NCBI GenBank assembly: GCA_021827485.1
Contig: JAKAVM010000052.1
Coordinates: forward strand, 7,084 to 71,083
Reading direction: 5' to 3'
Length of the DNA: 64,000 nucleotides
DNA from: Actinomycetes bacterium
GTDB taxonomy: Bacteria > Actinomycetota > Acidimicrobiia > Acidimicrobiales > JAKAVM01
This document shows positions 1-64,000 of the stretch, in pieces; position 1 is the stretch's first letter, and each line of letters begins with the position of its first letter. A program made the translations under genes and the position numbers. The notes beneath the pieces were generated by a model. It worked only from the letters and a program-made list of their open reading frames with translations, made no database searches and was not told where the DNA came from.

Positions 1-561
1 CTCAAGAACTTGATTCAAACCAGTGTTTGTAACCCATAAGTTGCCTGAAGAGTCAAACGAAATTGATGTAGGTCCAGCTAAACCAGTGTTAGCACCACTA
101 ATAGTCACGTGAGGAGTAGGGCCTGGTACGCCGGTAGTTAGATTGGCTAGTTGGCTGGGGGTGAACTCCTCTATGGCATTGCCTACGTGAGCCACTTCCC
201 AGAGATCCCCATTTCTATCGAATGCTAATCCTTGTGGCCCATTCAAACTGGTTCCATTGCCATAGACTGACTCGGATGGGGTTAGGGAACCACCGCTCGA
301 AAGTTGACCAGTTGAGAACTCACCAATGGAATTGGCCGCGAATCCAGAAGCAAAAAGGGGCTGGCTTGGCGCGGCTTGAGCTACCACTACGTGCCCAGCC
401 TCGAGAGCAATCGTAGAACCTGTAGACATCCCCAAGAACAGAGCAAGGCTGCCTGCTAGCATTCGGCGCCTAGCTCGCTTGACTTGGAATGAAGCGCTCA
501 CTACTCCATCAGATTCATTATTTCTTGGCTTCCCACCATGGGACACCTCGGGCCCGCACAT
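1..561 (-). CDS. NHL-repeat secreted protein, N-terminal part (gene is open at the left window edge)
   Basis: Hand translation of the minus strand gives MCGPEV..RRMLAGSLALFLGMSTGSTIALEAGHVVVAQA (signal-peptide-like). This is followed by NHL-type blades GLAFDRNGDLWEV and SISFDSSGNLWVTN. There is no stop down to position 1. An alternative ATG lies at 462. The ORF is absent from the track because it runs off the edge. Confidence 0.6.
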   Translation of the reverse strand, partial: MCGPEVSHGGKPRNNESDGVVSASFQVKRARRRMLAGSLALFLGMSTGSTIALEAGHVVVAQAAPSQPLFASGFAANSIGEFSTGQLSSGGSLTPSESVYGNGTSLNGPQGLAFDRNGDLWEVAHVGNAIEEFTPSQLANLTTGVPGPTPHVTISGANTGLAGPTSISFDSSGNLWVTNTGLNQVLE

Positions 562-712
562 TAGAGATCCTTTCCGCAACTTAATATTGATCTTGGATTA
601 GTATAACGATGTCACAGGCTCGAACGAATCGAAAACATACTCAATTTACTACCTAATTTAGCTACTCAATTACTTAGATTTTCCAAGTTACATACTTAGA
701 AAATTAGGAGAA

Positions 713-794
713 TTCATCCCTGCCCCGGATCTTGCAAGGCGGAACCCGGAACGAAGGTGGAGACTTCATCCCTGCCCCGGATCTTGCGAGGCGG
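713..794. repeat. 31-bp direct repeat x2 (ttcatccctgccccggatcttgc[a/g]aggcgga) with a 51-bp period. The second copy forms the left arm of a 10-bp inverted repeat, cctgccccgg (770-779) / ccggggcagg (809-818).
   Basis: Read directly in the intergenic region between two minus-strand secreted-protein genes. Confidence 0.8.
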
Positions 795-875
795 AGACCA
801 GAAAGAAGCCGGGGCAGGAAACTTGAGCTTTATTCCAGCGTATTCATATCAGCACTAGTACTAAAGTGGTGAACC

Positions 876-3800
876 TTAGCCAACGCCCCCTACGGCCGAC
901 CCATCAAATGGTGCATCGCCATAGCTGAACACACCTCCGTCGGCACCGATAAGCCAGTATCCTTTGCCGTCCGGGGTTGGAACAATGGAAATAATCGGAG
1001 CATGCAGTGCTATATTCTCAGCACCACCGAATAGGCCAGCGCTTCCAAAAGCCGATACGCTTCCGTTGGCCGATACCAGCCAGTAGCCAGTTCCACTCGG
1101 CGTTGAAGCTATTGCAACTGTTGGTGACGGTGAAGCGCTCTGTGACGAATGACCGGCGTTGGAACCGTAGAAGCTGGCAGCGCCAAAGGCGAATACTCCA
1201 CCATCGGAACCAACCAACCAATATCCTTGGCCGTTAGGGGTTGAAGTAATTGCTACAACTGGGGCACTCAAAGGCTTTCCTGACATAGATCCATAAAAAC
1301 CTGCGCCGCCAAAGGCGAATACTCCACCATCGGAACCAACCAACCAATATCCTTGGCCGTTAGGAGCAAGGGCGTTGCCAACTATAGGTGCAGCTGGGGT
1401 AATGCCTTTGGAGACTAGTGACCCGTCATTGCCGACGGATCCATAAGTAGCGACTCCTCCAGCTGGGTTGTTGACGATATAGCCAGGGCGTGGAGTTGTC
1501 GGTGGGACAGTAGTCGGTGGTGTGGTGGGAGGGGTCGTTGTTGGAGGGGTCGTTGTTGGAGGAGTAGTGGTGGACGTGGTTGAAGAAGCCACGCCTATTG
1601 ACAGTGCCTTAGTTGCAACAAGCGGGGGCGTCGAAGAATCAGAGACCGACACAGTAAAGCTGGACGTTCCTGCACTGGTAGGTGTCCCCGAAATCACACC
1701 ACCCGACGACAGGGCAAGTCCTGCCGGAAGAGACCCAGAGGCAATGGTCCACGTATAAGGTGTAATACCTCCCGTAACGATAAGATTAGCAGTGTATGAC
1801 GTCCCGACTGTTGCCCCGGGAAAAGATGAACTGACAATGGTAAGTTGACCGGAAGTAAACGTAAACTTATCACCCGAGTTAGCGACTGAAGACCCTCCCA
1901 CTCCTACGACCAATACATCTACAGTTGCTGGTTGCTCTGGCGGGGTAACAGCAATTATTTCTGTTGACGATACAATTTGGAAACTACTAGCTTGCACAGA
2001 TCCAAAGTCAACATAGGCTATTCCCCCAAGATTCTTACCCGTAATGGTCACCGAAGTACCTCCAGCAGTTGGACCTGAACCAGGGGAAACAGAGCTTACC
2101 GCAGGCGGATTAGAGGGTGGTGGTGGTGCCAGATAAGTGTATTGGTCTGCAGACGAGACAGCACTAGTAACACCGGCGTTGGTTACAGTGATATCAACCG
2201 CACCGGGAGTAGTAGCTGCCGGAGCGATCGCCGTTATCTTGGTAGAGGAGTTCACGGTGTAGCTCACTGCATCACTGGTGCCGAACTTCACGCCAGCTAC
2301 ACCGCTGGTTCCAGTAAAGCCGGTTCCGTTGATCACAACCGAGGCACCTGCTCCCATTGGCCCCGAAGTTGGACTTACCGATGTTACAGTCGGTGGCGAT
2401 ACACTAAGGGTAGTAACTCCGGTAGCGCCTAGATAGTAGGGGTCACCAGAATAAGTTGCCACAATGCTTTCATTGCTACCTGGCGGAGCATTCGAGGCAG
2501 TACACGATCCAAAGCCAGCGCTCAATGCAGCGGTAGTGCAAAGAGTGGTTCCACCGGCCGAGAAGGTAACCGTTCCCGCTGGCGCCGTCTCTCCAAGAGT
2601 TGCGAGGATTGCAGCCGTGTCAGGTGTACCAGCAACAGTTGCGCTGTAGGTAACCGACCCCCCATAACTTGTCGAAGTCGGACTTACCGATGGAGTGACT
2701 GAAGGTGCCCCATTATAAGTTAGAAACTCGTTGCCCGGTGAAGCACTATCTACTCCTAAACAGTATTGGGAGCCATCGTTCGGACACGACACTGACACAG
2801 GCGCACCACTTGAGTCGAGCTTGGTTGGCCCTGCCCAAGTTGTTCCGTTATAAAAGAAGGCATTGCCCGATGTATCGACAGCCTCACAAAAAGTCGTCGA
2901 AGAACACGACACTGACGCAAATGCATTTGTGCCATCAATTGGATTGGTCCAGCTATTGGGCGAAGTGCCAGTGCCCCATGAAACCCCGTTCCATATCACT
3001 GCCTCGCCACTAAGTGATACTGCTGCGCAGAAATTGGAGCTGACACAAGATACATATGGAGTAGTCCCAGTCGTGCCTGTTGAGACTTGAGTCCAAGTTG
3101 ACGTAGAAGCAGATATAGTCCCGCTTGTTTCCCAAGTACGGCCGAAACTTGAAGAATCACCAGCCATGCAAAAAGCGTCGCTTGCGCAAGATACAGTCTT
3201 CTGACCGAGCCCGCCCCCTACCTGATTAGTGCCCTTGGTCCAAAGCCCTCCAGGGGGGAAACCGTTGTACTCATACCAGTTACCACTATTGTCAAAACCA
3301 ACACATTGCAGTCCAGTGCCGGGTTCGCACCCTACCGACTCCATACTATCTCCCGATGGGACTGTTATAGTAGCTAAATTCCCAGCAATCCCTGTTGTCC
3401 AGTAATAAGAATAAGCAGAAGTTGATCCATTCCCATTGGTTACTGCAGCGCAGTAGGGGGTAGAGATACAAGAAACTGAGTTTACGGAAATACCCCCTAT
3501 CCCAGTGGCATCCACAGGCGTTGGAGAAAGAACAGACGATGTCCCACCAGTGGATACAACTGGACAGTAGTTGTAAGCGCTACACGAGACAGAAGTAGCA
3601 GGACTTGCGTAAGAACCCACTCCTCCACTGACAAAGTTAGATACCTCGCCACTATATATGAATGCATTTCCCACATCATCCACGGCTACGCAGAAACTGG
3701 CCGATGCACATGAAACCCCATCCAAATAGTTCGAACCGTCGATATTGGCCCCGGTATGTGGCGCACTCCAAACAGTCCCGTTGAAGTTTGACTCGTAGCC

Positions 3801-4730
3801 ACCTCCAACTGCAACGCAGTCGCTCGAAGTCGGACACGATATATAGGCCGCATGACCAATTATCGGGTTCGGACTATATGCACCCCACGACCCACTATAG
3901 CCGTACGCATTTCCAGCCCCATCAGTTGCGCCACACATTGTTGTAGTGGGACACGAAATCGATCCGAGGCCAAAGGAACTCGCACTTGCAATTGTCGCCG
4001 GAGCAGACCAGGTCGTTCCAGTCAAGATTGCACCTTTGCCACTAGAATCATCCGTTGCACAGAAGGTAGTAGTAGGACATGATATCGCACTTACTCCGAG
4101 GTCAACTGGATTTTGACTGGCCCAAGGCGATGCGTTGGCCCCAGTTGTAGCAGTAAGCCACACCTTCCCGTTGTACTCATATAGGTTACCACTTGCAGCT
4201 GCACCAACACAGAAAGTTACAGAGGGACACGATACACCGGTAAAATAATCACCACCGCTCAGTAGCGGATTGGTCCACGTAGTAAGAGTTGTCCAGTTCG
4301 TGCCGTTATAGGCATAAGCGTCGCGATTAGAGTCGACCGCCATACAGAAACTAGCCGATGTGCACGATATCGACATGATTTCATTGCCTGGCGAAATGGA
4401 AGTGGATGCCCAACCAACTCCGTTATAAATTACGATGTTTCCATTAGCATCTCCTACGGCGCAGAAACTTACCATCGGGCACGATACGGTCTCAAAAGTA
4501 GCACCCGGGTCAGCAACACTTGAGGGACTTGAGGCCCACACCGGGACAACTGTTGAAGCCGACACAGCTTGTGCGGGTGATACAGGCCCGATTGATGCTT
4601 CAATCGCCCCACCTATCAACCCGACTACGCCCGAGAGGCTTAGCATTAAGGCGACAATTATCCCTGTTAACTTTTTTGAAAAATAACTCTTGAAAAACTT
4701 CATTTGGTCTCCACCTTCTACTAATTGCAT
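876..4730 (-). CDS. Giant secreted surface protein. Domains in order: signal/TM, 14 Cys-pair blades, Ig-like domain, 2 IPT/TIG, He_PIG-type Ig domain, Pro/Thr linker, 5 C-terminal GYW repeats.
   Basis: 1284-aa ORF. The likely true start is MKFFKSYF at 4703, behind aaggtggag. There are fourteen motifs of the type (V/I)SCxSxxFCxAVDxxGNAxxYNGxxW. IPT/TIG-like segments are SVSPTSGPMGAGASVVINGTGFTG and VSSVSPGSGPTAGGTSVTITGKNLGG. The He_PIG-like segment is GITPYTWTIASGSLPAGLALSSGGVISGTPT. The linker is TTPPTTTPPTTTPPTTPPTTVPPTTP, followed by GQGYWLVGSDGGVFAFG repeats. Confidence 0.8.
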   Translation of the reverse strand: MQLVEGGDQMKFFKSYFSKKLTGIIVALMLSLSGVVGLIGGAIEASIGPVSPAQAVSASTVVPVWASSPSSVADPGATFETVSCPMVSFCAVGDANGNIVIYNGVGWASTSISPGNEIMSISCTSASFCMAVDSNRDAYAYNGTNWTTLTTWTNPLLSGGDYFTGVSCPSVTFCVGAAASGNLYEYNGKVWLTATTGANASPWASQNPVDLGVSAISCPTTTFCATDDSSGKGAILTGTTWSAPATIASASSFGLGSISCPTTTMCGATDGAGNAYGYSGSWGAYSPNPIIGHAAYISCPTSSDCVAVGGGYESNFNGTVWSAPHTGANIDGSNYLDGVSCASASFCVAVDDVGNAFIYSGEVSNFVSGGVGSYASPATSVSCSAYNYCPVVSTGGTSSVLSPTPVDATGIGGISVNSVSCISTPYCAAVTNGNGSTSAYSYYWTTGIAGNLATITVPSGDSMESVGCEPGTGLQCVGFDNSGNWYEYNGFPPGGLWTKGTNQVGGGLGQKTVSCASDAFCMAGDSSSFGRTWETSGTISASTSTWTQVSTGTTGTTPYVSCVSSNFCAAVSLSGEAVIWNGVSWGTGTSPNSWTNPIDGTNAFASVSCSSTTFCEAVDTSGNAFFYNGTTWAGPTKLDSSGAPVSVSCPNDGSQYCLGVDSASPGNEFLTYNGAPSVTPSVSPTSTSYGGSVTYSATVAGTPDTAAILATLGETAPAGTVTFSAGGTTLCTTAALSAGFGSCTASNAPPGSNESIVATYSGDPYYLGATGVTTLSVSPPTVTSVSPTSGPMGAGASVVINGTGFTGTSGVAGVKFGTSDAVSYTVNSSTKITAIAPAATTPGAVDITVTNAGVTSAVSSADQYTYLAPPPPSNPPAVSSVSPGSGPTAGGTSVTITGKNLGGIAYVDFGSVQASSFQIVSSTEIIAVTPPEQPATVDVLVVGVGGSSVANSGDKFTFTSGQLTIVSSSFPGATVGTSYTANLIVTGGITPYTWTIASGSLPAGLALSSGGVISGTPTSAGTSSFTVSVSDSSTPPLVATKALSIGVASSTTSTTTPPTTTPPTTTPPTTPPTTVPPTTPRPGYIVNNPAGGVATYGSVGNDGSLVSKGITPAAPIVGNALAPNGQGYWLVGSDGGVFAFGGAGFYGSMSGKPLSAPVVAITSTPNGQGYWLVGSDGGVFAFGAASFYGSNAGHSSQSASPSPTVAIASTPSGTGYWLVSANGSVSAFGSAGLFGGAENIALHAPIISIVPTPDGKGYWLIGADGGVFSYGDAPFDGSAVGGVG
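1181..1364. repeat. 126-bp-period coding tandem repeat (two GYW blades) containing a 58-bp perfectly identical block
   Basis: The block cgccaaaggcgaatactccaccatcggaaccaaccaaccaatatccttggccgttagg occurs at 1181-1238 and again at 1307-1364. Confidence 0.9.
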
Positions 4731-4850
4731 GAATAGATGGAGATATTGTGGCTGACTAAACGTTAGTTAATCGTTAGTGCACCCTTTACCAGGCTTTTTG
4801 TCTTCAACCCGAGGGCAGTTAGATACGTACCGCCGATAGTTGGGAGATTA

Positions 4851-7718
4851 CTATGAGAGATCAAACTCAATTGAGATGCCCGCCTCAAAGCCAGATCTAT
4901 AGGCCTCATCCCATTCTTGGCTTGAAACAGATTTCTTACCCTGCGATATATATAACGCAATTATATCTCTATAGCCCACAGGGGCCCTTACCCCGGACGT
5001 TCTAGCGATAGACTCGGCAGCCCCAAACAGTGCTGCCGCAATTTTCCCACGCGACTGCCCCGCCAAGTTACAAGCAAGCGCCAATAAGGAGTGATGCGAT
5101 TGAAGTATGTCGCCAATTGAACGCTGAAATTCGAGCGCTCGTAGAAGATAATGGCTTCCCTCTTCTAAATTTCCGCAGATACCTTCAGCAATCCCAACTT
5201 GGCTCTGGGAAATTGCGATACCTCGTCGATCCCCTAACATGGTGAATATCTCTAAAGCGCCTAACGCCGACTGCTTTGCTGATTCAATGTCACCACCCAA
5301 AACTTCCACGCTGGAACGCAAGTGCTCAACTCGCGCAACGCTCCAGTAATCCTCATTCTTGGCAAATAGATCTCTCGCCTCGGCAAGCAAGTTACTAGCT
5401 TCATGTCCAACTATCGTATTTCTTGAGCCACCCGCAGCAGTCCCCATGAACACCTTATGAAACATAACGCTAGCCCTACCAACCTCATCATTAATAACTG
5501 AATATATTATATCTGCCTCAGCTATATATTCTGAGGCTCTAGCACCCTCGTCCTGAACTATTGCCATGAATGCAACCCCTAATAGTGCACTGCCCACAAG
5601 ACGAAGGGTCGACTCTTGATCAGCACTTGTCTTGGCCAACTTGATCGCGCCTTCCAAACACTCTCTTGCCTCACCAAGCATACCTCGCAAACTCCAAAAC
5701 CATACCAACGAAGTAGAAAGCTCAAGTGCAAGCCGTGCGTTATTTGTAGCCAGGGCAAATTGGAACGCAGCCCGTAAATTTTCCAATTCGGTAGTTGCCC
5801 GCAAGATCCATTCAGCCTGGCTCGGCCCGCGGAGTTTAGAATCTACAACTTTGGCAAACTTCAGCATCGTAATTGCATGGTGAGAAGATGCATCATGATA
5901 CTCAAGACACCGTTCTAACTCATCACGAGCAAATGCGTGAACTGAGTCAAGGACCACTAATCTGGTCCCTCCAATACTAGAAATTCGTTCAACAAGCCCA
6001 GATTCTATTAAACGCAGCGCTGCATCTAACCCCGCCCTCTCTCCGAGTTCAGCTACTGAGATCAAGGCAGATAACGGCGCACCTCCATCAAATACCCCAA
6101 GTGATCGTAATAATTTCTGTGCCTCACTATCGAGGAGTTGATAGCTCCAATCCATGGAGGCCCTTAGCGTACGTTGCCTAAGCGGAAGATCACTTGCGGA
6201 AGAACTAACATCGTCTAATACACAAGTGATACTGGGAAGAAGCTCGCTAGGGGGAAGTAGTCGGCAACGAGCAGCAGCTAGCTCAATCGAAAGTGGAAGA
6301 CCTTCAAGTAAAGCACATATTTGGGCAATTGACTCTAGATCATCAAGGCCTTCATTTGCCCCCCAAGCAACTGCGCGCGAACAAAACAACTGTATAGCTG
6401 GGTTTTCCCTCAGCTCACGGTCATCGGCCTCATTTCTCGGTGGCACAAACCTCTCTAGCGTGACAACTGTCTCAGCCCGCAGATTTACCCGGTTGCGACT
6501 AGTAACTAGAATACGAAGCATTGGGCATCTGTTGATCAGCTCAGAAATGGCCAATGCCGCATCGGGGAGCAGCTGCTCTAAGTTATCCAGGACTAACAAA
6601 ATCTCTCTGTCCCCGAGGCATGAGCACAGCTCGTCGATTGGGGAACGCAATCCCACAAGAGCCAGCCCAAGAGATAAAGATATATTGCTAGCAAGCAAGT
6701 GTGCTTGCTCCAAATCTGACAAAGCAATGAATGCAGCACTCATTTCAAGTTCGTTCGCAAGTCGGTAAGCCACCTCTTGAGCTAACCTGGTCTTACCGAC
6801 ACCTCCAGGACCAGTCAAACTAACTAACCGGACATTATCACTAGTCAGTAGTCCAATAATCTTGCTCAACTCGTCTTGCCTACCAAAAAGTTGATTTGCT
6901 GGTTTAAATACCAAAGTGGGGACATCCTGGTGCTCGTCTTGCAATCCAGTGGCAATTTTCTCTGCAAGATCAAGAGTCTCTCTTTGCGGTGTAGCCCCCA
7001 TCTCAATTTCAAGACGATCACGATAAATCCGATACTCAGTAAGTGCCTGACGGGAATCACCTGAGTCACTTAGAACTTCAATCAGCTTGCGAAGTCTACT
7101 TTCATCCCAAGGATCTAATTCCCATAGTCGATAGGCAAGGTGATTAGCCAACTCCCAGCAATAACTATCGCTATAAGAGTCTATGAGTCTACCCATTAGA
7201 CCAGACACCAACCTAGCCAGTCTAGTTCTTTCTTGGCTTACGAACTCTTCAAAACCCAGAGCACCGCGAAGTTCAAGCCCGTCCAATAATGGACCTCGAT
7301 ACAATTCAATGCACTGGCTCGCAGTCCCAAGATCCAACTCTTCTGAAGTTTGGATACCTATAAGCGAGTCGAACTCAATTTTGTCGATTACGAGTTGAGG
7401 TCCGAAGTTTGTCTCACCTTGGTGTGCTAGAGAGATTTCATTCCGGCCAGATTCCAGGTGATCTCCTATCAACTCACGAAGCTCCACTAGGGCCAATCTG
7501 AGATTTGCCAGTCCTCTGGATTCATCCATGTCACTCCACAAAAGAGTTGCCAACTTGAGCCTACGAATTGGATTAGGAAAATGAAACGCAATGTAGGCAA
7601 GGGCTGCTTTAGCTTTAGCTGATCTGATCAGAACCGGTTCGGCATCGAGCGCTACTTCAAACTCGCCAAACAACTTGATTTCCAAGCTTTTTGGCTGGAC
7701 TTTAGCCGGATTCTTCAC
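4851..7718 (-). CDS. SARP/AfsR-family transcriptional regulator (winged-helix + BTAD, NB-ARC-type ATPase, TPR)
   Basis: 955-aa ORF. The N-terminus LEIKLFGEFEVALDAEPV..AKAALAYIAF and LTEYRIYRDRLEIEMGATP are BTAD-like. The Walker A motif is LTGPGGVGKTRLA. The C-terminal half is helical-repeat. Confidence 0.8.
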   Translation of the reverse strand: MKNPAKVQPKSLEIKLFGEFEVALDAEPVLIRSAKAKAALAYIAFHFPNPIRRLKLATLLWSDMDESRGLANLRLALVELRELIGDHLESGRNEISLAHQGETNFGPQLVIDKIEFDSLIGIQTSEELDLGTASQCIELYRGPLLDGLELRGALGFEEFVSQERTRLARLVSGLMGRLIDSYSDSYCWELANHLAYRLWELDPWDESRLRKLIEVLSDSGDSRQALTEYRIYRDRLEIEMGATPQRETLDLAEKIATGLQDEHQDVPTLVFKPANQLFGRQDELSKIIGLLTSDNVRLVSLTGPGGVGKTRLAQEVAYRLANELEMSAAFIALSDLEQAHLLASNISLSLGLALVGLRSPIDELCSCLGDREILLVLDNLEQLLPDAALAISELINRCPMLRILVTSRNRVNLRAETVVTLERFVPPRNEADDRELRENPAIQLFCSRAVAWGANEGLDDLESIAQICALLEGLPLSIELAAARCRLLPPSELLPSITCVLDDVSSSASDLPLRQRTLRASMDWSYQLLDSEAQKLLRSLGVFDGGAPLSALISVAELGERAGLDAALRLIESGLVERISSIGGTRLVVLDSVHAFARDELERCLEYHDASSHHAITMLKFAKVVDSKLRGPSQAEWILRATTELENLRAAFQFALATNNARLALELSTSLVWFWSLRGMLGEARECLEGAIKLAKTSADQESTLRLVGSALLGVAFMAIVQDEGARASEYIAEADIIYSVINDEVGRASVMFHKVFMGTAAGGSRNTIVGHEASNLLAEARDLFAKNEDYWSVARVEHLRSSVEVLGGDIESAKQSALGALEIFTMLGDRRGIAISQSQVGIAEGICGNLEEGSHYLLRALEFQRSIGDILQSHHSLLALACNLAGQSRGKIAAALFGAAESIARTSGVRAPVGYRDIIALYISQGKKSVSSQEWDEAYRSGFEAGISIEFDLS

Positions 7719-7787
7719 GTTGTAATTATACTCCTAACGTGAAGTAGACAAGTAGGTATTCCATTGCTCACAGCGGCCCTGGCGCCG

Positions 7788-8303
7788 TCATCCGTACATG
7801 GCTTCTAGCAGTTCCAACGTCGCTGACGGTACTGGTTGATCCGGAAGAAATCCGCGTACAATGTCGATACCATCTTCAACGCTGTTCAGCCCGCATATCC
7901 GATACAAAAGCCGGATGTCATCTTGATCTTGTTCGGCCCTCGCTGCCAACAGCTTCAATGCTAGAACATAAGGGGCAGATCCGACAGATACCTCTAGTGA
8001 GCCAGACTCGTACACTACGTTGGCGTTGGGATCAGAGCCGATGAGGTAACTTCGAACCGCGTCATTGAGCCAATCGTTAGGAAGTCCCATTCTGCGTGCC
8101 ACCGCACGAGCCGCTTCGTACACCACAGCGGAATTGTCGAAAATACAATCAACGTCTCGGGTGCGTCTGTCACAATTGTAGGCAAGCGCAAGAGCAGCGC
8201 CCCCAACCACAAATACGTCGACGCGTACCCTCCGCCGAGCTAGCTCAGACGAAAGCTTCTCGAAAGCAAGGAGGATCGTCTCACGATCAAGTAATTCAGA
8301 CAC
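7788..8303 (-). CDS. Small nucleotidyltransferase-fold protein (DUF6036/AbiEii-like minimal NTase)
   Basis: 171 aa. VFVVGGAALALAY..RRTRDVDCIF matches the hGG(S/A)...DxD NTase signature, and LPNDWLNDAV is typical of this family. It overlaps the upstream ORF by 8 nt. Confidence 0.55.
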   Translation of the reverse strand: MSELLDRETILLAFEKLSSELARRRVRVDVFVVGGAALALAYNCDRRTRDVDCIFDNSAVVYEAARAVARRMGLPNDWLNDAVRSYLIGSDPNANVVYESGSLEVSVGSAPYVLALKLLAARAEQDQDDIRLLYRICGLNSVEDGIDIVRGFLPDQPVPSATLELLEAMYG

Positions 8304-8769
8304 GGTCGAAGGCTTCAGCTGTAACCAATACCCCGTGCCGCTTCAGGGAAATAGGGCTTTCGCGTAGTGCTCGCGCACGCAACGCCGGGAGGTTTGCTGG
8401 AAACCACCACGGTTTGGCAAATCGAGTCTCCTCACAAGTCCAAGGTGGAGCCTCGACACGGTATTGCGCGCACAGGTGTTCCACAAGACCTGCAATAGCT
8501 GCGTCATAGTTAGATAACCCAACCAGAGGGGGCGGATCATTTGTCATCCATTGGCGGGCGCTCGGTGACGAACCTCGAAAATCGTCGGTGAACTGAAGGA
8601 GCCACCGCCACGCCGTAGCACAATCACTAGCGCAGTCACCATTGGCAATACATGCTTGGATTCGCCTGGCCACATCGGCAATCTGCATAGCGCCTCGGCG
8701 GCGATTGCTACCGAATTCAGTACTCATCATCAACGATTCTATACTATCGTTACTAATGTTGAAACCCAC
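8296..8769 (-). CDS. Hypothetical protein, presumed partner of the NTase-fold protein
   Basis: 157-aa ORF, translationally coupled to 7788..8303 through an 8-nt overlap. I recognise no motif. Confidence 0.45.
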   Translation of the reverse strand: MGFNISNDSIESLMMSTEFGSNRRRGAMQIADVARRIQACIANGDCASDCATAWRWLLQFTDDFRGSSPSARQWMTNDPPPLVGLSNYDAAIAGLVEHLCAQYRVEAPPWTCEETRFAKPWWFPANLPALRARALRESPISLKRHGVLVTAEAFDRV

Positions 8770-8845
8770 GGCTCAAGGAAGCTCACTGAGCAGTGAGGCG
8801 TTACTTGAATGAACTCATGCGTTTCTGTGACATACTCCTTTGTTC

Positions 8846-8877
8846 TAATCCTTTATTCTAGTAATCCTTTATTCTAG
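8846..8877. repeat. Perfect 16-bp tandem repeat taatcctttattctag x2
   Basis: Read directly between the two divergent TA-like modules. Confidence 0.9.
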
Positions 8878-8909
8878 GTTCGCATGAACGGAATTTAGAG
8901 TGGATCCGC

Positions 8910-8937
8910 TTGCAAAACATGATGTTTATGTTAAACT
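8910..8937 (+). promoter_or_regulatory. Putative promoter TTGCAA-16 nt-TAAACT with an embedded 13-bp palindrome AAACATGATGTTT (8915-8927), a candidate autoregulatory operator
   Basis: The hexamers and palindrome were read directly. The -10-like hexamer ends 6 nt before the ATG at 8944, which implies a near-leaderless transcript. Confidence 0.3.
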
Positions 8938-8943
8938 TTAACT

Positions 8944-9246
8944 ATGAAAACGGTAACGGCTAGAGAGCTGCGAGAAAACCTTGATGAAATTGTGCAGAGG
9001 GTCAGAGGCGGTGAGACGATCAGAGTAACTTACCGCTCCAAACCAGCGTTTATTCTTCAACCGGAAAAACTCTCTGAATCCATTGTGCGAGGAAGCGAAG
9101 AGGCAATGAAGCAGTTTCTAAATGAAACTATTCAACTCAGTAAATCAAAAAAACGATCGTCTTTGAACCCGAAAGCAAATATCAAAGAACTTTATCATGG
9201 AATGCTTGACAATGATTTGAAATATCAGAATCTATCTAACAAGTGA
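8944..9246 (+). CDS. Phd/YefM-type antitoxin (VapB-like)
   Basis: MKTVTARELRENLDEIVQRVRGGETIRVTYRSKPAFILQP is a typical Phd/YefM N-terminus. It overlaps the PIN gene by 4 nt. Confidence 0.75.
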   Translation: MKTVTARELRENLDEIVQRVRGGETIRVTYRSKPAFILQPEKLSESIVRGSEEAMKQFLNETIQLSKSKKRSSLNPKANIKELYHGMLDNDLKYQNLSNK

Positions 9247-9611
9247 GTGCATTCTTGGACGCAAACGTTTTACTTGAAGTTCTGCTGCCGGGCAGGTTGA
9301 AAGCAAAGATGGCAGCTAAGTATATTCAACGAGAATCAGTAGTATCACCGTTAACGGCTCATCTGTATGTGTACTTTGGTAAAAAGGAAGGCTTCCCCTT
9401 GGATGCACTGATGAGAAACCTAGCCCTACTGAGTTTCACGGATCTCGGTGACGCTGAAGTGCGGTGGGCGATAGCTAATTGTCAAGGCGATGATTTTGAG
9501 GATGCTCTTCAGGTAGCATGTGCTGTTACTTACGGCTGTGAGGAATTTGTTACTTTAGACAGATCATTGGTTCAGAGATACGACAGGTATATAAAGGTGA
9601 AACATTTATAG
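9243..9611 (+). CDS. vapC: PIN-domain toxin VapC
   Basis: 122 aa. It starts SAFLDANVLLEVLL (first acidic PIN residue) and has later acidic residues in FEDALQVA and FVTLDRSL. It is coupled to the antitoxin. Confidence 0.75.
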   Translation: MSAFLDANVLLEVLLPGRLKAKMAAKYIQRESVVSPLTAHLYVYFGKKEGFPLDALMRNLALLSFTDLGDAEVRWAIANCQGDDFEDALQVACAVTYGCEEFVTLDRSLVQRYDRYIKVKHL

Positions 9612-9691
9612 GCTTTCAGTTATTTCGAATCCCCTTGCTCCGATAGCAGCGAAACTACTGCAAGATTTGCCGCAAGGCATATATATATATC

Positions 9692-10897
9692 TTATTGCGC
9701 GATTTGTGAAGCAAAGTAAGATAGAAGCGAGTAACCAGCGCCCTCGGCAGTTGGAGACATGTTAGGGAAGGCAAATGACGGTCCACAGGTATATGAACTT
9801 TGATCAAAGGCAGTCGGCGTTGTCCAAGACCAGCCTCTGATTAGGATTCCGGGAAATAGTGCCCACCCAACTATCCCAATATGATGTGATTTTAGGTAGG
9901 AAAACAACTGAGGAACCATTGCAGGAGCGCCAGGGAAACATTCGCCTTTTGCGGACTGATACTCTCCCCACTCATCGGCCATCACAGGTACACTCTGCGA
10001 AGCTATGCCAAAACGGTTGTCCCATATCGACGTTGGATTGTTGACTTCTGAAGCATTAAAATACGGGTGTACTGCATAAGCAATATTCCCTCCGGTAAGA
10101 AGATGCGAAGTAACTTGGTCAAGAATTTCGCCGGCCCCTATACCTTGTGCAAGTATCAAGTTCGTTGCCCCGGTAGATCGCACTGCATTCACGAGTTGCT
10201 GCATACCGACATAACTCTTCTTGGTTGTGGGATCTGTCCCACCATTTTGCCAAAGTTGCCACGCCTGGGCTTCGCCGCCAACGTCACTCCACGGGATTCG
10301 CCACTCATTGAATAAGTCGAAGATGACCGACGGGTTGTGCCCGTAGTGAGCAGCTACTTGTGACCAAAAAGATACAGATTCTTGAGTGGGAGCGGGGTTG
10401 TTAGAAGTTTCTTCTGTCTGGTCCGAAACGATAATAGCCATTCCGTTGGAAGTAGCGAGATTCACCAAGTGATCGATCTCAGTTAGATAACCAGGCGTGG
10501 ATCCTGAAGCTAAGTTATCCTCGGCCAATTGGACTCGAATAAGGTTTGCATGCCAAAAATTCGAGGCCGCCTGAAACTCGCCAGAACCTAAGTTGCCGAC
10601 TTGATTGTCACGCGCAAGATCGAGTTTCCAACTAGTGCGGGAGACATCGTAGACTTCAAGTCCACGGGCAACGAAGACTTTACCGGTCGAATCGAGTATC
10701 TGATTTCCCGCTACGTGAAACCCCGATGGTGCCTGTGTCGGGGAAGATTGGGTGGTCGTAGGAATCGCTGTCGGCATTTCGCCCTGTTTGAGGGTAACGG
10801 ACGACGCGTGGCCTTTGGAGGAACATCCTGAGGAGACCAGCAGAACAATTGCAACGACGATCACCTGCATTGTCGCAATAGTCGTATTGCGATTCAT
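9692..10897 (-). CDS. Glycoside hydrolase family 5 (cellulase/mannanase-like) lipoprotein
   Basis: The lipobox is LLVSSGCSS. The GH5-type acid/base motif is IFDLFNEW and the nucleophile motif is VMADEWGEY. Confidence 0.7.
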   Translation of the reverse strand: MNRNTTIATMQVIVVAIVLLVSSGCSSKGHASSVTLKQGEMPTAIPTTTQSSPTQAPSGFHVAGNQILDSTGKVFVARGLEVYDVSRTSWKLDLARDNQVGNLGSGEFQAASNFWHANLIRVQLAEDNLASGSTPGYLTEIDHLVNLATSNGMAIIVSDQTEETSNNPAPTQESVSFWSQVAAHYGHNPSVIFDLFNEWRIPWSDVGGEAQAWQLWQNGGTDPTTKKSYVGMQQLVNAVRSTGATNLILAQGIGAGEILDQVTSHLLTGGNIAYAVHPYFNASEVNNPTSIWDNRFGIASQSVPVMADEWGEYQSAKGECFPGAPAMVPQLFSYLKSHHIGIVGWALFPGILIRGWSWTTPTAFDQSSYTCGPSFAFPNMSPTAEGAGYSLLSYFASQIAQ

Positions 10898-11556
10898 CTA
10901 ACCATCAATCCCTTCATCACAGTATTATATACAAAGTCAGCGCTCGCTTGTGGAGATTCGTTCCTGGCTATAATTCGAACCATTAGCATGGAGGTAACAG
11001 AGGCCGCGGTGTCAATAGCAGTAGTCGGACACTCGATCTCTCCATTATCTACACCAACCTGCAGTATGCCAGCAAGAGGGGCCGGTAGTGGGAAGATCAG
11101 CCTTGGGTCACGAGAATCGACAGGAGGACCTTCTGTCTTGCTAAACACAACAAATACGGCACGCGCCAGTACGCGATTATCAGTAATCACCTTTGCAGCT
11201 CTACGCAAATGACGTTGAACAGCAAGACTGACCGGCAAAGTTGAAGCATCCTTCAACGCTGCCTTGTTTAGGAAGGCCGCTTTCTTTGCAAGCACTGCTG
11301 CGGCCAATGCCCCCTTTGTCCCATATCGTTGATAAATCGTGGCCGGACCTACCCCAGCGTGAAAAGCTACCGACTCTACACTTGCTTGATCGAATCCGAC
11401 CTGTTCAAACAGTTGAAGTGCTGCCCCAAGAATCTTATCCTCGGATCGAGCGCGCCGAGTTGCTCCAGCTCGCAGCCTCCACTCTGGTAAATCTTGAGGA
11501 ACTCTGACGGTCATGGTAGTGCAATTAAGGGCTTCACTAGAAGAACTATAAGCCAC
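10894..11556 (-). CDS. TetR-family transcriptional regulator
   Basis: The HTH is ILGAALQLFEQVGFDQASVESVAFHAGVGPATIYQRYGTKGAL. It is divergent from the large secreted-enzyme operon. Confidence 0.8.
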   Translation of the reverse strand: MAYSSSSEALNCTTMTVRVPQDLPEWRLRAGATRRARSEDKILGAALQLFEQVGFDQASVESVAFHAGVGPATIYQRYGTKGALAAAVLAKKAAFLNKAALKDASTLPVSLAVQRHLRRAAKVITDNRVLARAVFVVFSKTEGPPVDSRDPRLIFPLPAPLAGILQVGVDNGEIECPTTAIDTAASVTSMLMVRIIARNESPQASADFVYNTVMKGLMVR

Positions 11557-11652
11557 CTACCCACGGTTTTCATATTTTATTTGATCTCTAACACTTTCTT
11601 TACAACTCTCTAACATTCTTCTTGGTAATATCTGAACTATAGTAACTATAAA

Positions 11653-14600
11653 TTGGATATAGGTGCGAATCAAGGAGGAAGCTTCATGGAGAAAATCAGG
11701 GCCTTGGGAACCAAGATGGTATTGCTTACCCTGGCGATAAGTGTCATGACCTTATATTTGGGCGGGTCAGCAGGCGCCTCAATTACCCCAAAGAGGACAT
11801 ACGGGTTAGCAGGTGCCACTGCAAGTACTACTGCCTATCCACATAAGATACGTCCACGCACTTCATCGGTTACCTATGGACTTGACGTCAACCAATTCGA
11901 CGGCGATATCGGACCTTCACGGATCCCAGTAGTTTTTGGTCTCATCGCACAAGCCGGAGCTTCAAATGTTAGGTTTGGACCGGGTGGAGGCTGGCAGGCA
12001 ATCGAGACTCAAGGTCCGGGCCAGGATAACTGGACTAGCTTCGACGCAAATATGGCGAGCGCCTACGGCGACCATCTGAGCGTTCTGCTAGAGATGGGAA
12101 ACGAACCAGCCTGGGATGCTGCCAACGGCAACGTCAACGCTCCTCCGTCAGACTGTTACGCCTGGACTCCGACGGTACCTACAACTTGGTGCTCTTCCGT
12201 CACAACCTGGGTAGATGATCTGGTCAACCATATGCTAACTACTACGATTGCATCAAGTAACCCGCCCGAGTCTGAAATAAGTGAAGTTGCTGGCCTGATA
12301 CCTCGCAACGAGCCACAAAACTACGCAATGAACTGGGTCGATCCAGCTTCCGGAGGCGCAAGCCAGTGGGGTCTCGACTACGCACACTTCCAGCAGACTG
12401 TATATCTAGCGGCACACTCCACAGTGTCAACTTACAATTCGAAAAATGCAACTAGCTATTCAATAGCCGTTATGAATGGGGGCGAGGAACTTTCCTCTCC
12501 AACGAGCCGGACCTTTTCGCGCCCATTTCAAAACAGCCAAACTTACGCAGATAATGCTCAGGAGATTGTAGAAACTCTCTACTCCACTCCAGCTTTTTGC
12601 GACTCTATCGATACTTTTGACTTTCATGTCGGCGATCACGGGCCCCTCTGGTCGGTAAAGATGGTAGACAATTCAGAATTAGCCCTAGAGTCATGCGATG
12701 GCGGGAAACACCTACCAATTTGGGTAAGCGAGGTCGGATACACATCGATCCCTCAGGTTCAGACCCTACCCGAATACGCTTCCGAGCTAGGCGGTGCTTA
12801 CCAAGGTGGTCAACTCGGCCAAGCACGTTATCTATATGACACAGAGTCTGCTCTTGCTGCAGATCCAAATGTCGTGGGTATTAATTGGACTTTCGTAGTG
12901 GACCCGAACACTTCAACAATCTCTTCCGGCGGAGCACTCCACGGACTGCACAATACAGGTCCGGGATTAGGTTTGTGGGCAGCTAATCCTGATCTCGGAT
13001 ACACTCCAAAGCTAGCCGTAAGCGCTTTGCAAGCCCTTGATGGCCACGGTGGTACTGTGCCATCCACGCCTACCCCTACCACTCAAACCAGTACGGGGAT
13101 ACTGAACAACGCTCCAAGTATCTTCGAATCCATTGATTGCACGTCGCCAGCTCAGTGCATAGCGGTCGGAGCACCGGGAGCAGTTGCCATAACTTCCAAT
13201 GGAGGTTCTACTTGGAGCATAGAAAATGGTATTCCCCAGGTGGGGGTCTTGAATGGCATCTCGTGTATTACCGCAAGCCAGTGTATCGCCGTAGGAGAGG
13301 CCAATGGAAATGGTATCGTTGAGCTAACTATCAATGGTGGTACAACCTGGACTCCTGGTTCCCTACCAACCGGAACAAGTTCGCTGAACGATGTATTTTG
13401 TTCCTCTACTACACTATGTATCGCTGTAGGAGATACTTTATTAGGAGCTGTGGTTGAGTTATCAAGCGACGCTGGAGCAACTTGGACCTCTGAGGCCGTA
13501 CCCTCGGATCTAGTCGACCTAACCAGTATATCATGTGCCTCTTCAAACATATGCGAGGCAGTTGGTAATGGTTCTGGAAACCCTAGTGGCGCCCTAGTAA
13601 TAGGAACTAGTAATGGTGGGTCCACCTGGACGCAGCAACCTCTCCAAAGTGACGGCCAGTTTCTTTCCTCAATATCTTGCCCATCTCCTTCGACTTGCTT
13701 GGCAATTGGAGGCACAAATTCCGGTACGCCATTGGCCATCTCTACATCCGATGGTGGGTCTTCATGGAAGGCTTTATCTTTACCACCAAGCGTCACAGCC
13801 TTATACCAGGTCGCATGTACAACGGCTTCCTCGTGTGTTGCAACTGGTGATGCTGGTAGCACAGCCGGATCTATCACTACAACCAATGGAGGCACTAGTT
13901 GGACGCTAGTACCTATGGCGGGACTCACCACCGCTTTTGGTATTTCCTGCCCAACTAGTTCAGTATGCTTCTCAGATGGGAATGGCTCATCTTCAATTGC
14001 TGAGTCCTCTGATGGCGGGCTCAATTGGACTTCCCAGGGCCCTTCAACCGATCAGCAACAGATCTTGGCAACAGCTTGTCCTTCATCTACCACATGCTAT
14101 GCAGTTGGAGATACTACCACTTCCGGAGCGATTCTAACTAGTACCGACGCTGCTAGTGCCTGGACTTCTCAAAGCGCACCATCGAACATAAGCGATCTTT
14201 TTGCGATCTCCTGCCCATCTGTGACCATTTGTTTTGCAAGTGGTGATAGTGCGAGCGGCGGCGCAGTTATTGAAACCACCAATGGGGGGTCAACTTGGCA
14301 AGACTTATCAGGTATACCGGCAAGTTCACTTGTCATAGACGGAATATCGTGCCCTAGCACAAGCCAGTGTATCGCTGTGGGAGATGGTAGTTCCGGACAG
14401 TTTATGGATGCAGTTGCTATTGAGACCATCGATGCAGGGCAGTCATGGAGTGTACTGACTTTACCATCTGGGATTTTTGATCTCTATGGTGTATCTTGCG
14501 CATCAGAATCTAACTGTGTAGCGGTTGGCGACACAGGAAATTCAACCTCTACGTCAGGTGTAGCTATTTCAACCTCTGACGGTGGTGCATCATGGTCAAG

Positions 14601-15798
14601 CGCATTGCTTCCAGTAGGTCCGAGCTTTCTCTATAGCGTTTTATGCCTACCAGCAACTTCAACTTGTTGGGCGGGAGGAGAACAGTTCTCAGGTGGCTCA
14701 GGTGGCGGAACGAATGGGCCATCTATTCTAATGAGTACTGACGGGGGTGCTGATTGGACCGCCCAATCACCACCCTCTACTTTATCGTCAGTCCTGTCTC
14801 TAGCGTGTTTGAATACTTCAACATGTATGGCATCTGGTGTCGGCGATACTCCGGTAATATCCACAACCAATGGAGGTGGAACCTGGCAACCTGGCCAAGT
14901 TCCAGTCTCCCCGTATAATTTTCAGTCAATTGCTTGTATGTCCTCTACAACATGTATCGCTGCAGGAGGCAACTTGATAGCATCCATTGCTAATAGTGGC
15001 TCTCCACCACCTCCTCCACCACCTCCCCCACCACCTCCGCCTTCGAGTGGAACAGGTTACTGGATGATGGACGCCCAAGGTGAAGTGTTTTCCTTTGGTA
15101 CTGCTCAGTCGCTTGGTTCAGCAAAAGGTATCGGACCGTGGGTAGCCATGGCAGCTACCCCTGACGGTGGCGGATACTGGTTGATTTCATCGAAAGGAGT
15201 GGTTCAAAACTTCGGAGATGCAGGGCAACTCACGTTGTCTAATGAGAAATACGGGGTATCGCCTCCGGTGTCAATTGCGTCTACTACCGATGGTAAAGGT
15301 TACTGGGTAGCAACTTCTAATGGACAGGTGCTAACGGCAGGTGATGCCAGTTACTTTGGCTCCCCTGCTCAATCAGGAATATCTCTCAACTCCGGTATAG
15401 TCAATATGGTACCTACGCCCGATGGAGCAGGTTATTGGCTCTTAGGTGGTGACGGCGGGGTATTTAGCTACGGTGATGCTTCATTTTATGGATCAACTGG
15501 CGCAATGCACTTGAGTAAACCAGCAATCGCTATGACTCCAACATCAGATGGTAAAGGTTACTGGTTTGTCGCTACCGACGGAGGTGTCTTTGCGTTTGGT
15601 GACGCAGTTTATTACGGGTCCATGGGCGGCAAGCCTCTGAATAAACCCATCGAGGGAATTGTATCTACTACTGATGGTGGTGGTTATTGGCTGGCTGCGA
15701 CCGATGGAGGGGTATTTAGTTATGGCGATGCCGGATTCGTAGGATCCCTGGGGAGCAATCCGCCTTCAAGTCCAGTTGTTGCTTTTGAAAGGAGCTAA
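11653..15798 (+). CDS. Secreted multidomain protein. Domains in order: clan GH-A-like TIM-barrel domain, 14 Cys-pair BNR/Ycf48-like blades, poly-Pro linker, 7 GYW repeats.
   Basis: The likely start is ATG 11686 (MEKIRALG) behind caaggagga. GH-A-like motifs are MGNEPAWD, PRNEPQNY and WVSEVGYTS. There are fourteen I(S/D)CxSxxxCxAVG..(S/T)xxGGxTW units. P13 is encoded at 15004-15042. Seven GYW..DGGVF.FGDA repeats follow. Confidence 0.8.
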   Translation: MDIGANQGGSFMEKIRALGTKMVLLTLAISVMTLYLGGSAGASITPKRTYGLAGATASTTAYPHKIRPRTSSVTYGLDVNQFDGDIGPSRIPVVFGLIAQAGASNVRFGPGGGWQAIETQGPGQDNWTSFDANMASAYGDHLSVLLEMGNEPAWDAANGNVNAPPSDCYAWTPTVPTTWCSSVTTWVDDLVNHMLTTTIASSNPPESEISEVAGLIPRNEPQNYAMNWVDPASGGASQWGLDYAHFQQTVYLAAHSTVSTYNSKNATSYSIAVMNGGEELSSPTSRTFSRPFQNSQTYADNAQEIVETLYSTPAFCDSIDTFDFHVGDHGPLWSVKMVDNSELALESCDGGKHLPIWVSEVGYTSIPQVQTLPEYASELGGAYQGGQLGQARYLYDTESALAADPNVVGINWTFVVDPNTSTISSGGALHGLHNTGPGLGLWAANPDLGYTPKLAVSALQALDGHGGTVPSTPTPTTQTSTGILNNAPSIFESIDCTSPAQCIAVGAPGAVAITSNGGSTWSIENGIPQVGVLNGISCITASQCIAVGEANGNGIVELTINGGTTWTPGSLPTGTSSLNDVFCSSTTLCIAVGDTLLGAVVELSSDAGATWTSEAVPSDLVDLTSISCASSNICEAVGNGSGNPSGALVIGTSNGGSTWTQQPLQSDGQFLSSISCPSPSTCLAIGGTNSGTPLAISTSDGGSSWKALSLPPSVTALYQVACTTASSCVATGDAGSTAGSITTTNGGTSWTLVPMAGLTTAFGISCPTSSVCFSDGNGSSSIAESSDGGLNWTSQGPSTDQQQILATACPSSTTCYAVGDTTTSGAILTSTDAASAWTSQSAPSNISDLFAISCPSVTICFASGDSASGGAVIETTNGGSTWQDLSGIPASSLVIDGISCPSTSQCIAVGDGSSGQFMDAVAIETIDAGQSWSVLTLPSGIFDLYGVSCASESNCVAVGDTGNSTSTSGVAISTSDGGASWSSALLPVGPSFLYSVLCLPATSTCWAGGEQFSGGSGGGTNGPSILMSTDGGADWTAQSPPSTLSSVLSLACLNTSTCMASGVGDTPVISTTNGGGTWQPGQVPVSPYNFQSIACMSSTTCIAAGGNLIASIANSGSPPPPPPPPPPPPPSSGTGYWMMDAQGEVFSFGTAQSLGSAKGIGPWVAMAATPDGGGYWLISSKGVVQNFGDAGQLTLSNEKYGVSPPVSIASTTDGKGYWVATSNGQVLTAGDASYFGSPAQSGISLNSGIVNMVPTPDGAGYWLLGGDGGVFSYGDASFYGSTGAMHLSKPAIAMTPTSDGKGYWFVATDGGVFAFGDAVYYGSMGGKPLNKPIEGIVSTTDGGGYWLAATDGGVFSYGDAGFVGSLGSNPPSSPVVAFERS

Positions 15799-17080
15799 CA
15801 TGAAAACTACTAAGTATCTTAGTAAGAATAATAATAGCCGTAGCCAACGATTAGGTATTCTTGCGCTGACCGGTTTGGCGCTTGCATCTGCTTGTGGGCT
15901 ATTCAAGGGTGGCACCCATCCTGGAAGTAATTCACGCCCAGCGGGTCTGGTGCCTACCACTACGTCTAGTTCAGCTTTCAGTGACACAACCAATCAATCG
16001 CAGTTGTCAGGAAATATTACGTATGGAATTGATGTCAACCAATTTGACAGTGATATCGGACCGCAAAAAGTTCCCCAGGTACTCCAGATGATTCGCCAAG
16101 CTGGTGCCAGAGCGGTTCGTATTGGTGCTAGTTGGGCAACAACAGAGCCATCTCCCGGGGTATTCAACTGGACCGGGGTCGATAAACTCTTATCGACCGC
16201 CAATACCGATGGTTTAGTCGTGCTCTATGAGCTTGGAAACGAACCTGCCTGGGATGCGCTCGGGGGCAATGTGAACGCCCCGCCGAGCGACTGCGCATCC
16301 CCGTCAGCGTCATGCTCGTCGGTCATAACCTACGTATCAAATCTGATCGCACACGCAAAAACTGAAGGATTGAACTACCTAATTGTGCGCAACGAACCTC
16401 AGAATTTTAACAAGAATTGGGTCGGTGGCACCGCCGCTGCTTACGCCCATTTTCAACAGGTGGTTTATCAAACAGCCCATCAAGCTAGTCCAACCATCAA
16501 AGTCCTAAACGGTGGTACCGAAGCAGTATCGGCTAGCCTTGCTAAGCTACGCAACCAAATCCAGCCACAAACTGCCTATATGAAACAGGTTCAGGGTTTT
16601 GCCTCAGAACTTTATTCTAACCCGATATGGTGTGACTCTCTAGACGTTCTTGACGTACACGTAGGCGACCATGGACCGGTCTATTCGCCACAGATTGTTG
16701 ATGCGTCCGAGGCGGCACTTCAAGCATGTAACGGTGGGAAACATGTACCCGTGTGGGTAACCGAAGTGGGCTATCCTTCCCTTGCTTCGCTCCAAGCTTC
16801 TCATGTTTACCAAGTCGAGCTAGGTGGGAACTATCAAGGAGATCGGACTGGACAAGCACGTTATCTAACCGATACCTTCAACGCCTTGGCTAAAGATCCT
16901 AATGTGATAGGCATTAACTGGACATTTATGATCGACCCAAACCTGAACAACACAGTTCCAGCTGGTGCCACTTACAACCAGACTTTCAGCGCTGGCATGG
17001 GAGCAGGTTTAGCTTACGCATCATACAAGGAGAAAGCAGCCTACCAAGCATTTCAGTTGGCCTCGCGAGGTGGATCATGA
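15776..17080 (+). CDS. Clan GH-A-like glycoside hydrolase lipoprotein (paralogue of the N-terminal domain of the preceding protein)
   Basis: The likely start is ATG 15800 behind aaaggag. The lipobox is LALASACG. Shared motifs are LGNEPAWDALGGNVNAPPSDC, VRNEPQNF and WVTEVGYPS. Confidence 0.7.
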   Translation: MLLLKGANMKTTKYLSKNNNSRSQRLGILALTGLALASACGLFKGGTHPGSNSRPAGLVPTTTSSSAFSDTTNQSQLSGNITYGIDVNQFDSDIGPQKVPQVLQMIRQAGARAVRIGASWATTEPSPGVFNWTGVDKLLSTANTDGLVVLYELGNEPAWDALGGNVNAPPSDCASPSASCSSVITYVSNLIAHAKTEGLNYLIVRNEPQNFNKNWVGGTAAAYAHFQQVVYQTAHQASPTIKVLNGGTEAVSASLAKLRNQIQPQTAYMKQVQGFASELYSNPIWCDSLDVLDVHVGDHGPVYSPQIVDASEAALQACNGGKHVPVWVTEVGYPSLASLQASHVYQVELGGNYQGDRTGQARYLTDTFNALAKDPNVIGINWTFMIDPNLNNTVPAGATYNQTFSAGMGAGLAYASYKEKAAYQAFQLASRGGS

Positions 17081-18792
17081 ATCAAGAACTCACAACCGTA
17101 GTTGTTGGAGCAAATATCATCACGATGGACCCGAATCGGCCACGAGCCGATGCAATAGCGCTGGCTGGCCGCAACATACTTTGCGTTGGTCCCCTAGCTG
17201 AAGTTCTTGAAAGGGCAGGGGGCGGAGTAAACATTGTAGACATTGGAGGCAAAACTCTTATCCCAGGATTCATCGATCCGCACCACCATCTCTTCCTCGT
17301 AGCGGCCGATAGATTCAAGTTCAATCTGGATGGTGCAAAACCTAGATCGATCAAAGAGTTGCTTGACGAAGTCGCCAGAGTTGTACAAATTGACTCGGGA
17401 GAAGGTTGGCTGCGTATTCACGGTTATGAACCTCTGTCGTTGTTCGAACATCGTTCTCCAAATGCAGCCGAATTAGACTCGGTTTGCCCCGATCGGCCAC
17501 TTCACTTGATTGGGCTGACCTATCATGAATCTACTCTAAATAGCCTTGGACTAGCTCGGCTTGGTTGGAACTATAAATCTGACGATCCTCCAGGGGGACG
17601 CATTGTGAGAAATCATCAAGGAAAGCCGACTGGAGTTCTTCTTGAACAAGCAAGTTTTCAAGCAGAGAGCATTTCGCGCGAAGAGCTTATGCGACAAGGT
17701 GCTCCAAGTTGGATCGATCGAGCCTCAAGCCATGCATTTGAGTTAGCGAAGGCTGGTATAACACGGATAGGCGACGCGTGTGTGCCACCCATCGGTATGA
17801 CACTCTACGAAGAAGCATCTAAGCAAGGAAGACTGCCAATAACTATTCACCGCTTTCCAGTGGGCTCATCTTCGCTTGGCGATCCCTATGTAGGTGACCG
17901 TGTCACGTTGGCTGGTGATTTCAACAAGCTACCGATTGGCCCAGCAAAAATTATCGTAGACGGAGGGGAACGCTGTCATCTCTGTCTATCGAGCCGCCAG
18001 TTGATGTCAACTATTACCTCAACTCTGATCCGGACTTTTTCCCGAGGTTCACTTGCCTTAGCTCTAGCCAATAGGAGTGGATGGGCACGTCGTGAAGCCG
18101 ACGGGAGATACCACACTGGCATTCGGCTATTGGAGGATGACTCTCTTTTAGGTGCTGTAAGACAGGCAGCTCAAAGTGGTGTTCAGGTAGCGCTTCATGC
18201 AGTTGGTAATGGTGGGGTTAAATCGGCACTCGATGTGCTCTCTATGGCACAAGGTGCACTTGCTGGCTTGTCGGGTTATCCCCGGATCGAACATGCAATG
18301 ATCGTTGACCGTGAACTCATCGAACGTATTGCCTCCAATCAAGCTCTGGTGGTCGCCCAGCCTTCTTTCTTGACTGATTTGGGTGATGAGCTTACCGTGT
18401 TGCCCCTGCCTTCACCACTTCATCTTATGCCTTTTCGAACTATGCTAGACGCAGGCGTAAATATCGCAGGGAGTTCAGATTTCCCCGCTAGTTCTTTCCG
18501 GCCTCTTGCTGGAATCCAAGCCGCGATGCTTCGCAAGACCGCTGGTGGAAAAGTCATTGATTGCGATGAGGCTATTACTGTCGAGCAGGGATTGCGGATG
18601 TACACGACAGTTGCAGCCGAGTCGCTAGGGGTCGGAGCAAGTGCTGGCACTCTTAGAGAAGGCAGTAGTGCTGACTTGGTAGTTTTGTCAGATGATCCTT
18701 ACACGATACCACCGGAGCGCTTGGACAAGATCGAGGTTCTCCAAACGTGGGCTGGCGGTAAAATGATTTTTGATTCGGCTCTCAAGCCATGA
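17077..18792 (+). CDS. Amidohydrolase-family metallohydrolase (Amidohydro_3/YtcJ-like)
   Basis: IPGFIDPHHHL is the metal-binding motif. The protein is 571 aa, with ATGA overlaps on both sides. Confidence 0.7.
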   Translation: MNQELTTVVVGANIITMDPNRPRADAIALAGRNILCVGPLAEVLERAGGGVNIVDIGGKTLIPGFIDPHHHLFLVAADRFKFNLDGAKPRSIKELLDEVARVVQIDSGEGWLRIHGYEPLSLFEHRSPNAAELDSVCPDRPLHLIGLTYHESTLNSLGLARLGWNYKSDDPPGGRIVRNHQGKPTGVLLEQASFQAESISREELMRQGAPSWIDRASSHAFELAKAGITRIGDACVPPIGMTLYEEASKQGRLPITIHRFPVGSSSLGDPYVGDRVTLAGDFNKLPIGPAKIIVDGGERCHLCLSSRQLMSTITSTLIRTFSRGSLALALANRSGWARREADGRYHTGIRLLEDDSLLGAVRQAAQSGVQVALHAVGNGGVKSALDVLSMAQGALAGLSGYPRIEHAMIVDRELIERIASNQALVVAQPSFLTDLGDELTVLPLPSPLHLMPFRTMLDAGVNIAGSSDFPASSFRPLAGIQAAMLRKTAGGKVIDCDEAITVEQGLRMYTTVAAESLGVGASAGTLREGSSADLVVLSDDPYTIPPERLDKIEVLQTWAGGKMIFDSALKP

Positions 18793-20660
18793 AAACTGTA
18801 AGAAAAACCTCCTTGGCTCTAGTTCTTTCTATTGCAACTATTCTTACGTTGGCTTTGATGCCAACCCTCGCACCAACTTCGGCCCTCGCACCAACTTCGG
18901 CCCTCGCACCAACTTCGGCCCTCGCACCTGCGTCGGCCCTCGCTTCTCCCTCTTGGCCACATGGATCAAGCGTAGCTAAAGCACACGGATTACCTAGTGG
19001 GGTACAGAGTTGGCCGGAAGTGATATACGGACATGACGGATACAGTCAAGCAACCTGTTCAGGAACTGATGCCCTTGGGTACAGTGTCTTCGCTCCAAGC
19101 GCACCAGGACCACATCCAATTGTATTTGGAATTACTGGGACCGGCTTCAAAGGATCGGCCGGATGTATATCGGGATCCAACCCGCCTGAACCAGTCTATA
19201 CTTCGATGAATTGGCTGATGGCCCAGTGGGCGCAAGCGGGATATGTTGCTGTAAACATTGAGTACCACGGATATACAAATGGTCTCTACGGTGACGTCAC
19301 TTATCCCGGTATAGGCAAGTGGGGAAATATCGCTGATGGTACCGTACAGCTCGATATCAAACCGGCGATTCAGTACTTTCTTTCCAATAACCCATCTCAA
19401 TATGGTGCCGATCCTGCATCAGGAATAGTTGTATTTGGTGGATCATCAGGAGCACACGATGCGTACATGGTTGCGGCCACTGGAATTCCAAATGTGACCG
19501 TTAACGCAGTTGTTGGATGGTCAGGACTTCCGGATGTGAGCCTTGCTGGCTCGTATCCCGAATCTGTATTTGACCAATATATGCAGACAACTCCCGGCAC
19601 CGATGTCGAGAACTTTGGAGATCCGGACCATCGAATTAACTCGTCAATGCCACCACAGTACGTTGCTAATGGTCTTACTGAGTTTATTAACGTTCAAAAC
19701 GCTCAATCTTATGCTAACGACCTTAACAAAGCTGGCATCACAGAGTGGTTACGCATTCCAAATACCTCTGAGCATGCAACAGCCTATGCGGGTTACACTT
19801 TCACCGGACAGAGTCCTGAAGTTTCCCAACCTGCAGCGTCGGTCGGTACGAGTGTCACGCAGGATTCTATCAACTTTGCTAATCAGTACGTGAGAAATTC
19901 GGCCCCTCCACCTTCAAACAGTCCTGGCTACTGGATGCTCGCGTCCGACGGAACAGTTTACGCATTTGGTTCCGCAAAATCTTATGGCAATGCAACTGCT
20001 CTCTCGTCGGCAGCGGCGTTTGCCCCTACTCCCGATGGAAAGGGCTACTGGATTGCCTCTCCCGACGGATCCGTCGAGGCGTTTGGAGATGCAAGCGCTT
20101 ATCCACAGCCAGCTAATATATCCGGTACCGTTGTATCCATCGCCAGCACTGGCGACGGAAAAGGATATTGGATTACCACTTCAACGGGTCAACTGATTAC
20201 GGCTGGAGATGCGATTTCGTATGGGAGTGCACCTTCCAAACTAAATGCTGCAATTATTGACATGGCACCTACTCCTGATGGGGAAGGATATTGGATGCTC
20301 GGGGCCGATGGTGGAGTCTTTGCTTTTGGTGACGCAGGATTTTACGGTTCTACTGGGAATATCCATCTCGTTTCTCCGGCAAATGGCATCGCTCCAACCC
20401 CCGACGGCAAGGGTTACTGGTTTGTCGCTACTGATGGTGGTGTCTTTGCGTTTGGTGATGCAGGATTTTACGGTTCGATGGGAGGCAAGACTCTTAACAA
20501 ACCAGTCGAAAAAATGGTAGCGACTACTGACGGGAAAGGTTACTGGCTCGCAGGTTCAGATGGTGGAGTCTTTGCTTTTGGTGATGCAGGATTCGTAGGT
20601 TCCCTGGGGGCAGATCCCCCTGCAACTCCTATCGTCGCCTTCGATCCATCGTTATCTTGA
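18789..20660 (+). CDS. Secreted alpha/beta-hydrolase (esterase/lipase-like) fused to 7 C-terminal GYW repeats
   Basis: A signal peptide is followed by the (LAPTSA)n repeat. The G-x-S-x-G motif lies in VVFGGSSGAHD. The PPPS linker is followed by seven GYW repeats collinear with those of 11653..15798. Confidence 0.75.
   Translation: MKTVRKTSLALVLSIATILTLALMPTLAPTSALAPTSALAPTSALAPASALASPSWPHGSSVAKAHGLPSGVQSWPEVIYGHDGYSQATCSGTDALGYSVFAPSAPGPHPIVFGITGTGFKGSAGCISGSNPPEPVYTSMNWLMAQWAQAGYVAVNIEYHGYTNGLYGDVTYPGIGKWGNIADGTVQLDIKPAIQYFLSNNPSQYGADPASGIVVFGGSSGAHDAYMVAATGIPNVTVNAVVGWSGLPDVSLAGSYPESVFDQYMQTTPGTDVENFGDPDHRINSSMPPQYVANGLTEFINVQNAQSYANDLNKAGITEWLRIPNTSEHATAYAGYTFTGQSPEVSQPAASVGTSVTQDSINFANQYVRNSAPPPSNSPGYWMLASDGTVYAFGSAKSYGNATALSSAAAFAPTPDGKGYWIASPDGSVEAFGDASAYPQPANISGTVVSIASTGDGKGYWITTSTGQLITAGDAISYGSAPSKLNAAIIDMAPTPDGEGYWMLGADGGVFAFGDAGFYGSTGNIHLVSPANGIAPTPDGKGYWFVATDGGVFAFGDAGFYGSMGGKTLNKPVEKMVATTDGKGYWLAGSDGGVFAFGDAGFVGSLGADPPATPIVAFDPSLS
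18867..18938. repeat. 18-bp in-frame tandem repeat ctcgcaccaacttcggcc x3 perfect plus 1 degenerate copy (encodes LAPTSA)
   Basis: Read directly, just after the signal-peptide hydrophobic core. Confidence 0.9.
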
Positions 20661-20704
20661 ACGCGCCAGCTGGCCACAACCGCCTTAGTCCACGGCGGGG
20701 AAGT

Positions 20705-21421
20705 TCAATCGGAAACTCGTTTGCGTTTGCGCACCACCTGAACGATCACCACAACAACACAAGCCAGAAAAAACAATATAAAAGCAAGCTGGCCCAAACT
20801 AAATGCGCCTCCCGAAGAACTAGAACTAGTTGAGTTGCCGGAACCAGAGCTAACTCCTGACAACTTCAAGTACTGAAGCTGTGCAAAATCTGCTGTTCCC
20901 GAAGCACCCACGACCGGGTCAGCGGTTGCAATCATAACCAAATAATTGCCACTTAGTTCAGCAACTCTCCAAGTTTCTGTTCCGTGAATGATCCCTGCTG
21001 AAGTCACAGCGCCTGGAACACCTGGAATATTGAATGAGCTTCCTGAAGTAGCACCCGCCGCCCCTTGTAGCATCTGCTGGGCCACATTGGGAGACGGAGT
21101 TTCGAAGATGGCGTCTGTAAAGTTGTGGGATGTGTTAGCCCATTGGCGCATGTATAGTGATGCGTTTGCTTGTGCAGCGTACTTCTCAAAGCCTTCAACG
21201 ACACTAAGCGTCGTTGGATCGAGACCCGATAGACTAGTGTGAGAAGTCACTAGACCATTTAGTGGGCCAGGTGGGGAAAGCACTAAGGAAGGATCGGCTG
21301 AAACTGTACCAGGCATCAGAGAATCTATATTGCTGGCGTAGGCGCTCGCAGCAGTCAAAGAACCTACAGCAACCAAGAGAAAGAATAGGATAAGGATACG
21401 CACAAGTCGAAAGTGGCTCAC
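20705..21421 (-). CDS. Secreted hypothetical protein with a Ser/Gly-rich stalk, C-terminal TM helix and basic tail
   Basis: The N-terminal signal is LILFFLLVAVGSLTAASAYA. The C-terminus is SSSSSGGAFSLGQLAFILFFLACVVVVIVQVVRKRKRVSD. Confidence 0.6.
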   Translation of the reverse strand: MSHFRLVRILILFFLLVAVGSLTAASAYASNIDSLMPGTVSADPSLVLSPPGPLNGLVTSHTSLSGLDPTTLSVVEGFEKYAAQANASLYMRQWANTSHNFTDAIFETPSPNVAQQMLQGAAGATSGSSFNIPGVPGAVTSAGIIHGTETWRVAELSGNYLVMIATADPVVGASGTADFAQLQYLKLSGVSSGSGNSTSSSSSGGAFSLGQLAFILFFLACVVVVIVQVVRKRKRVSD

Positions 21422-21434
21422 TAAATCAACCCGA

Positions 21435-22040
21435 TCAGGAGGCGAACTTTAGCGTCGCGATAAATGTGTTGAACGCTGAATCGGCGCTACCCGATGCGTT
21501 AGCAGCTGAGATCAGATAAAGTATTCCATTTCTATATACGCTGGCGACCTTAAACGCACCAGCACTACCTGGAATAATTGCGGTTTCTGAAGGAGAGCCT
21601 TGGAACGTACCAGACGTTTCGTGAGTCACTGTTGCCTGGCCTTGTGAGATGCTCGACGCGAATGAAGTTATCGCTTGAGACAACATTCCACTGACGTCAC
21701 TACTTACAGCTTGCTGAATGCTTCCCGGAAGTACCATATAGGATATTTCAAAAAAATAGTTCTGATTTGAGTCGGTGCTTGCGGCGGTGTAATTAACTTC
21801 GGTAACAGTAGTTCCCGACTGTGTTCTTGGAGTTGAAGTCTTTTTTGGAGTTTGGGGCATATCGACGCTGAACTGACCGACGGAATCGGTCACTGGCGTG
21901 TTCAGACTAAACGATGCACTAGCTGACTTCCTCGCCGAAGAAGTAGATCCTGACCCTGAACCAGACGAACATCCTGATGCCAAAAGGCTTATGGCGAGTA
22001 TTGCGGCCGATGCTGCCAGTGGACGTGACAAGCGATTCAT
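21435..22040 (-). CDS. Hypothetical lipoprotein
   Basis: The lipobox is LLASGCSSGS. It sits 13 nt downstream of 20705..21421's neighbour arrangement on the same strand. Confidence 0.6.
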   Translation of the reverse strand: MNRLSRPLAASAAILAISLLASGCSSGSGSGSTSSARKSASASFSLNTPVTDSVGQFSVDMPQTPKKTSTPRTQSGTTVTEVNYTAASTDSNQNYFFEISYMVLPGSIQQAVSSDVSGMLSQAITSFASSISQGQATVTHETSGTFQGSPSETAIIPGSAGAFKVASVYRNGILYLISAANASGSADSAFNTFIATLKFAS

Positions 22041-22244
22041 ATGTTTTTGATACCTCCGGTTATTGGGAATGGAATAAGTGCTGAACGCACCTTAGGCCGC
22101 TAACGTGCTCCAAGTCCCCAGGGGAATCCACGGTTGCTACCCTAGTACCACAACGTCCTTGAAGCGCCCGTAATCAGGGGAACGGCAAGGGTTTGCCCTG
22201 GGGTAGTCTGCTGATTATTCAGAGATAATATCTGGGATGCAAAC

Positions 22245-22622
22245 ATGATCAACGAAGAGTCTGTGCCGTCAGGTACTGGTGGGAATACAACATTCAATGC
22301 CCTTGCCTGGCGCCAGGAAAAAGGTCTGATGAAATTCGAGTCTGGAGAGTTGAGAATCGAAAGTCAATTTCTTGGATTCCAAGGTTCCAACGGTACTCTG
22401 ATCAATGAGCCTATCTCCGGGATCACTGCAAAGATGCAAGTTGGTGCAACAGGTGTCGTCATTACCATCAGGGGAGAACGGCATACCTTCACATTCGCCG
22501 AGCCTAAAGACGGAGGTCCGGTACTGCTGCGAATAATCGGACTTGGCCGAACATTTCAGGCATTTAAGGCCGCAGAAATTGGTCGAGCCTTTGAAGAAGC
22601 GCTCACAAATAGCCAGCGGTGA
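22245..22622 (+). CDS. Small hypothetical protein (true start may be MKFESGEL at 22329)
   Basis: 125-aa ORF with no recognised motif. The upstream leader looks structured (see findings). Confidence 0.4.
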   Translation: MINEESVPSGTGGNTTFNALAWRQEKGLMKFESGELRIESQFLGFQGSNGTLINEPISGITAKMQVGATGVVITIRGERHTFTFAEPKDGGPVLLRIIGLGRTFQAFKAAEIGRAFEEALTNSQR

Positions 22623-22717
22623 AAGTAAGACGTTAACTCCCCGACCAACAACTGGCTATGAAATCAAAAACATTCAAGCGCCGACCAAGGACCGACCATG
22701 AAAGCAAGAAACCTTGC

Positions 22718-25435
22718 TCATCTCTCCCTTCCACTGGAGAGAATGGAAATGAGCTGAGACCTCGATGAGATGTTGAGTTTCATATAAATATTGCGCAGGT
22801 GGTACTCGATAGTTTTTACACTTAGAAACATCTTTTCAGCAATTTCTCGATTAGATAGTCCCGATCGCACGTTTCGTGCCACCATTGTCTCTTGAGGTGT
22901 TAATACTAGAGCCACAGAAGTGCGCTCACCCGGGAATGGTATCCCAGCGCCCTCAAATATACTTCGGGTAAGTTCCACGTAGGCAGTTGCACCCATCGCT
23001 GCGAACTCATCAAGAGCACGATCTAAGTACTTGCGGCCTCTTACTTGGTTCTTAGCTCCCAATAAGGCCTGCCCAAATGCCATTACCGAACGCGCTTGTT
23101 CCAATCGTGCCCCGATTTTATCGTATAGATCAATAGCAATATTGAAATTACTTGCTGCTTCCTCCATACTGCCTTGCGCTGCGTAAAGCACCCCGCGGGT
23201 TCTGGCACAAGCTGCAAGTGCCCAAGGTCGTGGGTAGGAGATAAGTAATGCATCGATTTGCCCCAAGACTTTTTCTGCTTCGTCAAGTTGAGCAGTTGCA
23301 ATTAGAGCATCCGCGTGGATAGTGATAAAAAGATGGACACCTGGATCCAAACGCACCATTGAGGAAAAATCGATCAGAGATGCAGCCTCAAGTAATTCTT
23401 CAGAGTTATTACGCGCATAAGCAATTGATGCCAAAGCGGTTGCAGCCTCCAGTACGTGAATTTCAAGCCCCGTTTTCGATGCAGAGGCCATCGACCTTGC
23501 TGCCGACTCACTCGCAAGATTCCATTCGCCACGAGCCGCCAACGGCAATGTCGCTACCGCGTATACATCTGGGGCAAAAAACGATCCTCGCAGTTCGTCT
23601 GCCGAGGTAGTACAGAGTTCCGCCCACGAGGAAGCTTCCTCTAAACGTCCGACTCGATAAGCCGTTTCGCTTAGATAGACAGCTACCATGAGGCGATTCA
23701 TCGGAGCATCTGATTTTTCCCAAGCTGATTGAAGTACGTTGTACGAAGTTTGCATCGACCCTGCTACAAGTTCCAGAACTCCAAGCATAAGCTGAACATC
23801 CAAGGATACTGCATTGCTTTCCATCGCTCTGCGAGATGTATCATTTCCAACAGCTTGGCCTGCTCGTTCGCGTGCCGCTTCAAGAGCTTGATCAGTCAAT
23901 CCCGCCAAGAGACTTGCCGATAGCTCAGTAGCACTCAGTGCGGACTTCAAAGAAGGATCGCCCTCTGCAAGATCGTGGGCTTTGCTAAGCCAAATCCCAG
24001 CACGCTGAGAGTCAAGCGAGTAAATCTCAATTCCAGCTAAGTTTAGTGCTGCTATCGAACCGACATGGGCAAGGCCTGAATTAGCCGACCCGCCTTGAAA
24101 GGCAGATTCCAAGAGAGTTCGAGCTATTTCAATCTTGCATTCAGATAGGTAGATAAGCCCACATACCAGATCCCGCCACGGGCCTGGTTCGCTTGACTCC
24201 AGAGTTTGTTTCCAGGAAACAGCGCTAGGGGTATCCCCCTCTACTATGGCACAAAAAGCGCTCAGACATGCTCTTCTACTCCTTCTTTCACCATCCTTGC
24301 TCAATTCAAAGGCTTGAGCAAAATAGCCTGACACGATTGATAGACCAGCTCCACCTGATTGTGAATGACCCATTGAGCCAAGCATCTCAAATACAGCCAG
24401 GTTCTCTATCTCATCACCAAGTTCCTCATCGACTCCCACGGTTGCCGCAACGCGATGAGCAATACTGATTTCCACTGAAGCGCAGGTGAGCGCAGCTCTA
24501 TTGTGAAGTGCAAAACGCTGCGAGGCTACAATACCTCCGTAGACAGCGGCATGTGCGAGTGCATGTGGAAATGTAAGTTCCCGACCTTGGCTACCTGGAA
24601 TCGCTTCGAGTAGACGTCCGTCGAGCGCTTCGCCAACGCAGGATTCACACTCAGTAATCTCCGCAAGGTCACTTGCTTGCCAAGCACGAAAGCGTTGTCC
24701 TAGAACTGCCCCAGCCTCAATAAAAGCGCGCGTTTGGGAGGAGCATCGGTCAAGTCGACGAGACACTACATGGGCAAGTGACCGAGGGGCCGGGAGAGCT
24801 CCGCGACCTTCCATAAACGGTTCAGCCCCGATCTCTTCGAGCAAGGCACGAGCATGAATTGGATCTCCACCGGTATGAAGGCGAAGGCGCCGAGCACCGT
24901 TTGTGTCAAGCTGCACCCCAGTAATTGTGAGGCTAAGTTTCGCAAGTTCACTAGATGAGAGTCCTTTTAAAACTATCTTATCGACGTAGGATTCATCCAT
25001 AAGTCGCTGCCAACCATCCGTCAGCATGGCCAATTCCTCGCTACGAGCACTGGCAAGAACTAGGACCTGATCATGAGTAGATCTTCGTAAAGCAAAAAGA
25101 AGCGAGTCCGCTGAAAGTTTATCCATCCAAGGCAGATCATCAATCAAGATAAGAAGAGTGCCATAGACCTCCAAATTCCCGAAAGTTTCGAGTAGACTTG
25201 CACCGATCGCCAACGAATCGGCACTTTCTGAGCGTTCGGGAATGGCTGCGCACTGGCTTTGAAGTTTTTCAGGTACACTCGCTATCAGTTGGTGAAGTAT
25301 CCCCAATTGAATTAATGATTCCTCTTCGTACCCTTGAGCTCTTAGGCATATCACACCTCCGCTTCGAAGAGAAAACTCTCTCATTAAAGATGTCTTTCCT
25401 ACTCCTGCGTTTCCGCTCACCAATGCAATCTGCAT
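22718..25435 (-). CDS. LuxR-family large ATP-binding (LAL/MalT-like) regulator
   Basis: The Walker A motif is GNAGVGKTS, followed by a long helical/TPR-like region. The C-terminal LuxR HTH is LTPQETMVARNVRSGLSNREIAEKMFLSVKTIEYHLRNIYMKL. The conserved N-terminal GREFVGRHKEISLL is encoded upstream of the first canonical start (see findings). Confidence 0.8.
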   Translation of the reverse strand: MQIALVSGNAGVGKTSLMREFSLRSGGVICLRAQGYEEESLIQLGILHQLIASVPEKLQSQCAAIPERSESADSLAIGASLLETFGNLEVYGTLLILIDDLPWMDKLSADSLLFALRRSTHDQVLVLASARSEELAMLTDGWQRLMDESYVDKIVLKGLSSSELAKLSLTITGVQLDTNGARRLRLHTGGDPIHARALLEEIGAEPFMEGRGALPAPRSLAHVVSRRLDRCSSQTRAFIEAGAVLGQRFRAWQASDLAEITECESCVGEALDGRLLEAIPGSQGRELTFPHALAHAAVYGGIVASQRFALHNRAALTCASVEISIAHRVAATVGVDEELGDEIENLAVFEMLGSMGHSQSGGAGLSIVSGYFAQAFELSKDGERRSRRACLSAFCAIVEGDTPSAVSWKQTLESSEPGPWRDLVCGLIYLSECKIEIARTLLESAFQGGSANSGLAHVGSIAALNLAGIEIYSLDSQRAGIWLSKAHDLAEGDPSLKSALSATELSASLLAGLTDQALEAARERAGQAVGNDTSRRAMESNAVSLDVQLMLGVLELVAGSMQTSYNVLQSAWEKSDAPMNRLMVAVYLSETAYRVGRLEEASSWAELCTTSADELRGSFFAPDVYAVATLPLAARGEWNLASESAARSMASASKTGLEIHVLEAATALASIAYARNNSEELLEAASLIDFSSMVRLDPGVHLFITIHADALIATAQLDEAEKVLGQIDALLISYPRPWALAACARTRGVLYAAQGSMEEAASNFNIAIDLYDKIGARLEQARSVMAFGQALLGAKNQVRGRKYLDRALDEFAAMGATAYVELTRSIFEGAGIPFPGERTSVALVLTPQETMVARNVRSGLSNREIAEKMFLSVKTIEYHLRNIYMKLNISSRSQLISILSSGRER

Positions 25436-25600
25436 ATTGGAAGAGCGGGCTTGCTCAAGTAGTCCATTGAGCAGAGAAATCTCTTTATGCCGTCCTACGA
25501 ACTCTCTGCCAGTAGAATATCTGATTGCGATTCACCTTTCGATTAATTGTACACGCGAACACCCCCGTCTATCGCAACTACACTCTCAATTTATACCAAT

Positions 25601-25756
25601 CTAATACAATTTGATCCCTTCCTTCGGGAGGACTTCTGCCATATTCACAGAAGCAATGAGGGCTCCTTCAGCGTCAATCGCATCTCTAACCACTTCTGCT
25701 CCAGGTTCCAAATGCCAAAGCGCAAGCAGCGCAGAAGCGTCCAGTACTACCGCCAC
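25601..25756 (-). pseudogene. Truncated PIN-domain (VapC) remnant, 51 codons
   Basis: Hand translation from the GTG at 25756 gives VAVVLDASALLALWHLEPGAEVVRDAIDAEGALIASVNMAEVLPKEGIKLY*. This is only the N-terminal third of a PIN domain. It starts 1 nt after the antitoxin stop. Confidence 0.6.
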
Positions 25757-25757
25757 T

Positions 25758-26030
25758 TTAGGAAGCGTCTTCGCAAGCTTGTTCTGCGCGCCGCTCTGCT
25801 ATGAACTCATCGACAACCGAACGGCCCAGAGGCGAGGTGTCAACGTAGGCACCATATCCGCCGAATAGCTTCAGCACGTCACTCTCGCAGGGATCGACTA
25901 CCTTGGAGAGCGGAACAATCTCAACGACTGGCAGCCCGTGATCTGTAACAACCGCTGGTTTCCCGGAATTCGCTACCTCCTCGATGACAGCTCCAGTGCG
26001 TCGCGCAAGGTCTTCTATACTCACAGCCAT
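25758..26030 (-). CDS. Phd/YefM-type antitoxin (orphaned VapB-like)
   Basis: MAVSIEDLARRTGAVIEEVANSGKPAVVTDHGLPVVEIVPL. Confidence 0.65.
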   Translation of the reverse strand: MAVSIEDLARRTGAVIEEVANSGKPAVVTDHGLPVVEIVPLSKVVDPCESDVLKLFGGYGAYVDTSPLGRSVVDEFIAERRAEQACEDAS

Positions 26031-26051
26031 ACCTTTATATTACCGCATCGG

Positions 26052-26124
26052 TGGAGGTGAGCGGACTCGAACCGCCGACCCCTACGTTGCGAACGTAGTG
26101 CTCTACCAGCTGAGCTACACCCCC
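26052..26124 (-). tRNA. tRNA-Ala (anticodon CGC)
   Basis: I folded the cloverleaf by hand from GGGGGTG TA GCTC AGCTGGTA GAGC A CTACG TTCGCAA CGTAG GGGTC GGCGG TTCGAGT CCGCT CACCTCC A. The G3:U70 Ala identity pair is present. CCA is not encoded. Confidence 0.9.
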
Positions 26125-26251
26125 GTACCTGTTTGTATGCTAGTTCAAGTCTAGGAGTAGCTTCCACAGGGGGGGCATGGCTGGTGTTTATCGGGATGCT
26201 TGGCTGCGTGCTTGATTGAGACCGTGGCAGTAGGCCGGGGCTGCAACTCGA

Positions 26252-26758
26252 CTAAGTGCTTTGGCTAGGTGCTTGGTTGGTCAAGGCCACTCGGAGCCTC
26301 TCTTGGATTAGAGTCGTGGTCAAATCAGAGCGTGATCGTTCTACAACTGCTCTCAGCGCATCGGCACTACGCCTCAGCCCGCCAGTAATTGCATCTGGAT
26401 AGTCGACGGTAACTAAGAAATCAAAAGCACCCTCCATCGAGGCAAACAATTCGACTGCCCTTGTCGTCTGCCCATTGCGTAGTTCATCTAACATGCTTCG
26501 ACGCACTTCTGATGCGGCCTCAGCTAGACCATTGAGCCATGCAGCTACCCTAACGCCAATACTCTTATGGTTGGGTAATGTCTCTCCCGCCACTAGGCAG
26601 CGAGTCATGTACGCTTCAGCTACTTCTTTCTCTGCATCGTGCAAAAATCCTGCCCCCGCAATATCAGGAAATCCTCTAAGGGATTCTTGGGCCGAACGCA
26701 GGCAGGAAACCGCATTAGAAAGATGTGCATTGTATTGCGTGTCATTCTTCAAGTGCAC
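26252..26758 (-). CDS. Translin-family-like protein (putative nucleic-acid-binding)
   Basis: WLNGLAEAASEVRRSMLDELRNGQTTRAVELFASMEGAFDFLVTVDYPDAITGGLRRSADALRAVVERSRSDL resembles the translin core. The conserved-looking N-terminal helix lies upstream of the first canonical start (see findings). Confidence 0.45.
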   Translation of the reverse strand: MHLKNDTQYNAHLSNAVSCLRSAQESLRGFPDIAGAGFLHDAEKEVAEAYMTRCLVAGETLPNHKSIGVRVAAWLNGLAEAASEVRRSMLDELRNGQTTRAVELFASMEGAFDFLVTVDYPDAITGGLRRSADALRAVVERSRSDLTTTLIQERLRVALTNQAPSQST

Positions 26759-26895
26759 GGATCGTATCGCAAGGCTCGATTCCCGAATTGCCTTACGACA
26801 ATCGCCAAGCGCTGCCTCGCGGGCACTGTGAGCACCATCTAGCTCTTCACGAATAACGTTAGATAGGGTCTCTAAACTATCCTTGAGAGAGTCTT

Positions 26896-27660
26896 CTATC
26901 GTCCTCCCCCAACAGCGACAGCACCAACGTTCTCGTAAGAATCGTCGAAGTACTCTGTTTCCGGTTCCACGCCACGACCTAAGTAAACATAGTGGGATTT
27001 CCTGAGCCTACGGTTGGTAAACTCATCCCTATCATCATAAATTACCTGCTTGTTATCGAATAAACTGGCAGGTTGATCAGCCTCTATATCGTATAGAGAG
27101 TCATCGTGGAAGCTTGGAATAACATCCGGACCGGGCACAGCAGTTCTAAGATGTGTGACCTTCATTATTGACTGAGTTGCGACATACTTAGTGCGAATCA
27201 AAAGCACGCAGTAGCCGACCAAGACAACCAGATCAATTGCAGCGAGAGTCCATAAGACTCTCAGAGGTGGTGCCACCCCTAGGACAAGAAAACTACCTAG
27301 TGAGATAAGTAGCCCTGCAAGAATCTGACGCCGACGTTTGAGTGAAGCACTGCTCCGTAGCCTTTCAGGCCGAACACTACTGTCATAAAGCGCTTCACTA
27401 AAATCTCGAAAGTGAAGACTTCGTATAGGCGAGATCGGCTTCATCTTAGGCTGTGGCAGGACAAATTGGTTCGACGCACCATCTGGAACTCCAAAGTGAC
27501 CCGGGTCGTAGCCATCCGCATCGTAACCGTCACCACTTGACTCCCATAATCGAGTGTGAAATGAGCCAATCGAACTTATAATTCTGCCTTCAAACCACCT
27601 TCTATAGATAGATGGCCCAAGAACAATCGCCCAGAGCACAATCAAAAAGAGTATTACCAT
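26896..27660 (-). CDS. Hypothetical membrane protein
   Basis: The N-terminal TM segment is VILFLIVLWAIVLGPSIY. Two central TM segments are ILAGLLISLGSFLVLGV and LWTLAAIDLVVLVGYCVLLI. Confidence 0.55.
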   Translation of the reverse strand: MVILFLIVLWAIVLGPSIYRRWFEGRIISSIGSFHTRLWESSGDGYDADGYDPGHFGVPDGASNQFVLPQPKMKPISPIRSLHFRDFSEALYDSSVRPERLRSSASLKRRRQILAGLLISLGSFLVLGVAPPLRVLWTLAAIDLVVLVGYCVLLIRTKYVATQSIMKVTHLRTAVPGPDVIPSFHDDSLYDIEADQPASLFDNKQVIYDDRDEFTNRRLRKSHYVYLGRGVEPETEYFDDSYENVGAVAVGGGR

Positions 27661-27798
27661 AAAGGCCTTTTCTCCTTAGACAAACATTTGTTAACAAGAC
27701 TTTAACGCCTGATGAGTTCTAAGTGGTGGATACTCTAAATTTTCTATCGCATCGGAAATTAACGTCTCTTAGAGATATCTTCCAATGACTCAAATCAC

Positions 27799-28287
27799 CT
27801 ACAGGTCAAAATTTCTAGCAATTGTCTCTGATCTTCGCCAAGAGCCCGATCGGCCACCCGTTTTCTCCCACAGTGCCAGATCTCCAATGGTCATACCACG
27901 ATCAATTGACTTACACATGTCATATATCGTCAATGCGGCTATGGCACAAGCTGTAAGTGCTTCCATCTCCACTCCGGTCCGATCAACTGTATCGACCTGA
28001 GATTCAACGTCAACGTGGTCGTCGCCAATCGTGAAATTGACATAGACAGAGCCAACCAGAAGCGGGTGGCATAGTGGCAATAGGTCGGAGGTTTTCTTAG
28101 CTGCCTGGATGCCCGCAATCCGGGCTACCCCAAGAACATCGCCCTTTGTTATGGCATTTGAGGCGACTTTCTGGGTGGTTTCCGGCTGCATCGAAACCCT
28201 ACATCTAGCTAAAGCCCGCCGATGCGAAGCTTCCTTGGGTGTGACATCGACCATTCTAGCCCTACCAAGGGGATCAAGATGAGTCAA
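27799..28287 (-). CDS. moaC: Cyclic pyranopterin monophosphate synthase MoaC
   Basis: MVDVTPKEASHRRA..KGDVLGVARIAGIQAAKKTSDLLPLCHPL..VDRTGVEMEALTACAIAALTIYDMCK. Confidence 0.9.
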   Translation of the reverse strand: MTHLDPLGRARMVDVTPKEASHRRALARCRVSMQPETTQKVASNAITKGDVLGVARIAGIQAAKKTSDLLPLCHPLLVGSVYVNFTIGDDHVDVESQVDTVDRTGVEMEALTACAIAALTIYDMCKSIDRGMTIGDLALWEKTGGRSGSWRRSETIARNFDL

Positions 28288-28387
28288 CTCTCCTCTCGAA
28301 TCAGATATAATTAGACAGTCTAGTCAAACTTTTTGAGTAAGTGAGCGACCAGATTGATTATTTTCTCCAGATTTGGAAATTTTGCTA

Positions 28388-29278
28388 CTAAAACTTGCCG
28401 GAATCTCCCAGATATCTCAAAAAGTCCCCGAACTCGGGACCTAAATCTGTCCTGCGAAGAGCAAGCTCAACTGTTGCCTTGAGGTAATCTAGTTTGTTGC
28501 CTATGTCATAGCGTCCATCTTCAAAAACATAACCCAATACTCTGGAAGTTTCGAGCAAACGAGCTATTCCGTCAGTTAGTTGAATCTCTCCACCACTACC
28601 AGGTTCAATCCCCTCAAGGGCTCCAAAAATTCCTGGCGTAAAAAGGTAACGGCCCATGACCGCCAGATCCGATGGTGCATCTTCAGGGTTGGGCTTTTCG
28701 ACAATTTCAACAATCCGTTGAAAGCCGTCCTCTGAGAGTTCCAACCTAGCGCATCCATACTGGGAAATCTCATTGGGTGGTACTGCCTTGAGAGCCACGA
28801 CTGAGCATCCCGTAGCGTTATATATTTCGGTCATGCGAGAGATCACTTGCGATTGAGGATCCATAATGTCATCGCCTAGCATCACTACAAACGGCTCGTC
28901 TCCAACATGCTGCTTAGAAGTCAGAACAGCGTGGCCCAGTCCTTTAGGGTCTCCTTGACGCACGTAGTGAATGTCTGCAATTTGGGAGATGTGTTGTACT
29001 TGGTTTAGTTCCTCAATTTTTCTGGATTCTTCGAGAATATGCTCTAACTCAAATGAACGATCAAAGTGATCTTCAATGGAACGTTTACCTCTTCCTGTGA
29101 TTATTAGCACATCTCGAATACCGACTGAGTTTGCCTCCTCGACGACATACTGGATTGCAGGGGTGTCCACCAGTGCAAGCATCTCTTTTGGCTGGGCCTT
29201 GGTCGCTGGCAGGAACCGCGTTCCCAACCCTGCCGCAGGAATTACAGCTTTACGTACTGGTAAGGGGGCTTGAGACAC
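28388..29278 (-). CDS. galU: UTP--glucose-1-phosphate uridylyltransferase
   Basis: VRKAVIPAAGLGTRFLPATKAQPKEMLALVDTPAIQYVVEEA and VMLGDD. Confidence 0.9.
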   Translation of the reverse strand: MSQAPLPVRKAVIPAAGLGTRFLPATKAQPKEMLALVDTPAIQYVVEEANSVGIRDVLIITGRGKRSIEDHFDRSFELEHILEESRKIEELNQVQHISQIADIHYVRQGDPKGLGHAVLTSKQHVGDEPFVVMLGDDIMDPQSQVISRMTEIYNATGCSVVALKAVPPNEISQYGCARLELSEDGFQRIVEIVEKPNPEDAPSDLAVMGRYLFTPGIFGALEGIEPGSGGEIQLTDGIARLLETSRVLGYVFEDGRYDIGNKLDYLKATVELALRRTDLGPEFGDFLRYLGDSGKF

Positions 29279-29397
29279 TGGTTAGAATTGTACGTTGGTT
29301 TCAGCTGACCAGTAAACCTGAGTATGTTCGCCGGTTAGAACTCTTCCCGACAAGCACTCGCGCCAGCTAGCCCCTTTCCGGTTAGCACCCTTGTCGA

Positions 29398-29424
29398 TTA
29401 GCACTCTCGCTCTGAGAGTGCCAA
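29398..29424 (+). promoter_or_regulatory. CIRCE element (HrcA operator): TTAGCACTC-N9-GAGTGCCAA
   Basis: It matches the consensus TTAGCACTC-N9-GAGTGCTAA at 17 of 18 positions. TATAAT follows at 29431-29436, and the downstream gene's GTG is at 29469. Confidence 0.7.
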
Positions 29425-29468
29425 AATATATATAATTAGAGATTCGAGGTAAAAGAGGAGGTGATCTG

Positions 29469-29891
29469 GTGCCAACTTATGAGTATGTCTGCAAAAAGTG
29501 CACTAACCAATTTGAATTGGTCCAATCAATAAAAGACAACCCGATCGAAAAGTGTCCAAGCTGCGGCGGTCAAGTAAGAAAAGTGTTTAGCCCAATTGGA
29601 ATAGCCTTCAAAGGAAGCGGGTTTTACAAAAATGATAGCCGTACCTCATCAAATGGAAGTGCAAAAAGCGACACGACCACTTCGAGTCAATCGAGTGCCG
29701 AGCCCTCATCAGCTTCTACTTCCACGCAAGGTGATTCTGGGTCAACCGCTGACAAGACTTCAGAATCGAGGACTTCAGAATCGAGGACTTCAGAGTCCAA
29801 AGCGTCAGAACCTAAGAAAGACACTTCGAGCCCTGCTAAGCCATCAGCTCCCAAACCTGCCCCAGCGGCTACTCCAGCTTCAGTCAAGTAA
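29469..29891 (+). CDS. ruc: FmdB/CxxC_CxxC zinc-ribbon protein with a disordered Ser/Thr/Pro-rich tail (Ruc/Rv0991c-like redox-regulated chaperone)
   Basis: MPTYEYVCKKCTNQFELVQSIKDNPIEKCPSCGG contains two CxxC pairs. The C-terminal half is low-complexity. It is next to galU, as in M. tuberculosis, and preceded by CIRCE. Confidence 0.65.
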   Translation: MPTYEYVCKKCTNQFELVQSIKDNPIEKCPSCGGQVRKVFSPIGIAFKGSGFYKNDSRTSSNGSAKSDTTTSSQSSAEPSSASTSTQGDSGSTADKTSESRTSESRTSESKASEPKKDTSSPAKPSAPKPAPAATPASVK

Positions 29892-29901
29892 GAACCTTGT
29901 C

Positions 29902-29990
29902 TTGGCAGTTCTAGCTCTGGCCGCAGGGCCGCAAGTCAAAGACGGGCCTTATTTGGCAGTTCTAGCTCTGGCCGCAGGGCCGCAAGTCAA
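29902..29990. repeat. Perfect 38-bp direct repeat ttggcagttctagctctggccgcagggccgcaagtcaa x2 (29902-29939 and 29953-29990)
   Basis: Read directly. The second copy contains the stop codon and last codons (DLRPCGQS*) of the minus-strand gene 29962..31383. Confidence 0.9.
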
Positions 29991-31383
29991 GACCAGCACT
30001 GTACCACTCCAACTTTGAATCACGAGGAAAGTACTCGCCGCTGGTAGGGTCTTGAATATACTGGCTATTCATATCGGGTGAAGCGCAAATAGCCTCCAGG
30101 CCTGAAACGAAACGTTCAATGTCTGATTTCGATGTGGATAGTCCGCAGCTTACTCGTACCGCTCCTGGAATCGAGGAACGATCTCCTAGCCTTACTTGTT
30201 GCCTAAACTCCTCAATCTCGGTGTCGGAAAGGGCCAGCAAGCGCGTTAGATAAGGGTGGGCACAAAAACATCCATGTCGTACCCCGATACCGTACTCACA
30301 ACTTAGTCGGGCAGCCACCAATGCGTGTGGCATTGATCCAACTATAAATGTTACAACTGGCAAGAGGCCATCCGGATTGCTAGGGCCAAGAACATTAACG
30401 TGGCTGAGCTTTGCCAGATTTTTGCGGAGCAATTCAGATATCTCTCGATCATGGCTCTCAATAGTTTCCCAGCCGAGAAATTGAATAAATTCGATGGATG
30501 CTTGCATCGCAACTGCCCCTATGACATTGGGAGAACCTGCCTCTTCCCGGTCTGGAGGTGAAGTCCACATTACTTCATCAAGCCCTACCAGATCAACAGC
30601 CCCTCCCCCCGCTAAGAATGGCTCACCTTCTTCAAAAAACTTTGCCGGGCCCACCAGGGCCCCTCCCCCAAATGGAGCATATAGTTTATGTCCACTAAAA
30701 ACTATAAAGTCAGCGTCCCGAGGAACTTGACGGTGTGGAGCTAATTGGGCGCAATCAACTAAGACTGGAAGGTTGCGCTCATGGCCTAGAGTAATAATTG
30801 TTTCAAGGTCGGGGGACCAGCCAGTAATATTTGAAGCTCCAGTTATCGCTAGTAAACGAACGTTCTTGAAAGTATCTAGCTTGAGCCTAACGTCGTTAGC
30901 GGTAAAAGTGCCTTCTCTAGAACATTCAACATAGCCAACATTGGAGTATCTTCGCCAAGGGAGTAAGTTGGCGTGATGTTCGACAACTGTCGTTATCACC
31001 GTATCGGTTGGCGATAATCTCAATCTAAAAGCAAGATGATTTATCGCCTCTGTCGTATTTCGACAAATAATTGCCGTCGATATATCATTGCCTAATCCAC
31101 TGTGGCCTGTCTTGCCTACAAAGCCCAATATAGCTTGTCGAGCCAGTTCATAGGTCTGGGTCGATAACTGAGACTTGTAACCAGCACCTCTATGGATACT
31201 CGAATAGTTCGGCACGAACTCATTGACAGCAGATAAAACACTAGGAAGTGCGGGGGTAGAAGCTGCAAAGTCAAGAGAGAGATATCTTCTTGAGCGCCCA
31301 TCAAGACATAGAACTTCAACATCATCTCCAACTAATTCAATAGGCAGCTTACCCACATCCGTAATTCTACGGGTTAACGCCAT
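29962..31383 (-). CDS. Class V aminotransferase / cysteine desulfurase-like PLP enzyme
   Basis: 473 aa. FSGHKLYAPFGGG contains the PLP-lysine motif, and ITGASNITGW is also present. Confidence 0.7.
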   Translation of the reverse strand: MALTRRITDVGKLPIELVGDDVEVLCLDGRSRRYLSLDFAASTPALPSVLSAVNEFVPNYSSIHRGAGYKSQLSTQTYELARQAILGFVGKTGHSGLGNDISTAIICRNTTEAINHLAFRLRLSPTDTVITTVVEHHANLLPWRRYSNVGYVECSREGTFTANDVRLKLDTFKNVRLLAITGASNITGWSPDLETIITLGHERNLPVLVDCAQLAPHRQVPRDADFIVFSGHKLYAPFGGGALVGPAKFFEEGEPFLAGGGAVDLVGLDEVMWTSPPDREEAGSPNVIGAVAMQASIEFIQFLGWETIESHDREISELLRKNLAKLSHVNVLGPSNPDGLLPVVTFIVGSMPHALVAARLSCEYGIGVRHGCFCAHPYLTRLLALSDTEIEEFRQQVRLGDRSSIPGAVRVSCGLSTSKSDIERFVSGLEAICASPDMNSQYIQDPTSGEYFPRDSKLEWYSAGLDLRPCGQS

Positions 31384-31499
31384 CGAAGACTAAATATCTT
31401 ATGACTTTTGCCTCTAATAATTTCATCCAAGAGAACCAATAATATATTTAGTTTCGTTTCCAATTTCGAAACAGTTAGATAAGAGGAGATGATGCAGTA

Positions 31500-32066
31500 A
31501 TGAAGCGCAGAACCTTAGACAGATTAGCAAGTTTAGGTGGTACCGTTGTGGTGGTGGTTCTTCTAGTTGCAGGCTCATTATTGATGTGGGGAGCCAGTTT
31601 TGCAAATTCAAGTGTGCATAATCAACTCGCGCAACAAGATATTGTCTTCCCAACCGCGCGCCAGTTTGCCAATGCCAAGCCAGGAACTGAGATAACCCCT
31701 TCGATGAAGCCGTACTTGCTCCAGTATGCTGGCAAGAAGCTGCTGACCGGACCAGAAGCGGAAGCTTACGCGGATCACTTTATCGCAGTACACCTTTCTG
31801 AGATGCCATACAAAGGTGTCTACTCACAGATAAGTGCAGCATCAATGGCAAATCCAAAGAACGCAAAACTTCAATCCATGGTCCAGACAGTATTCAAGGG
31901 CACAACCCTAAGAGGCCTTCTACTTGAAGCTTATGCTTTTGGGATGTTTGGCACGATTGCGCTTTGGGCTGGAATATCCTCATTCATTCTAGCTGCAATC
32001 ATGTTGCTCTTAGTAGTCTTAGGGTTTATACATTCAAGAAAGACTCCTGAGACGGCTGAGATCTAG
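31500..32066 (+). CDS. Hypothetical membrane protein (N- and C-terminal TM helices)
   Basis: TVVVVVLLVAGSLLMWGA and GTIALWAGISSFILAAIMLLLVVLGFI. Confidence 0.55.
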   Translation: MKRRTLDRLASLGGTVVVVVLLVAGSLLMWGASFANSSVHNQLAQQDIVFPTARQFANAKPGTEITPSMKPYLLQYAGKKLLTGPEAEAYADHFIAVHLSEMPYKGVYSQISAASMANPKNAKLQSMVQTVFKGTTLRGLLLEAYAFGMFGTIALWAGISSFILAAIMLLLVVLGFIHSRKTPETAEI

Positions 32067-32089
32067 CTAAGTAGCAAAGTAGGAAGAGC

Positions 32090-32779
32090 CTAGGGAGTTT
32101 CCCTAGGCTCTTTTTTTGCTCTATTGCGCTCAACAGCATACACAGCAGCTTCGGTACGTCGTGACATCCCAAGCTTCGTTAGCATATTTGAAACGTAGTT
32201 CTTGACAGTCTTTTCTGCTAAGAAAAGTTCTACCCCAATTTGTTTATTGGTAAATCCCTTAGCGATTAGTTCCAAGATTTTGTTCTCTTGGGGAGTTAGT
32301 CCGTCCTCAGTTTTGCTCGGACCCTTGTCGCCTTCTCTGAGGTGTTCGAGGACTTTTTGAGTTTCAGATGCTCCAACTAGTGACTTCCCTTGGCTTGCAG
32401 TTCGAATCGAACTAACTAGGTCATTACCTTTTACGTTCTTGAGTACGTAGCCCGCAGCGCCAGCAAGGACTGATGCAACCAAGGCTTCGTCATCAGAATA
32501 AGAAGTTAGCATCAAACATGCTATCTCAGGATTTGAGGACCTGATCTCCCTACACAGTTCAATCCCGTCGCCATCAGGAAGTCGGACATCTAAGACCGCA
32601 ACATTGGGTTGGGTGGCTAGGATACGCGGTGCTGCCTCTCCTACGCTTGATGCCTCACCGACGATAGTTATATCGCTTTCGGCTTCAAGGAGGTACCGCA
32701 ATCCTTGACGAACAACTTCATGGTCATCGACTAGGAAAACGGAAATGGGCACACATAGATACTGACATATCACAATCAA
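32090..32779 (-). CDS. NarL/LuxR-family response regulator (DosR/DevR-like)
   Basis: The receiver domain is VFLVDDHEVVRQGL..VAVLDVRLPDGDG. The LuxR HTH is LTPQENKILELIAKGFTNKQIGVELFLAEKTVKNYVSNMLTKL. The probable true start is the GTG at 32752. Confidence 0.8.
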   Translation of the reverse strand: MIVICQYLCVPISVFLVDDHEVVRQGLRYLLEAESDITIVGEASSVGEAAPRILATQPNVAVLDVRLPDGDGIELCREIRSSNPEIACLMLTSYSDDEALVASVLAGAAGYVLKNVKGNDLVSSIRTASQGKSLVGASETQKVLEHLREGDKGPSKTEDGLTPQENKILELIAKGFTNKQIGVELFLAEKTVKNYVSNMLTKLGMSRRTEAAVYAVERNRAKKEPRETP

Positions 32780-32828
32780 CTCCGAAAGTTTGATTAGATA
32801 ACCAGCTCACATCTAACATCTAAGGCAA

Positions 32829-33986
32829 GTGCCTTATCGCCGAATCAACGACCCTGAGAAATTGAAGTCGCTTTTAGATGCGGCGTTGTCGATTAGCGCT
32901 GGTCTAGATCTCGAGTTAATTCTCAACAAACTTGTACAAGCAGCAGCCAGTCTTTCGGGCGCCCGATATGGTGCATTAGGAGTCTTGAACCGTAAAGGAA
33001 CCGGACTTGATAAGTTCATTACCACTGGTTTATCTAAAGAAGAGATCGAAAAGATCGGCTCATACCCCACAGGCGCCGGTGTACTCGGCCTACTGATCTC
33101 ACAACCAGAGCCATTACTTTTGAAAGATATTAGCTCCCACCAAGCTTCTGTAGGATTTCCCCCTGGGCATCCAACTATGACTTCTTTCTTGGGGGTTCCA
33201 ATCATAATTCGGGGGACTGTTTATGGGAACCTTTACTTAACCGACAAGAAAAATGCGCAAGAGTTCAATAGCCAAGATGTAGATATGGTGACTTCCCTTG
33301 CCTTGGCGGCAGGTATCACAATTGAAAACTACTATCTCCACGAACGAGTCTCTGAACTTACATTAGTAAAGGATCGCGAGCGAATTGCTCGCGATCTTCA
33401 TGACACGGCAATACAGCGAATTTTTGCTATAGGTTTGGCACTTCAGTCATCTTTGAAGTTAGTTGAGGACAGCCGCGCTAAAGAACGCATCGACGAGGCG
33501 ATAGGTTCTTTGGATGAAACTATAAGATTGATTAGAACCGCAATCTTTTCCCTCGAATCAGGTTCTACTACCGATAACGAAGAGGCCGGAATTCGACTTC
33601 GTATACTACACTTATGTGATGAAGCAGCAAGAGGCCTTGGTTTTGCCCCACAGATCCAGCTTTCAGGCCCGCTTGACTATAACTTGCCTGCATCGGTTGC
33701 CAATGAACTGATTATTGTATTGCGCGAAGCTCTAACCAATGTTGCAAGACACTCAAAAGCAACTGCTGTTGATGTTGAACTATCTTATGAAAATAGCGAG
33801 CTTATCCTAGAGGTGCGCGACAACGGAATCGGAATTAGCTCTCAAACATCTGGTGGTGGTCAAGTATCTGGCGGTGGCAAGGGAATAGCCAATATGTGCA
33901 CCCGTGCTGAAAATCTAGGGGGAATCTGTGTTGTACATAACCAGAGTCAGAAAGGTACTTCTGTCCTGTGGAAAGTTCCAGTATGA
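32829..33986 (+). CDS. GAF-domain sensor histidine kinase (HisKA_3 type, DosS/DevS-like)
   Basis: The GAF region is YGALGVL..FLGVPIIIRGTVYGNLYLTDK. The H-box is ERIARDLHDTAIQRIF. The ATPase region is LREALTNVARHSKA..EVRDNGIG. Confidence 0.8.
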   Translation: MPYRRINDPEKLKSLLDAALSISAGLDLELILNKLVQAAASLSGARYGALGVLNRKGTGLDKFITTGLSKEEIEKIGSYPTGAGVLGLLISQPEPLLLKDISSHQASVGFPPGHPTMTSFLGVPIIIRGTVYGNLYLTDKKNAQEFNSQDVDMVTSLALAAGITIENYYLHERVSELTLVKDRERIARDLHDTAIQRIFAIGLALQSSLKLVEDSRAKERIDEAIGSLDETIRLIRTAIFSLESGSTTDNEEAGIRLRILHLCDEAARGLGFAPQIQLSGPLDYNLPASVANELIIVLREALTNVARHSKATAVDVELSYENSELILEVRDNGIGISSQTSGGGQVSGGGKGIANMCTRAENLGGICVVHNQSQKGTSVLWKVPV

Positions 33987-34037
33987 TATGACACGCGGGG
34001 CTGCGCTATGTTACTCGGCTAGTGGTACCGGCGTTCT

Positions 34038-35498
34038 ATGGAGAGTTCCCCTTTGGATCCAACTTCGCAGATTATAAACTCAGTGCGCTGTGGACTAAAC
34101 GGTGGGCGGGGATGCGCTTATTCTTGGACATATCACATTACTTCAGATGTCTTGGTAACACTGCTTGTAATGATCTTGATTGGGCTAGTCTCAAGTCCCC
34201 TTACCTCAAGAATGCACTCAAGTTATGCCCGTTCAACGATGCGGCCACAAATATGGTCCCCCCCTTCACTTGGCAAAGCAGTCGCGCCGTACATACTTGG
34301 TCGAGCGGAGCTACGGCCCGGGCTTGGGCCTTTCCGGTTGATGGTATCTCACTTACTGGAATTTCAATAGGGGGCTACTTTTTGTGGTATATCGTGCTGG
34401 GATCTACTATACACATCAATATACAATCGCGAGCTTCTTAGAATCCTTGGGCCAACTCTTGTAGGCATAGGTGCACTTAGCTGGTTTTTCCGACGCCTAC
34501 TCCTAGCTCGAAGAGGCTATCCAACGGGCCTATCCCACCTACTAATCTCGCTTTCCGGAGCAACTAGCTGGTTACTTGCTATAAGTCTAACTGAGCACCT
34601 GGGCGAGACGGGGCATAAGGGTTTTAGCTTCTCTTGGCTGGGGATATCCGGATTTAGTTATGTACTGGCAGTTGTATTTGCCTGGTTATCTATCAATTCA
34701 ATCCACCGAAAATCATTAGCTCTGGAAACTCAAGCAGAGAAGTCAATCTCTCACGAGGCTGAACTTGATGTCTTTAGATTCTCTATGCGTGATGGGTCGG
34801 GTTACTTGTTGAGATCTAACTATAATCCACATCCTTCGCAATACGGTGGATTAGTACATCCAACCGGTTTTGAGGAAATGTCTGCCCCTATTAGAGTAGG
34901 GACAAATCTCTTGGTTATTGGAAGTAGCGTTGCTGAGATAACCGCGAGAGTACTTGAACCGTCGATTATCACTAGATTGGGCCCTACGGTTATTGTTGCA
35001 TCCTCCCAGAATCTTAGTGATTCCCTCAAGAGAATCGTTTTGGCTCAAGGGTCTAAGTTCCTACACTGGACTTCTGGAAATTCCAGTTTCCCATCTAGCT
35101 TAGCAAGTAATGAAACCCAAGTTGCTTGGAATCCGTTCTATCCCACGCTGAATTGTACAAGTGCAATATCGCTAGCTCGCGATCTGATATTGACCTCCTC
35201 CCAACGACTAAAGTCGTGGGATTCCCTTTAGTGGCGACAACTTACGCTGCCTCCACTTTATAGAGTAGTTTTGGAAAGTCCAGACGAAAGGTTCTGGCAG
35301 CATCCGTTCCATCACCCAAAGCATCCCGAGAAGGGCTGGCCATCTATTCTAAGAGTACCGGACTCCTCCTCTAGCTTGAAAAACCACATTGGAGAACTCT
35401 ACGGCCCTCATTCCGGCCACTCAGTAACTGTAAGTCTTCCCAGTCTCTCCGAAAAACCTTGGGAGGCGGTGGCAGATGCCGCGAACAAACAGGCCTAG
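34038..35498 (+). pseudogene. Decayed conjugative coupling-protein (TraG/VirD4/TraD-like T4CP) relic with an in-frame TAG at 34368
   Basis: ORF 34038..34370 and the open frame 34371..35231 are in the same frame, separated only by TAG. TM helices are ILGPTLVGIGALSWFF, LSHLLISLSGATSWLLAISL and FSWLGISGFSYVLAVVFAWLSI. Next comes NLLVIGSSVAEITARVLEPSIITRLGPTVIVASSQNL..VAWNPF, which resembles hLLViGptGSGKT..vvatS.K.D....NPl but has a destroyed Walker A. The ERFW-containing fragment 35271..35498 is in another frame. Confidence 0.4.
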
Positions 35499-35530
35499 GG
35501 CACTAAAATGCCGCGAACAAACATGCCTAG
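35476..35530. repeat. 23-bp direct repeat atgccgcgaacaaaca[g/t]gcctag x2 (35476-35498 and 35508-35530)
   Basis: Read directly at the end of the pseudogene region. Confidence 0.85.
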
Positions 35531-35724
35531 ACCGCTGAGCAGCATATATTCGCTCGTTATTTCATTAGGTTTTTAGCAATCAAGGTCCTTTGGCCCTGTT
35601 GGAACACTCAAAATCTTTCGATAATGATGGTGATGGGAAGTCCGCAAACAGATTTTGACTCTCTAAAGCTCCATTTGGAGGTCGCCGCGAGCAGGCGAGC
35701 AACAAGCATGGGAGCTTTTCGTAT

Positions 35725-36309
35725 GTGGAGTCGTTATTGCCGGGAAAGGAGTGGACAACGGGTTCTTTGAACGAAAATATTGAAAGATTAACTCAGATTG
35801 ATGCCGTCGCTGAAGACGTCGTACGAAACGAGCATAATAATTTTATCGTAGTCGGAGTAGATGGAACTCCAGGTTCGCTCCAAGCTCTTGCATGGGCAGC
35901 CAGTGAGGCAAAACTTCGAGGCGCAAAATTGCTAGCAGTAAGGGTGTGGCATTTCCCTGTTACTGCGTCCGGAATGCTTTTTGATGATTCTATCGCACGC
36001 TTGGAAAAGGAGGAGGAGGAGGAACTAAAACTAGATATACACGATGTATTGGGAGACGAATCCCAGTTAGAGGTTGAAACCCTAGTTGTTAGTGGCGCCA
36101 CCTCAAAAATGCTCTTTTCTACAGCATTAGGAGCCCAACTTCTTGTGATTGGCTCGAAAGGACATAGGGGATTTACCAATGCAGTTGTGGGATCCGTCAG
36201 CTCTCAGGTAACCCACTACGCACCTTGTCCTGTCGTCATCGTACCGATGAATGCCAATTCACAAATAAAGCCGAACGCCGCCCACTCCGCACTCGGCGGC
36301 GTCGGATAG
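35725..36309 (+). CDS. Universal stress protein (UspA family)
   Basis: NFIVVGVDGTPGSLQALAWAASEAKLRGAKLLAVRVW and LVIGSKGHRGFTNAVVGSVSSQVTHYAPCPVVIV. Confidence 0.8.
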   Translation: MESLLPGKEWTTGSLNENIERLTQIDAVAEDVVRNEHNNFIVVGVDGTPGSLQALAWAASEAKLRGAKLLAVRVWHFPVTASGMLFDDSIARLEKEEEEELKLDIHDVLGDESQLEVETLVVSGATSKMLFSTALGAQLLVIGSKGHRGFTNAVVGSVSSQVTHYAPCPVVIVPMNANSQIKPNAAHSALGGVG

Positions 36310-36439
36310 GACGGACACATTCCAGTGTGACGAATGCACAGATCGTGGCCCCTCCCACCAACCGCTGCGATCTGTTTTTTCCACTGAGATGTGATCAGTT
36401 CGTCTACTGAATAAGTAGCGAACTTCCGTCCGACCAGCG

Positions 36440-36481
36440 AGAGTACCTGTTGCCGCAATGGCGACAGGTACTCTTTCGTTT
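36440..36481 (+). terminator. Rho-independent terminator downstream of the usp gene
   Basis: The perfect stem agagtacctgt / acaggtactct is extended by gcc/ggc to about 15 bp with a 5-nt loop. It is followed by ttcgttt. Confidence 0.7.
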
Positions 36482-36602
36482 AATTACGACTTTTCTGGAG
36501 ATTGCGCATGTCCCCGTTGAAGTATCGACTGTTTTGCTTACTCAGGCACCGTCCGCCTAAGCATTTTGGGGATTGCAGGCCCCTTGTTCAAGGTATCGAC
36601 GG

Positions 36603-37973
36603 CTAACTTCCTGAGAGCGAAATATCAGAAATGGCCATGGTTACTCCTACTGACGGCCCTGGAAGCCACTCTTGATCGTTGCCAATTCCCACAATCCCAA
36701 GAAGCATTTTCTGGATTGTACTTGCAATAGTTGCTTCTTTGATCGGTGAACCAATCGTACCATTCCTAATCATGAGTCCTTCAGCTCCAACCGAAAAATC
36801 ACCACTAATAGGATTGACCCCAGAATGAACGCCCGAGATCGAGCATACTAAGACCCCTTCATCTATGCCGGCTACGATATCATCGGGCGACTCTAAGCCC
36901 GGCTTGCAGTTGACCGCGCGAAAGCCAACGCCCGGAGTCGATGCAAACCCCGCTCGTGAAGCAGATGCAGTTGAAGAAACTTTAGCTCTCCTAGCCGAAT
37001 AAGTATCGTACAAATAACCTCGAAGAACTCCATTCTCGATCAAGGTAACTGGTCGACACGCCAAACCCTCTGCATCAAATCTCGAGGCAAGATAAGCAAG
37101 GGGATTTGTAGGATCCTCTACCAGTGTAAGCGACTCAGCACCTACGGTCTCTGAGATGCGACCGGCAAAAAGTGACCGGCCTTTCTCGACCGCATCACCC
37201 GACAGTGTCCCCACGACAATTGATAGAAAAGTCGCTGCTACCCTTGGGTCCAAGACTACCGTTAGCCTATTAGATTTGGGCTTTACAGCTCCCAATAGTC
37301 GTGTTGACCTTTCAATTGTGTCTTTACCGGCCTCTTCAATGCTCAGATTGTCCGGAGCCCTACCAACGCTGAAACCTCCTCCAGTCCGAACATCTCCATC
37401 CTGCTCGGCTAACGCGTGGGCGGTTAGAAATGCTCCGGTCCCTCGGCTTGATGCTTTCATACCTGTGGTCGAGGCGAGAGCTGCCTCCCAGGCTACGTCT
37501 GCATAGTTTGACGACTCAACTTTCTGGATACGCGAATCACCATTCAAGATAACTTTTTCCAGTTCGAGTGCAAGCCCAACTTTCAGTTTGGTCGGTGTAT
37601 CGAGCACCCCACCATCCCAAAGTTCTAAATCGACGGGGAAAACACCATCTGGCTCAGGAAGACCAATGTACTCATCGTAGGTTGCAAATTCAAGATTATC
37701 GCGCGCCTCTTCGAGAACTTCTCTAAGGGCACTCTCGTCAAGGGTTTGGGCGTATGCAAAACCTTGGCGGCCATTCTTTATTACCCGCACACCCAGCCCA
37801 GAGGACTCCGCTTGAGTTAGGTATTCAACTTTGCCTTCATATACTCGAACGTCAAGCTCTCTATCCCAACTAGCGAAGGCCTCAACCTGTTCGTCATTTC
37901 CGGCCCACGAGACTACTTTATCAACCACCTTATCTAGTTCAACCATTGGAGGTCCCACCAATTGTGATTTCAC
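36603..37973 (-). CDS. pmbA: TldD/PmbA-family metallopeptidase, PmbA-like subunit
   Basis: 456 aa and adjacent to tldD. The likely start is ATG 37946 (MVELDK), which overlaps the tldD stop as ATGGTTGA. Confidence 0.75.
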   Translation of the reverse strand: MKSQLVGPPMVELDKVVDKVVSWAGNDEQVEAFASWDRELDVRVYEGKVEYLTQAESSGLGVRVIKNGRQGFAYAQTLDESALREVLEEARDNLEFATYDEYIGLPEPDGVFPVDLELWDGGVLDTPTKLKVGLALELEKVILNGDSRIQKVESSNYADVAWEAALASTTGMKASSRGTGAFLTAHALAEQDGDVRTGGGFSVGRAPDNLSIEEAGKDTIERSTRLLGAVKPKSNRLTVVLDPRVAATFLSIVVGTLSGDAVEKGRSLFAGRISETVGAESLTLVEDPTNPLAYLASRFDAEGLACRPVTLIENGVLRGYLYDTYSARRAKVSSTASASRAGFASTPGVGFRAVNCKPGLESPDDIVAGIDEGVLVCSISGVHSGVNPISGDFSVGAEGLMIRNGTIGSPIKEATIASTIQKMLLGIVGIGNDQEWLPGPSVGVTMAISDISLSGS

Positions 37974-39342
37974 TAATTCTCAATGTCGGTTGTCCGCAGC
38001 CTACCGGTACCTGTTGACCGTCCTTGCCGCAAGTTCCTGGAGTAGTAGCAAAATCATCGGCAATACAGTCAACCTTTTTGAGAATTTCTGGACCATTTCC
38101 TATCAAGTTCGCGTCACGCAGGGGAGTCGTGATTTGTCCATCTTCTATCAAATAAGCCTCAACCATTCCGAATACAAAATCTCCTGTTGCGGTATCTACC
38201 TGGCCCCCGCCAAGTTTGGCGACATAAATGCCGTGATCTGTATCGGAAATGATATCTTCTGCCTTACTGGTTCCTCCGAGGATGTATGTATTGGTCATCC
38301 TAACCATCGGAAGATGTTGATAGCTCTGCCTTCGACCGTTACCCGAAGAGTCTCTGCCCTGCCTCGACGCCCTACATCCATCCCACATGTAGTCAACCAA
38401 CAGTCCGTTTTCTATCAATACATTTCTGCAGGCTGGCTTGCCTTCGTCATCAATACTGTAAGTTCCCCATTCACCTGAAACAGTACCGTCATCGACAAGA
38501 GTTACAAGATCACTTGCAACTAGTTCACCAATACGATTGGCGTATACAGAAGTCCCTTTTACGATATGGTCAGCTTCCAGCCCATGTCCACAAGCTTCGT
38601 GGAATAGTATTCCCCCTGATCCTCCTTTGATCACTACTGGCATCGGGCCCGTCGGCGCTGGCTTCGCACTAAGCTTACGTATTGCTCGCTCTGCGGCCAA
38701 CCGAGCAAGCTCTTCAACGTCAACTTCTTCAAAGTGCTCAAATCCCCTAGTACTAGCAGCTACCTCGAAACCCATTTGCATCCCAGTATCGCCTACGGCG
38801 ACACAAGACACCATAAATCTTGTACGCACTTGATCATCAGTCGCCCAAAGGCCATTTGAGTTGGCAACCAATATCTTTCTACGACTATCTGCATATCCAC
38901 AAGAAACTTGCGCTATATCGCCTCCTTGCGCTCTTGCACTCTTGTTCGCAAGCTCTAGCAACCTAACCTTATCAGCCTTAGCAACACTTTCAGGCCACAT
39001 AATCGATCCACCAGGGACTCTTGGATCTGCTTTACTTTGCCAGTGCAAATCCACCGAAAGTGACTTACTTTCTTGACTATCAATTGCAATAGAAGAAGCT
39101 GCCTCTGCTGCCTTGAAAAGTGCTTGCTTTGAGAACTCACTCGTATAGGCATATCCGGTAGTTTCACCACGGATAGCCCTAACCCCAACCCCGCGATCCC
39201 TCCCGGAGGATAACTCTTCAACTTTGCCATCATCAAAACCGGCAGCCATTCCCCTCTTGTCTTCGGCAAAGAGCTCTACGAACTCCGCACCTCGAGACAA
39301 GGCAAGGTTGATTGTTTCCTGTGCTAAGTCTTGATCTATCAT
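37939..39342 (-). CDS. tldD: Metalloprotease TldD
   Basis: GGSGGILFHEACGHGLEADH is the HExxxH motif typical of TldD. The protein is 467 aa. Confidence 0.85.
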   Translation of the reverse strand: MIDQDLAQETINLALSRGAEFVELFAEDKRGMAAGFDDGKVEELSSGRDRGVGVRAIRGETTGYAYTSEFSKQALFKAAEAASSIAIDSQESKSLSVDLHWQSKADPRVPGGSIMWPESVAKADKVRLLELANKSARAQGGDIAQVSCGYADSRRKILVANSNGLWATDDQVRTRFMVSCVAVGDTGMQMGFEVAASTRGFEHFEEVDVEELARLAAERAIRKLSAKPAPTGPMPVVIKGGSGGILFHEACGHGLEADHIVKGTSVYANRIGELVASDLVTLVDDGTVSGEWGTYSIDDEGKPACRNVLIENGLLVDYMWDGCRASRQGRDSSGNGRRQSYQHLPMVRMTNTYILGGTSKAEDIISDTDHGIYVAKLGGGQVDTATGDFVFGMVEAYLIEDGQITTPLRDANLIGNGPEILKKVDCIADDFATTPGTCGKDGQQVPVGCGQPTLRISEITIGGTSNG

Positions 39343-39428
39343 CTTTCCACCTTATAGTTTTTCCCCTAACGATGCCTTTGTAGCAAGTAACTTTTGAACT
39401 TATAGTTAAATTGTCCTAGTTTTAGCGT

Positions 39429-39848
39429 GTGGATAAAGTTAGTGGCCAATCCTCGGATAATAAAATTTCAGTGGCTCAAGTGCAGCCCGGAATAACCTAC
39501 CAATTTTCTCATAAAGTTTCCGAAGCTGATACCGCTATTGCCCATAACTCGGGGTCCGTACCAGTCCTTGCCACCCCCAAAGTCGTCGCACTGTGCGAGT
39601 ACGCATGTTGTGAAGCAATAAGTAGTTATCTCCAAGAGGACTACACCACGGTGGGATCACATGTCGATATAAATCATCTTGCACCTAGCAGTGTCGGCGA
39701 TGATGTGGAGATCGAAGTACAAGTTTCAAAAGTTGATGGTCGCAAATTTGTCTTTACTGTATCGGTATCCGACCACAAAGGAACCGCTGCATTTGGTACC
39801 ATGACCAGAGTTATGGTCAACCGAGACAGTTTTCTTTCAAGACTCTAA
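39429..39848 (+). CDS. Hotdog-fold thioesterase (FlK-like family)
   Basis: VSEADTAIAHNSGSVPVLATPKVVALCEYACCEAI..GSHVDINHLAPSSVGDDVEIEV..DGRKFVF. Confidence 0.6.
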   Translation: MDKVSGQSSDNKISVAQVQPGITYQFSHKVSEADTAIAHNSGSVPVLATPKVVALCEYACCEAISSYLQEDYTTVGSHVDINHLAPSSVGDDVEIEVQVSKVDGRKFVFTVSVSDHKGTAAFGTMTRVMVNRDSFLSRL

Positions 39849-39874
39849 GAAAATCTTGCTAGACCTGGCCGCGA

Positions 39875-41584
39875 CTATGCCAAGTTTGAACTTCGCGGAT
39901 AGACAATATTGGGATCGGTTATCACGTTCACCAAATATGGAACTCCTGAATCAAATCCTCTGGTAATTGCCTCCCCAATCATATTGGGATCGCGTACTAT
40001 CTCGCCCGCTCCACCAAGCGCTGTGATAATTTGGTCATATCGGCACTCACTTTGGAGGTCTGCCGCCACATCATAGCCATATAGGGCCTTCATCGGATGC
40101 TTTTCAAGTCCCCAGATCCCGTTGTTGCCGACCACCATTACTACCGGCAGTTTCAATCTTACCAATGAATCTACATCCATCGCTGAGAATCCAAAAGCCC
40201 CATCGCCTATCACGCCGACTACTTGACGGGTTGGGTGGGCGATCCTTGCCGCCATTAGATAACCCATTGAAGTCCCTAGACAACCATACGGCCCCGGATC
40301 AAGCCAACACCCAGGCTCGTATGATCTTACATACTTACCGGCGAATGAAACAAAATCACCACCGTCACCAACGACTATGGCATCTCGATCCAAAATACCG
40401 GCAAGCTCTCTAAATATCCTCACTGGATGGATCGGTATTGTGCCTCCCCCATCAATTTCAGAGTCAGATTCCAACTCCTTACTTTCGAGTTCGCGCAGCT
40501 CTGTCGCCCAATCTTGTCGATCCTTGTGTGCCAGCGAAGAATTTGCGAAGCTAGCTACATAGCGCTCTGCGTCCTCAAGTAGTTGAATCAAAGTTGTTTT
40601 GATGTCTCCATGCAATGTAATAACATTTTCAAGGTGGTTAGCTTTACGAGAATAGTGATCAACGATATGTACAACTTGTGCATCGCCAAACCTCCCGAAA
40701 GAAAGCCGAAAGTCCAGTGGCGTCCCAACCACGACTACAAGTTCAGCTTGAGCCAGCATTGAGCGAGTGCGAGTCAGGCATAAAGGGTGGTCAAAGCTCA
40801 GAATCCCTCGACCTTGACCATTGAGGAAAGTTGGAATTTGAAATCGTTCGACTAAGACCTTGAGTTGGTCCTCTGCGCTCCCCATCCATACGTCGCCTCC
40901 GGCCACTAAGAGAGGTTTGCGCGAGGAAACAATCAGTCGGGCAACTTCTTCGATTGATCGAATAGCAGTTTGATCTTGCTCTGCATTTATCGATTGTGAA
41001 ACGTTGACTTTCTCACCCCAACTTTCCGGAATCTGTGATCTAGAAAATATCCCATTAGAATAAATCACATCGATTGGTATGTCCACAAATGTCGGCCCAC
41101 GATGAACTGCCATAGCTTCATTACACGCGTTTTCCACTAGTGGAAATATCTCGGAAGTGTTAGTTGCTGTGTACGCGGATTTTGTGATTGGAGATATGAA
41201 AGGGATGTGATCTATCTCTTGTAACGAACCTTGCCCCCACCTCGCTTGGGGAGAACGTCCGGCAATAACCACAAGAGGTGAACCATTGAATTGAGCACTG
41301 GCAATCGCGGACATCGAATTTGTAACACCAGGTCCCGCAGTAACAACACAGACACCTGGGCGGCGCAACAACTTAGCGATGCCTTCAGCCCCAAAAGCCG
41401 CGCTCTGTTCATGGCGAACGTCATAGATTGGTAAGTGACTCTTTACACATGCGTCGTAGATTGGAAAGACATGACCACCTGACAGAGTAAAGATCTCGTT
41501 TACGCCCCATTGTTGTAAGGCTGAGACTACAAGTTGTCCCCCGTGGCCTTCGGCGTAATCTAGTGAGTTTGTTGGAATATTCAT
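39875..41584 (-). CDS. Thiamine-pyrophosphate-dependent enzyme (acetolactate synthase large-subunit-like)
   Basis: The N-terminal Pyr domain is GGHVFPIYDAC..RHEQSAAFGAEG. The TPP-binding motif is GDGAFGFSAMDVDSLVRLKLPVVMVVGNNGIW. Confidence 0.75.
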   Translation of the reverse strand: MNIPTNSLDYAEGHGGQLVVSALQQWGVNEIFTLSGGHVFPIYDACVKSHLPIYDVRHEQSAAFGAEGIAKLLRRPGVCVVTAGPGVTNSMSAIASAQFNGSPLVVIAGRSPQARWGQGSLQEIDHIPFISPITKSAYTATNTSEIFPLVENACNEAMAVHRGPTFVDIPIDVIYSNGIFSRSQIPESWGEKVNVSQSINAEQDQTAIRSIEEVARLIVSSRKPLLVAGGDVWMGSAEDQLKVLVERFQIPTFLNGQGRGILSFDHPLCLTRTRSMLAQAELVVVVGTPLDFRLSFGRFGDAQVVHIVDHYSRKANHLENVITLHGDIKTTLIQLLEDAERYVASFANSSLAHKDRQDWATELRELESKELESDSEIDGGGTIPIHPVRIFRELAGILDRDAIVVGDGGDFVSFAGKYVRSYEPGCWLDPGPYGCLGTSMGYLMAARIAHPTRQVVGVIGDGAFGFSAMDVDSLVRLKLPVVMVVGNNGIWGLEKHPMKALYGYDVAADLQSECRYDQIITALGGAGEIVRDPNMIGEAITRGFDSGVPYLVNVITDPNIVYPRSSNLA

Positions 41585-41896
41585 ATACCTTACTCATCCT
41601 ATTTGACTTGCCAGCAGGGAAACAGTTACTACTCTAAGTGATCTTTTAATGATGCCTAGGCCCTCCCGAGCGGGGGAAATATAATTATTGGAACTAGCCG
41701 ATGCCATTTTGAGGCACAAATGGTGCCTAGGGGGATGCCAGCCATGCATAACTACGAAAAGTCTGACAGAATCGTTAATATTGTTGTTAGGTTGCTCTGC
41801 CAGGAAAGAAAATTCTAGTTGAGCAGCCATAACTGGCTCGGGCTACCAAGTAATTAGCAAAGTTCCCGTCCAGGTTTTCAGAGAATAAGGTGCAAA

Positions 41897-43867
41897 GTGT
41901 TACTTGAATCGATAAAAGGCCCTGCTGATATAAAGCAGTTATCCCATGCGGAATTGACCACCCTATGTAGTGACATCCGTTCTTTTATAGTTGATTCAGT
42001 TTCAAAAACTGGTGGACACCTAGGGTCCAATCTAGGAGTAGTTGAACTGACCATTGCCCTCCACAGAGTCTTTGATTCACCGCGTGACATCATTTTATGG
42101 GATACAGGTCATCAAGCATACGTTCACAAAATACTTACTGGAAGAGCCGATCAATTCAAATCACTAAGACAAGAACACGGCATGTCAGGCTATCCTAACC
42201 GAAAAGAATCTGAACACGATTGGGTTGAGAACAGTCATGCCTCCACCATTCTCTCCTATGCACATGGCTTGTCCGCAGCATTGACAATCAAGTCGCAGAT
42301 TGACTCTAGCTCTCAGGTCAACAAAGAAGACAATAGCCAAATCCGTGAAGAGCAACGTCACGTCGTTGCTCTTATTGGTGATGGAGCATTGACAGGCGGA
42401 ATGGCCTACGAAGCACTTAATAATCTTGGACACAGTAAAAGTAAGTGCATAATCATACTCAACGACAACGGTCGCTCGTACGCTCCCACGATATCACGGC
42501 TCTCGGAAAGTATAACCAAACTTCGACTCAACCCTTCGTATGTTCACACTCGCCAAAAACTACGTCAAATGCTACGAGATCTCCCCGCCGTAGGTGGCAT
42601 AGCTTATACTAGCGTTCATGGGCTGACGGCAGCCCTCAGAGAGATGGTCGAGCCACATGTATTCTTTGAAGCACTCGGAGTACGATATACTGGACCAATT
42701 GACGGTCATGACATAGAGGGGATGGAGCACGCATTCAACAATGCAAAAGAGTGGGAAGATGGCCCAATAGTAGTCCATGTCTTGACCGAGAAAGGTCATG
42801 GTTATGGCCCTGCCGTTGAAGATGAAGTCCAACGTCTGCACGACCTGAAAGTTTCTCCAACTGGCAAAGCCTCCATAAATCCGATAACAGAACGGGCCTC
42901 CTATACTGAAGCTTTCTCCGATGCCCTGGTCAACAGTGCTTCGATAGATGAGAGAATCGTGGCAATTACAGCAGCCATGCCGGGACCTACTGGATTACTC
43001 AAATTCCAAGAGAAGTTCCCGGATCGTTTTTTTGATGTTGGTATTGCAGAGCAACATGCCGTGACTTGTGCCGCTGGAATGGCGATGGGTGGCCTCAAAC
43101 CAGTGTTCTGTGTTTATTCAACCTTTTTTTCTCGTGCTTTTGATCAGGCAAATCTCGATGTCGCGATGCATGGGCTACCGGTAATTTTTGTACTTGATCG
43201 GGCTGGGATCACGGGAGACGACGGACCTAGCCACCATGGAATCCTTGACCTTTCTTTGTGTTTAGCAATTGCCGATATGACAATTTTTGCGCCTTCATCA
43301 ATTGGTGAACTTCCGAATATGTTGCAAAGTGCACTTGGACTCAATGGGCCATCAGCTATTAGGTTTCCCAAGACTCTTGGACCAATTCTTCCACTTGAGC
43401 AAATTGGAAACGGACTAGATGCGCGCAAAGTCACCTCTCCGTACCAAACAAACTCACCTAGTCTTAGCGATTGCGCAATAATTGCAATTGGAAAGATGGT
43501 TGAACCGGCTATTGAGGCGGTATCCATCCTATCTGCCGAAGGAATTAGCTGCACTCTCTGGGATCCAAGAGTGATCCGACCTGCAGACCCTGAAATGATA
43601 GCTGATGTTCGCCGACACCGATGCATAATTACCATTGAAGATGGAATCCAAGTGGGAGGAGCAGGTGCATACTTATCTACTTTGATAATGAATAGTTGTG
43701 ATCCTTCAGCAGTACCAGCAATACGAAACCTTGGTGTACCTGGGGCCTATATTCCACATGCCAAGCCTGACGCGATTCTTGCGGACCTTGGACTGGATGC
43801 TATAGGAATTGCTAACTCTGTTCGCGAACTGCATTTGAACATCCAGCGCTCAAATATGAGTAATTGA
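41897..43867 (+). CDS. dxs: 1-deoxy-D-xylulose-5-phosphate synthase
   Basis: SKTGGHLGSNLGVVELTIALHRVFDSPRDIILWDTGHQAYVHKILTGR, IGDGALTGGMAYEALN, GIAEQHAVT. The start is GTG behind aaggtg. Confidence 0.9.
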   Translation: MLLESIKGPADIKQLSHAELTTLCSDIRSFIVDSVSKTGGHLGSNLGVVELTIALHRVFDSPRDIILWDTGHQAYVHKILTGRADQFKSLRQEHGMSGYPNRKESEHDWVENSHASTILSYAHGLSAALTIKSQIDSSSQVNKEDNSQIREEQRHVVALIGDGALTGGMAYEALNNLGHSKSKCIIILNDNGRSYAPTISRLSESITKLRLNPSYVHTRQKLRQMLRDLPAVGGIAYTSVHGLTAALREMVEPHVFFEALGVRYTGPIDGHDIEGMEHAFNNAKEWEDGPIVVHVLTEKGHGYGPAVEDEVQRLHDLKVSPTGKASINPITERASYTEAFSDALVNSASIDERIVAITAAMPGPTGLLKFQEKFPDRFFDVGIAEQHAVTCAAGMAMGGLKPVFCVYSTFFSRAFDQANLDVAMHGLPVIFVLDRAGITGDDGPSHHGILDLSLCLAIADMTIFAPSSIGELPNMLQSALGLNGPSAIRFPKTLGPILPLEQIGNGLDARKVTSPYQTNSPSLSDCAIIAIGKMVEPAIEAVSILSAEGISCTLWDPRVIRPADPEMIADVRRHRCIITIEDGIQVGGAGAYLSTLIMNSCDPSAVPAIRNLGVPGAYIPHAKPDAILADLGLDAIGIANSVRELHLNIQRSNMSN

Positions 43868-43885
43868 TTATCATATTACGTTTCG

Positions 43886-44512
43886 ATGACCAGAGAACTA
43901 GCGGATTTTTTCAATGTATCGGCAACCGCTATTTTGACTATGGAAATCCAAGCGGGCACAATAGGAGAGTTGTCACCTTTCCCTGAGTTAGTAAGAGCAG
44001 CACAAGATAGTAACTTGCTTGCAAATGTCGGCTCCCTCTTGGATGCTGGGAGAAAGAGCAACGTCAAGGTAGTCCACTGTACGGCCAGCTTTCGCTCGGA
44101 TCTTAGAGGATCCATGACGAACGCTCCGCTCCTCAGGGCTATGACTCGCAAACCCGAACACATCCTTGAGAATACTCCCGGTTCTCTGGTTTGCAAAGAA
44201 ATCCTTCACCAGGAGTATGACTTAGTTTCAAATCGCTATCATGGAGTTTCACCTTTCACAGGAACCAAGCTTGACTCATTACTTTCCGATTTAGGTATCA
44301 CAACGGTCGTGGCTACAGGTGTATCGTTAAACGTTGCAATACTAGGTTTAGCTATCGAAGCGGTGAACCTTGGGTACAATGTCATACTTCCAGTTGACTG
44401 TGTCGCCGGATTCCCTGAGCAATACGCTCAGCAGCTCATAGAGCGGACCTTATCCTTGTTGTGCTTCATAACTACCAGCAAAGAAATAATTGATTTTCTA
44501 AACACGCGTTAA
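43886..44512 (+). CDS. Isochorismatase-family cysteine hydrolase
   Basis: TTVVATGVSLNVAILGLAIEAVNLGYNVILPVDCVAG. Confidence 0.7.
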   Translation: MTRELADFFNVSATAILTMEIQAGTIGELSPFPELVRAAQDSNLLANVGSLLDAGRKSNVKVVHCTASFRSDLRGSMTNAPLLRAMTRKPEHILENTPGSLVCKEILHQEYDLVSNRYHGVSPFTGTKLDSLLSDLGITTVVATGVSLNVAILGLAIEAVNLGYNVILPVDCVAGFPEQYAQQLIERTLSLLCFITTSKEIIDFLNTR

Positions 44513-44607
44513 GCAAAGGTTAGCTAGTCCGTTATCAATCAACCACTAAGCTAGATCAATCGAACCCATCAATTGGTTGGGTCTATCAACTAGATCAACT
44601 GGCTCAA

Positions 44608-47600
44608 TCAACCAATCACCTTTGGAAACTCCACCACCTGTTGATAGGTGGGTCTGTTCTCCCAACTCATAGTAGGAAGCGGAATCGCCCCAGCTTGCTC
44701 AAACTCAATCTGATCAAACATTGGAAGTGTAATCTGTGATCCATGACTGATCGAAGATGCAACTGTATTATTATCTTGAGTCCAACTGGCAACGTCAGTT
44801 GAACCGGAATTATCGCTAACCAGAGCGTTATAGGCCACCTGGAAAGCATTCAAGATATCTTCTTGACATCTTTGTACGACACTTGTTGAATCTACAAGCG
44901 AGTTCGAGCCTATATTGGAGGCCGAACCCATATTGGGCGTCGGACTTGCATTGGGGGCTGGGCCTGCATTGGGGGCAGGGCCTGCATTGGGGGCTGGACA
45001 AAGCCTGGAAATCATTGAAGTTGAAAATGGCTGAGCCACTCTTGCACCTTCTATTTGATCAATCGCTTTCAACAAATATCCTTCCCATCCAGAGTAAAAA
45101 CCATCTCCATCGTGAACTCCGCCGTCATTTGGAGTTTCAGCAAAAAGCATCGATACTTTCTTATAGCCATTAACCAAACCATCGTAAGATTCTGTCCCAC
45201 CCGGACCATAAATCCCACTGTAGAAGCTTTCTACTAGTCCCGGATAGAGCTGGTCCCATATCGCGATTGCTGCGGCATTTTGATATTGTGTATCGACTGG
45301 CGATGCTTTGATGCGATGATACCCTGCAGCCGCCCAACTCTGGAGCTGCCCAATCATCTGATCTATGCCGGTTGGAGTTGTCGAATTCAGAGAGGGACCA
45401 ATTAGCTTCAAGATCGGATCGATTAGCGTATAGGCATCCAGATCCTGCGTAGCAGCGTTTTCGGCAACTTGAGCAACTTGGGCTCTGTCTAGTCTGTTGT
45501 GATGTAGCTTCAAGTAACTTACTAACCCGTTTGTTAGAAGTTGAGAACGAAATACTGGTCCCCATGCATATAGATCATCGCTGGCCGAAAAGCCTGGAGC
45601 TGGTTTATTGTTCCACGATACCAAATAACCATTTGGCGGATTGATGGCATGAGGATGCGCTGCGAAGGACAAGAAACCTTGCCACTCAGCTTGCCCAGTT
45701 CCCCACGTTGGCAAGTTGGGATTTACATGAGGATTCCTAATTGGATCACGACCAGATACATAATATGCTATGTCTTTCGAATTGAGATAAAACCAGTTGA
45801 AAGAGTATGAAATATCGGAGGCAGCTTTCATCCATCCACTGGGGGTTCCCGAGATTGAAGGCATTCCAAACTCTAAATACCCGACAAACTGATCTATATC
45901 ATGATTTGTAGTCGCATCCTGTCTGGAAATTGCAACGGGCTCACCATTGACCGAAGACCATCCTTGCACCACGCCGTGGACCGTCGAGTAAATAGTTCTC
46001 GTAATTGAATTAGCCGACGTTATACTTGTCGTACCCGGGGTAGATTCAGTAAAGACCTTCTTCGTCATTGCTAAGCATTTTCCATCAAACAGGTAGTGGG
46101 TCCCCAACGGTTGGACCTGACCACCTTGTGGATTGCATATCTTCTCAATCCTCATATCGACTTGATCAGTACTTGCGGTAGTCGCCGACCACGCATAGTC
46201 TGTTCCCCTTCCTAGCTCGACTTCAAAGTTTGCACCAGGAAAGCTTGCGCCAGTCGCTGAATATCCAGGGGCATGGAGATCCTCTTGCATCAGTATCTCA
46301 GGGTCGTAATAGCCAAGTTCAGGACCGAATACGGCAATCGGATGGCCACTTTTCGAAAGTTTTGCCGAAAGTACAACTGCATTTGACTCAGAATTGGGCT
46401 TACCCGAAAACAGTTTTGAGAGAGAGCCAACTATGCTAGCAACTTCATTAGCTACCTCGGTCGCTTTAGGGTACGGGGGCTGAGTTTGTGCCATGGCCTG
46501 GGGTTGAAGCTGTGACTGCGTCTTTGACGGGCTCTGCGGCAAAGATGTTGAACTCGCAACCCCAGATGCACTTGTTTGCGAATTTAATTGATTTCCAAAA
46601 GCATTAGTATTTGTACCTCCACTTGCTTGCTCAGCCCCCGAGAGACCTCCTTTGCAACCAGAAGTAAATTGAGGTGGAGAACCTGCTAAATCAGTCAGGC
46701 TCGTAGGCGCATTATCTGGCAGTGCAGTAAGCGACGGATTTATTCCCTTGGGAATCATATAGGGGAACCTTGTATTGATTACGGTCGGCGCGCTGGGATC
46801 ATTCTGCTCTTTCATGTCATTAAATATATTTTGAGCCGCCTGTTTCCCATACATCCCTTGCAGATATTCAAGTAAAGCAGCATTTTGAATCTCATTACCA
46901 CCACCTGTCGCCTCCAGCGCAATAAGAGTTGAAACAGCAACGACATCAGTTGGCTTCCATAAAGTTGGCTTTAAGCGTAATGCACTATATTCGAATGGCA
47001 TCATAGATGGATCCTTCAAAGCCTGGCTAATGTAGAGATTTACTCCTCGCACGTAGCTGTCAATCATCAACAATAAGTCGTTTCCTTTGGATCCATAGCG
47101 AGTCTTGAGTGCATTTAGCTGCTTTTGGTAATCTGCAGTTGTATATGCCTTAGACATGAGCGACTGGAAATCCATACTCTCATAGTCGCAAGAGTTCCCC
47201 ACAAATGACATCAAGTCCCCTTCCCCATAATGTCGTAATACGTCCATTAGGAACAATCGGTCTTGTGCCCCTGCGTAGCCAGCACCATAAGCCATGGACT
47301 CCAAACTCGATCCATAGATATGCGGAATACCATTCTTGTCTCGATAGATAACGACATTGACCTTGCGATTAGGTCGCTCGGTCTTTACCACTTGATTTGC
47401 TTTGATTCCGAACGATTCGTTGAGGAAATACTTATTGAGGGTACGGTCGGTTACGGTTGGAGATCCGTAGATAAAGTTATTGTACATCGAAAGCTGGTTA
47501 TCGGAATTGCTAGGGCGTAGACCAGTACTCTCAAACTTTTTGAAATCCGAAGCTGTGACAAGGCCGTTCTCGCCAGCAGGCAGGATATCCATGGCTTTAC

Positions 47601-47760
47601 CCTGTGATCCATCTTGAAATCCATAAGTTCCCTTGGGGGAGCTAAGTCCAATGAGAGAACCACCTGAGCCGGAGGAGCAGCTGGTAAGTACCGTCATCGA
47701 CAAAAATAAAACAATCGCGAGTTTCAATGCCGCTTTACCACTTCTAATTTTGGCCATCAA
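44608..47760 (-). CDS. Penicillin/AHL-acylase-family (Ntn hydrolase, peptidase S45) lipoprotein
   Basis: The lipobox is VLTSCSSGSG. The alpha-subunit motif is NGIPHIYG. The candidate autoprocessing nucleophile is Ser in NSE|SNAVVLS (codon 46386..46384). A long low-complexity spacer and a PAPNAG repeat are also present. Confidence 0.7.
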   Translation of the reverse strand: MMAKIRSGKAALKLAIVLFLSMTVLTSCSSGSGGSLIGLSSPKGTYGFQDGSQGKAMDILPAGENGLVTASDFKKFESTGLRPSNSDNQLSMYNNFIYGSPTVTDRTLNKYFLNESFGIKANQVVKTERPNRKVNVVIYRDKNGIPHIYGSSLESMAYGAGYAGAQDRLFLMDVLRHYGEGDLMSFVGNSCDYESMDFQSLMSKAYTTADYQKQLNALKTRYGSKGNDLLLMIDSYVRGVNLYISQALKDPSMMPFEYSALRLKPTLWKPTDVVAVSTLIALEATGGGNEIQNAALLEYLQGMYGKQAAQNIFNDMKEQNDPSAPTVINTRFPYMIPKGINPSLTALPDNAPTSLTDLAGSPPQFTSGCKGGLSGAEQASGGTNTNAFGNQLNSQTSASGVASSTSLPQSPSKTQSQLQPQAMAQTQPPYPKATEVANEVASIVGSLSKLFSGKPNSESNAVVLSAKLSKSGHPIAVFGPELGYYDPEILMQEDLHAPGYSATGASFPGANFEVELGRGTDYAWSATTASTDQVDMRIEKICNPQGGQVQPLGTHYLFDGKCLAMTKKVFTESTPGTTSITSANSITRTIYSTVHGVVQGWSSVNGEPVAISRQDATTNHDIDQFVGYLEFGMPSISGTPSGWMKAASDISYSFNWFYLNSKDIAYYVSGRDPIRNPHVNPNLPTWGTGQAEWQGFLSFAAHPHAINPPNGYLVSWNNKPAPGFSASDDLYAWGPVFRSQLLTNGLVSYLKLHHNRLDRAQVAQVAENAATQDLDAYTLIDPILKLIGPSLNSTTPTGIDQMIGQLQSWAAAGYHRIKASPVDTQYQNAAAIAIWDQLYPGLVESFYSGIYGPGGTESYDGLVNGYKKVSMLFAETPNDGGVHDGDGFYSGWEGYLLKAIDQIEGARVAQPFSTSMISRLCPAPNAGPAPNAGPAPNASPTPNMGSASNIGSNSLVDSTSVVQRCQEDILNAFQVAYNALVSDNSGSTDVASWTQDNNTVASSISHGSQITLPMFDQIEFEQAGAIPLPTMSWENRPTYQQVVEFPKVIG
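44930..45006. repeat. 18-bp in-frame tandem repeat gcattgggggc[t/a]gggcct (about 3 copies plus degenerate flank; encodes PAPNAG)
   Basis: Read directly inside the acylase gene. Confidence 0.85.
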
Positions 47761-47897
47761 AAAATTCCCCTTTCAGTGGAACACAGTGTAGCCAACTAGC
47801 TGGTGATGGTTCAGGAATATGAAAAATGTCCGGTTATCTTCCGCAAAAACCCAAACAAATCTTTTCAAGTATGCCCCTGAACTATTAGAGTAGATCC

Positions 47898-47973
47898 GGG
47901 CCGCTAGCTCATCAGGTAGAGCAGGGGACTTTTAATCCCAAGGTGCCGGGTTCGAGCCCCGGGCGGCCCACCA
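47898..47973 (+). tRNA. tRNA-Lys (anticodon TTT), CCA encoded
   Basis: GGGCCGC TA GCTC ATCAGGTA GAGC A GGGGA CTTTTAA TCCCA AGGTG CCGGG TTCGAGC CCCGG GCGGCCC A CCA. Confidence 0.9.
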
Positions 47974-49231
47974 ATAACATCCAGGTCAAAGGCTAGTTTT
48001 GGAAATATCCCACATCTCTCGCCTTGATTTGCTACTCTGATGCTACTCCACGGAGTAGCAAATAAAAAGGAGCCAGCAAGACAAACTTATGCAAGGACAT
48101 GTGAGACAAAGAGGAGATGCATGGGAACTACGCGCTTTTGTCGGACGCGATCCGGTCACTCAACGAAAAAAGTACCTGACTCGTACGTTCCGAGGCGGCA
48201 AACGTGGGGCGAACGAAGCACTGGCAAAGTTCGTCACAGAGGTAGGAGGTGGCGGCCATTCGGCACAGGACGCTACGGTGGCCGACCTAATCCGCCAGTG
48301 GTTCGAGATGGCAAAGCCAGACCTGTCTCCGACGACGGTGCGTGGGTATGCGCGCAATATCGAAACCTTCATCCTACCCGCTCTTGGACCGATTCCCCTC
48401 GCTAGGCTGAAGACGTCTCAACTCGATCAGTACTATGCCAAATTGCGCGACCAAGGCGGGAAAGGCGGAACCCCTCTTGCGCCAGCTTCCGTACGCCAAG
48501 TTCATGCGATACTTCGTCGAGCACTGACCCAGGGAGTGCGATGGGGATGGATAACCTCCAATCCTGCAGCATTTGCTTCGCCGCCTAAAGTACGTCGTCA
48601 ACAGTTGCAACTGCCGGAACCCAATGACGTGATCAAGCTCATCGAGACCGCAGAGTCGCGTGACTTAGATATGGGATGCTTTCTAAGGCTTGCAGTGACA
48701 ACAGGTGCCAGACGAGGAGAGCTTTGCGGGCTGCGCTGGAACGACATTGACTTCAAGACTCAAAGCCTCACTATTTCCCGGTCCGTTGTAGAAGGAGAGC
48801 ACGGTGCAATCATCGAGAAGGACACCAAAACGCACTCATCACGTCAAATCGCTCTCGATAGCGTTTCATTCAAGACTCTTGTAGCTCGTCGAGCGAGAGC
48901 TACTGAAGTTGGATTGAACGTTGGAATATCACTTGCAAAAAATGCTTTCGTCTTCAGTAACGCTGCTGATAGCCTTCGGCCCTGGGAGCCCTCAGCGGTG
49001 AGCAAGGAGTTCAATCAGATTCGACAACTGGCGGGACTGGACAGCTTCCGCCTTCACGACCTTCGTCACTTTGCGGCGACCCGCCTGCTAGCAGCAGGAA
49101 TCTCGGTTCGGACAGTTAGCGGTCGGCTCGGCCATTCCAATGCTGCTACAACTCTCGGCGTGTACGCTCACTTCGTTGAAGCATCGGATCGCGACGCAGC
49201 AGAGAAACTGGGTGCGATTCTGTCACGATAG
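47974..49231 (+). mobile_element. tRNA-Lys-associated integrase module (left end of a putative, degraded genomic island)
   Basis: The tyrosine recombinase gene starts 115 nt after the tRNA 3' end. A 9-bp-arm hairpin tgctactcc-ac-ggagtagca lies at 48041-48060. The DNA downstream is A+T-rich and ORF-poor. Confidence 0.55.
48089..49231 (+). CDS. int: Tyrosine recombinase / phage-type integrase
   Basis: The N-terminus MQGHVRQRGDAWELRAFVGRDPVTQRKKY is of the actinobacterial integrase type. Catalytic-region motifs are TGARRGELCGLRW, HDLRHFAAT and LGHSNAATTLGVYAH. Confidence 0.9.
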   Translation: MQGHVRQRGDAWELRAFVGRDPVTQRKKYLTRTFRGGKRGANEALAKFVTEVGGGGHSAQDATVADLIRQWFEMAKPDLSPTTVRGYARNIETFILPALGPIPLARLKTSQLDQYYAKLRDQGGKGGTPLAPASVRQVHAILRRALTQGVRWGWITSNPAAFASPPKVRRQQLQLPEPNDVIKLIETAESRDLDMGCFLRLAVTTGARRGELCGLRWNDIDFKTQSLTISRSVVEGEHGAIIEKDTKTHSSRQIALDSVSFKTLVARRARATEVGLNVGISLAKNAFVFSNAADSLRPWEPSAVSKEFNQIRQLAGLDSFRLHDLRHFAATRLLAAGISVRTVSGRLGHSNAATTLGVYAHFVEASDRDAAEKLGAILSR

Positions 49232-49462
49232 CCTCCATGGAATGACCTGACGATATCATATCGTATACCGATTAGTTTGTACTATTATTTATCTATGACG
49301 TTATAAAGAGGAACTTTTTTCAATCAGTGAATTTTACTTCTATGAAGAAATAAGTTTCGATAGTGCTGACCTACGATGATACTCGTTGTGGCACCCCCTG
49401 AGTGGGGGCGATGATTTGGGCGTTCAGGGCACTACCGGGATTCTTCCACGACCTTCGAACTG

Positions 49463-49765
49463 CTAGGCCGCAGCAAAGCCATTAATCGGACTAGGCGACG
49501 GATTGGCTCCAAGGGAACCTACATACCCAGCATCACCGAATGCAAAAACTCCTCCGTCAGCACCTGCTAGCCAGTTTCCTCCACCGTCAGGAGTGGAGGA
49601 GATCGAAGGTACAAAGCTAGTAGGATTTGCACTTAGAGAATATAGTTGTCCCGTACCGACAGCTTCAACGTTTCCGATCGCATTAATTCGAAAAACAAAG
49701 CTACCTCCAATTGAGATTGGAATTGTCTCCATCCTTGCGCTTGCCCTCCCTGATTGAAACTGCAC
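49463..49765 (-). pseudogene. Detached C-terminal GYW-repeat fragment, in frame with the upstream gene across a TAA
   Basis: TPDGGGNWLAGADGGVFAFGDAGYVGSLGANPSPSPINGF matches the terminal blade of the other family members. The codons read tgc taa att ccc gtg, in the same frame as 49772..51871. Confidence 0.55.
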
Positions 49766-49771
49766 GGGAAT

Positions 49772-51871
49772 TTAGCATAGACATCTTGCTATCCCGACTG
49801 TTGAATGCAGATTACCCCCTGAAATTGCGTTACCAAAATAGCCTGCCTCCCCATAGGCAAATACTCCGCCGTCGGAAACTGCTAGCCAATATCCTCCACC
49901 ATCTGGAGTTGCGGCAATTGCCACCACTGGGGCTGAGAGCTTTAGATTTGACGGCGATCCGAAGAAATTTGCATCCCCATAGGCAAATACTCCGCCGTCG
50001 GAAGCTGCTAGCCAATATCCTCCACCGTCTGGAGTTGCCGCAATTGCCACCACTGGGGCTGAGAGCTTGAGATTTGACGGCGATCCGAAGAAATTTGCAT
50101 CCCCATAGGCAAATACCCCTCCGTCAGATGCTGCTAGCCAATATCCCCCGCCGTCTGGGGTAGCGGAGATCGCGACTATATAGGCAGACGAAGACACTGC
50201 AGTTTTGGGAGTGTAGCTACAAGCATCGCCAAGAGTTGTGATAGTTGCATTTGACGAAGCGAGCCAGTAGCCATGCCCGCGATTGATACTTGTAGGCAGG
50301 TGGATATCAAAGGAGAAACTATAACTTGTGATCCCCGGCCCTATCACAGTTACCATCACTGAACTTGGAGAGCAAGTACTTGAGGTGTTCACCGGTTCAG
50401 CGGGCAAAGCTGGGGCAACAGTTTGGATCTCAGTATCTGAGATAATTGAGAATGATGTCGCAGCTTGGCTCCCGAAGTAAACAGCGCTTGCCCCAAGTAA
50501 TCCAGATCCGCCAAGCGTTACGGTTTCTCCCCCACTAGAAATTCCCTCCTCAGGAGTTATAGAGTTTATTAGTGGAATGCTTGATCCAACTTCTCTAATT
50601 TGATTGGCATATTGCTCTTCAATAAAGAGCTGGCCCGATGGTGAGATAGCAAGAGATGCTGGGTCGTAGACAGACGCTTGTGTAGCTGGTCCACCGTCAC
50701 CTGGTAGTCCGATCTTTCCAATTCCTGCAAAACTTGTCACTATGCCGGTCGTCGCCGACACCTCCCACACGCGGTTGTAGTTGGTGTCAGATATAAAGAC
50801 ATTTCCCGATTGGTCAACTGTAATCCCGCCAATATTGCCGAACGTAACCGAAGTTGCCGATTGACCGTCGTTGCCGCCGTTGCCGCCGTTGATCGCAGAA
50901 CTGCTGCATGATAAAGAGCCTGTGCCCGATCCGGCAACCGTTAGAAGAATTCCGGTCGATGCGTCAATCTTACTCACCTTACAGTCGGTGAATTGGCCAA
51001 CATAGAGATCTCCCGACGGGCCGATTGCGATCTCTGACAACGCGCCCAGCATTTCAGAGGTTGCTGGTATGTCCGATGCACTCGACGTGCCTCCTCCGGC
51101 GACAAGGTAGATACTGCCTGAAACCATCGACATCCCAAACTGACTATGACTGGTCGTTGCTATCTCCTCTACTGCTCCTTGCCCAACACTAATCAGAACA
51201 TCCCCTCGGGTATCGATCACCAAAGAGCCTGGATAGTAGAGCTGAGCAGCACTTGCAGGACCACCTAACCCGGTCAATCCCGCTGTTCCGGTTCCGGCAA
51301 TGGTTGTTATATCCCCAGTTGCCTTGGATATCTCGCGCACTCGTTGATTTGTAGAATCACTTATAAATACGTTGCCTGCGCTATCTACAGCGACTCCATC
51401 TACTTGACCAAGTTGAGCCTTGGTGGCTGGACCACCATCTCCCGAAAAGCCACACATCCTAGGAATCCCGGCAATTGTAAAGATCAACCCAGTCTTAGCT
51501 GACACTTCCCTAACAATGCAGTTGTAGGTATCGGCAATAAAGAGATTGCCATGACTATCTAGTGCAACTGCTCCAGCTGGACCAGGGCAATTTGATCCCA
51601 TGCAGTTTCCAAAGTAGGAGAAGAATAGTGTCGCCTGGGTTGCAAAACCACCGTCTCCCGAATAAGAACCACCCAGGAACCCTGGTGTCCCAACAACTGT
51701 CGAGATCGTTGGTACTCCGTCAATGTTTGATCTGCCTAATATGTTGTATTTGGAGACGTTACGGTTGCCAGCAACTAAGGCCTGAGCACCGAGTGAGCCG
51801 ACAGTATTTATTATCATGAAAGGCCCGAGTAGTAACACTAGAGTTACTATCCAAGTACGAAACATAATCAA
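49772..51871 (-). CDS. Secreted NHL-repeat + IPT/TIG + GYW-repeat protein (C-terminally interrupted)
   Basis: The signal peptide is MFRTWIVTLVLLLGPFMIINTVGSLGAQA. NHL blades include GDGGPATKAQLGQVDGVAVDSAGNVFISDSTNQRVREI. The IPT/TIG segment is ITPEEGISSGGETVTLGGSGLLGASAVYFG. There are four GYW repeats. Confidence 0.75.
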   Translation of the reverse strand: MIMFRTWIVTLVLLLGPFMIINTVGSLGAQALVAGNRNVSKYNILGRSNIDGVPTISTVVGTPGFLGGSYSGDGGFATQATLFFSYFGNCMGSNCPGPAGAVALDSHGNLFIADTYNCIVREVSAKTGLIFTIAGIPRMCGFSGDGGPATKAQLGQVDGVAVDSAGNVFISDSTNQRVREISKATGDITTIAGTGTAGLTGLGGPASAAQLYYPGSLVIDTRGDVLISVGQGAVEEIATTSHSQFGMSMVSGSIYLVAGGGTSSASDIPATSEMLGALSEIAIGPSGDLYVGQFTDCKVSKIDASTGILLTVAGSGTGSLSCSSSAINGGNGGNDGQSATSVTFGNIGGITVDQSGNVFISDTNYNRVWEVSATTGIVTSFAGIGKIGLPGDGGPATQASVYDPASLAISPSGQLFIEEQYANQIREVGSSIPLINSITPEEGISSGGETVTLGGSGLLGASAVYFGSQAATSFSIISDTEIQTVAPALPAEPVNTSSTCSPSSVMVTVIGPGITSYSFSFDIHLPTSINRGHGYWLASSNATITTLGDACSYTPKTAVSSSAYIVAISATPDGGGYWLAASDGGVFAYGDANFFGSPSNLKLSAPVVAIAATPDGGGYWLAASDGGVFAYGDANFFGSPSNLKLSAPVVAIAATPDGGGYWLAVSDGGVFAYGEAGYFGNAISGGNLHSTVGIARCLC
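49849..50165. repeat. 126-bp coding tandem repeat, 2 full copies with 4 mismatches in 126 plus a diverged third copy
   Basis: Units start at 49849, 49975 and 50101 (ccccataggcaaatac...). Each unit encodes one 42-aa GYW blade. Confidence 0.9.
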
Positions 51872-52626
51872 TCTAATACCATGAGATATTTTCTACCAGA
51901 CCAGCAATACGGTTGTTCACATTCGAGTACCCATTGTCTACAATGTACAATCGTGTTACGATCCAACCGAGGCAGACTATGGAGCACTAGCTGACACCAC
52001 CCACTGTTCAAGATCTTGCTCTGGAATTGCACGATCTCCCCTAACATGCGTCATTCTGTGTTCCACTTCCGCTTCCCTTCTTTCCACGGTTGTCTTGAAT
52101 TAGCTTTTTTACCTCAAGTACAAATATAGAGTAGAGCTAACATGCCAAGAGGGCTGTAACATTTTTGCCAATTGTACTAGATTCCCCAGACTTCTTAAAA
52201 ATACTCTTGCTCTACGAACGTTATAGAAGATGTTGAAATTTTCAAAGTTGACCCTTGAAAACGCTGCGTTGAAGGACCCTGGAAAGGGGTTCTTATATCG
52301 TCAGCCAGTTTCAATAAGAGTTGCTTTGAATATTTTCTCTATTATACCATTTATTTAATATTCTTGAGATTACTACTGGAGAGTTATCCCGTTGAATAAA
52401 TCGTTGAGTACCTCTCTGCTTGAGGAACCTTTCTAGCGTTTCAACTTTGGTTATATGAGGTTACTTAGTATCCATTTCAAATGCTAACGCTTGAGAGGGT
52501 CCTCACGCCGTTCCAGGCAGTACGTTCTCATGACAAATAGGCAGGTAGAGTAGGGTGTACCGTCCCGCTGAATATCCTACAATCTTGTCCGTTTTGATGT
52601 GTAGGCTGTAAGTCTGGTTCCGCTAA

Positions 52627-53364
52627 CTAGCCATTTTTCTTGTACCAATCAAGTGCGAATTGATCGATTGTATCTACATCACGCCATAGTACAAACTCGA
52701 TTATCTCACACGCTGCTCCTAGCCTCTGCGCCCATCCGTGCATCGTCGACACATACCGACAGAATCCGTCAGAGTCGGATAATGGACGATGATCGCTCCG
52801 TACAAATCTCCGATATCCAGACAAGCTCGCTAATGACCAGGACACCTTGGTGTCAAGAATGAGTGGAAACTCGTCCATATCCATCGATTTTCCGGAGAAG
52901 TAAAGAAACTTAGTAAAGAATGCGGAACCGATCCCATTGATGTCGCAGAACTCCTTGTAAGCACCTCCAATGTCCTTAGAGGCAAGACAATTTCGCGACT
53001 TACTTAGCCTCGTCTTCGTCTTCTGATCAGAAAGAAATGAACAGATATCCCGGAGACGATAGTGTCGACCCACTGAGGTCCCATACCCCCACATGAGTGA
53101 TGCGATCAGCATCCTTCGATCGAGGGTTGATTGATCCGGAGAATCAGAACCTAAGCCGTCAATTATATCGTGTCGAGATATTTCATCAGAATAATGTTTA
53201 TGAATCCAAGCAACATCCGGATCATTCGCAAGTAATGAAGGGTGATCTTTGTTACCCATCCACTGGTGCGGCGAATAGCCATACCTCTTCGTCATTACTG
53301 TTTTTGACCCTGGAACATCAGCCTGCCTCCAGTAGGCTTCTAACGTTCGAAACGTGTCACTCAT
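52627..53364 (-). CDS. OGG-fold (8-oxoguanine DNA glycosylase-like fold) family protein of unknown role
   Basis: 245 aa. LIASLMWGYGTSVGRHYRL..GIGSAFFTKFLYFSG..FPLILDTKV is the pattern I associate with the family annotated as 'OGG fold protein'. This is from memory and is not verified. Confidence 0.45.
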   Translation of the reverse strand: MSDTFRTLEAYWRQADVPGSKTVMTKRYGYSPHQWMGNKDHPSLLANDPDVAWIHKHYSDEISRHDIIDGLGSDSPDQSTLDRRMLIASLMWGYGTSVGRHYRLRDICSFLSDQKTKTRLSKSRNCLASKDIGGAYKEFCDINGIGSAFFTKFLYFSGKSMDMDEFPLILDTKVSWSLASLSGYRRFVRSDHRPLSDSDGFCRYVSTMHGWAQRLGAACEIIEFVLWRDVDTIDQFALDWYKKNG

Positions 53365-53512
53365 CCGTACAATATACCGATCTTTGCAACAGAAGTTCCT
53401 TATCCAGCTCTATTCTCGGCCTCGGTAGGATTTCCTTGAACTCTATGGCAACTTCTGCAACGGTTCGATCAGAATTAATGATCCGATTAGCAGCCTCAAT
53501 CCTGTACTCCAT
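53357..53512 (-). CDS. 51-aa HTH-like small ORF, translationally coupled to the OGG-fold gene (alternatively an IS3 OrfA N-terminal relic)
   Basis: Hand translation gives MEYRIEAANRIINSDRTVAEVAIEFKEILPRPRIELDKELLLQRSVYCTDE*. Its TGA overlaps the downstream ATG (gATGAGTGA). It is below the 60-aa cutoff of the ORF track. Confidence 0.35.
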   Translation of the reverse strand: MEYRIEAANRIINSDRTVAEVAIEFKEILPRPRIELDKELLLQRSVYCTDE

Positions 53513-53717
53513 GTAAACTCTCTTCGCCTAGTTGACAAAATATATCCTTTCACAGGTCTCATGCCTGAATAATATAGATATCTACTATTTTTGGGGAACC
53601 CCAAAACTAGTCTTCCGATTGAGAGCATCTATGCAACCTCGTTGGGTTCGAGCCCAGGTTGTGTGCGAAATTGTGTGCAAAAAGGCTTTGGCAGCACTGT
53701 AGTAGTGCACTAATATA

Positions 53718-54974
53718 CTAATACGATAGCAAGTTTTGTTGGGAGAGCACCTTGCCGACAAATGCGGGTGGTGGCTCGGAGGCAATGATCTTTTGGACAG
53801 CGTCTCGGACCTGATCCTCGATACCGCAGGATCGAGCAGCATTCATGGTGTGGCTGTACGCCAAAGACACATCGGTGCTGGTAATATTGTAGCCATATCC
53901 CTGGGCAAGCCAGTGAAGAGAGAGGAGACCGGCACCTACAGCGAAGTCCGGATTCTTGACTGCAGAGTCGCGCGCTGCGCGTGCCAAGGTCTTGGGGTCG
54001 CACGGACTTCGTCGCGCTAGATCAAGAGCTACTTCATATAGCCCGGCACCCTTGGCGGCCGCGAACCATTTAGCCTCTTCGCCGGGGGTGGTTTGAACAA
54101 GATCGGCCAGCAGCTCGTCGGGTTTTTTGTGCGGGTACTTCTTCGCCATGACACGAAAGGTCGCGAGAAAGGTTCCCCGCCTGTTGGCACGCAACCCATA
54201 ACGTCTGTAGGCTTCGTCGATAAGGCCCGAGGACAGGAGGATCTCCTCGCAGATCGAGTCCACCTGAAAATCCGAGGTTGTCCTTCCCCGGCAGGACTCG
54301 GCGTAACGGATCGCTTCGGACTTGCGACCCGTTACCGCTAACGCCTTGACCGCCCAGGACTTGTAGGGCCAGATTGCATCGACCTGGAGGATATCGAGAA
54401 TCTCTTCATAGCGCTCGGCGCAAAACAGGGCGCTCAGGCACGCGCTCGTACCATGAAAGAACCCATGGAGACTAGGATCGGGACTGAGTGCCATGCGAGT
54501 GATCCCCACTAGGCGATCTGCCCAGTCGGAGGCAAGTTCTCGGGAAGCACAGAGTTCTCCCCAGTAGTCGGCCAGTATCTCGATGTAGGGCATTTGGTCC
54601 TCTTGGTGGGCCTCCCAGAGGCGCTCCAGCCACTTATCACGTATGATCAAATCGCAAGGTGCGCTCGCGATTATATCGACGAACTCTACTATCGCGTTGT
54701 TGACGGCCGTGCCGATGGCACCCGAGGAACTGTCGACGTTCCCGAGGGCTGGTGAGACACGCTCAAGGAAAGCTACTGCGCCTTCTGCCGCGAGGATAGG
54801 ATCGTGGCGAGACACTGCCTTGATCTCGTTGACGGCCTCTTTTATTCGCTGAATGGCAGGCTGGGAGCGCCAGCCGAAAGCGTTGCGACGGAATCGAGCC
54901 TTAAATGCCCAGCGGTGGCTCTCGGACGTGGTCACGATCAGAATATAACCTTTACACAAGTTAGGTCCCGGCAC
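53718..54974 (-). CDS. Hypothetical all-alpha (helical-repeat) protein, visibly G+C-richer than its surroundings
   Basis: 418-aa ORF. WAFKARFRRNAFGWRSQPAIQRIKEAVNEIKAV looks conserved, but I cannot name a family. Confidence 0.5.
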   Translation of the reverse strand: MPGPNLCKGYILIVTTSESHRWAFKARFRRNAFGWRSQPAIQRIKEAVNEIKAVSRHDPILAAEGAVAFLERVSPALGNVDSSSGAIGTAVNNAIVEFVDIIASAPCDLIIRDKWLERLWEAHQEDQMPYIEILADYWGELCASRELASDWADRLVGITRMALSPDPSLHGFFHGTSACLSALFCAERYEEILDILQVDAIWPYKSWAVKALAVTGRKSEAIRYAESCRGRTTSDFQVDSICEEILLSSGLIDEAYRRYGLRANRRGTFLATFRVMAKKYPHKKPDELLADLVQTTPGEEAKWFAAAKGAGLYEVALDLARRSPCDPKTLARAARDSAVKNPDFAVGAGLLSLHWLAQGYGYNITSTDVSLAYSHTMNAARSCGIEDQVRDAVQKIIASEPPPAFVGKVLSQQNLLSY

Positions 54975-55122
54975 ACAATGGAGCGGGCGACGGATTTGAG
55001 GAAGGATCTCCCAGTAGAGGCGGTCACTGCATCGACTTTAAATAAGCAGTTCATTTCAGAAATTATTTTACACCTATGTAGCACGCCACCTAATCTAGTT
55101 AATCTAGCAAAAAGGGGGAAAT

Positions 55123-56070
55123 ATGGTTATTGTCGACGTTCCGCGAAAGGTCGCCGAGCGGCTGAATGAAGCAAGTGTCAAGCGTCGCTGGTATCCATTC
55201 GATAAAGATATCATTGACTGGACAGTTCAACTCTCATCGGAGTGGTCCTATATGCCAGCTGGATATTCATCGTTTTCAGATAGTGGAATGTTAGAGGGGC
55301 TAAGCCAAGAAGATAGAAGCTTCGTAGAGCGATGGGAAATGACTCAGTTGATGCGTAACGTTGCGCATGGCGAACACCTGCTCAACCAAGGAATTCTTGC
55401 GATGCTCTGGCAGATTGATCCCTACGACCCAAGTTATCGTTACCTACTTCACGAAGTGGCTGAAGAATGCCAACACATGGCGATGTTCAATAACTGGGTT
55501 CGGATAAATAGCGATATTGAGACTGTGGACGCGGGGGAAGCCGATTGGGGAAAAGTCGCCTGTGACTTCACGCAGGACTTGGCTACTCGCCTTCCCGAAG
55601 CATTTTGGGTTCAAGTGCTGTTATTTGAGTTTGTTGGTGACGACTTCAACCAAGCCATGAAAAAAGACCCGTCTTTGGCCGTGGGGATCGACGGTAGACC
55701 ATTACATCCGATCCTTGTTGCGATGGGCAAGGCACACACAGGTGAGGAGGCCCGCCACATTGGTTATGCGCGTAAGTGGCTACACGAAGGAATGGCGTTG
55801 GTAGACGAAGCCCAGATTGCTGAGATTCAATCGTTTTCCGAGCTAAGCGCACAAGTTATTATTGATAGGCAATCACTTCTTCCGCTTCGCTACACATCTC
55901 AGCTCTCTCGATTTATGACTAAGGATGAGTTCAAAAGTGCCCTTGGGGTTTCGCCCGCCCGGAGATTGCTCATGGCACAGCTCAAGAAACTGTTGGAAGA
56001 ATTTACTGAACTACGAATAATTAGGCAGGAAACTATGGCGAAATGGGTAGACAGCGGTGTATTTGACTAG
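55123..56070 (+). CDS. AurF-like diiron oxygenase family protein
   Basis: Two ExxH motifs sit in helical context: HEVAEECQHMAMF and HTGEEARHIGYAR. The SD is aaagggggaaat. Confidence 0.55.
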   Translation: MVIVDVPRKVAERLNEASVKRRWYPFDKDIIDWTVQLSSEWSYMPAGYSSFSDSGMLEGLSQEDRSFVERWEMTQLMRNVAHGEHLLNQGILAMLWQIDPYDPSYRYLLHEVAEECQHMAMFNNWVRINSDIETVDAGEADWGKVACDFTQDLATRLPEAFWVQVLLFEFVGDDFNQAMKKDPSLAVGIDGRPLHPILVAMGKAHTGEEARHIGYARKWLHEGMALVDEAQIAEIQSFSELSAQVIIDRQSLLPLRYTSQLSRFMTKDEFKSALGVSPARRLLMAQLKKLLEEFTELRIIRQETMAKWVDSGVFD

Positions 56071-56156
56071 TGGGAATATTCCCGTCTTTCCTAGTCTCGG
56101 CCACCCCACTTGTCGCCTGGAACGTGAACGACATACTGATACGCGGATGCGCTAAC

Positions 56157-56717
56157 TCATTCAAACTTATTACGCAGCCAGTTAAAAACTGCTCTTTGCT
56201 CGTCCTGACCAGCACGCCGTACCTGCGCCAATAACCAAATGCTTGTTGGTTTCTCGGTTGTAATATTTTTCGCTCCCTGATTGCAGGCTGAGCAAAGGGT
56301 TCTCAAGTTAGATAGTTCATCTTTGCCACCTAAGCTCTTGTCTACAACATGGCCTACGTGAAGTCTTACCTTACGGTTGGTCTTTGGATCTATATCACCT
56401 GGTGTCACTCCACACATCTGGCATGTAAAACCATTGCGATCGAGTACTGATGCGCGCAGTTTACCGGAGATAGAGCGGGAGAACGACACATCCGGGAGAT
56501 CCTTAGGCATAGCTTCCAATAGGTATTGTCCAGGTTTTAGATCGGCTCTGTCATTGTGTGAAAGTATCAGCCAACCCTCTTCATCTCTTAGCTCGCGTAG
56601 TCTTCTGGCCCATTCAGAAACATTGCCGGATGCTTCTTGGATCTCGCTAGAAGTCACAATTCTTCCGACATTGGCGACCATGAAAGCCTTTATTTTTTCC
56701 TTCGAGCCTAGACCCAC
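56157..56717 (-). CDS. HNH endonuclease (putative restriction subunit) with an N-terminal wHTH-like domain
   Basis: CQMCGV..HVGHVVDKSLGGKDELSNLRTLCSACNQG is an HNH/CCCH-CCHC-type motif. It overlaps the methyltransferase gene by 10 nt. Confidence 0.7.
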   Translation of the reverse strand: MGLGSKEKIKAFMVANVGRIVTSSEIQEASGNVSEWARRLRELRDEEGWLILSHNDRADLKPGQYLLEAMPKDLPDVSFSRSISGKLRASVLDRNGFTCQMCGVTPGDIDPKTNRKVRLHVGHVVDKSLGGKDELSNLRTLCSACNQGAKNITTEKPTSIWLLAQVRRAGQDEQRAVFNWLRNKFE

Positions 56718-57457
56718 ACAGTCTCCTTCCCAACCGCAACCTTTCTGCTCGTACCAGAACGCAAATGATGAAGGATAAAGTTACCGATATACCTGGTATA
56801 TGCGGGGGGGACAGCTTCATTGAGTTCTCCCTTATTCATCCATTCAATTCCCATAGCATCACGGGCTGCCGCGATCGTACAGTTACCACCGCCTGTTACT
56901 TGTACAAAATCCACCATATCGTCTGTTTTGCCATAATGAGACTTACGCTTGTCGAAGGTATGCACCCGTGGATGTCTTCCATGAGGCGGAGCAAAAAAAT
57001 GGAAGTTGACCTCAAACAGCCTATGCCGTAAAACGCGCAGACCCGGAAACATAGTGCCGCACAAAACAATTGGGTTGCGCAGAGGGGCTCCTTCCACATT
57101 CTCGATCACATAGGGCAATCCTGTATCAATCAACATGTCGCGCACAGGGTCAATAAGACGAGGCCATTTACTCGCGTTGCCGTTCCGTTTTGCCAGGTCA
57201 GAATATGATTGGCAAGGAGGAGATGCATGAATTGCATCAAATGACATAAGGAATTCAGGCGTCAGGGAGAACGCATCGGCTTGAATAAATGTAAACGGAT
57301 AGCGCTGCTGTGGGTTAACGTCAATGCCGACAACTTCGAAACCAACATCGTTGTAGCCTTTAGCTGCACCTCCAGCGCAACAAAAAAGGTCAAGGAGTCT
57401 GTACTTATGTTTTGCAGCACTTAATTCCGGCTTACCTGTACAGCTATTTTTTTTCAT
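56708..57457 (-). CDS. Compact DNA (cytosine-5)-methyltransferase
   Basis: Motif I is LDLFCCAGG, motif IV is ASPPCQSYS and motif VI is YVIENVEG. An RHR segment and a motif X-like NEAVPPAY are also present. The protein is only 249 aa. Confidence 0.75.
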   Translation of the reverse strand: MKKNSCTGKPELSAAKHKYRLLDLFCCAGGAAKGYNDVGFEVVGIDVNPQQRYPFTFIQADAFSLTPEFLMSFDAIHASPPCQSYSDLAKRNGNASKWPRLIDPVRDMLIDTGLPYVIENVEGAPLRNPIVLCGTMFPGLRVLRHRLFEVNFHFFAPPHGRHPRVHTFDKRKSHYGKTDDMVDFVQVTGGGNCTIAAARDAMGIEWMNKGELNEAVPPAYTRYIGNFILHHLRSGTSRKVAVGKETVWV

Positions 57458-57689
57458 AAAATCACTTTACAACTAGGGTGTGACAGCTCATGGGAATGTA
57501 TGACTTTCTCTTCTTGCTCCGATTGACCTGACCACCTGACTAGACCTTCGCGAACTGCCTTTTTGTCTCTTACTGGCCTGTCATAGCCAAAAGTTTGGAA
57601 TAGTTGACCAGATGACAGTGTCTTCGCAATAATTTCTATATGGTGGCTTCTCTGATTACTTTATACGCCTCTCCCGTCGGGGCTTCCTG

Positions 57690-58241
57690 ATGGGAATTGA
57701 ACCAAACACTGCTGAAATTAGTAGCAATGTCGGCTCTAGAAATGAAAATGATCTATTCAAGCAACTTCGGGCCAGAAATAAAGGTTACGTAGAGAATTTT
57801 TCCTCTGGCGAATTAACTGCACCGGCTAGACAAGAGATTGCAATTGTAACGTGTATGGATTCCAGGGTAAACCCTCTCGACATATTCCAATTTCAGCTCG
57901 GTGATATAAAGGTTATACGAAATGCCGGTGGCCGAGTTACCGACGATGTCCTACGTTCTCTGATTCTAGCAACTCACTTTCTGGCCGTGAAAGATGTGCT
58001 AGTAATGCACCATACTGACTGTGCTCTAGCATTCAAGTCTGAGGACGATGTTTTGAAGGGACTCCCTGTCCAAATTCAAGAATCTACTACCAAGCAACAA
58101 TTCTTAGCGATGCCTTACCCCGATCTTGCCCTCAGGGCCGATGTCAAAGCTGTAGCATCATGCAAGTTGATTCCAGAAACAGTCTCAGCTTACGGAATCT
58201 TATATGATGTGCGAACTGGATTATTCGCTAGAGTAATCTGA
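57690..58241 (+). CDS. Beta-class carbonic anhydrase-like protein
   Basis: The zinc ligand motifs are VTCMDSRV and MHHTDCA. Confidence 0.7.
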   Translation: MGIEPNTAEISSNVGSRNENDLFKQLRARNKGYVENFSSGELTAPARQEIAIVTCMDSRVNPLDIFQFQLGDIKVIRNAGGRVTDDVLRSLILATHFLAVKDVLVMHHTDCALAFKSEDDVLKGLPVQIQESTTKQQFLAMPYPDLALRADVKAVASCKLIPETVSAYGILYDVRTGLFARVI

Positions 58242-58973
58242 GCTGCTCAGTACGGGAGTAAATTTTATCTCCCGTAAAGATATGAGTTTGGCGCTGTGCA
58301 ACAATTTTATCACCCACCAGCCTGGATCAATCTCCCCAGGATTCAGGCTCAACTTGCTTGCTGTTGCGATAGCGTGGTGGTTGTTGTGAAGCCCTTCGCC
58401 AGCAACTAGCCACGCAAGCCACTGGTTATTGGTTGCTAGATTGTCGAATGGACGTTTACCCCATTTATGCCCAATCGCGTTGATGGCTCCCCCGCCGAGT
58501 AAGTAGAGAACAGTATGGATATATGCTGCAAGAAGCCCAACTTCCCATCCGAATACGAGTACCAATATCCCGATTCCAACTCCTAACCCCAAAAGTGCAT
58601 GGTCAAAAAGATATTTATCCCATTTATCTCTAGGCAGATCTTTAGTATATTTGTCAACAGTTGCACTATTTCTGGCGACTTTACGATATAACCACGCATT
58701 TGCTAACTGGACTTTCCAATATCCAAGAACGATAGGAGAGTGTGGATCGTCCTTTGTATCGGTATAGGCGTGATGCTTACGATGTACCGCCACCCACTGC
58801 CTCGGTCTGATACCAGTCGCCATCCAGGTAAGGACTCTAAAAACAAAGCGGATCTGCCGATTTAGGACCAGCGCTTTGTGTGATAATGCCCGATGCAAGT
58901 AGATAGTGGTAATAAAGAATGCAACTTGGGAAATAACAACACCAATGATAAGCGCAGGAAAAAGAATACTCAC
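58221..58973 (-). CDS. Membrane fatty-acid (acyl-CoA/lipid) desaturase
   Basis: The three His boxes are HRALSH, HRKHHAY and HNNHH. TM helices flank them. Confidence 0.8.
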   Translation of the reverse strand: MSILFPALIIGVVISQVAFFITTIYLHRALSHKALVLNRQIRFVFRVLTWMATGIRPRQWVAVHRKHHAYTDTKDDPHSPIVLGYWKVQLANAWLYRKVARNSATVDKYTKDLPRDKWDKYLFDHALLGLGVGIGILVLVFGWEVGLLAAYIHTVLYLLGGGAINAIGHKWGKRPFDNLATNNQWLAWLVAGEGLHNNHHAIATASKLSLNPGEIDPGWWVIKLLHSAKLISLREIKFTPVLSSSDYSSE

Positions 58974-59078
58974 TAGGGTAATAGGGTACGCTATATTCTA
59001 AGTATGTGCCACCCGGTAACCGCTACAGTTCGATAATCAGTGTGCGAACATGACCAGTTTTGAGCAAGAATATCAGCT

Positions 59079-61838
59079 ATGAGTCCTAAAGTTCATGGTT
59101 GGTGGCAAGCATCAGATTCAAACTGGTACCCACCCGAACTGCACCCCGACAACATTGCCGAAGCGCAAAGTCACCAGGCTACCAACAATGATACGCAGTA
59201 CCTACCACCTCATAAGCGACGTTCTCGATCGTTGACCCTTGAACTCCCAGAGCAATTAATGCCGCCCCAAGAAAAGGCCCTGGAAGGTTGGTGGCAAGCC
59301 TCTGATGGAAACTGGTACCCCCCCGAACTGCATCCAACTTATCAAAATGAAACTCTAAATCCCCCTGCCGGAGCTTTGGGGATGAGAGTGAAACTGAGAC
59401 GGAACTGGTCATGGTTGGGCCTCAATCTAGGAAAATATGCTGGCATCGTAGGCATAATTGGCTTGGTTGTTTCACTAATTCTCGGAATCGGACTTGTAAA
59501 GTTGAAATTTACGACAAGTGATTCGAGTTATCTAAATGCCTCAGATCCCGCTTCAATAGAAAACATCCACTATCAGTCGCTTTTTGGCGGGGACCCCATC
59601 GTTACCATGATCACGATGAACCCAGGCAATAGCGTAGATTCTTTTTTTACTCCTTCAAATATCGCTAGTCTAAATTCCCTAGAAGCTAAACTGCGCTTAA
59701 GCCATAACGTATTCTCGGTAGCTGGGCCAGTAGATTCATTAGAGTTGGCAAATGCTCTGGCCCAGAGCCCTGGCGGTAACCCTGCAAATTCAATTGCAGG
59801 TCAGTGGTTGCTCTCGGCCGATCAGAAAGATCCATCTCCACAAAGTCAAGCAATACGGCTCAATTACATGTCAGGACTTTTGAAGGCCCAAGAGGCAATT
59901 CCAACTAATCAACAAGTCCTGACCAATCCTGCCTGGATTAGTTTTCTAATACATAATCCAGATGGTACGATGCGCCCGGCAATCTTAGCCTTTATACCTA
60001 ACAATACTCACTTGGCGATAGTTACCTATCTGAAAGGTGGGATCAGCATCGGACAGGAGTCTCAGGCCGCCAAGTCCGTTCAAACGATAGTCAACTCGTA
60101 TCACTTTGGTGGTGCAACGGTCATAACAACTGGTGTCCCTGCCCTGCTGGATACAATAAATAACTATCTCAAAGGCGGAATGTTTACCCTTACCTTAATT
60201 GCTGCGGCTCTGATGATTTTGATACTAGCGCTAGCTTTTTCGGTGAGGTGGCGTCTGTTGGCCTTCGCCACGGTAGCAATTGGCTTGCTATGGGCTTTTG
60301 GATTAATAGGTTATTTAGGAATCCCAATAACCCTGGGATCCATTGCAGGTCTTCCAATCCTTATGGGAATCGGAATTGATTACGCAATTCAAATGCATTC
60401 ACGGATAGAAGAGGAGGTGGTGTTAGACCGAGCCGCACATCCTATACAAGCGACAGCCCGCAATCTTGGACCAGCACTATTAGTTGTAACTTTTGACGCA
60501 GTTTTTGCATTCTGTGCTCTGCTTTTCGCTAAAGTTCCAATGATTCGCGAGTTTGGCGAACTTCTCGTAGTTGGAATTATCGCAGTGTGTGTATTTTCCA
60601 TCATTGGGCCTCTGGCTGTCCTCGGAATTAGAGAGTACCGAAGTCCTACTAAAGGCAAGGACTTTTCTGGCGGAAAATTGAGCAAATTCGTAGTTTTCTT
60701 AGGAAGTTCGCCACAAAAAGTAGCCATTCCTTTCGCTATTGCATCACTTTGTGTTTTTGCAGGGGGATTGATCGTTGAAGGACACCTTACTCTGCAAACT
60801 GACCCGATCCAATGGGTCAACCAACACTCACCTGCAATCGAAGGGATCAATCAGCTAATGGCAGGGACTGGATCTGAAAACGAACTTGGAGTAGTGGTTG
60901 CCACAAATCAGCCCTTTAGCGACCAGACTGTTCAGTATATTGCATCGCTTTCAGATAATATTCAATCAAAATATAATTCAGTTGTATTTCCAGCAATCGG
61001 TTTGGTAAATTTCGTGGATCAATTAGTAACAATTCCCGGTACAACTCCAATTCACCCCACTGGAGCACAAGTTCTTCAAGCATATAACGCTGCTCCCCCT
61101 GCAATAAAGAATCTTATGGTAGCCAACAATGGGCAGGAAATGAACGTTGTCTTTCGGGCTAGAACATCATCCCTATCTAGCCTGCAGCCTGTTGTCCAAT
61201 ACCTCAGCCATCCACAAAACTTAGCTATTCCTTCAGGAATGAACGTAGCACCTGGCGGGATTGCGGTTGTCGGCGTTGGACTGTTAGAGAATCTAGCTAG
61301 GTCTAGATTGTTACTAACTTACCTGGCAATCGGATTCGTCGGAATCTTCTTGATGATTAGACTAAGAAGTCTGATAAGGGCACTGCTATCTCTCGTTCCA
61401 GTCCTTATTGCGGTGGGAGCAGTTTCACTAGTTGCATTTGTATTGAGTCTCAAGCTCAGCCCAATGACTGCAGTGGCGGGACCTTTGGTCGTTGCTGTCT
61501 GCACTGAGTTTACTTCATTGATCCTCCTACGTTTTGTCGAAGAGAGAGGGCGTGGGCTGGAACCTCGCGCGGCAGTGGATATGACTGCTGCGCGAACCGG
61601 ACGGGCCTTTTTGGTCTCGGCTATGACCGCGATTTGCGGAATTGGGGTCATGGCGACTTCCTCCATGCCACTACTTCGCGGATTTGGAATTATTGTAGCA
61701 ATGAATGTAAGCGTTGCTTTGCTGTGTGCTCTGATTATTCTTCCTCCCATACTGGTCTGGGCTGACCAGCCAGAACGTCTCTGGGTGTCCAAGCGATTGA
61801 CAATTAGCTACGAGGAGCCACGAGTTTTAGTAACCTAA
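59079..61838 (+). CDS. MMPL/RND-family membrane transporter with a duplicated Trp-rich N-terminal extension
   Basis: 919 aa with two 6-TM bundles and periplasmic loops typical of MMPL. The N-terminal GWWQASDSNWYPPELHP is duplicated as GWWQASDGNWYPPELHP. Confidence 0.75.
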   Translation: MSPKVHGWWQASDSNWYPPELHPDNIAEAQSHQATNNDTQYLPPHKRRSRSLTLELPEQLMPPQEKALEGWWQASDGNWYPPELHPTYQNETLNPPAGALGMRVKLRRNWSWLGLNLGKYAGIVGIIGLVVSLILGIGLVKLKFTTSDSSYLNASDPASIENIHYQSLFGGDPIVTMITMNPGNSVDSFFTPSNIASLNSLEAKLRLSHNVFSVAGPVDSLELANALAQSPGGNPANSIAGQWLLSADQKDPSPQSQAIRLNYMSGLLKAQEAIPTNQQVLTNPAWISFLIHNPDGTMRPAILAFIPNNTHLAIVTYLKGGISIGQESQAAKSVQTIVNSYHFGGATVITTGVPALLDTINNYLKGGMFTLTLIAAALMILILALAFSVRWRLLAFATVAIGLLWAFGLIGYLGIPITLGSIAGLPILMGIGIDYAIQMHSRIEEEVVLDRAAHPIQATARNLGPALLVVTFDAVFAFCALLFAKVPMIREFGELLVVGIIAVCVFSIIGPLAVLGIREYRSPTKGKDFSGGKLSKFVVFLGSSPQKVAIPFAIASLCVFAGGLIVEGHLTLQTDPIQWVNQHSPAIEGINQLMAGTGSENELGVVVATNQPFSDQTVQYIASLSDNIQSKYNSVVFPAIGLVNFVDQLVTIPGTTPIHPTGAQVLQAYNAAPPAIKNLMVANNGQEMNVVFRARTSSLSSLQPVVQYLSHPQNLAIPSGMNVAPGGIAVVGVGLLENLARSRLLLTYLAIGFVGIFLMIRLRSLIRALLSLVPVLIAVGAVSLVAFVLSLKLSPMTAVAGPLVVAVCTEFTSLILLRFVEERGRGLEPRAAVDMTAARTGRAFLVSAMTAICGIGVMATSSMPLLRGFGIIVAMNVSVALLCALIILPPILVWADQPERLWVSKRLTISYEEPRVLVT

Positions 61839-61869
61839 AATCATTATTCATCAGTGGAATGGGGAAGTA

Positions 61870-64000
61870 ATGATTTCAATAAGGGGGTTAGTTCGCCTAG
61901 TAATTATTTTGTCAATGAGTTTGTCTACATTGACATTTATTGGCTTACCGGCAGGTGCCAAAACCAACGCTTTGGTATCTATAGCCCATCAGAGTTCCTC
62001 GTTGAGTTGGCAAAACGAGACCGATCCTAGTAGTTCTCAAGTAACCTTCCAATCGATCTCATGCCCGACAAGTAGCTTCTGTGCAGCAGTAGGTGCCCAA
62101 GGCACGATAATTACAAGCGATAATTCTGGGTCCACCTGGACAGCTGACAATTCAGGCACCACCCAGGGATTGACAAGTATATCATGTGCAACTTCTTCGA
62201 TATGTGTCGCTGTTGGATATTCTGGTACGATCGTTGCAACCTCAAATGCAGGAGGGTCCTGGGCACCAATAACCTCTCCCATACAGTCAAATATCAATGG
62301 CGTTTCGTGCCCTAACCAAAATACTTGTTTTGCTGTCGGTGGAAATGGACAAATTCTTCAGGGCACACCTGCCCCTGGGGGCAGCTGGACGGTTGCCGCA
62401 AATCTAACTCAACTTCTTTTTGCAATTGACTGTCTTTCGGCTACGTCTTGTGTTGCCGTTGGATTGCAAGGCGCAATAGTTGATACAAGCGATGGTAGTA
62501 CGTGGACACCACTCCAATCGGGGACTACCTCTACCCTTTTCTCAGTAAGTTGTGTATCAGTAGATTTCTGTGTTGCGGTAGGTGGAACGAGCGCTGTCAT
62601 GACGACAAACGGCACCTCCTGGTCGCCTATAAACTCACTAGGTACTGGTTCGAGTACGCTACAGGCGGTTGCGTGTGTAGCACCCAGTAGTTGTTGGATC
62701 GGTGGTATCAATCCAGGTACGGTTCAAGCAACAACTGACTCTGGGAGCACGTGGTCTCAGCAGATGCCGGATTCGTCCAATTGGATTTTCGGCCTATCGT
62801 GTGCAGATGCTCTTCACTGTTGGGGCGTTGGAGCTGGAGTTATTATGTCTGGAGTTGGAGCGCCTTCTAGCGTGAACACAACCTCTCCGGTTTACAACGC
62901 AGATGCTCCTGATCCCGATATTGTCGTTTCAAAAGGTACTTATTATGCCTTCACAACCGGAACAGCCGCTGGTAACTATATTCAGCTACTATCGTCGTCG
63001 ACATTATCAGCCTGGACAGTCGTTGGATCTGCACTTCCAAATCCTCCAGGCTGGGAGCAAGTAAACACTCAAGAAGCCCCCGGAGTATTTTACTTTGGGA
63101 ACGAATACATAATGTATTATGCAGCGATCCAGGCCTCGACGAATACCAGATGTCTTTCAATGGCCACCTCTTCGAGCGTTACTGGTCCCTACCAAGACAC
63201 TTCTAGCGGCCCAATGCTCTGTGATCCATCGCTAGGTGGTGTGCTTGATCCACAACCTTTTATAGACACGAAGGGGAATGCGTACCTTTATTGGAAGTCA
63301 AACGACGGATTACCGACAATCAATTCTCACATCTGGGTTGCCCCAATTGGACTTGGAGGAGTCCCTAACTTCACTAGTGCTACCTCTCTGATAGTCCAAA
63401 ATCAACCCAATACTATTGAAGGTCCCTTTATGTACGTAAACAATGGAAGTTACTATCTTTTCTATTCCGAAGGTGTCTGGAACAGTGCAAACTATGGGGT
63501 CGGTTATGCAACTTGTACAAGTGCCACTGGGCCGTGCTCTACAATCCAGGTAGCGTCCCTACTCACATCCAATAGCCAACGACTTGGCCCAGGGGGCGAA
63601 TCGCTCTTTCAAGATAGTTCAGGTAACACTTGGATGGTTTACGCTGCCTGGAACGGACCAACCAGTAATTTTAGCTACGCTAGTGGGGACTATAGAAGTA
63701 TGTGGCTAACCCAAGTTACGTTTTCAAACGGCGTCCCAATAGTCGGGGGTTCGACCACTCCTCCTCCACCGAGTTCTCCACAAGTAACTTCGGTTTCTCC
63801 CTCATCAGGGCCGGCTGGCGGAGGTACCAGCGTTACCGTTTCTGGTTCTAATCTGTCTGGTGCAACTTCGATTATGTTTGGTACTATCCCGGCGGCCAGC
63901 TTTACTACTGTATCGTCTAATGAGATAACTGCCGTTTCTCCAAGCGGCTCAATTGGAACAGTTGATATCACTGTTACCTCTGGCTCAACTACCAGTCCAA
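61870..64000 (+). CDS. Secreted protein (open at the right edge). Domains in order: signal peptide, 7 Cys-pair BNR-like blades, GH43-family domain, IPT/TIG.
   Basis: Hand translation from the ATG at 61870 (SD ggggaag) gives MISIRGLVRLVIILSMSLSTLTFIGLPAGA. There are seven ISCxxxxxCxAVG..SxxGSTW units. GH43 motifs are ADAPDPDIVVSKGTYYAF and IEGPFMYVNNGSYYLFYS. The IPT/TIG segment is VTSVSPSSGPAGGGTSVTVSGSNLSGATSIMFG. There is no stop before 64000. Confidence 0.75.
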   Translation, partial: MISIRGLVRLVIILSMSLSTLTFIGLPAGAKTNALVSIAHQSSSLSWQNETDPSSSQVTFQSISCPTSSFCAAVGAQGTIITSDNSGSTWTADNSGTTQGLTSISCATSSICVAVGYSGTIVATSNAGGSWAPITSPIQSNINGVSCPNQNTCFAVGGNGQILQGTPAPGGSWTVAANLTQLLFAIDCLSATSCVAVGLQGAIVDTSDGSTWTPLQSGTTSTLFSVSCVSVDFCVAVGGTSAVMTTNGTSWSPINSLGTGSSTLQAVACVAPSSCWIGGINPGTVQATTDSGSTWSQQMPDSSNWIFGLSCADALHCWGVGAGVIMSGVGAPSSVNTTSPVYNADAPDPDIVVSKGTYYAFTTGTAAGNYIQLLSSSTLSAWTVVGSALPNPPGWEQVNTQEAPGVFYFGNEYIMYYAAIQASTNTRCLSMATSSSVTGPYQDTSSGPMLCDPSLGGVLDPQPFIDTKGNAYLYWKSNDGLPTINSHIWVAPIGLGGVPNFTSATSLIVQNQPNTIEGPFMYVNNGSYYLFYSEGVWNSANYGVGYATCTSATGPCSTIQVASLLTSNSQRLGPGGESLFQDSSGNTWMVYAAWNGPTSNFSYASGDYRSMWLTQVTFSNGVPIVGGSTTPPPPSSPQVTSVSPSSGPAGGGTSVTVSGSNLSGATSIMFGTIPAASFTTVSSNEITAVSPSGSIGTVDITVTSGSTTSP

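Follow-up and report, generated by a model that had tools for sequence, protein, structure and literature searches.

The choline-binding repeats (CW_binding_1) of Streptococcus pneumoniae, whose ligand is the choline on teichoic acid, occur in surface proteins of this bacterium as well as in the pneumococcal phage lysins Cpl-1 and Pal. In Clostridioides difficile and in Bacillota, CWB2 and SLH, respectively, serve as wall-polymer-binding modules common to dozens of paralogues. Among beta-propellers, near-identical blades are typical of the multivalent lectins tachylectin-2, RSL and AAL, the RSL of Ralstonia solanacearum carrying two blades per chain and reaching six blades as a trimer. The actinobacterial BLIP-II, built with three strands per blade, is a secreted inhibitor of beta-lactamases and related penicillin-recognising proteins. 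A phage-encoded propeller is found in gp45, the receptor-binding protein of Staphylococcus phage phi11 (PDB 5EFV), which has five blades and a putative GlcNAc site for wall teichoic acid (PMC6115969).

In the window, i.e., the whole analysed stretch of 64,000 nucleotides, a repeat of about 42 aa (126 bp) with the consensus GYW(L)xxxDGGVFAFGDAxxxGSxxxxxxxxPxVxxAxTPDGx forms the C-terminus of four ORFs, here termed genes A to D, and is also present in a fragment (49466–49684, minus strand) detached from gene D. The features are as follows:

11653–15798, plus strand: gene A, 1381 aa from a TTG start (1370 aa in the public annotation, which begins with the Met at 11686); in order, signal peptide, clan-A-like glycoside hydrolase domain, Cys-pair/Asp-box (Sortilin-Vps10/BNR-like) repeats, P13 linker, predicted six-blade propeller
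15002–15040, plus strand: Pro13 linker of gene A, ahead of the propeller
15055–15795, plus strand: propeller of gene A, from HMM scan and AF2; six repeats at 15055–15171, 15172–15297, 15298–15429, 15430–15555, 15556–15681 and 15682–15795
18789–20660, plus strand: gene B, 623 aa; signal peptide, BD-FAE-type esterase, short PPPS linker, predicted six-blade propeller
19926–20657, plus strand: propeller of gene B, from HMM scan; six repeats at 19926–20042, 20043–20162, 20163–20285, 20286–20411, 20412–20537 and 20538–20657
876–4730, minus strand: gene C, 1284 aa; signal peptide, Cys-pair repeats, Big_3_5, two IPT/TIG domains, (TTPP)n linker, five repeats
879–1484, minus strand: repeat array of gene C, from HMM scan and AF2; five repeats at 1353–1484 (degenerate, GYIV...), 1227–1352, 1089–1226, 963–1088 and 879–962
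49772–51871, minus strand: gene D, with 699 aa if begun at TTG and 697 aa in the public assembly annotations; in order, signal peptide, NHL propeller, IPT/TIG domain, four repeats, TAA stop
49775–50272, minus strand: repeats 1 to 4 of gene D, at 50147–50272, 50021–50146, 49895–50020 and 49775–49894
49466–49771, minus strand: in-frame continuation of gene D beyond the TAA stop; about 25 unrelated residues, a degenerate repeat 5 (49580–49684) and an intact, capped repeat 6 (49466–49579)

When the six-frame translation of the whole window was searched with a repeat HMM, the known arrays were matched with per-repeat E-values between 1e-9 and 1e-22 and no further copy was found, the next best segment having an E-value of 0.18. 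Independently of the HMM, TRF detected the 126-bp period at 49844–50158. The 42-aa/126-bp repeat that had been proposed in a sequence-only reading of this DNA is thus real, and the HMM likewise recovers the five copies given for gene C and the four, plus two in the fragment, given for gene D. The seven copies claimed at 15043–15795 and again at 19918–20657, however, have to be corrected to six each, as 753 bp divided by 126 gives six for the former. Instead of five or more proteins, four genes and one detached fragment carry the repeat. The arrays of genes A and B are collinear and, as had been noticed, end in a common cap, GDAGFVGSLGSNPPSSPVVAF and GDAGFVGSLGADPPATPIVAF, with 60% amino acid identity; their DNA identity, previously put at about 80%, is 65% overall and attains 79% only in the last third. 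A Pro-rich linker, thought to precede the domain always, is seen ahead of arrays A, B and C (P13, PPPS and (TTPP)n, respectively), whereas gene D is devoid of it. All four proteins have signal-peptide-like N-termini when judged by eye (charged n-region, hydrophobic core, AxA-like site), in line with secreted carriers.

AF2 modeling of 15043–15795 resulted in a confident propeller (pLDDT 95.5, pTM 0.92), for which DSSP assigns six repeats of three strands each plus a C-terminal strand at residues 245–250. The propeller of gene A begins with GYW, and its last strand, PVVAF, is the closing strand of the model. According to this prediction, each 42-residue repeat makes up one blade, six of which form a compact beta-propeller of about 250 aa. 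The model agrees with what characterizes the fold class, namely, a ring of four to eight antiparallel beta-sheet blades, made of tandem repeats (about 40–60 aa) and usually with a closing strand at the end. Foldseek returned 1059 PDB matches at E ≤ 0.001, the best 50 of which are all propellers, and only beta-propellers from BFVD; among the matches listed, these are generic WD40, YVTN and lactonase types in both databases, so that no specific structural relative could be named. The best matches (7bif, 2ymu, 1l0q, and 5yzv) show TM values of 0.55–0.66 at identities not exceeding 17%, and most of them are seven-bladed. While the propeller expected by the sequence-only reading is thus supported, its seven blades are rejected by the repeat count, the AF2 strands and the family statistics. 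Six repeats are found in 92 of 120 close homologues (only proteins of up to 440 aa) and exactly six in 84 of the 97 ORFs from the best 80 genome loci; the best 150 representatives, a list biased to consensus-like arrays, mostly have 6, 12 or 18, demonstrating that tandem double and triple propellers exist. About 36 of the 42 blade positions are conserved, among them Tyr2, Trp3, Asp8, Phe12, Phe14 and Asp16, and a structural role alone may account for most of these positions. Blades of the same protein share, on average, an identity of 0.70 in the top matches and of 0.41–0.53 in the window. This high likeness among blades is a hint of multivalency.

Neither Pfam nor NCBIfam holds a model for the repeat and a PDB sequence search with it found no family, in keeping with the earlier failure to recognise it as a named Pfam family; the literature searched contained nothing about the repeat, nor about endolysin binding domains of the propeller type. 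The Pfam repeats of the BNR/Asp-box, WD40, NHL, YVTN, SBBP, Kelch, PQQ and TolB types do not match the C-terminal arrays, the matches to Sortilin-Vps10, NHL and SBBP falling within the passengers of genes A and D. By eye only, TPDGxGYW of the repeat loosely resembles the Asp-box motif SxDxGxTW. The wall-associated families CW_binding_1, LysM, SH3b, PG_binding_1, SLH and CWB2 are not matched by the window arrays and are also absent from the families listed for the 120 homologues and from 51 phage proteins. Several family members are called "ribosomal protein L24E" by JGI. However, matches to the L24e zinc-ribbon domain (PF01246) comprise just 17–22 residues within individual blades, with no single stretch passing and every score below the 27-bit cut-off; hence, the name is an annotation artefact. 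For SH3_YKFC_2nd (PF23795) and DUF5818 (PF19135), only positions 40–57 of 57 and 6–22 of 57, respectively, are matched, repeatedly and inside blades. Together with L24e, DUF4859 and F420H2_quin_red, these were rejected as sums of 17–20-residue stretches inside blades; the few members above the whole-protein cut-off for SH3_YKFC_2nd, DUF5818 or DUF4859 get there solely via summed short matches, with "0 stretches" passing.

A comparable case is RCC1/RCC1_2 (PF00415, PF13540), for which RCC1_2 matches with an E-value of 0.044 and 14.1 bits against a cut-off of 22. A divergent propeller of the RCC1/BLIP-II type, with a shortened RCC1-like blade and maybe a BLIP-II-like function, would agree with the three DSSP strands per blade of the AF2 model, with RCC1_2 matches at E ≤ 1 in five of the 120 members (best, 0.0017) and with the periodic weak matches of the window repeat profile to the RCC1-like domain of HERC1 (4o2w, E = 0.019). 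Every one of these matches is below threshold, though, and the HERC1 match is lost with a broader profile built from 109 diverse blades, the best PDB match then being fascin at E = 0.16. Moreover, L24e, SH3, DUF5818 and F420H2_quin_red match far more members than RCC1_2, which appears as one of many weak hairpin matches, RCC1-like propellers have seven blades of 50–60 aa as opposed to six of 42 aa here, and no RCC1 or BLIP-II structure is among the top 50 Foldseek PDB matches. Kinship to RCC1/BLIP-II was therefore dismissed and is regarded as very improbable.

Two of the four arrays deviate from six repeats. In gene C, whose Cys-pair repeats have no Pfam match, the last repeat (879–962) is shortened and lacks the closing strand; the AF2 model of the array (pLDDT 84.8 overall) drops to 40–59 over the first repeat and shows four confident blades. 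In gene D, repeats 2 and 3 are identical at the protein level and about 94% identical at the DNA level, which points to recent duplication or gene conversion. The continuation beyond its TAA stop is the remnant of a domain once six-bladed. A frameshift restoring gene D was considered and rejected, as no other frame encodes the missing blade and the same split and stop are found in five independent contigs.

Beyond the window, the repeat family comprises 19,411 clusters at 50% identity. Nearly all of the best 80 genome loci with the repeat belong to Acidimicrobiia, and the examined genome loci place the family almost exclusively in these bacteria and their putative phages. One carrier is Acidithrix ferrooxidans PY-F3, with a homologue at 5842–7497 of its locus. 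In IMG/VR, 67 viral loci encode the repeat, with 57 viral ORFs having only two or three copies, preceded by a median of 211 aa and followed by a median of 1 aa. An N-terminal Amidase_2 domain is present in 36 and GH25 in one of 51 such two- or three-repeat proteins, and the PHROG "endolysin" family 1493 matches only the N-terminal 180 aa or so of the viral proteins. By position, the viral repeats thus correspond to the cell-wall-binding domain of an endolysin, being non-catalytic and C-terminal to the enzymatic domain. To our knowledge, endolysins attack the wall from within, and every C-terminal module characterised in them binds the wall. On one viral contig (L095), the repeat gene lies between tail genes and the integrase. 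In a single case, a viral protein of 1044 aa combines six repeats with PG_binding_1, the latter located beside the propeller, not in it. The "glycoside hydrolase family 25" label of a 1304-aa protein of phage MK557849 has no Pfam match at E ≤ 1e-4; therefore, this protein counts only as a phage tail-region carrier of nine repeats.

The short viral arrays also bear on the idea of a protein–protein interaction or scaffold domain that docks its passengers to a proteinaceous surface layer or to each other, as in an S-layer-like lattice or a multi-enzyme complex, and does not bind carbohydrate. Fragments of two or three blades imply self-association, propellers are common protein-interaction platforms, one module is shared by many paralogues and the best Foldseek matches are WD40 and YVTN structures, one of the latter (1l0q) coming from an archaeal S-layer protein. 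Yet, the structural matches are generic at the TM values and identities given above, no conserved partner gene adjoining the propeller genes is seen within the window and the C-terminal modules of characterised endolysins bind the wall. Such a scaffold role appears improbable.

Within the window, the domain takes the extreme C-terminus in all four genes, as had been described, but this position is not the rule throughout the family: among the 150 representatives, it is C-terminal in 112 (75%), N-terminal in 24, internal in 11 and alone in 3. C-terminal placement, the flexible linker preceding the domain in three of the four window genes and the great diversity of passengers might be taken to suggest a sorting or secretion signal resembling the T9SS CTD, recognised by a dedicated export or attachment machinery and perhaps removed afterwards. 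However, N-terminal and internal copies go far to refute this proposal, as do those of phage endolysins, which are not exported by such systems. In addition, double and triple propellers exist, 250 aa are large for a sorting tag and candidate sorting or export machinery genes were not found within the window, which leaves a sorting signal the least credible of the explanations considered.

The partner domains are more informative about a likely role. Among the 120 close homologues, the propeller is joined to NlpC/P60 (11), Rpf-type transglycosylase (5), CHAP (3), YkuD (2), 3D (2), VanY (1) and Amidase_5 (1), besides CAP and Ig-like domains, and it is placed on either side of the catalytic domain, as is also the case for known wall-binding modules. 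Partners further include hydrolases, phytase and purple-acid-phosphatase N-terminal domains. In longer family members, peptidoglycan enzymes are rare and fn3, TIG, Calx-beta, cadherin-like, subtilase and Vgb_lyase domains are found instead; these broad partners fit a surface anchor and equally a general lectin or interaction module. A crude test indicates an N-terminal hydrophobic stretch in 114 of the 150 representatives; with export-signal-like N-termini, judged by eye or by this test, and partner domains of extracellular types, the family qualifies as a secreted or surface module. That the module is shared by very different secreted passengers, as asserted in the sequence-only reading, is borne out by the window genes and by the partners of the homologues alike.

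Since related bacteria fuse the propeller to wall-cutting enzymes and phages fuse it to lysis enzymes, a wall-binding module is probable: comparative evidence favours a propeller that binds the cell wall non-covalently and is common to surface proteins of the hosts and lysins of the phages. Envelope anchoring or ligand binding, as hypothesised earlier, hence has strong comparative support through the peptidoglycan-enzyme fusions and the C-terminal position in Amidase_2 endolysins, the binding itself being putative. A different target is conceivable, namely, an environmental glycan of plant, algal or microbial origin instead of the own wall, with the propeller acting as a lectin or carbohydrate-binding module that brings hydrolase, esterase or phytase to the substrate in the manner of CBMs. 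Genes A and B share what looks like a glycan-degradation cluster with a GH5 cellulase gene, a second gene of the clan-A-like hydrolase type (a GH-like paralogue) and genes for an amidohydrolase and a TetR regulator, a setting in which substrate binding would be equally natural. The phytase, subtilase, Vgb_lyase and purple-acid-phosphatase N-terminal partners and the near-identity of the blades, as in multivalent lectin propellers, also agree with it. Left unexplained, on the other hand, are the fusions to peptidoglycan enzymes (NlpC/P60, CHAP, Rpf-like, YkuD, VanY, and 3D), the repeat as C-terminal module of phage Amidase_2 endolysins and the many adhesin-like Ig/TIG/fn3 passengers without catalytic domain. 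An environmental lectin is accordingly considered unlikely, albeit less so than the other alternatives; if the propeller bound a glycan of the wall, the two views would become one.

According to the wall-binding model, the window passengers would be exported together with the propeller by their signal peptides, and the propeller would then grip the wall non-covalently, either at peptidoglycan itself or at a wall-attached glycopolymer. The fused passenger would thereby be kept at or directed to the cell surface, i.e., a glycoside-hydrolase-like enzyme in gene A, an esterase in gene B, an Ig/IPT adhesin-like protein in gene C and an NHL-IPT protein, now truncated, in gene D, with the flexible Pro/Thr-rich linker of genes A to C parting passenger from propeller. 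In phages of the putative same hosts, two or three blades would represent the C-terminal wall-binding part of amidase endolysins and would presumably form the six-blade ring as trimers or dimers, respectively. Recognition of a repetitive polymer might be multivalent. The module may also be one that "defines a surface-display system," as the earlier wording had it. With about even chances of being correct, an undescribed class of cell-wall-binding domain could be postulated: a six-fold propeller, with six blades in one chain or with three or two blades assembling into a ring, that is the main non-covalent surface-display anchor of Acidimicrobiia, occurs in dozens of paralogues per genome, has been borrowed by their phages for endolysin targeting and reads a repetitive wall polymer multivalently with its near-identical blades.

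Soils, fresh water, oceans and acid mine sites all harbour abundant Acidimicrobiia, whose envelope and surface proteins are almost unstudied. With members now called "hypothetical" or wrongly "ribosomal protein L24E," about 19,000 clusters without a curated model represent a sizeable blind spot, and a Pfam/InterPro entry made from the repeat alignment would at once better the annotation of thousands of proteins. If wall binding holds true, it would account for hydrolases, adhesin-like proteins and own autolysins staying at the surface, and a new fold with a split design of two, three or six blades would join the few endolysin wall-binding domains. Furthermore, a probe of the GFP–propeller type could then label or capture Acidimicrobiia cells, and the repeat would be a sequence marker tying uncultured phages to Acidimicrobiia hosts.

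Compared with known systems, the repeat shares the beta-propeller fold with WD40 and YVTN proteins, among which 2ymu is likewise a "highly repetitive" bacterial propeller, but the domain has no WD40 or YVTN Pfam match and most of those propellers are seven-bladed. As in RSL and tachylectin-2, the blades are very similar and each may carry a sugar site, which is putative for the present repeat, and the six-blade ring that RSL forms from short chains would, by analogy, parallel the two- and three-repeat phage proteins. However, these lectins give no sequence match with the repeat and are not among the top 50 Foldseek matches. Like phi11 gp45, the viral variant is a beta-propeller encoded by phages and directed to a wall glycopolymer of Gram-positive bacteria, a target that is putative here, whereas gp45 has five blades, is a tail receptor-binding protein and not part of an endolysin, lacks detectable sequence similarity and is also not found among the top 50 Foldseek matches. 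CWB2 and SLH, a toprim-like and a helical trimer, respectively, have different folds, no homology to the propeller and belong to a different phylum, but as a functional analogy their proteins carry nearly the same passengers, i.e., NlpC/P60, amidases, YkuD, CAP, proteases and adhesins. To the choline-binding repeats, finally, there is no sequence kinship and no CW_binding_1 match, and instead of a solenoid of repeats of about 20 aa, repeats of 42 aa are predicted to build a closed six-blade propeller. Nevertheless, in both cases short repeats rich in aromatic residues and Gly make up a non-catalytic module, with varying repeat number and a flexible linker ahead of it, which one genome joins to many secreted passengers, autolysins included, and which the phages of the host, putative in the present case, put on their endolysins.

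An HMM built from the repeats, scanned over all six frames of the 64-kb window, found the GYW...DGGVFAFGDA unit of about 42 aa at five places with per-repeat E-values between 1e-9 and 1e-22, and nowhere else, the next-best segment reaching E=0.18. Four of these places are the C-terminal ends of the proteins of genes A to D (arrays by HMM, passengers, i.e., the parts fused to the repeats, by Pfam):

11653-15798, plus strand: gene A, ORF of 1381 aa with 15043-15795 as C-terminal end; passenger a clan-A-like hydrolase with Asp-box repeats
15055-15171, 15172-15297, 15298-15429, 15430-15555, 15556-15681 and 15682-15795, plus strand: six units of gene A (also by GYW motif count)
19926-20657, plus strand: six units at the end of gene B (ORF 18789-20660); passenger a BD-FAE esterase
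879-1484, minus strand: five units at the end of gene C (ORF 876-4730); passenger Big_3_5 and two TIG domains
49775-50272, minus strand: four units at the end of gene D (ORF 49772-51871); passenger NHL and TIG
49466-49684, minus strand: two units of a remnant downstream of gene D

The sequence-only reading had counted seven copies each at 15043-15795 and at the end of gene B, where GYW count and HMM give six, with units of 38-44 aa in the former array; its counts of five for gene C and four plus two for gene D and its downstream fragment are reproduced, as is the 126-bp period, which TRF called independently at 49844-50158. The DNA identity of the two largest domains, put at roughly 80%, amounts to 65% overall and reaches 79% only in the last third, with 60% identity at the protein level. 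The Pro-rich linker thought to precede every array is missing in gene D. Signal-peptide-like N-termini are present in all four window proteins. In gene B, an (APTSAL)n stretch lies right behind the signal-peptide hydrophobic core (18-bp tandem repeat, 4.4 copies, 95% identity, 18865-18943, plus strand).

In gene D, blade 4 is followed by a TAA stop at 49772-49774, beyond which the same frame encodes about 25 unrelated residues, then blade 5 in degenerate form and blade 6, which is intact and bears the usual cap. Hence, the detached fragment at 49466-49684 is the in-frame continuation of gene D and not a fifth protein, reducing the "five or more" carriers proposed previously to four genes. The split ORFs are identical in five independent public contigs. 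Blades 2 and 3 of gene D have the same protein sequence (TRF: period 126, 94% matches), indicating recent recombination or duplication of the array. A tRNA-Lys (47898-47973) lies directly 5' of a tyrosine integrase gene (48089-49231, plus strand), with the broken gene D coming next, an arrangement resembling the edge of an integrated element.

AlphaFold2 modeling of 15043-15795 with an alignment of 71 sequences resulted in six units, each with three DSSP strands, and a final strand (residues 245-250, the PVVAF cap) at a mean pLDDT of 95.5 and a pTM of 0.92. In the modeled gene A domain, GYW, strand 2 of the unit, comes first, and the strand lying before GYW in all other units comes last, a velcro closure of the kind usual in propellers. 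Foldseek returned more than 1000 PDB matches, and every one of those listed is a propeller (designed WD40s, 2ymu, the YVTN S-layer propeller 1l0q and lactonases; TM-score 0.55-0.66, identity at most 17%); the search against BFVD gave the same picture, with propellers only. Accordingly, the earlier assignment to a propeller stands, with six blades in place of seven. In the five-repeat model of gene C (overall pLDDT 84.8), four blades are well predicted and the first repeat, which is degenerate, is modeled poorly (pLDDT 40-59); this array has no closing strand.

As already suspected for Pfam, neither Pfam nor NCBIfam (June 2026 release) holds a model for the repeat; no significant match was obtained among all PDB sequences, either with phmmer or in two profile searches, and a literature search including motif strings found no description. 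Hits to Ribosomal_L24e, SH3_YKFC_2nd, DUF5818, DUF4859 and F420H2_quin_red were at or below threshold and were dismissed as matches of 17-20 residues inside blades, summed by repetition. Since such short hairpin matches recur with each blade, the JGI names "ribosomal protein L24E" for six propeller proteins (P0005, P0017, P0020, P0032, P0087 and P0095) and "uncharacterized membrane protein YgdD" for two others are annotation artefacts. A divergent RCC1/BLIP-II propeller, a claim on ancestry rather than function, was hinted at by RCC1_2 (E=0.044, Pfam) and by periodic matches to the HERC1 RCC1-like domain (E=0.019). This relationship is very unlikely and was rejected as unsupported: the HERC1 match vanishes with a diverse profile of 109 blades, and RCC1_2 appears in just 5 of 120 members at E≤1.

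Searching 1.84 billion representatives with the window blade profile yielded 19,411 clusters at E≤1e-3 and 8,982 at E≤1e-30. In the best 150 representatives, the matched blades mostly number 6, 12 or 18, with 6 by far the commonest; six blades are found in 92 of 120 close homologues and exactly six in 84 of the 97 propeller ORFs from 80 genome loci, 12 of which carry two to four propeller genes within 12 kb. In species-representative genomes, at least 594 loci were detected; Acidimicrobiia MAGs account for almost all of the best 80, which also include the cultured Acidithrix ferrooxidans PY-F3. Three public MAG assemblies contain contigs identical to the window. Close members outside Actinomycetota bins, a locus of a "Thermoplasmata archaeon" (DAHVCH010000009.1) and a protein of a "Gemmatimonadota bacterium" (P0113), could be due to mis-binning or lateral transfer. 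About 36 of 42 blade positions are conserved, and a purely structural role is conceivable for every conserved residue. The blades of one protein resemble each other to an unusual degree: blade-to-blade identity averages 0.70 in the top-representative sample, which is biased to consensus-like arrays, and the window proteins reach 0.41-0.53. Of the 150 representatives, 112 carry the propeller at the C-terminus, 24 at the N-terminus and 11 internally, and 3 consist of it alone, so that the C-terminal position is not obligatory. A C-terminal sorting signal is hardly credible, being contradicted by the N-terminal, internal and tandem arrangements and by the occurrence in phages.

For the 120 closest homologues, none longer than 440 aa, the Pfam partners include peptidoglycan enzymes, namely NlpC/P60 (11 proteins), Rpf-type transglycosylase (5), CHAP (3), YkuD and 3D (2 each), VanY and Amidase_5 (1 each), besides CAP (5) and several Ig-like domains. 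In 63 top representatives taken at random, which are longer proteins, the partners are TIG, fn3, Big_3_5, NHL, Vgb_lyase, Calx-beta, cadherin-like, subtilase and other domains. The partners in both samples are all of extracellular types. A module docking to other proteins is quite unlikely. Genes A and B lie in what is possibly a glycan-degradation cluster (9692-18792). Genes A and C contain another unrecognised repeat, about 45-50 aa long, in which a Cys pair is conserved (SC.s..fC.AvG...); comparable repeats can be seen N-terminally in several homologues (e.g., P0026, P0033, P0062 and P0066):

about 2750-4490, minus strand: Cys-pair repeats, gene C residues ~80-660; no Pfam or NCBIfam match
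4851-7718, minus strand: large STAND-type regulator (BTAD and NB-ARC) flanking the region
9692-10897, minus strand: GH5 cellulase near gene A
10894-11556, minus strand: TetR regulator near gene A
about 13090-15000, plus strand: Cys-pair repeats, gene A residues ~480-1115, Asp-box-like (S.DGG.TW); weak Sortilin-Vps10 and F510_1955 matches only
15776-17080: 434-aa paralogue of the gene A N-terminal hydrolase-like domain, overlapping the gene A end by 23 nt; weak GH42 and GH35 matches
17077-18792: Amidohydro_3 protein between this paralogue and gene B
22718-25435, minus strand: large STAND-type regulator (AAA_16 and GerE/LuxR) flanking the region

The cluster around genes A and B would fit a lectin or CBM directed at foreign glycans, an unlikely alternative which leaves the peptidoglycan-enzyme fusions and the phage endolysins unexplained.

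In GenBank phages, tblastn detected nine blades in a 1304-aa protein of MK557849 adjoining a minor tail protein; its "GH25" label is the depositor's and is unconfirmed by Pfam. Scanning IMG/VR gave 67 viral loci, the commonest carriers being proteins of about 230-390 aa with two (32 ORFs) or three blades (25 ORFs) and a median of 211 residues before and 1 after the blades:

5389-6378 of viral locus L095 and 5428-6285 of L120: examples of phage endolysins with a two-/three-blade C-terminus
L089-L150: about 55 further IMG/VR loci

An N-terminal Amidase_2 (N-acetylmuramoyl-L-alanine amidase) is present in 36 of 51 such proteins, GH25 in one, and they match PHROG "endolysin" family 1493 across the catalytic half only. 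The blades thus sit where modular endolysins hold their cell-wall-binding domain. The L095 gene occupies the usual lysis position, downstream of tape-measure and tail genes and upstream of small ORFs and an integrase. These short arrays start with the inner strand (GAVAIxxTPSGxGYW) and stop directly after the last blade. As two and three both divide six, a six-blade ring formed by trimers or dimers is suggested, resembling RSL, a two-blade lectin that assembles into such a ring. Besides, large viral proteins (850-1300 aa) bear one or two full propellers (L091 5023-8154; L085 and L086 with 12 blades; L152 4699-8610 with 9 blades), one also with PG_binding_1 and one adjoining a minor tail protein; they may bind or degrade the wall as components of the virion.

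The most economical reading, which we consider probable, is a predicted non-covalent cell-wall-binding propeller that would retain secreted enzymes, adhesin-like proteins and autolysins at the wall or direct them to it, and that phages would have borrowed for their lysins. The observations of the sequence-only reading are partly confirmed and its interpretation partly supported, envelope binding being probably right, the obligatory C-terminus and the blade number wrong. While the beta-propeller fold and wall-binding repeat modules common to host and phage are known, the large uncatalogued sequence family, the propeller as putative targeting module of endolysins and autolysins and the apparent modularity of 2, 3 or 6 blades are new. 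The proposed logic, a module common to host surface proteins and phage lysins, is that of the pneumococcal choline-binding repeats, and wall binding is likewise that of the CWB2 and SLH families, albeit with an unrelated fold here in each case.
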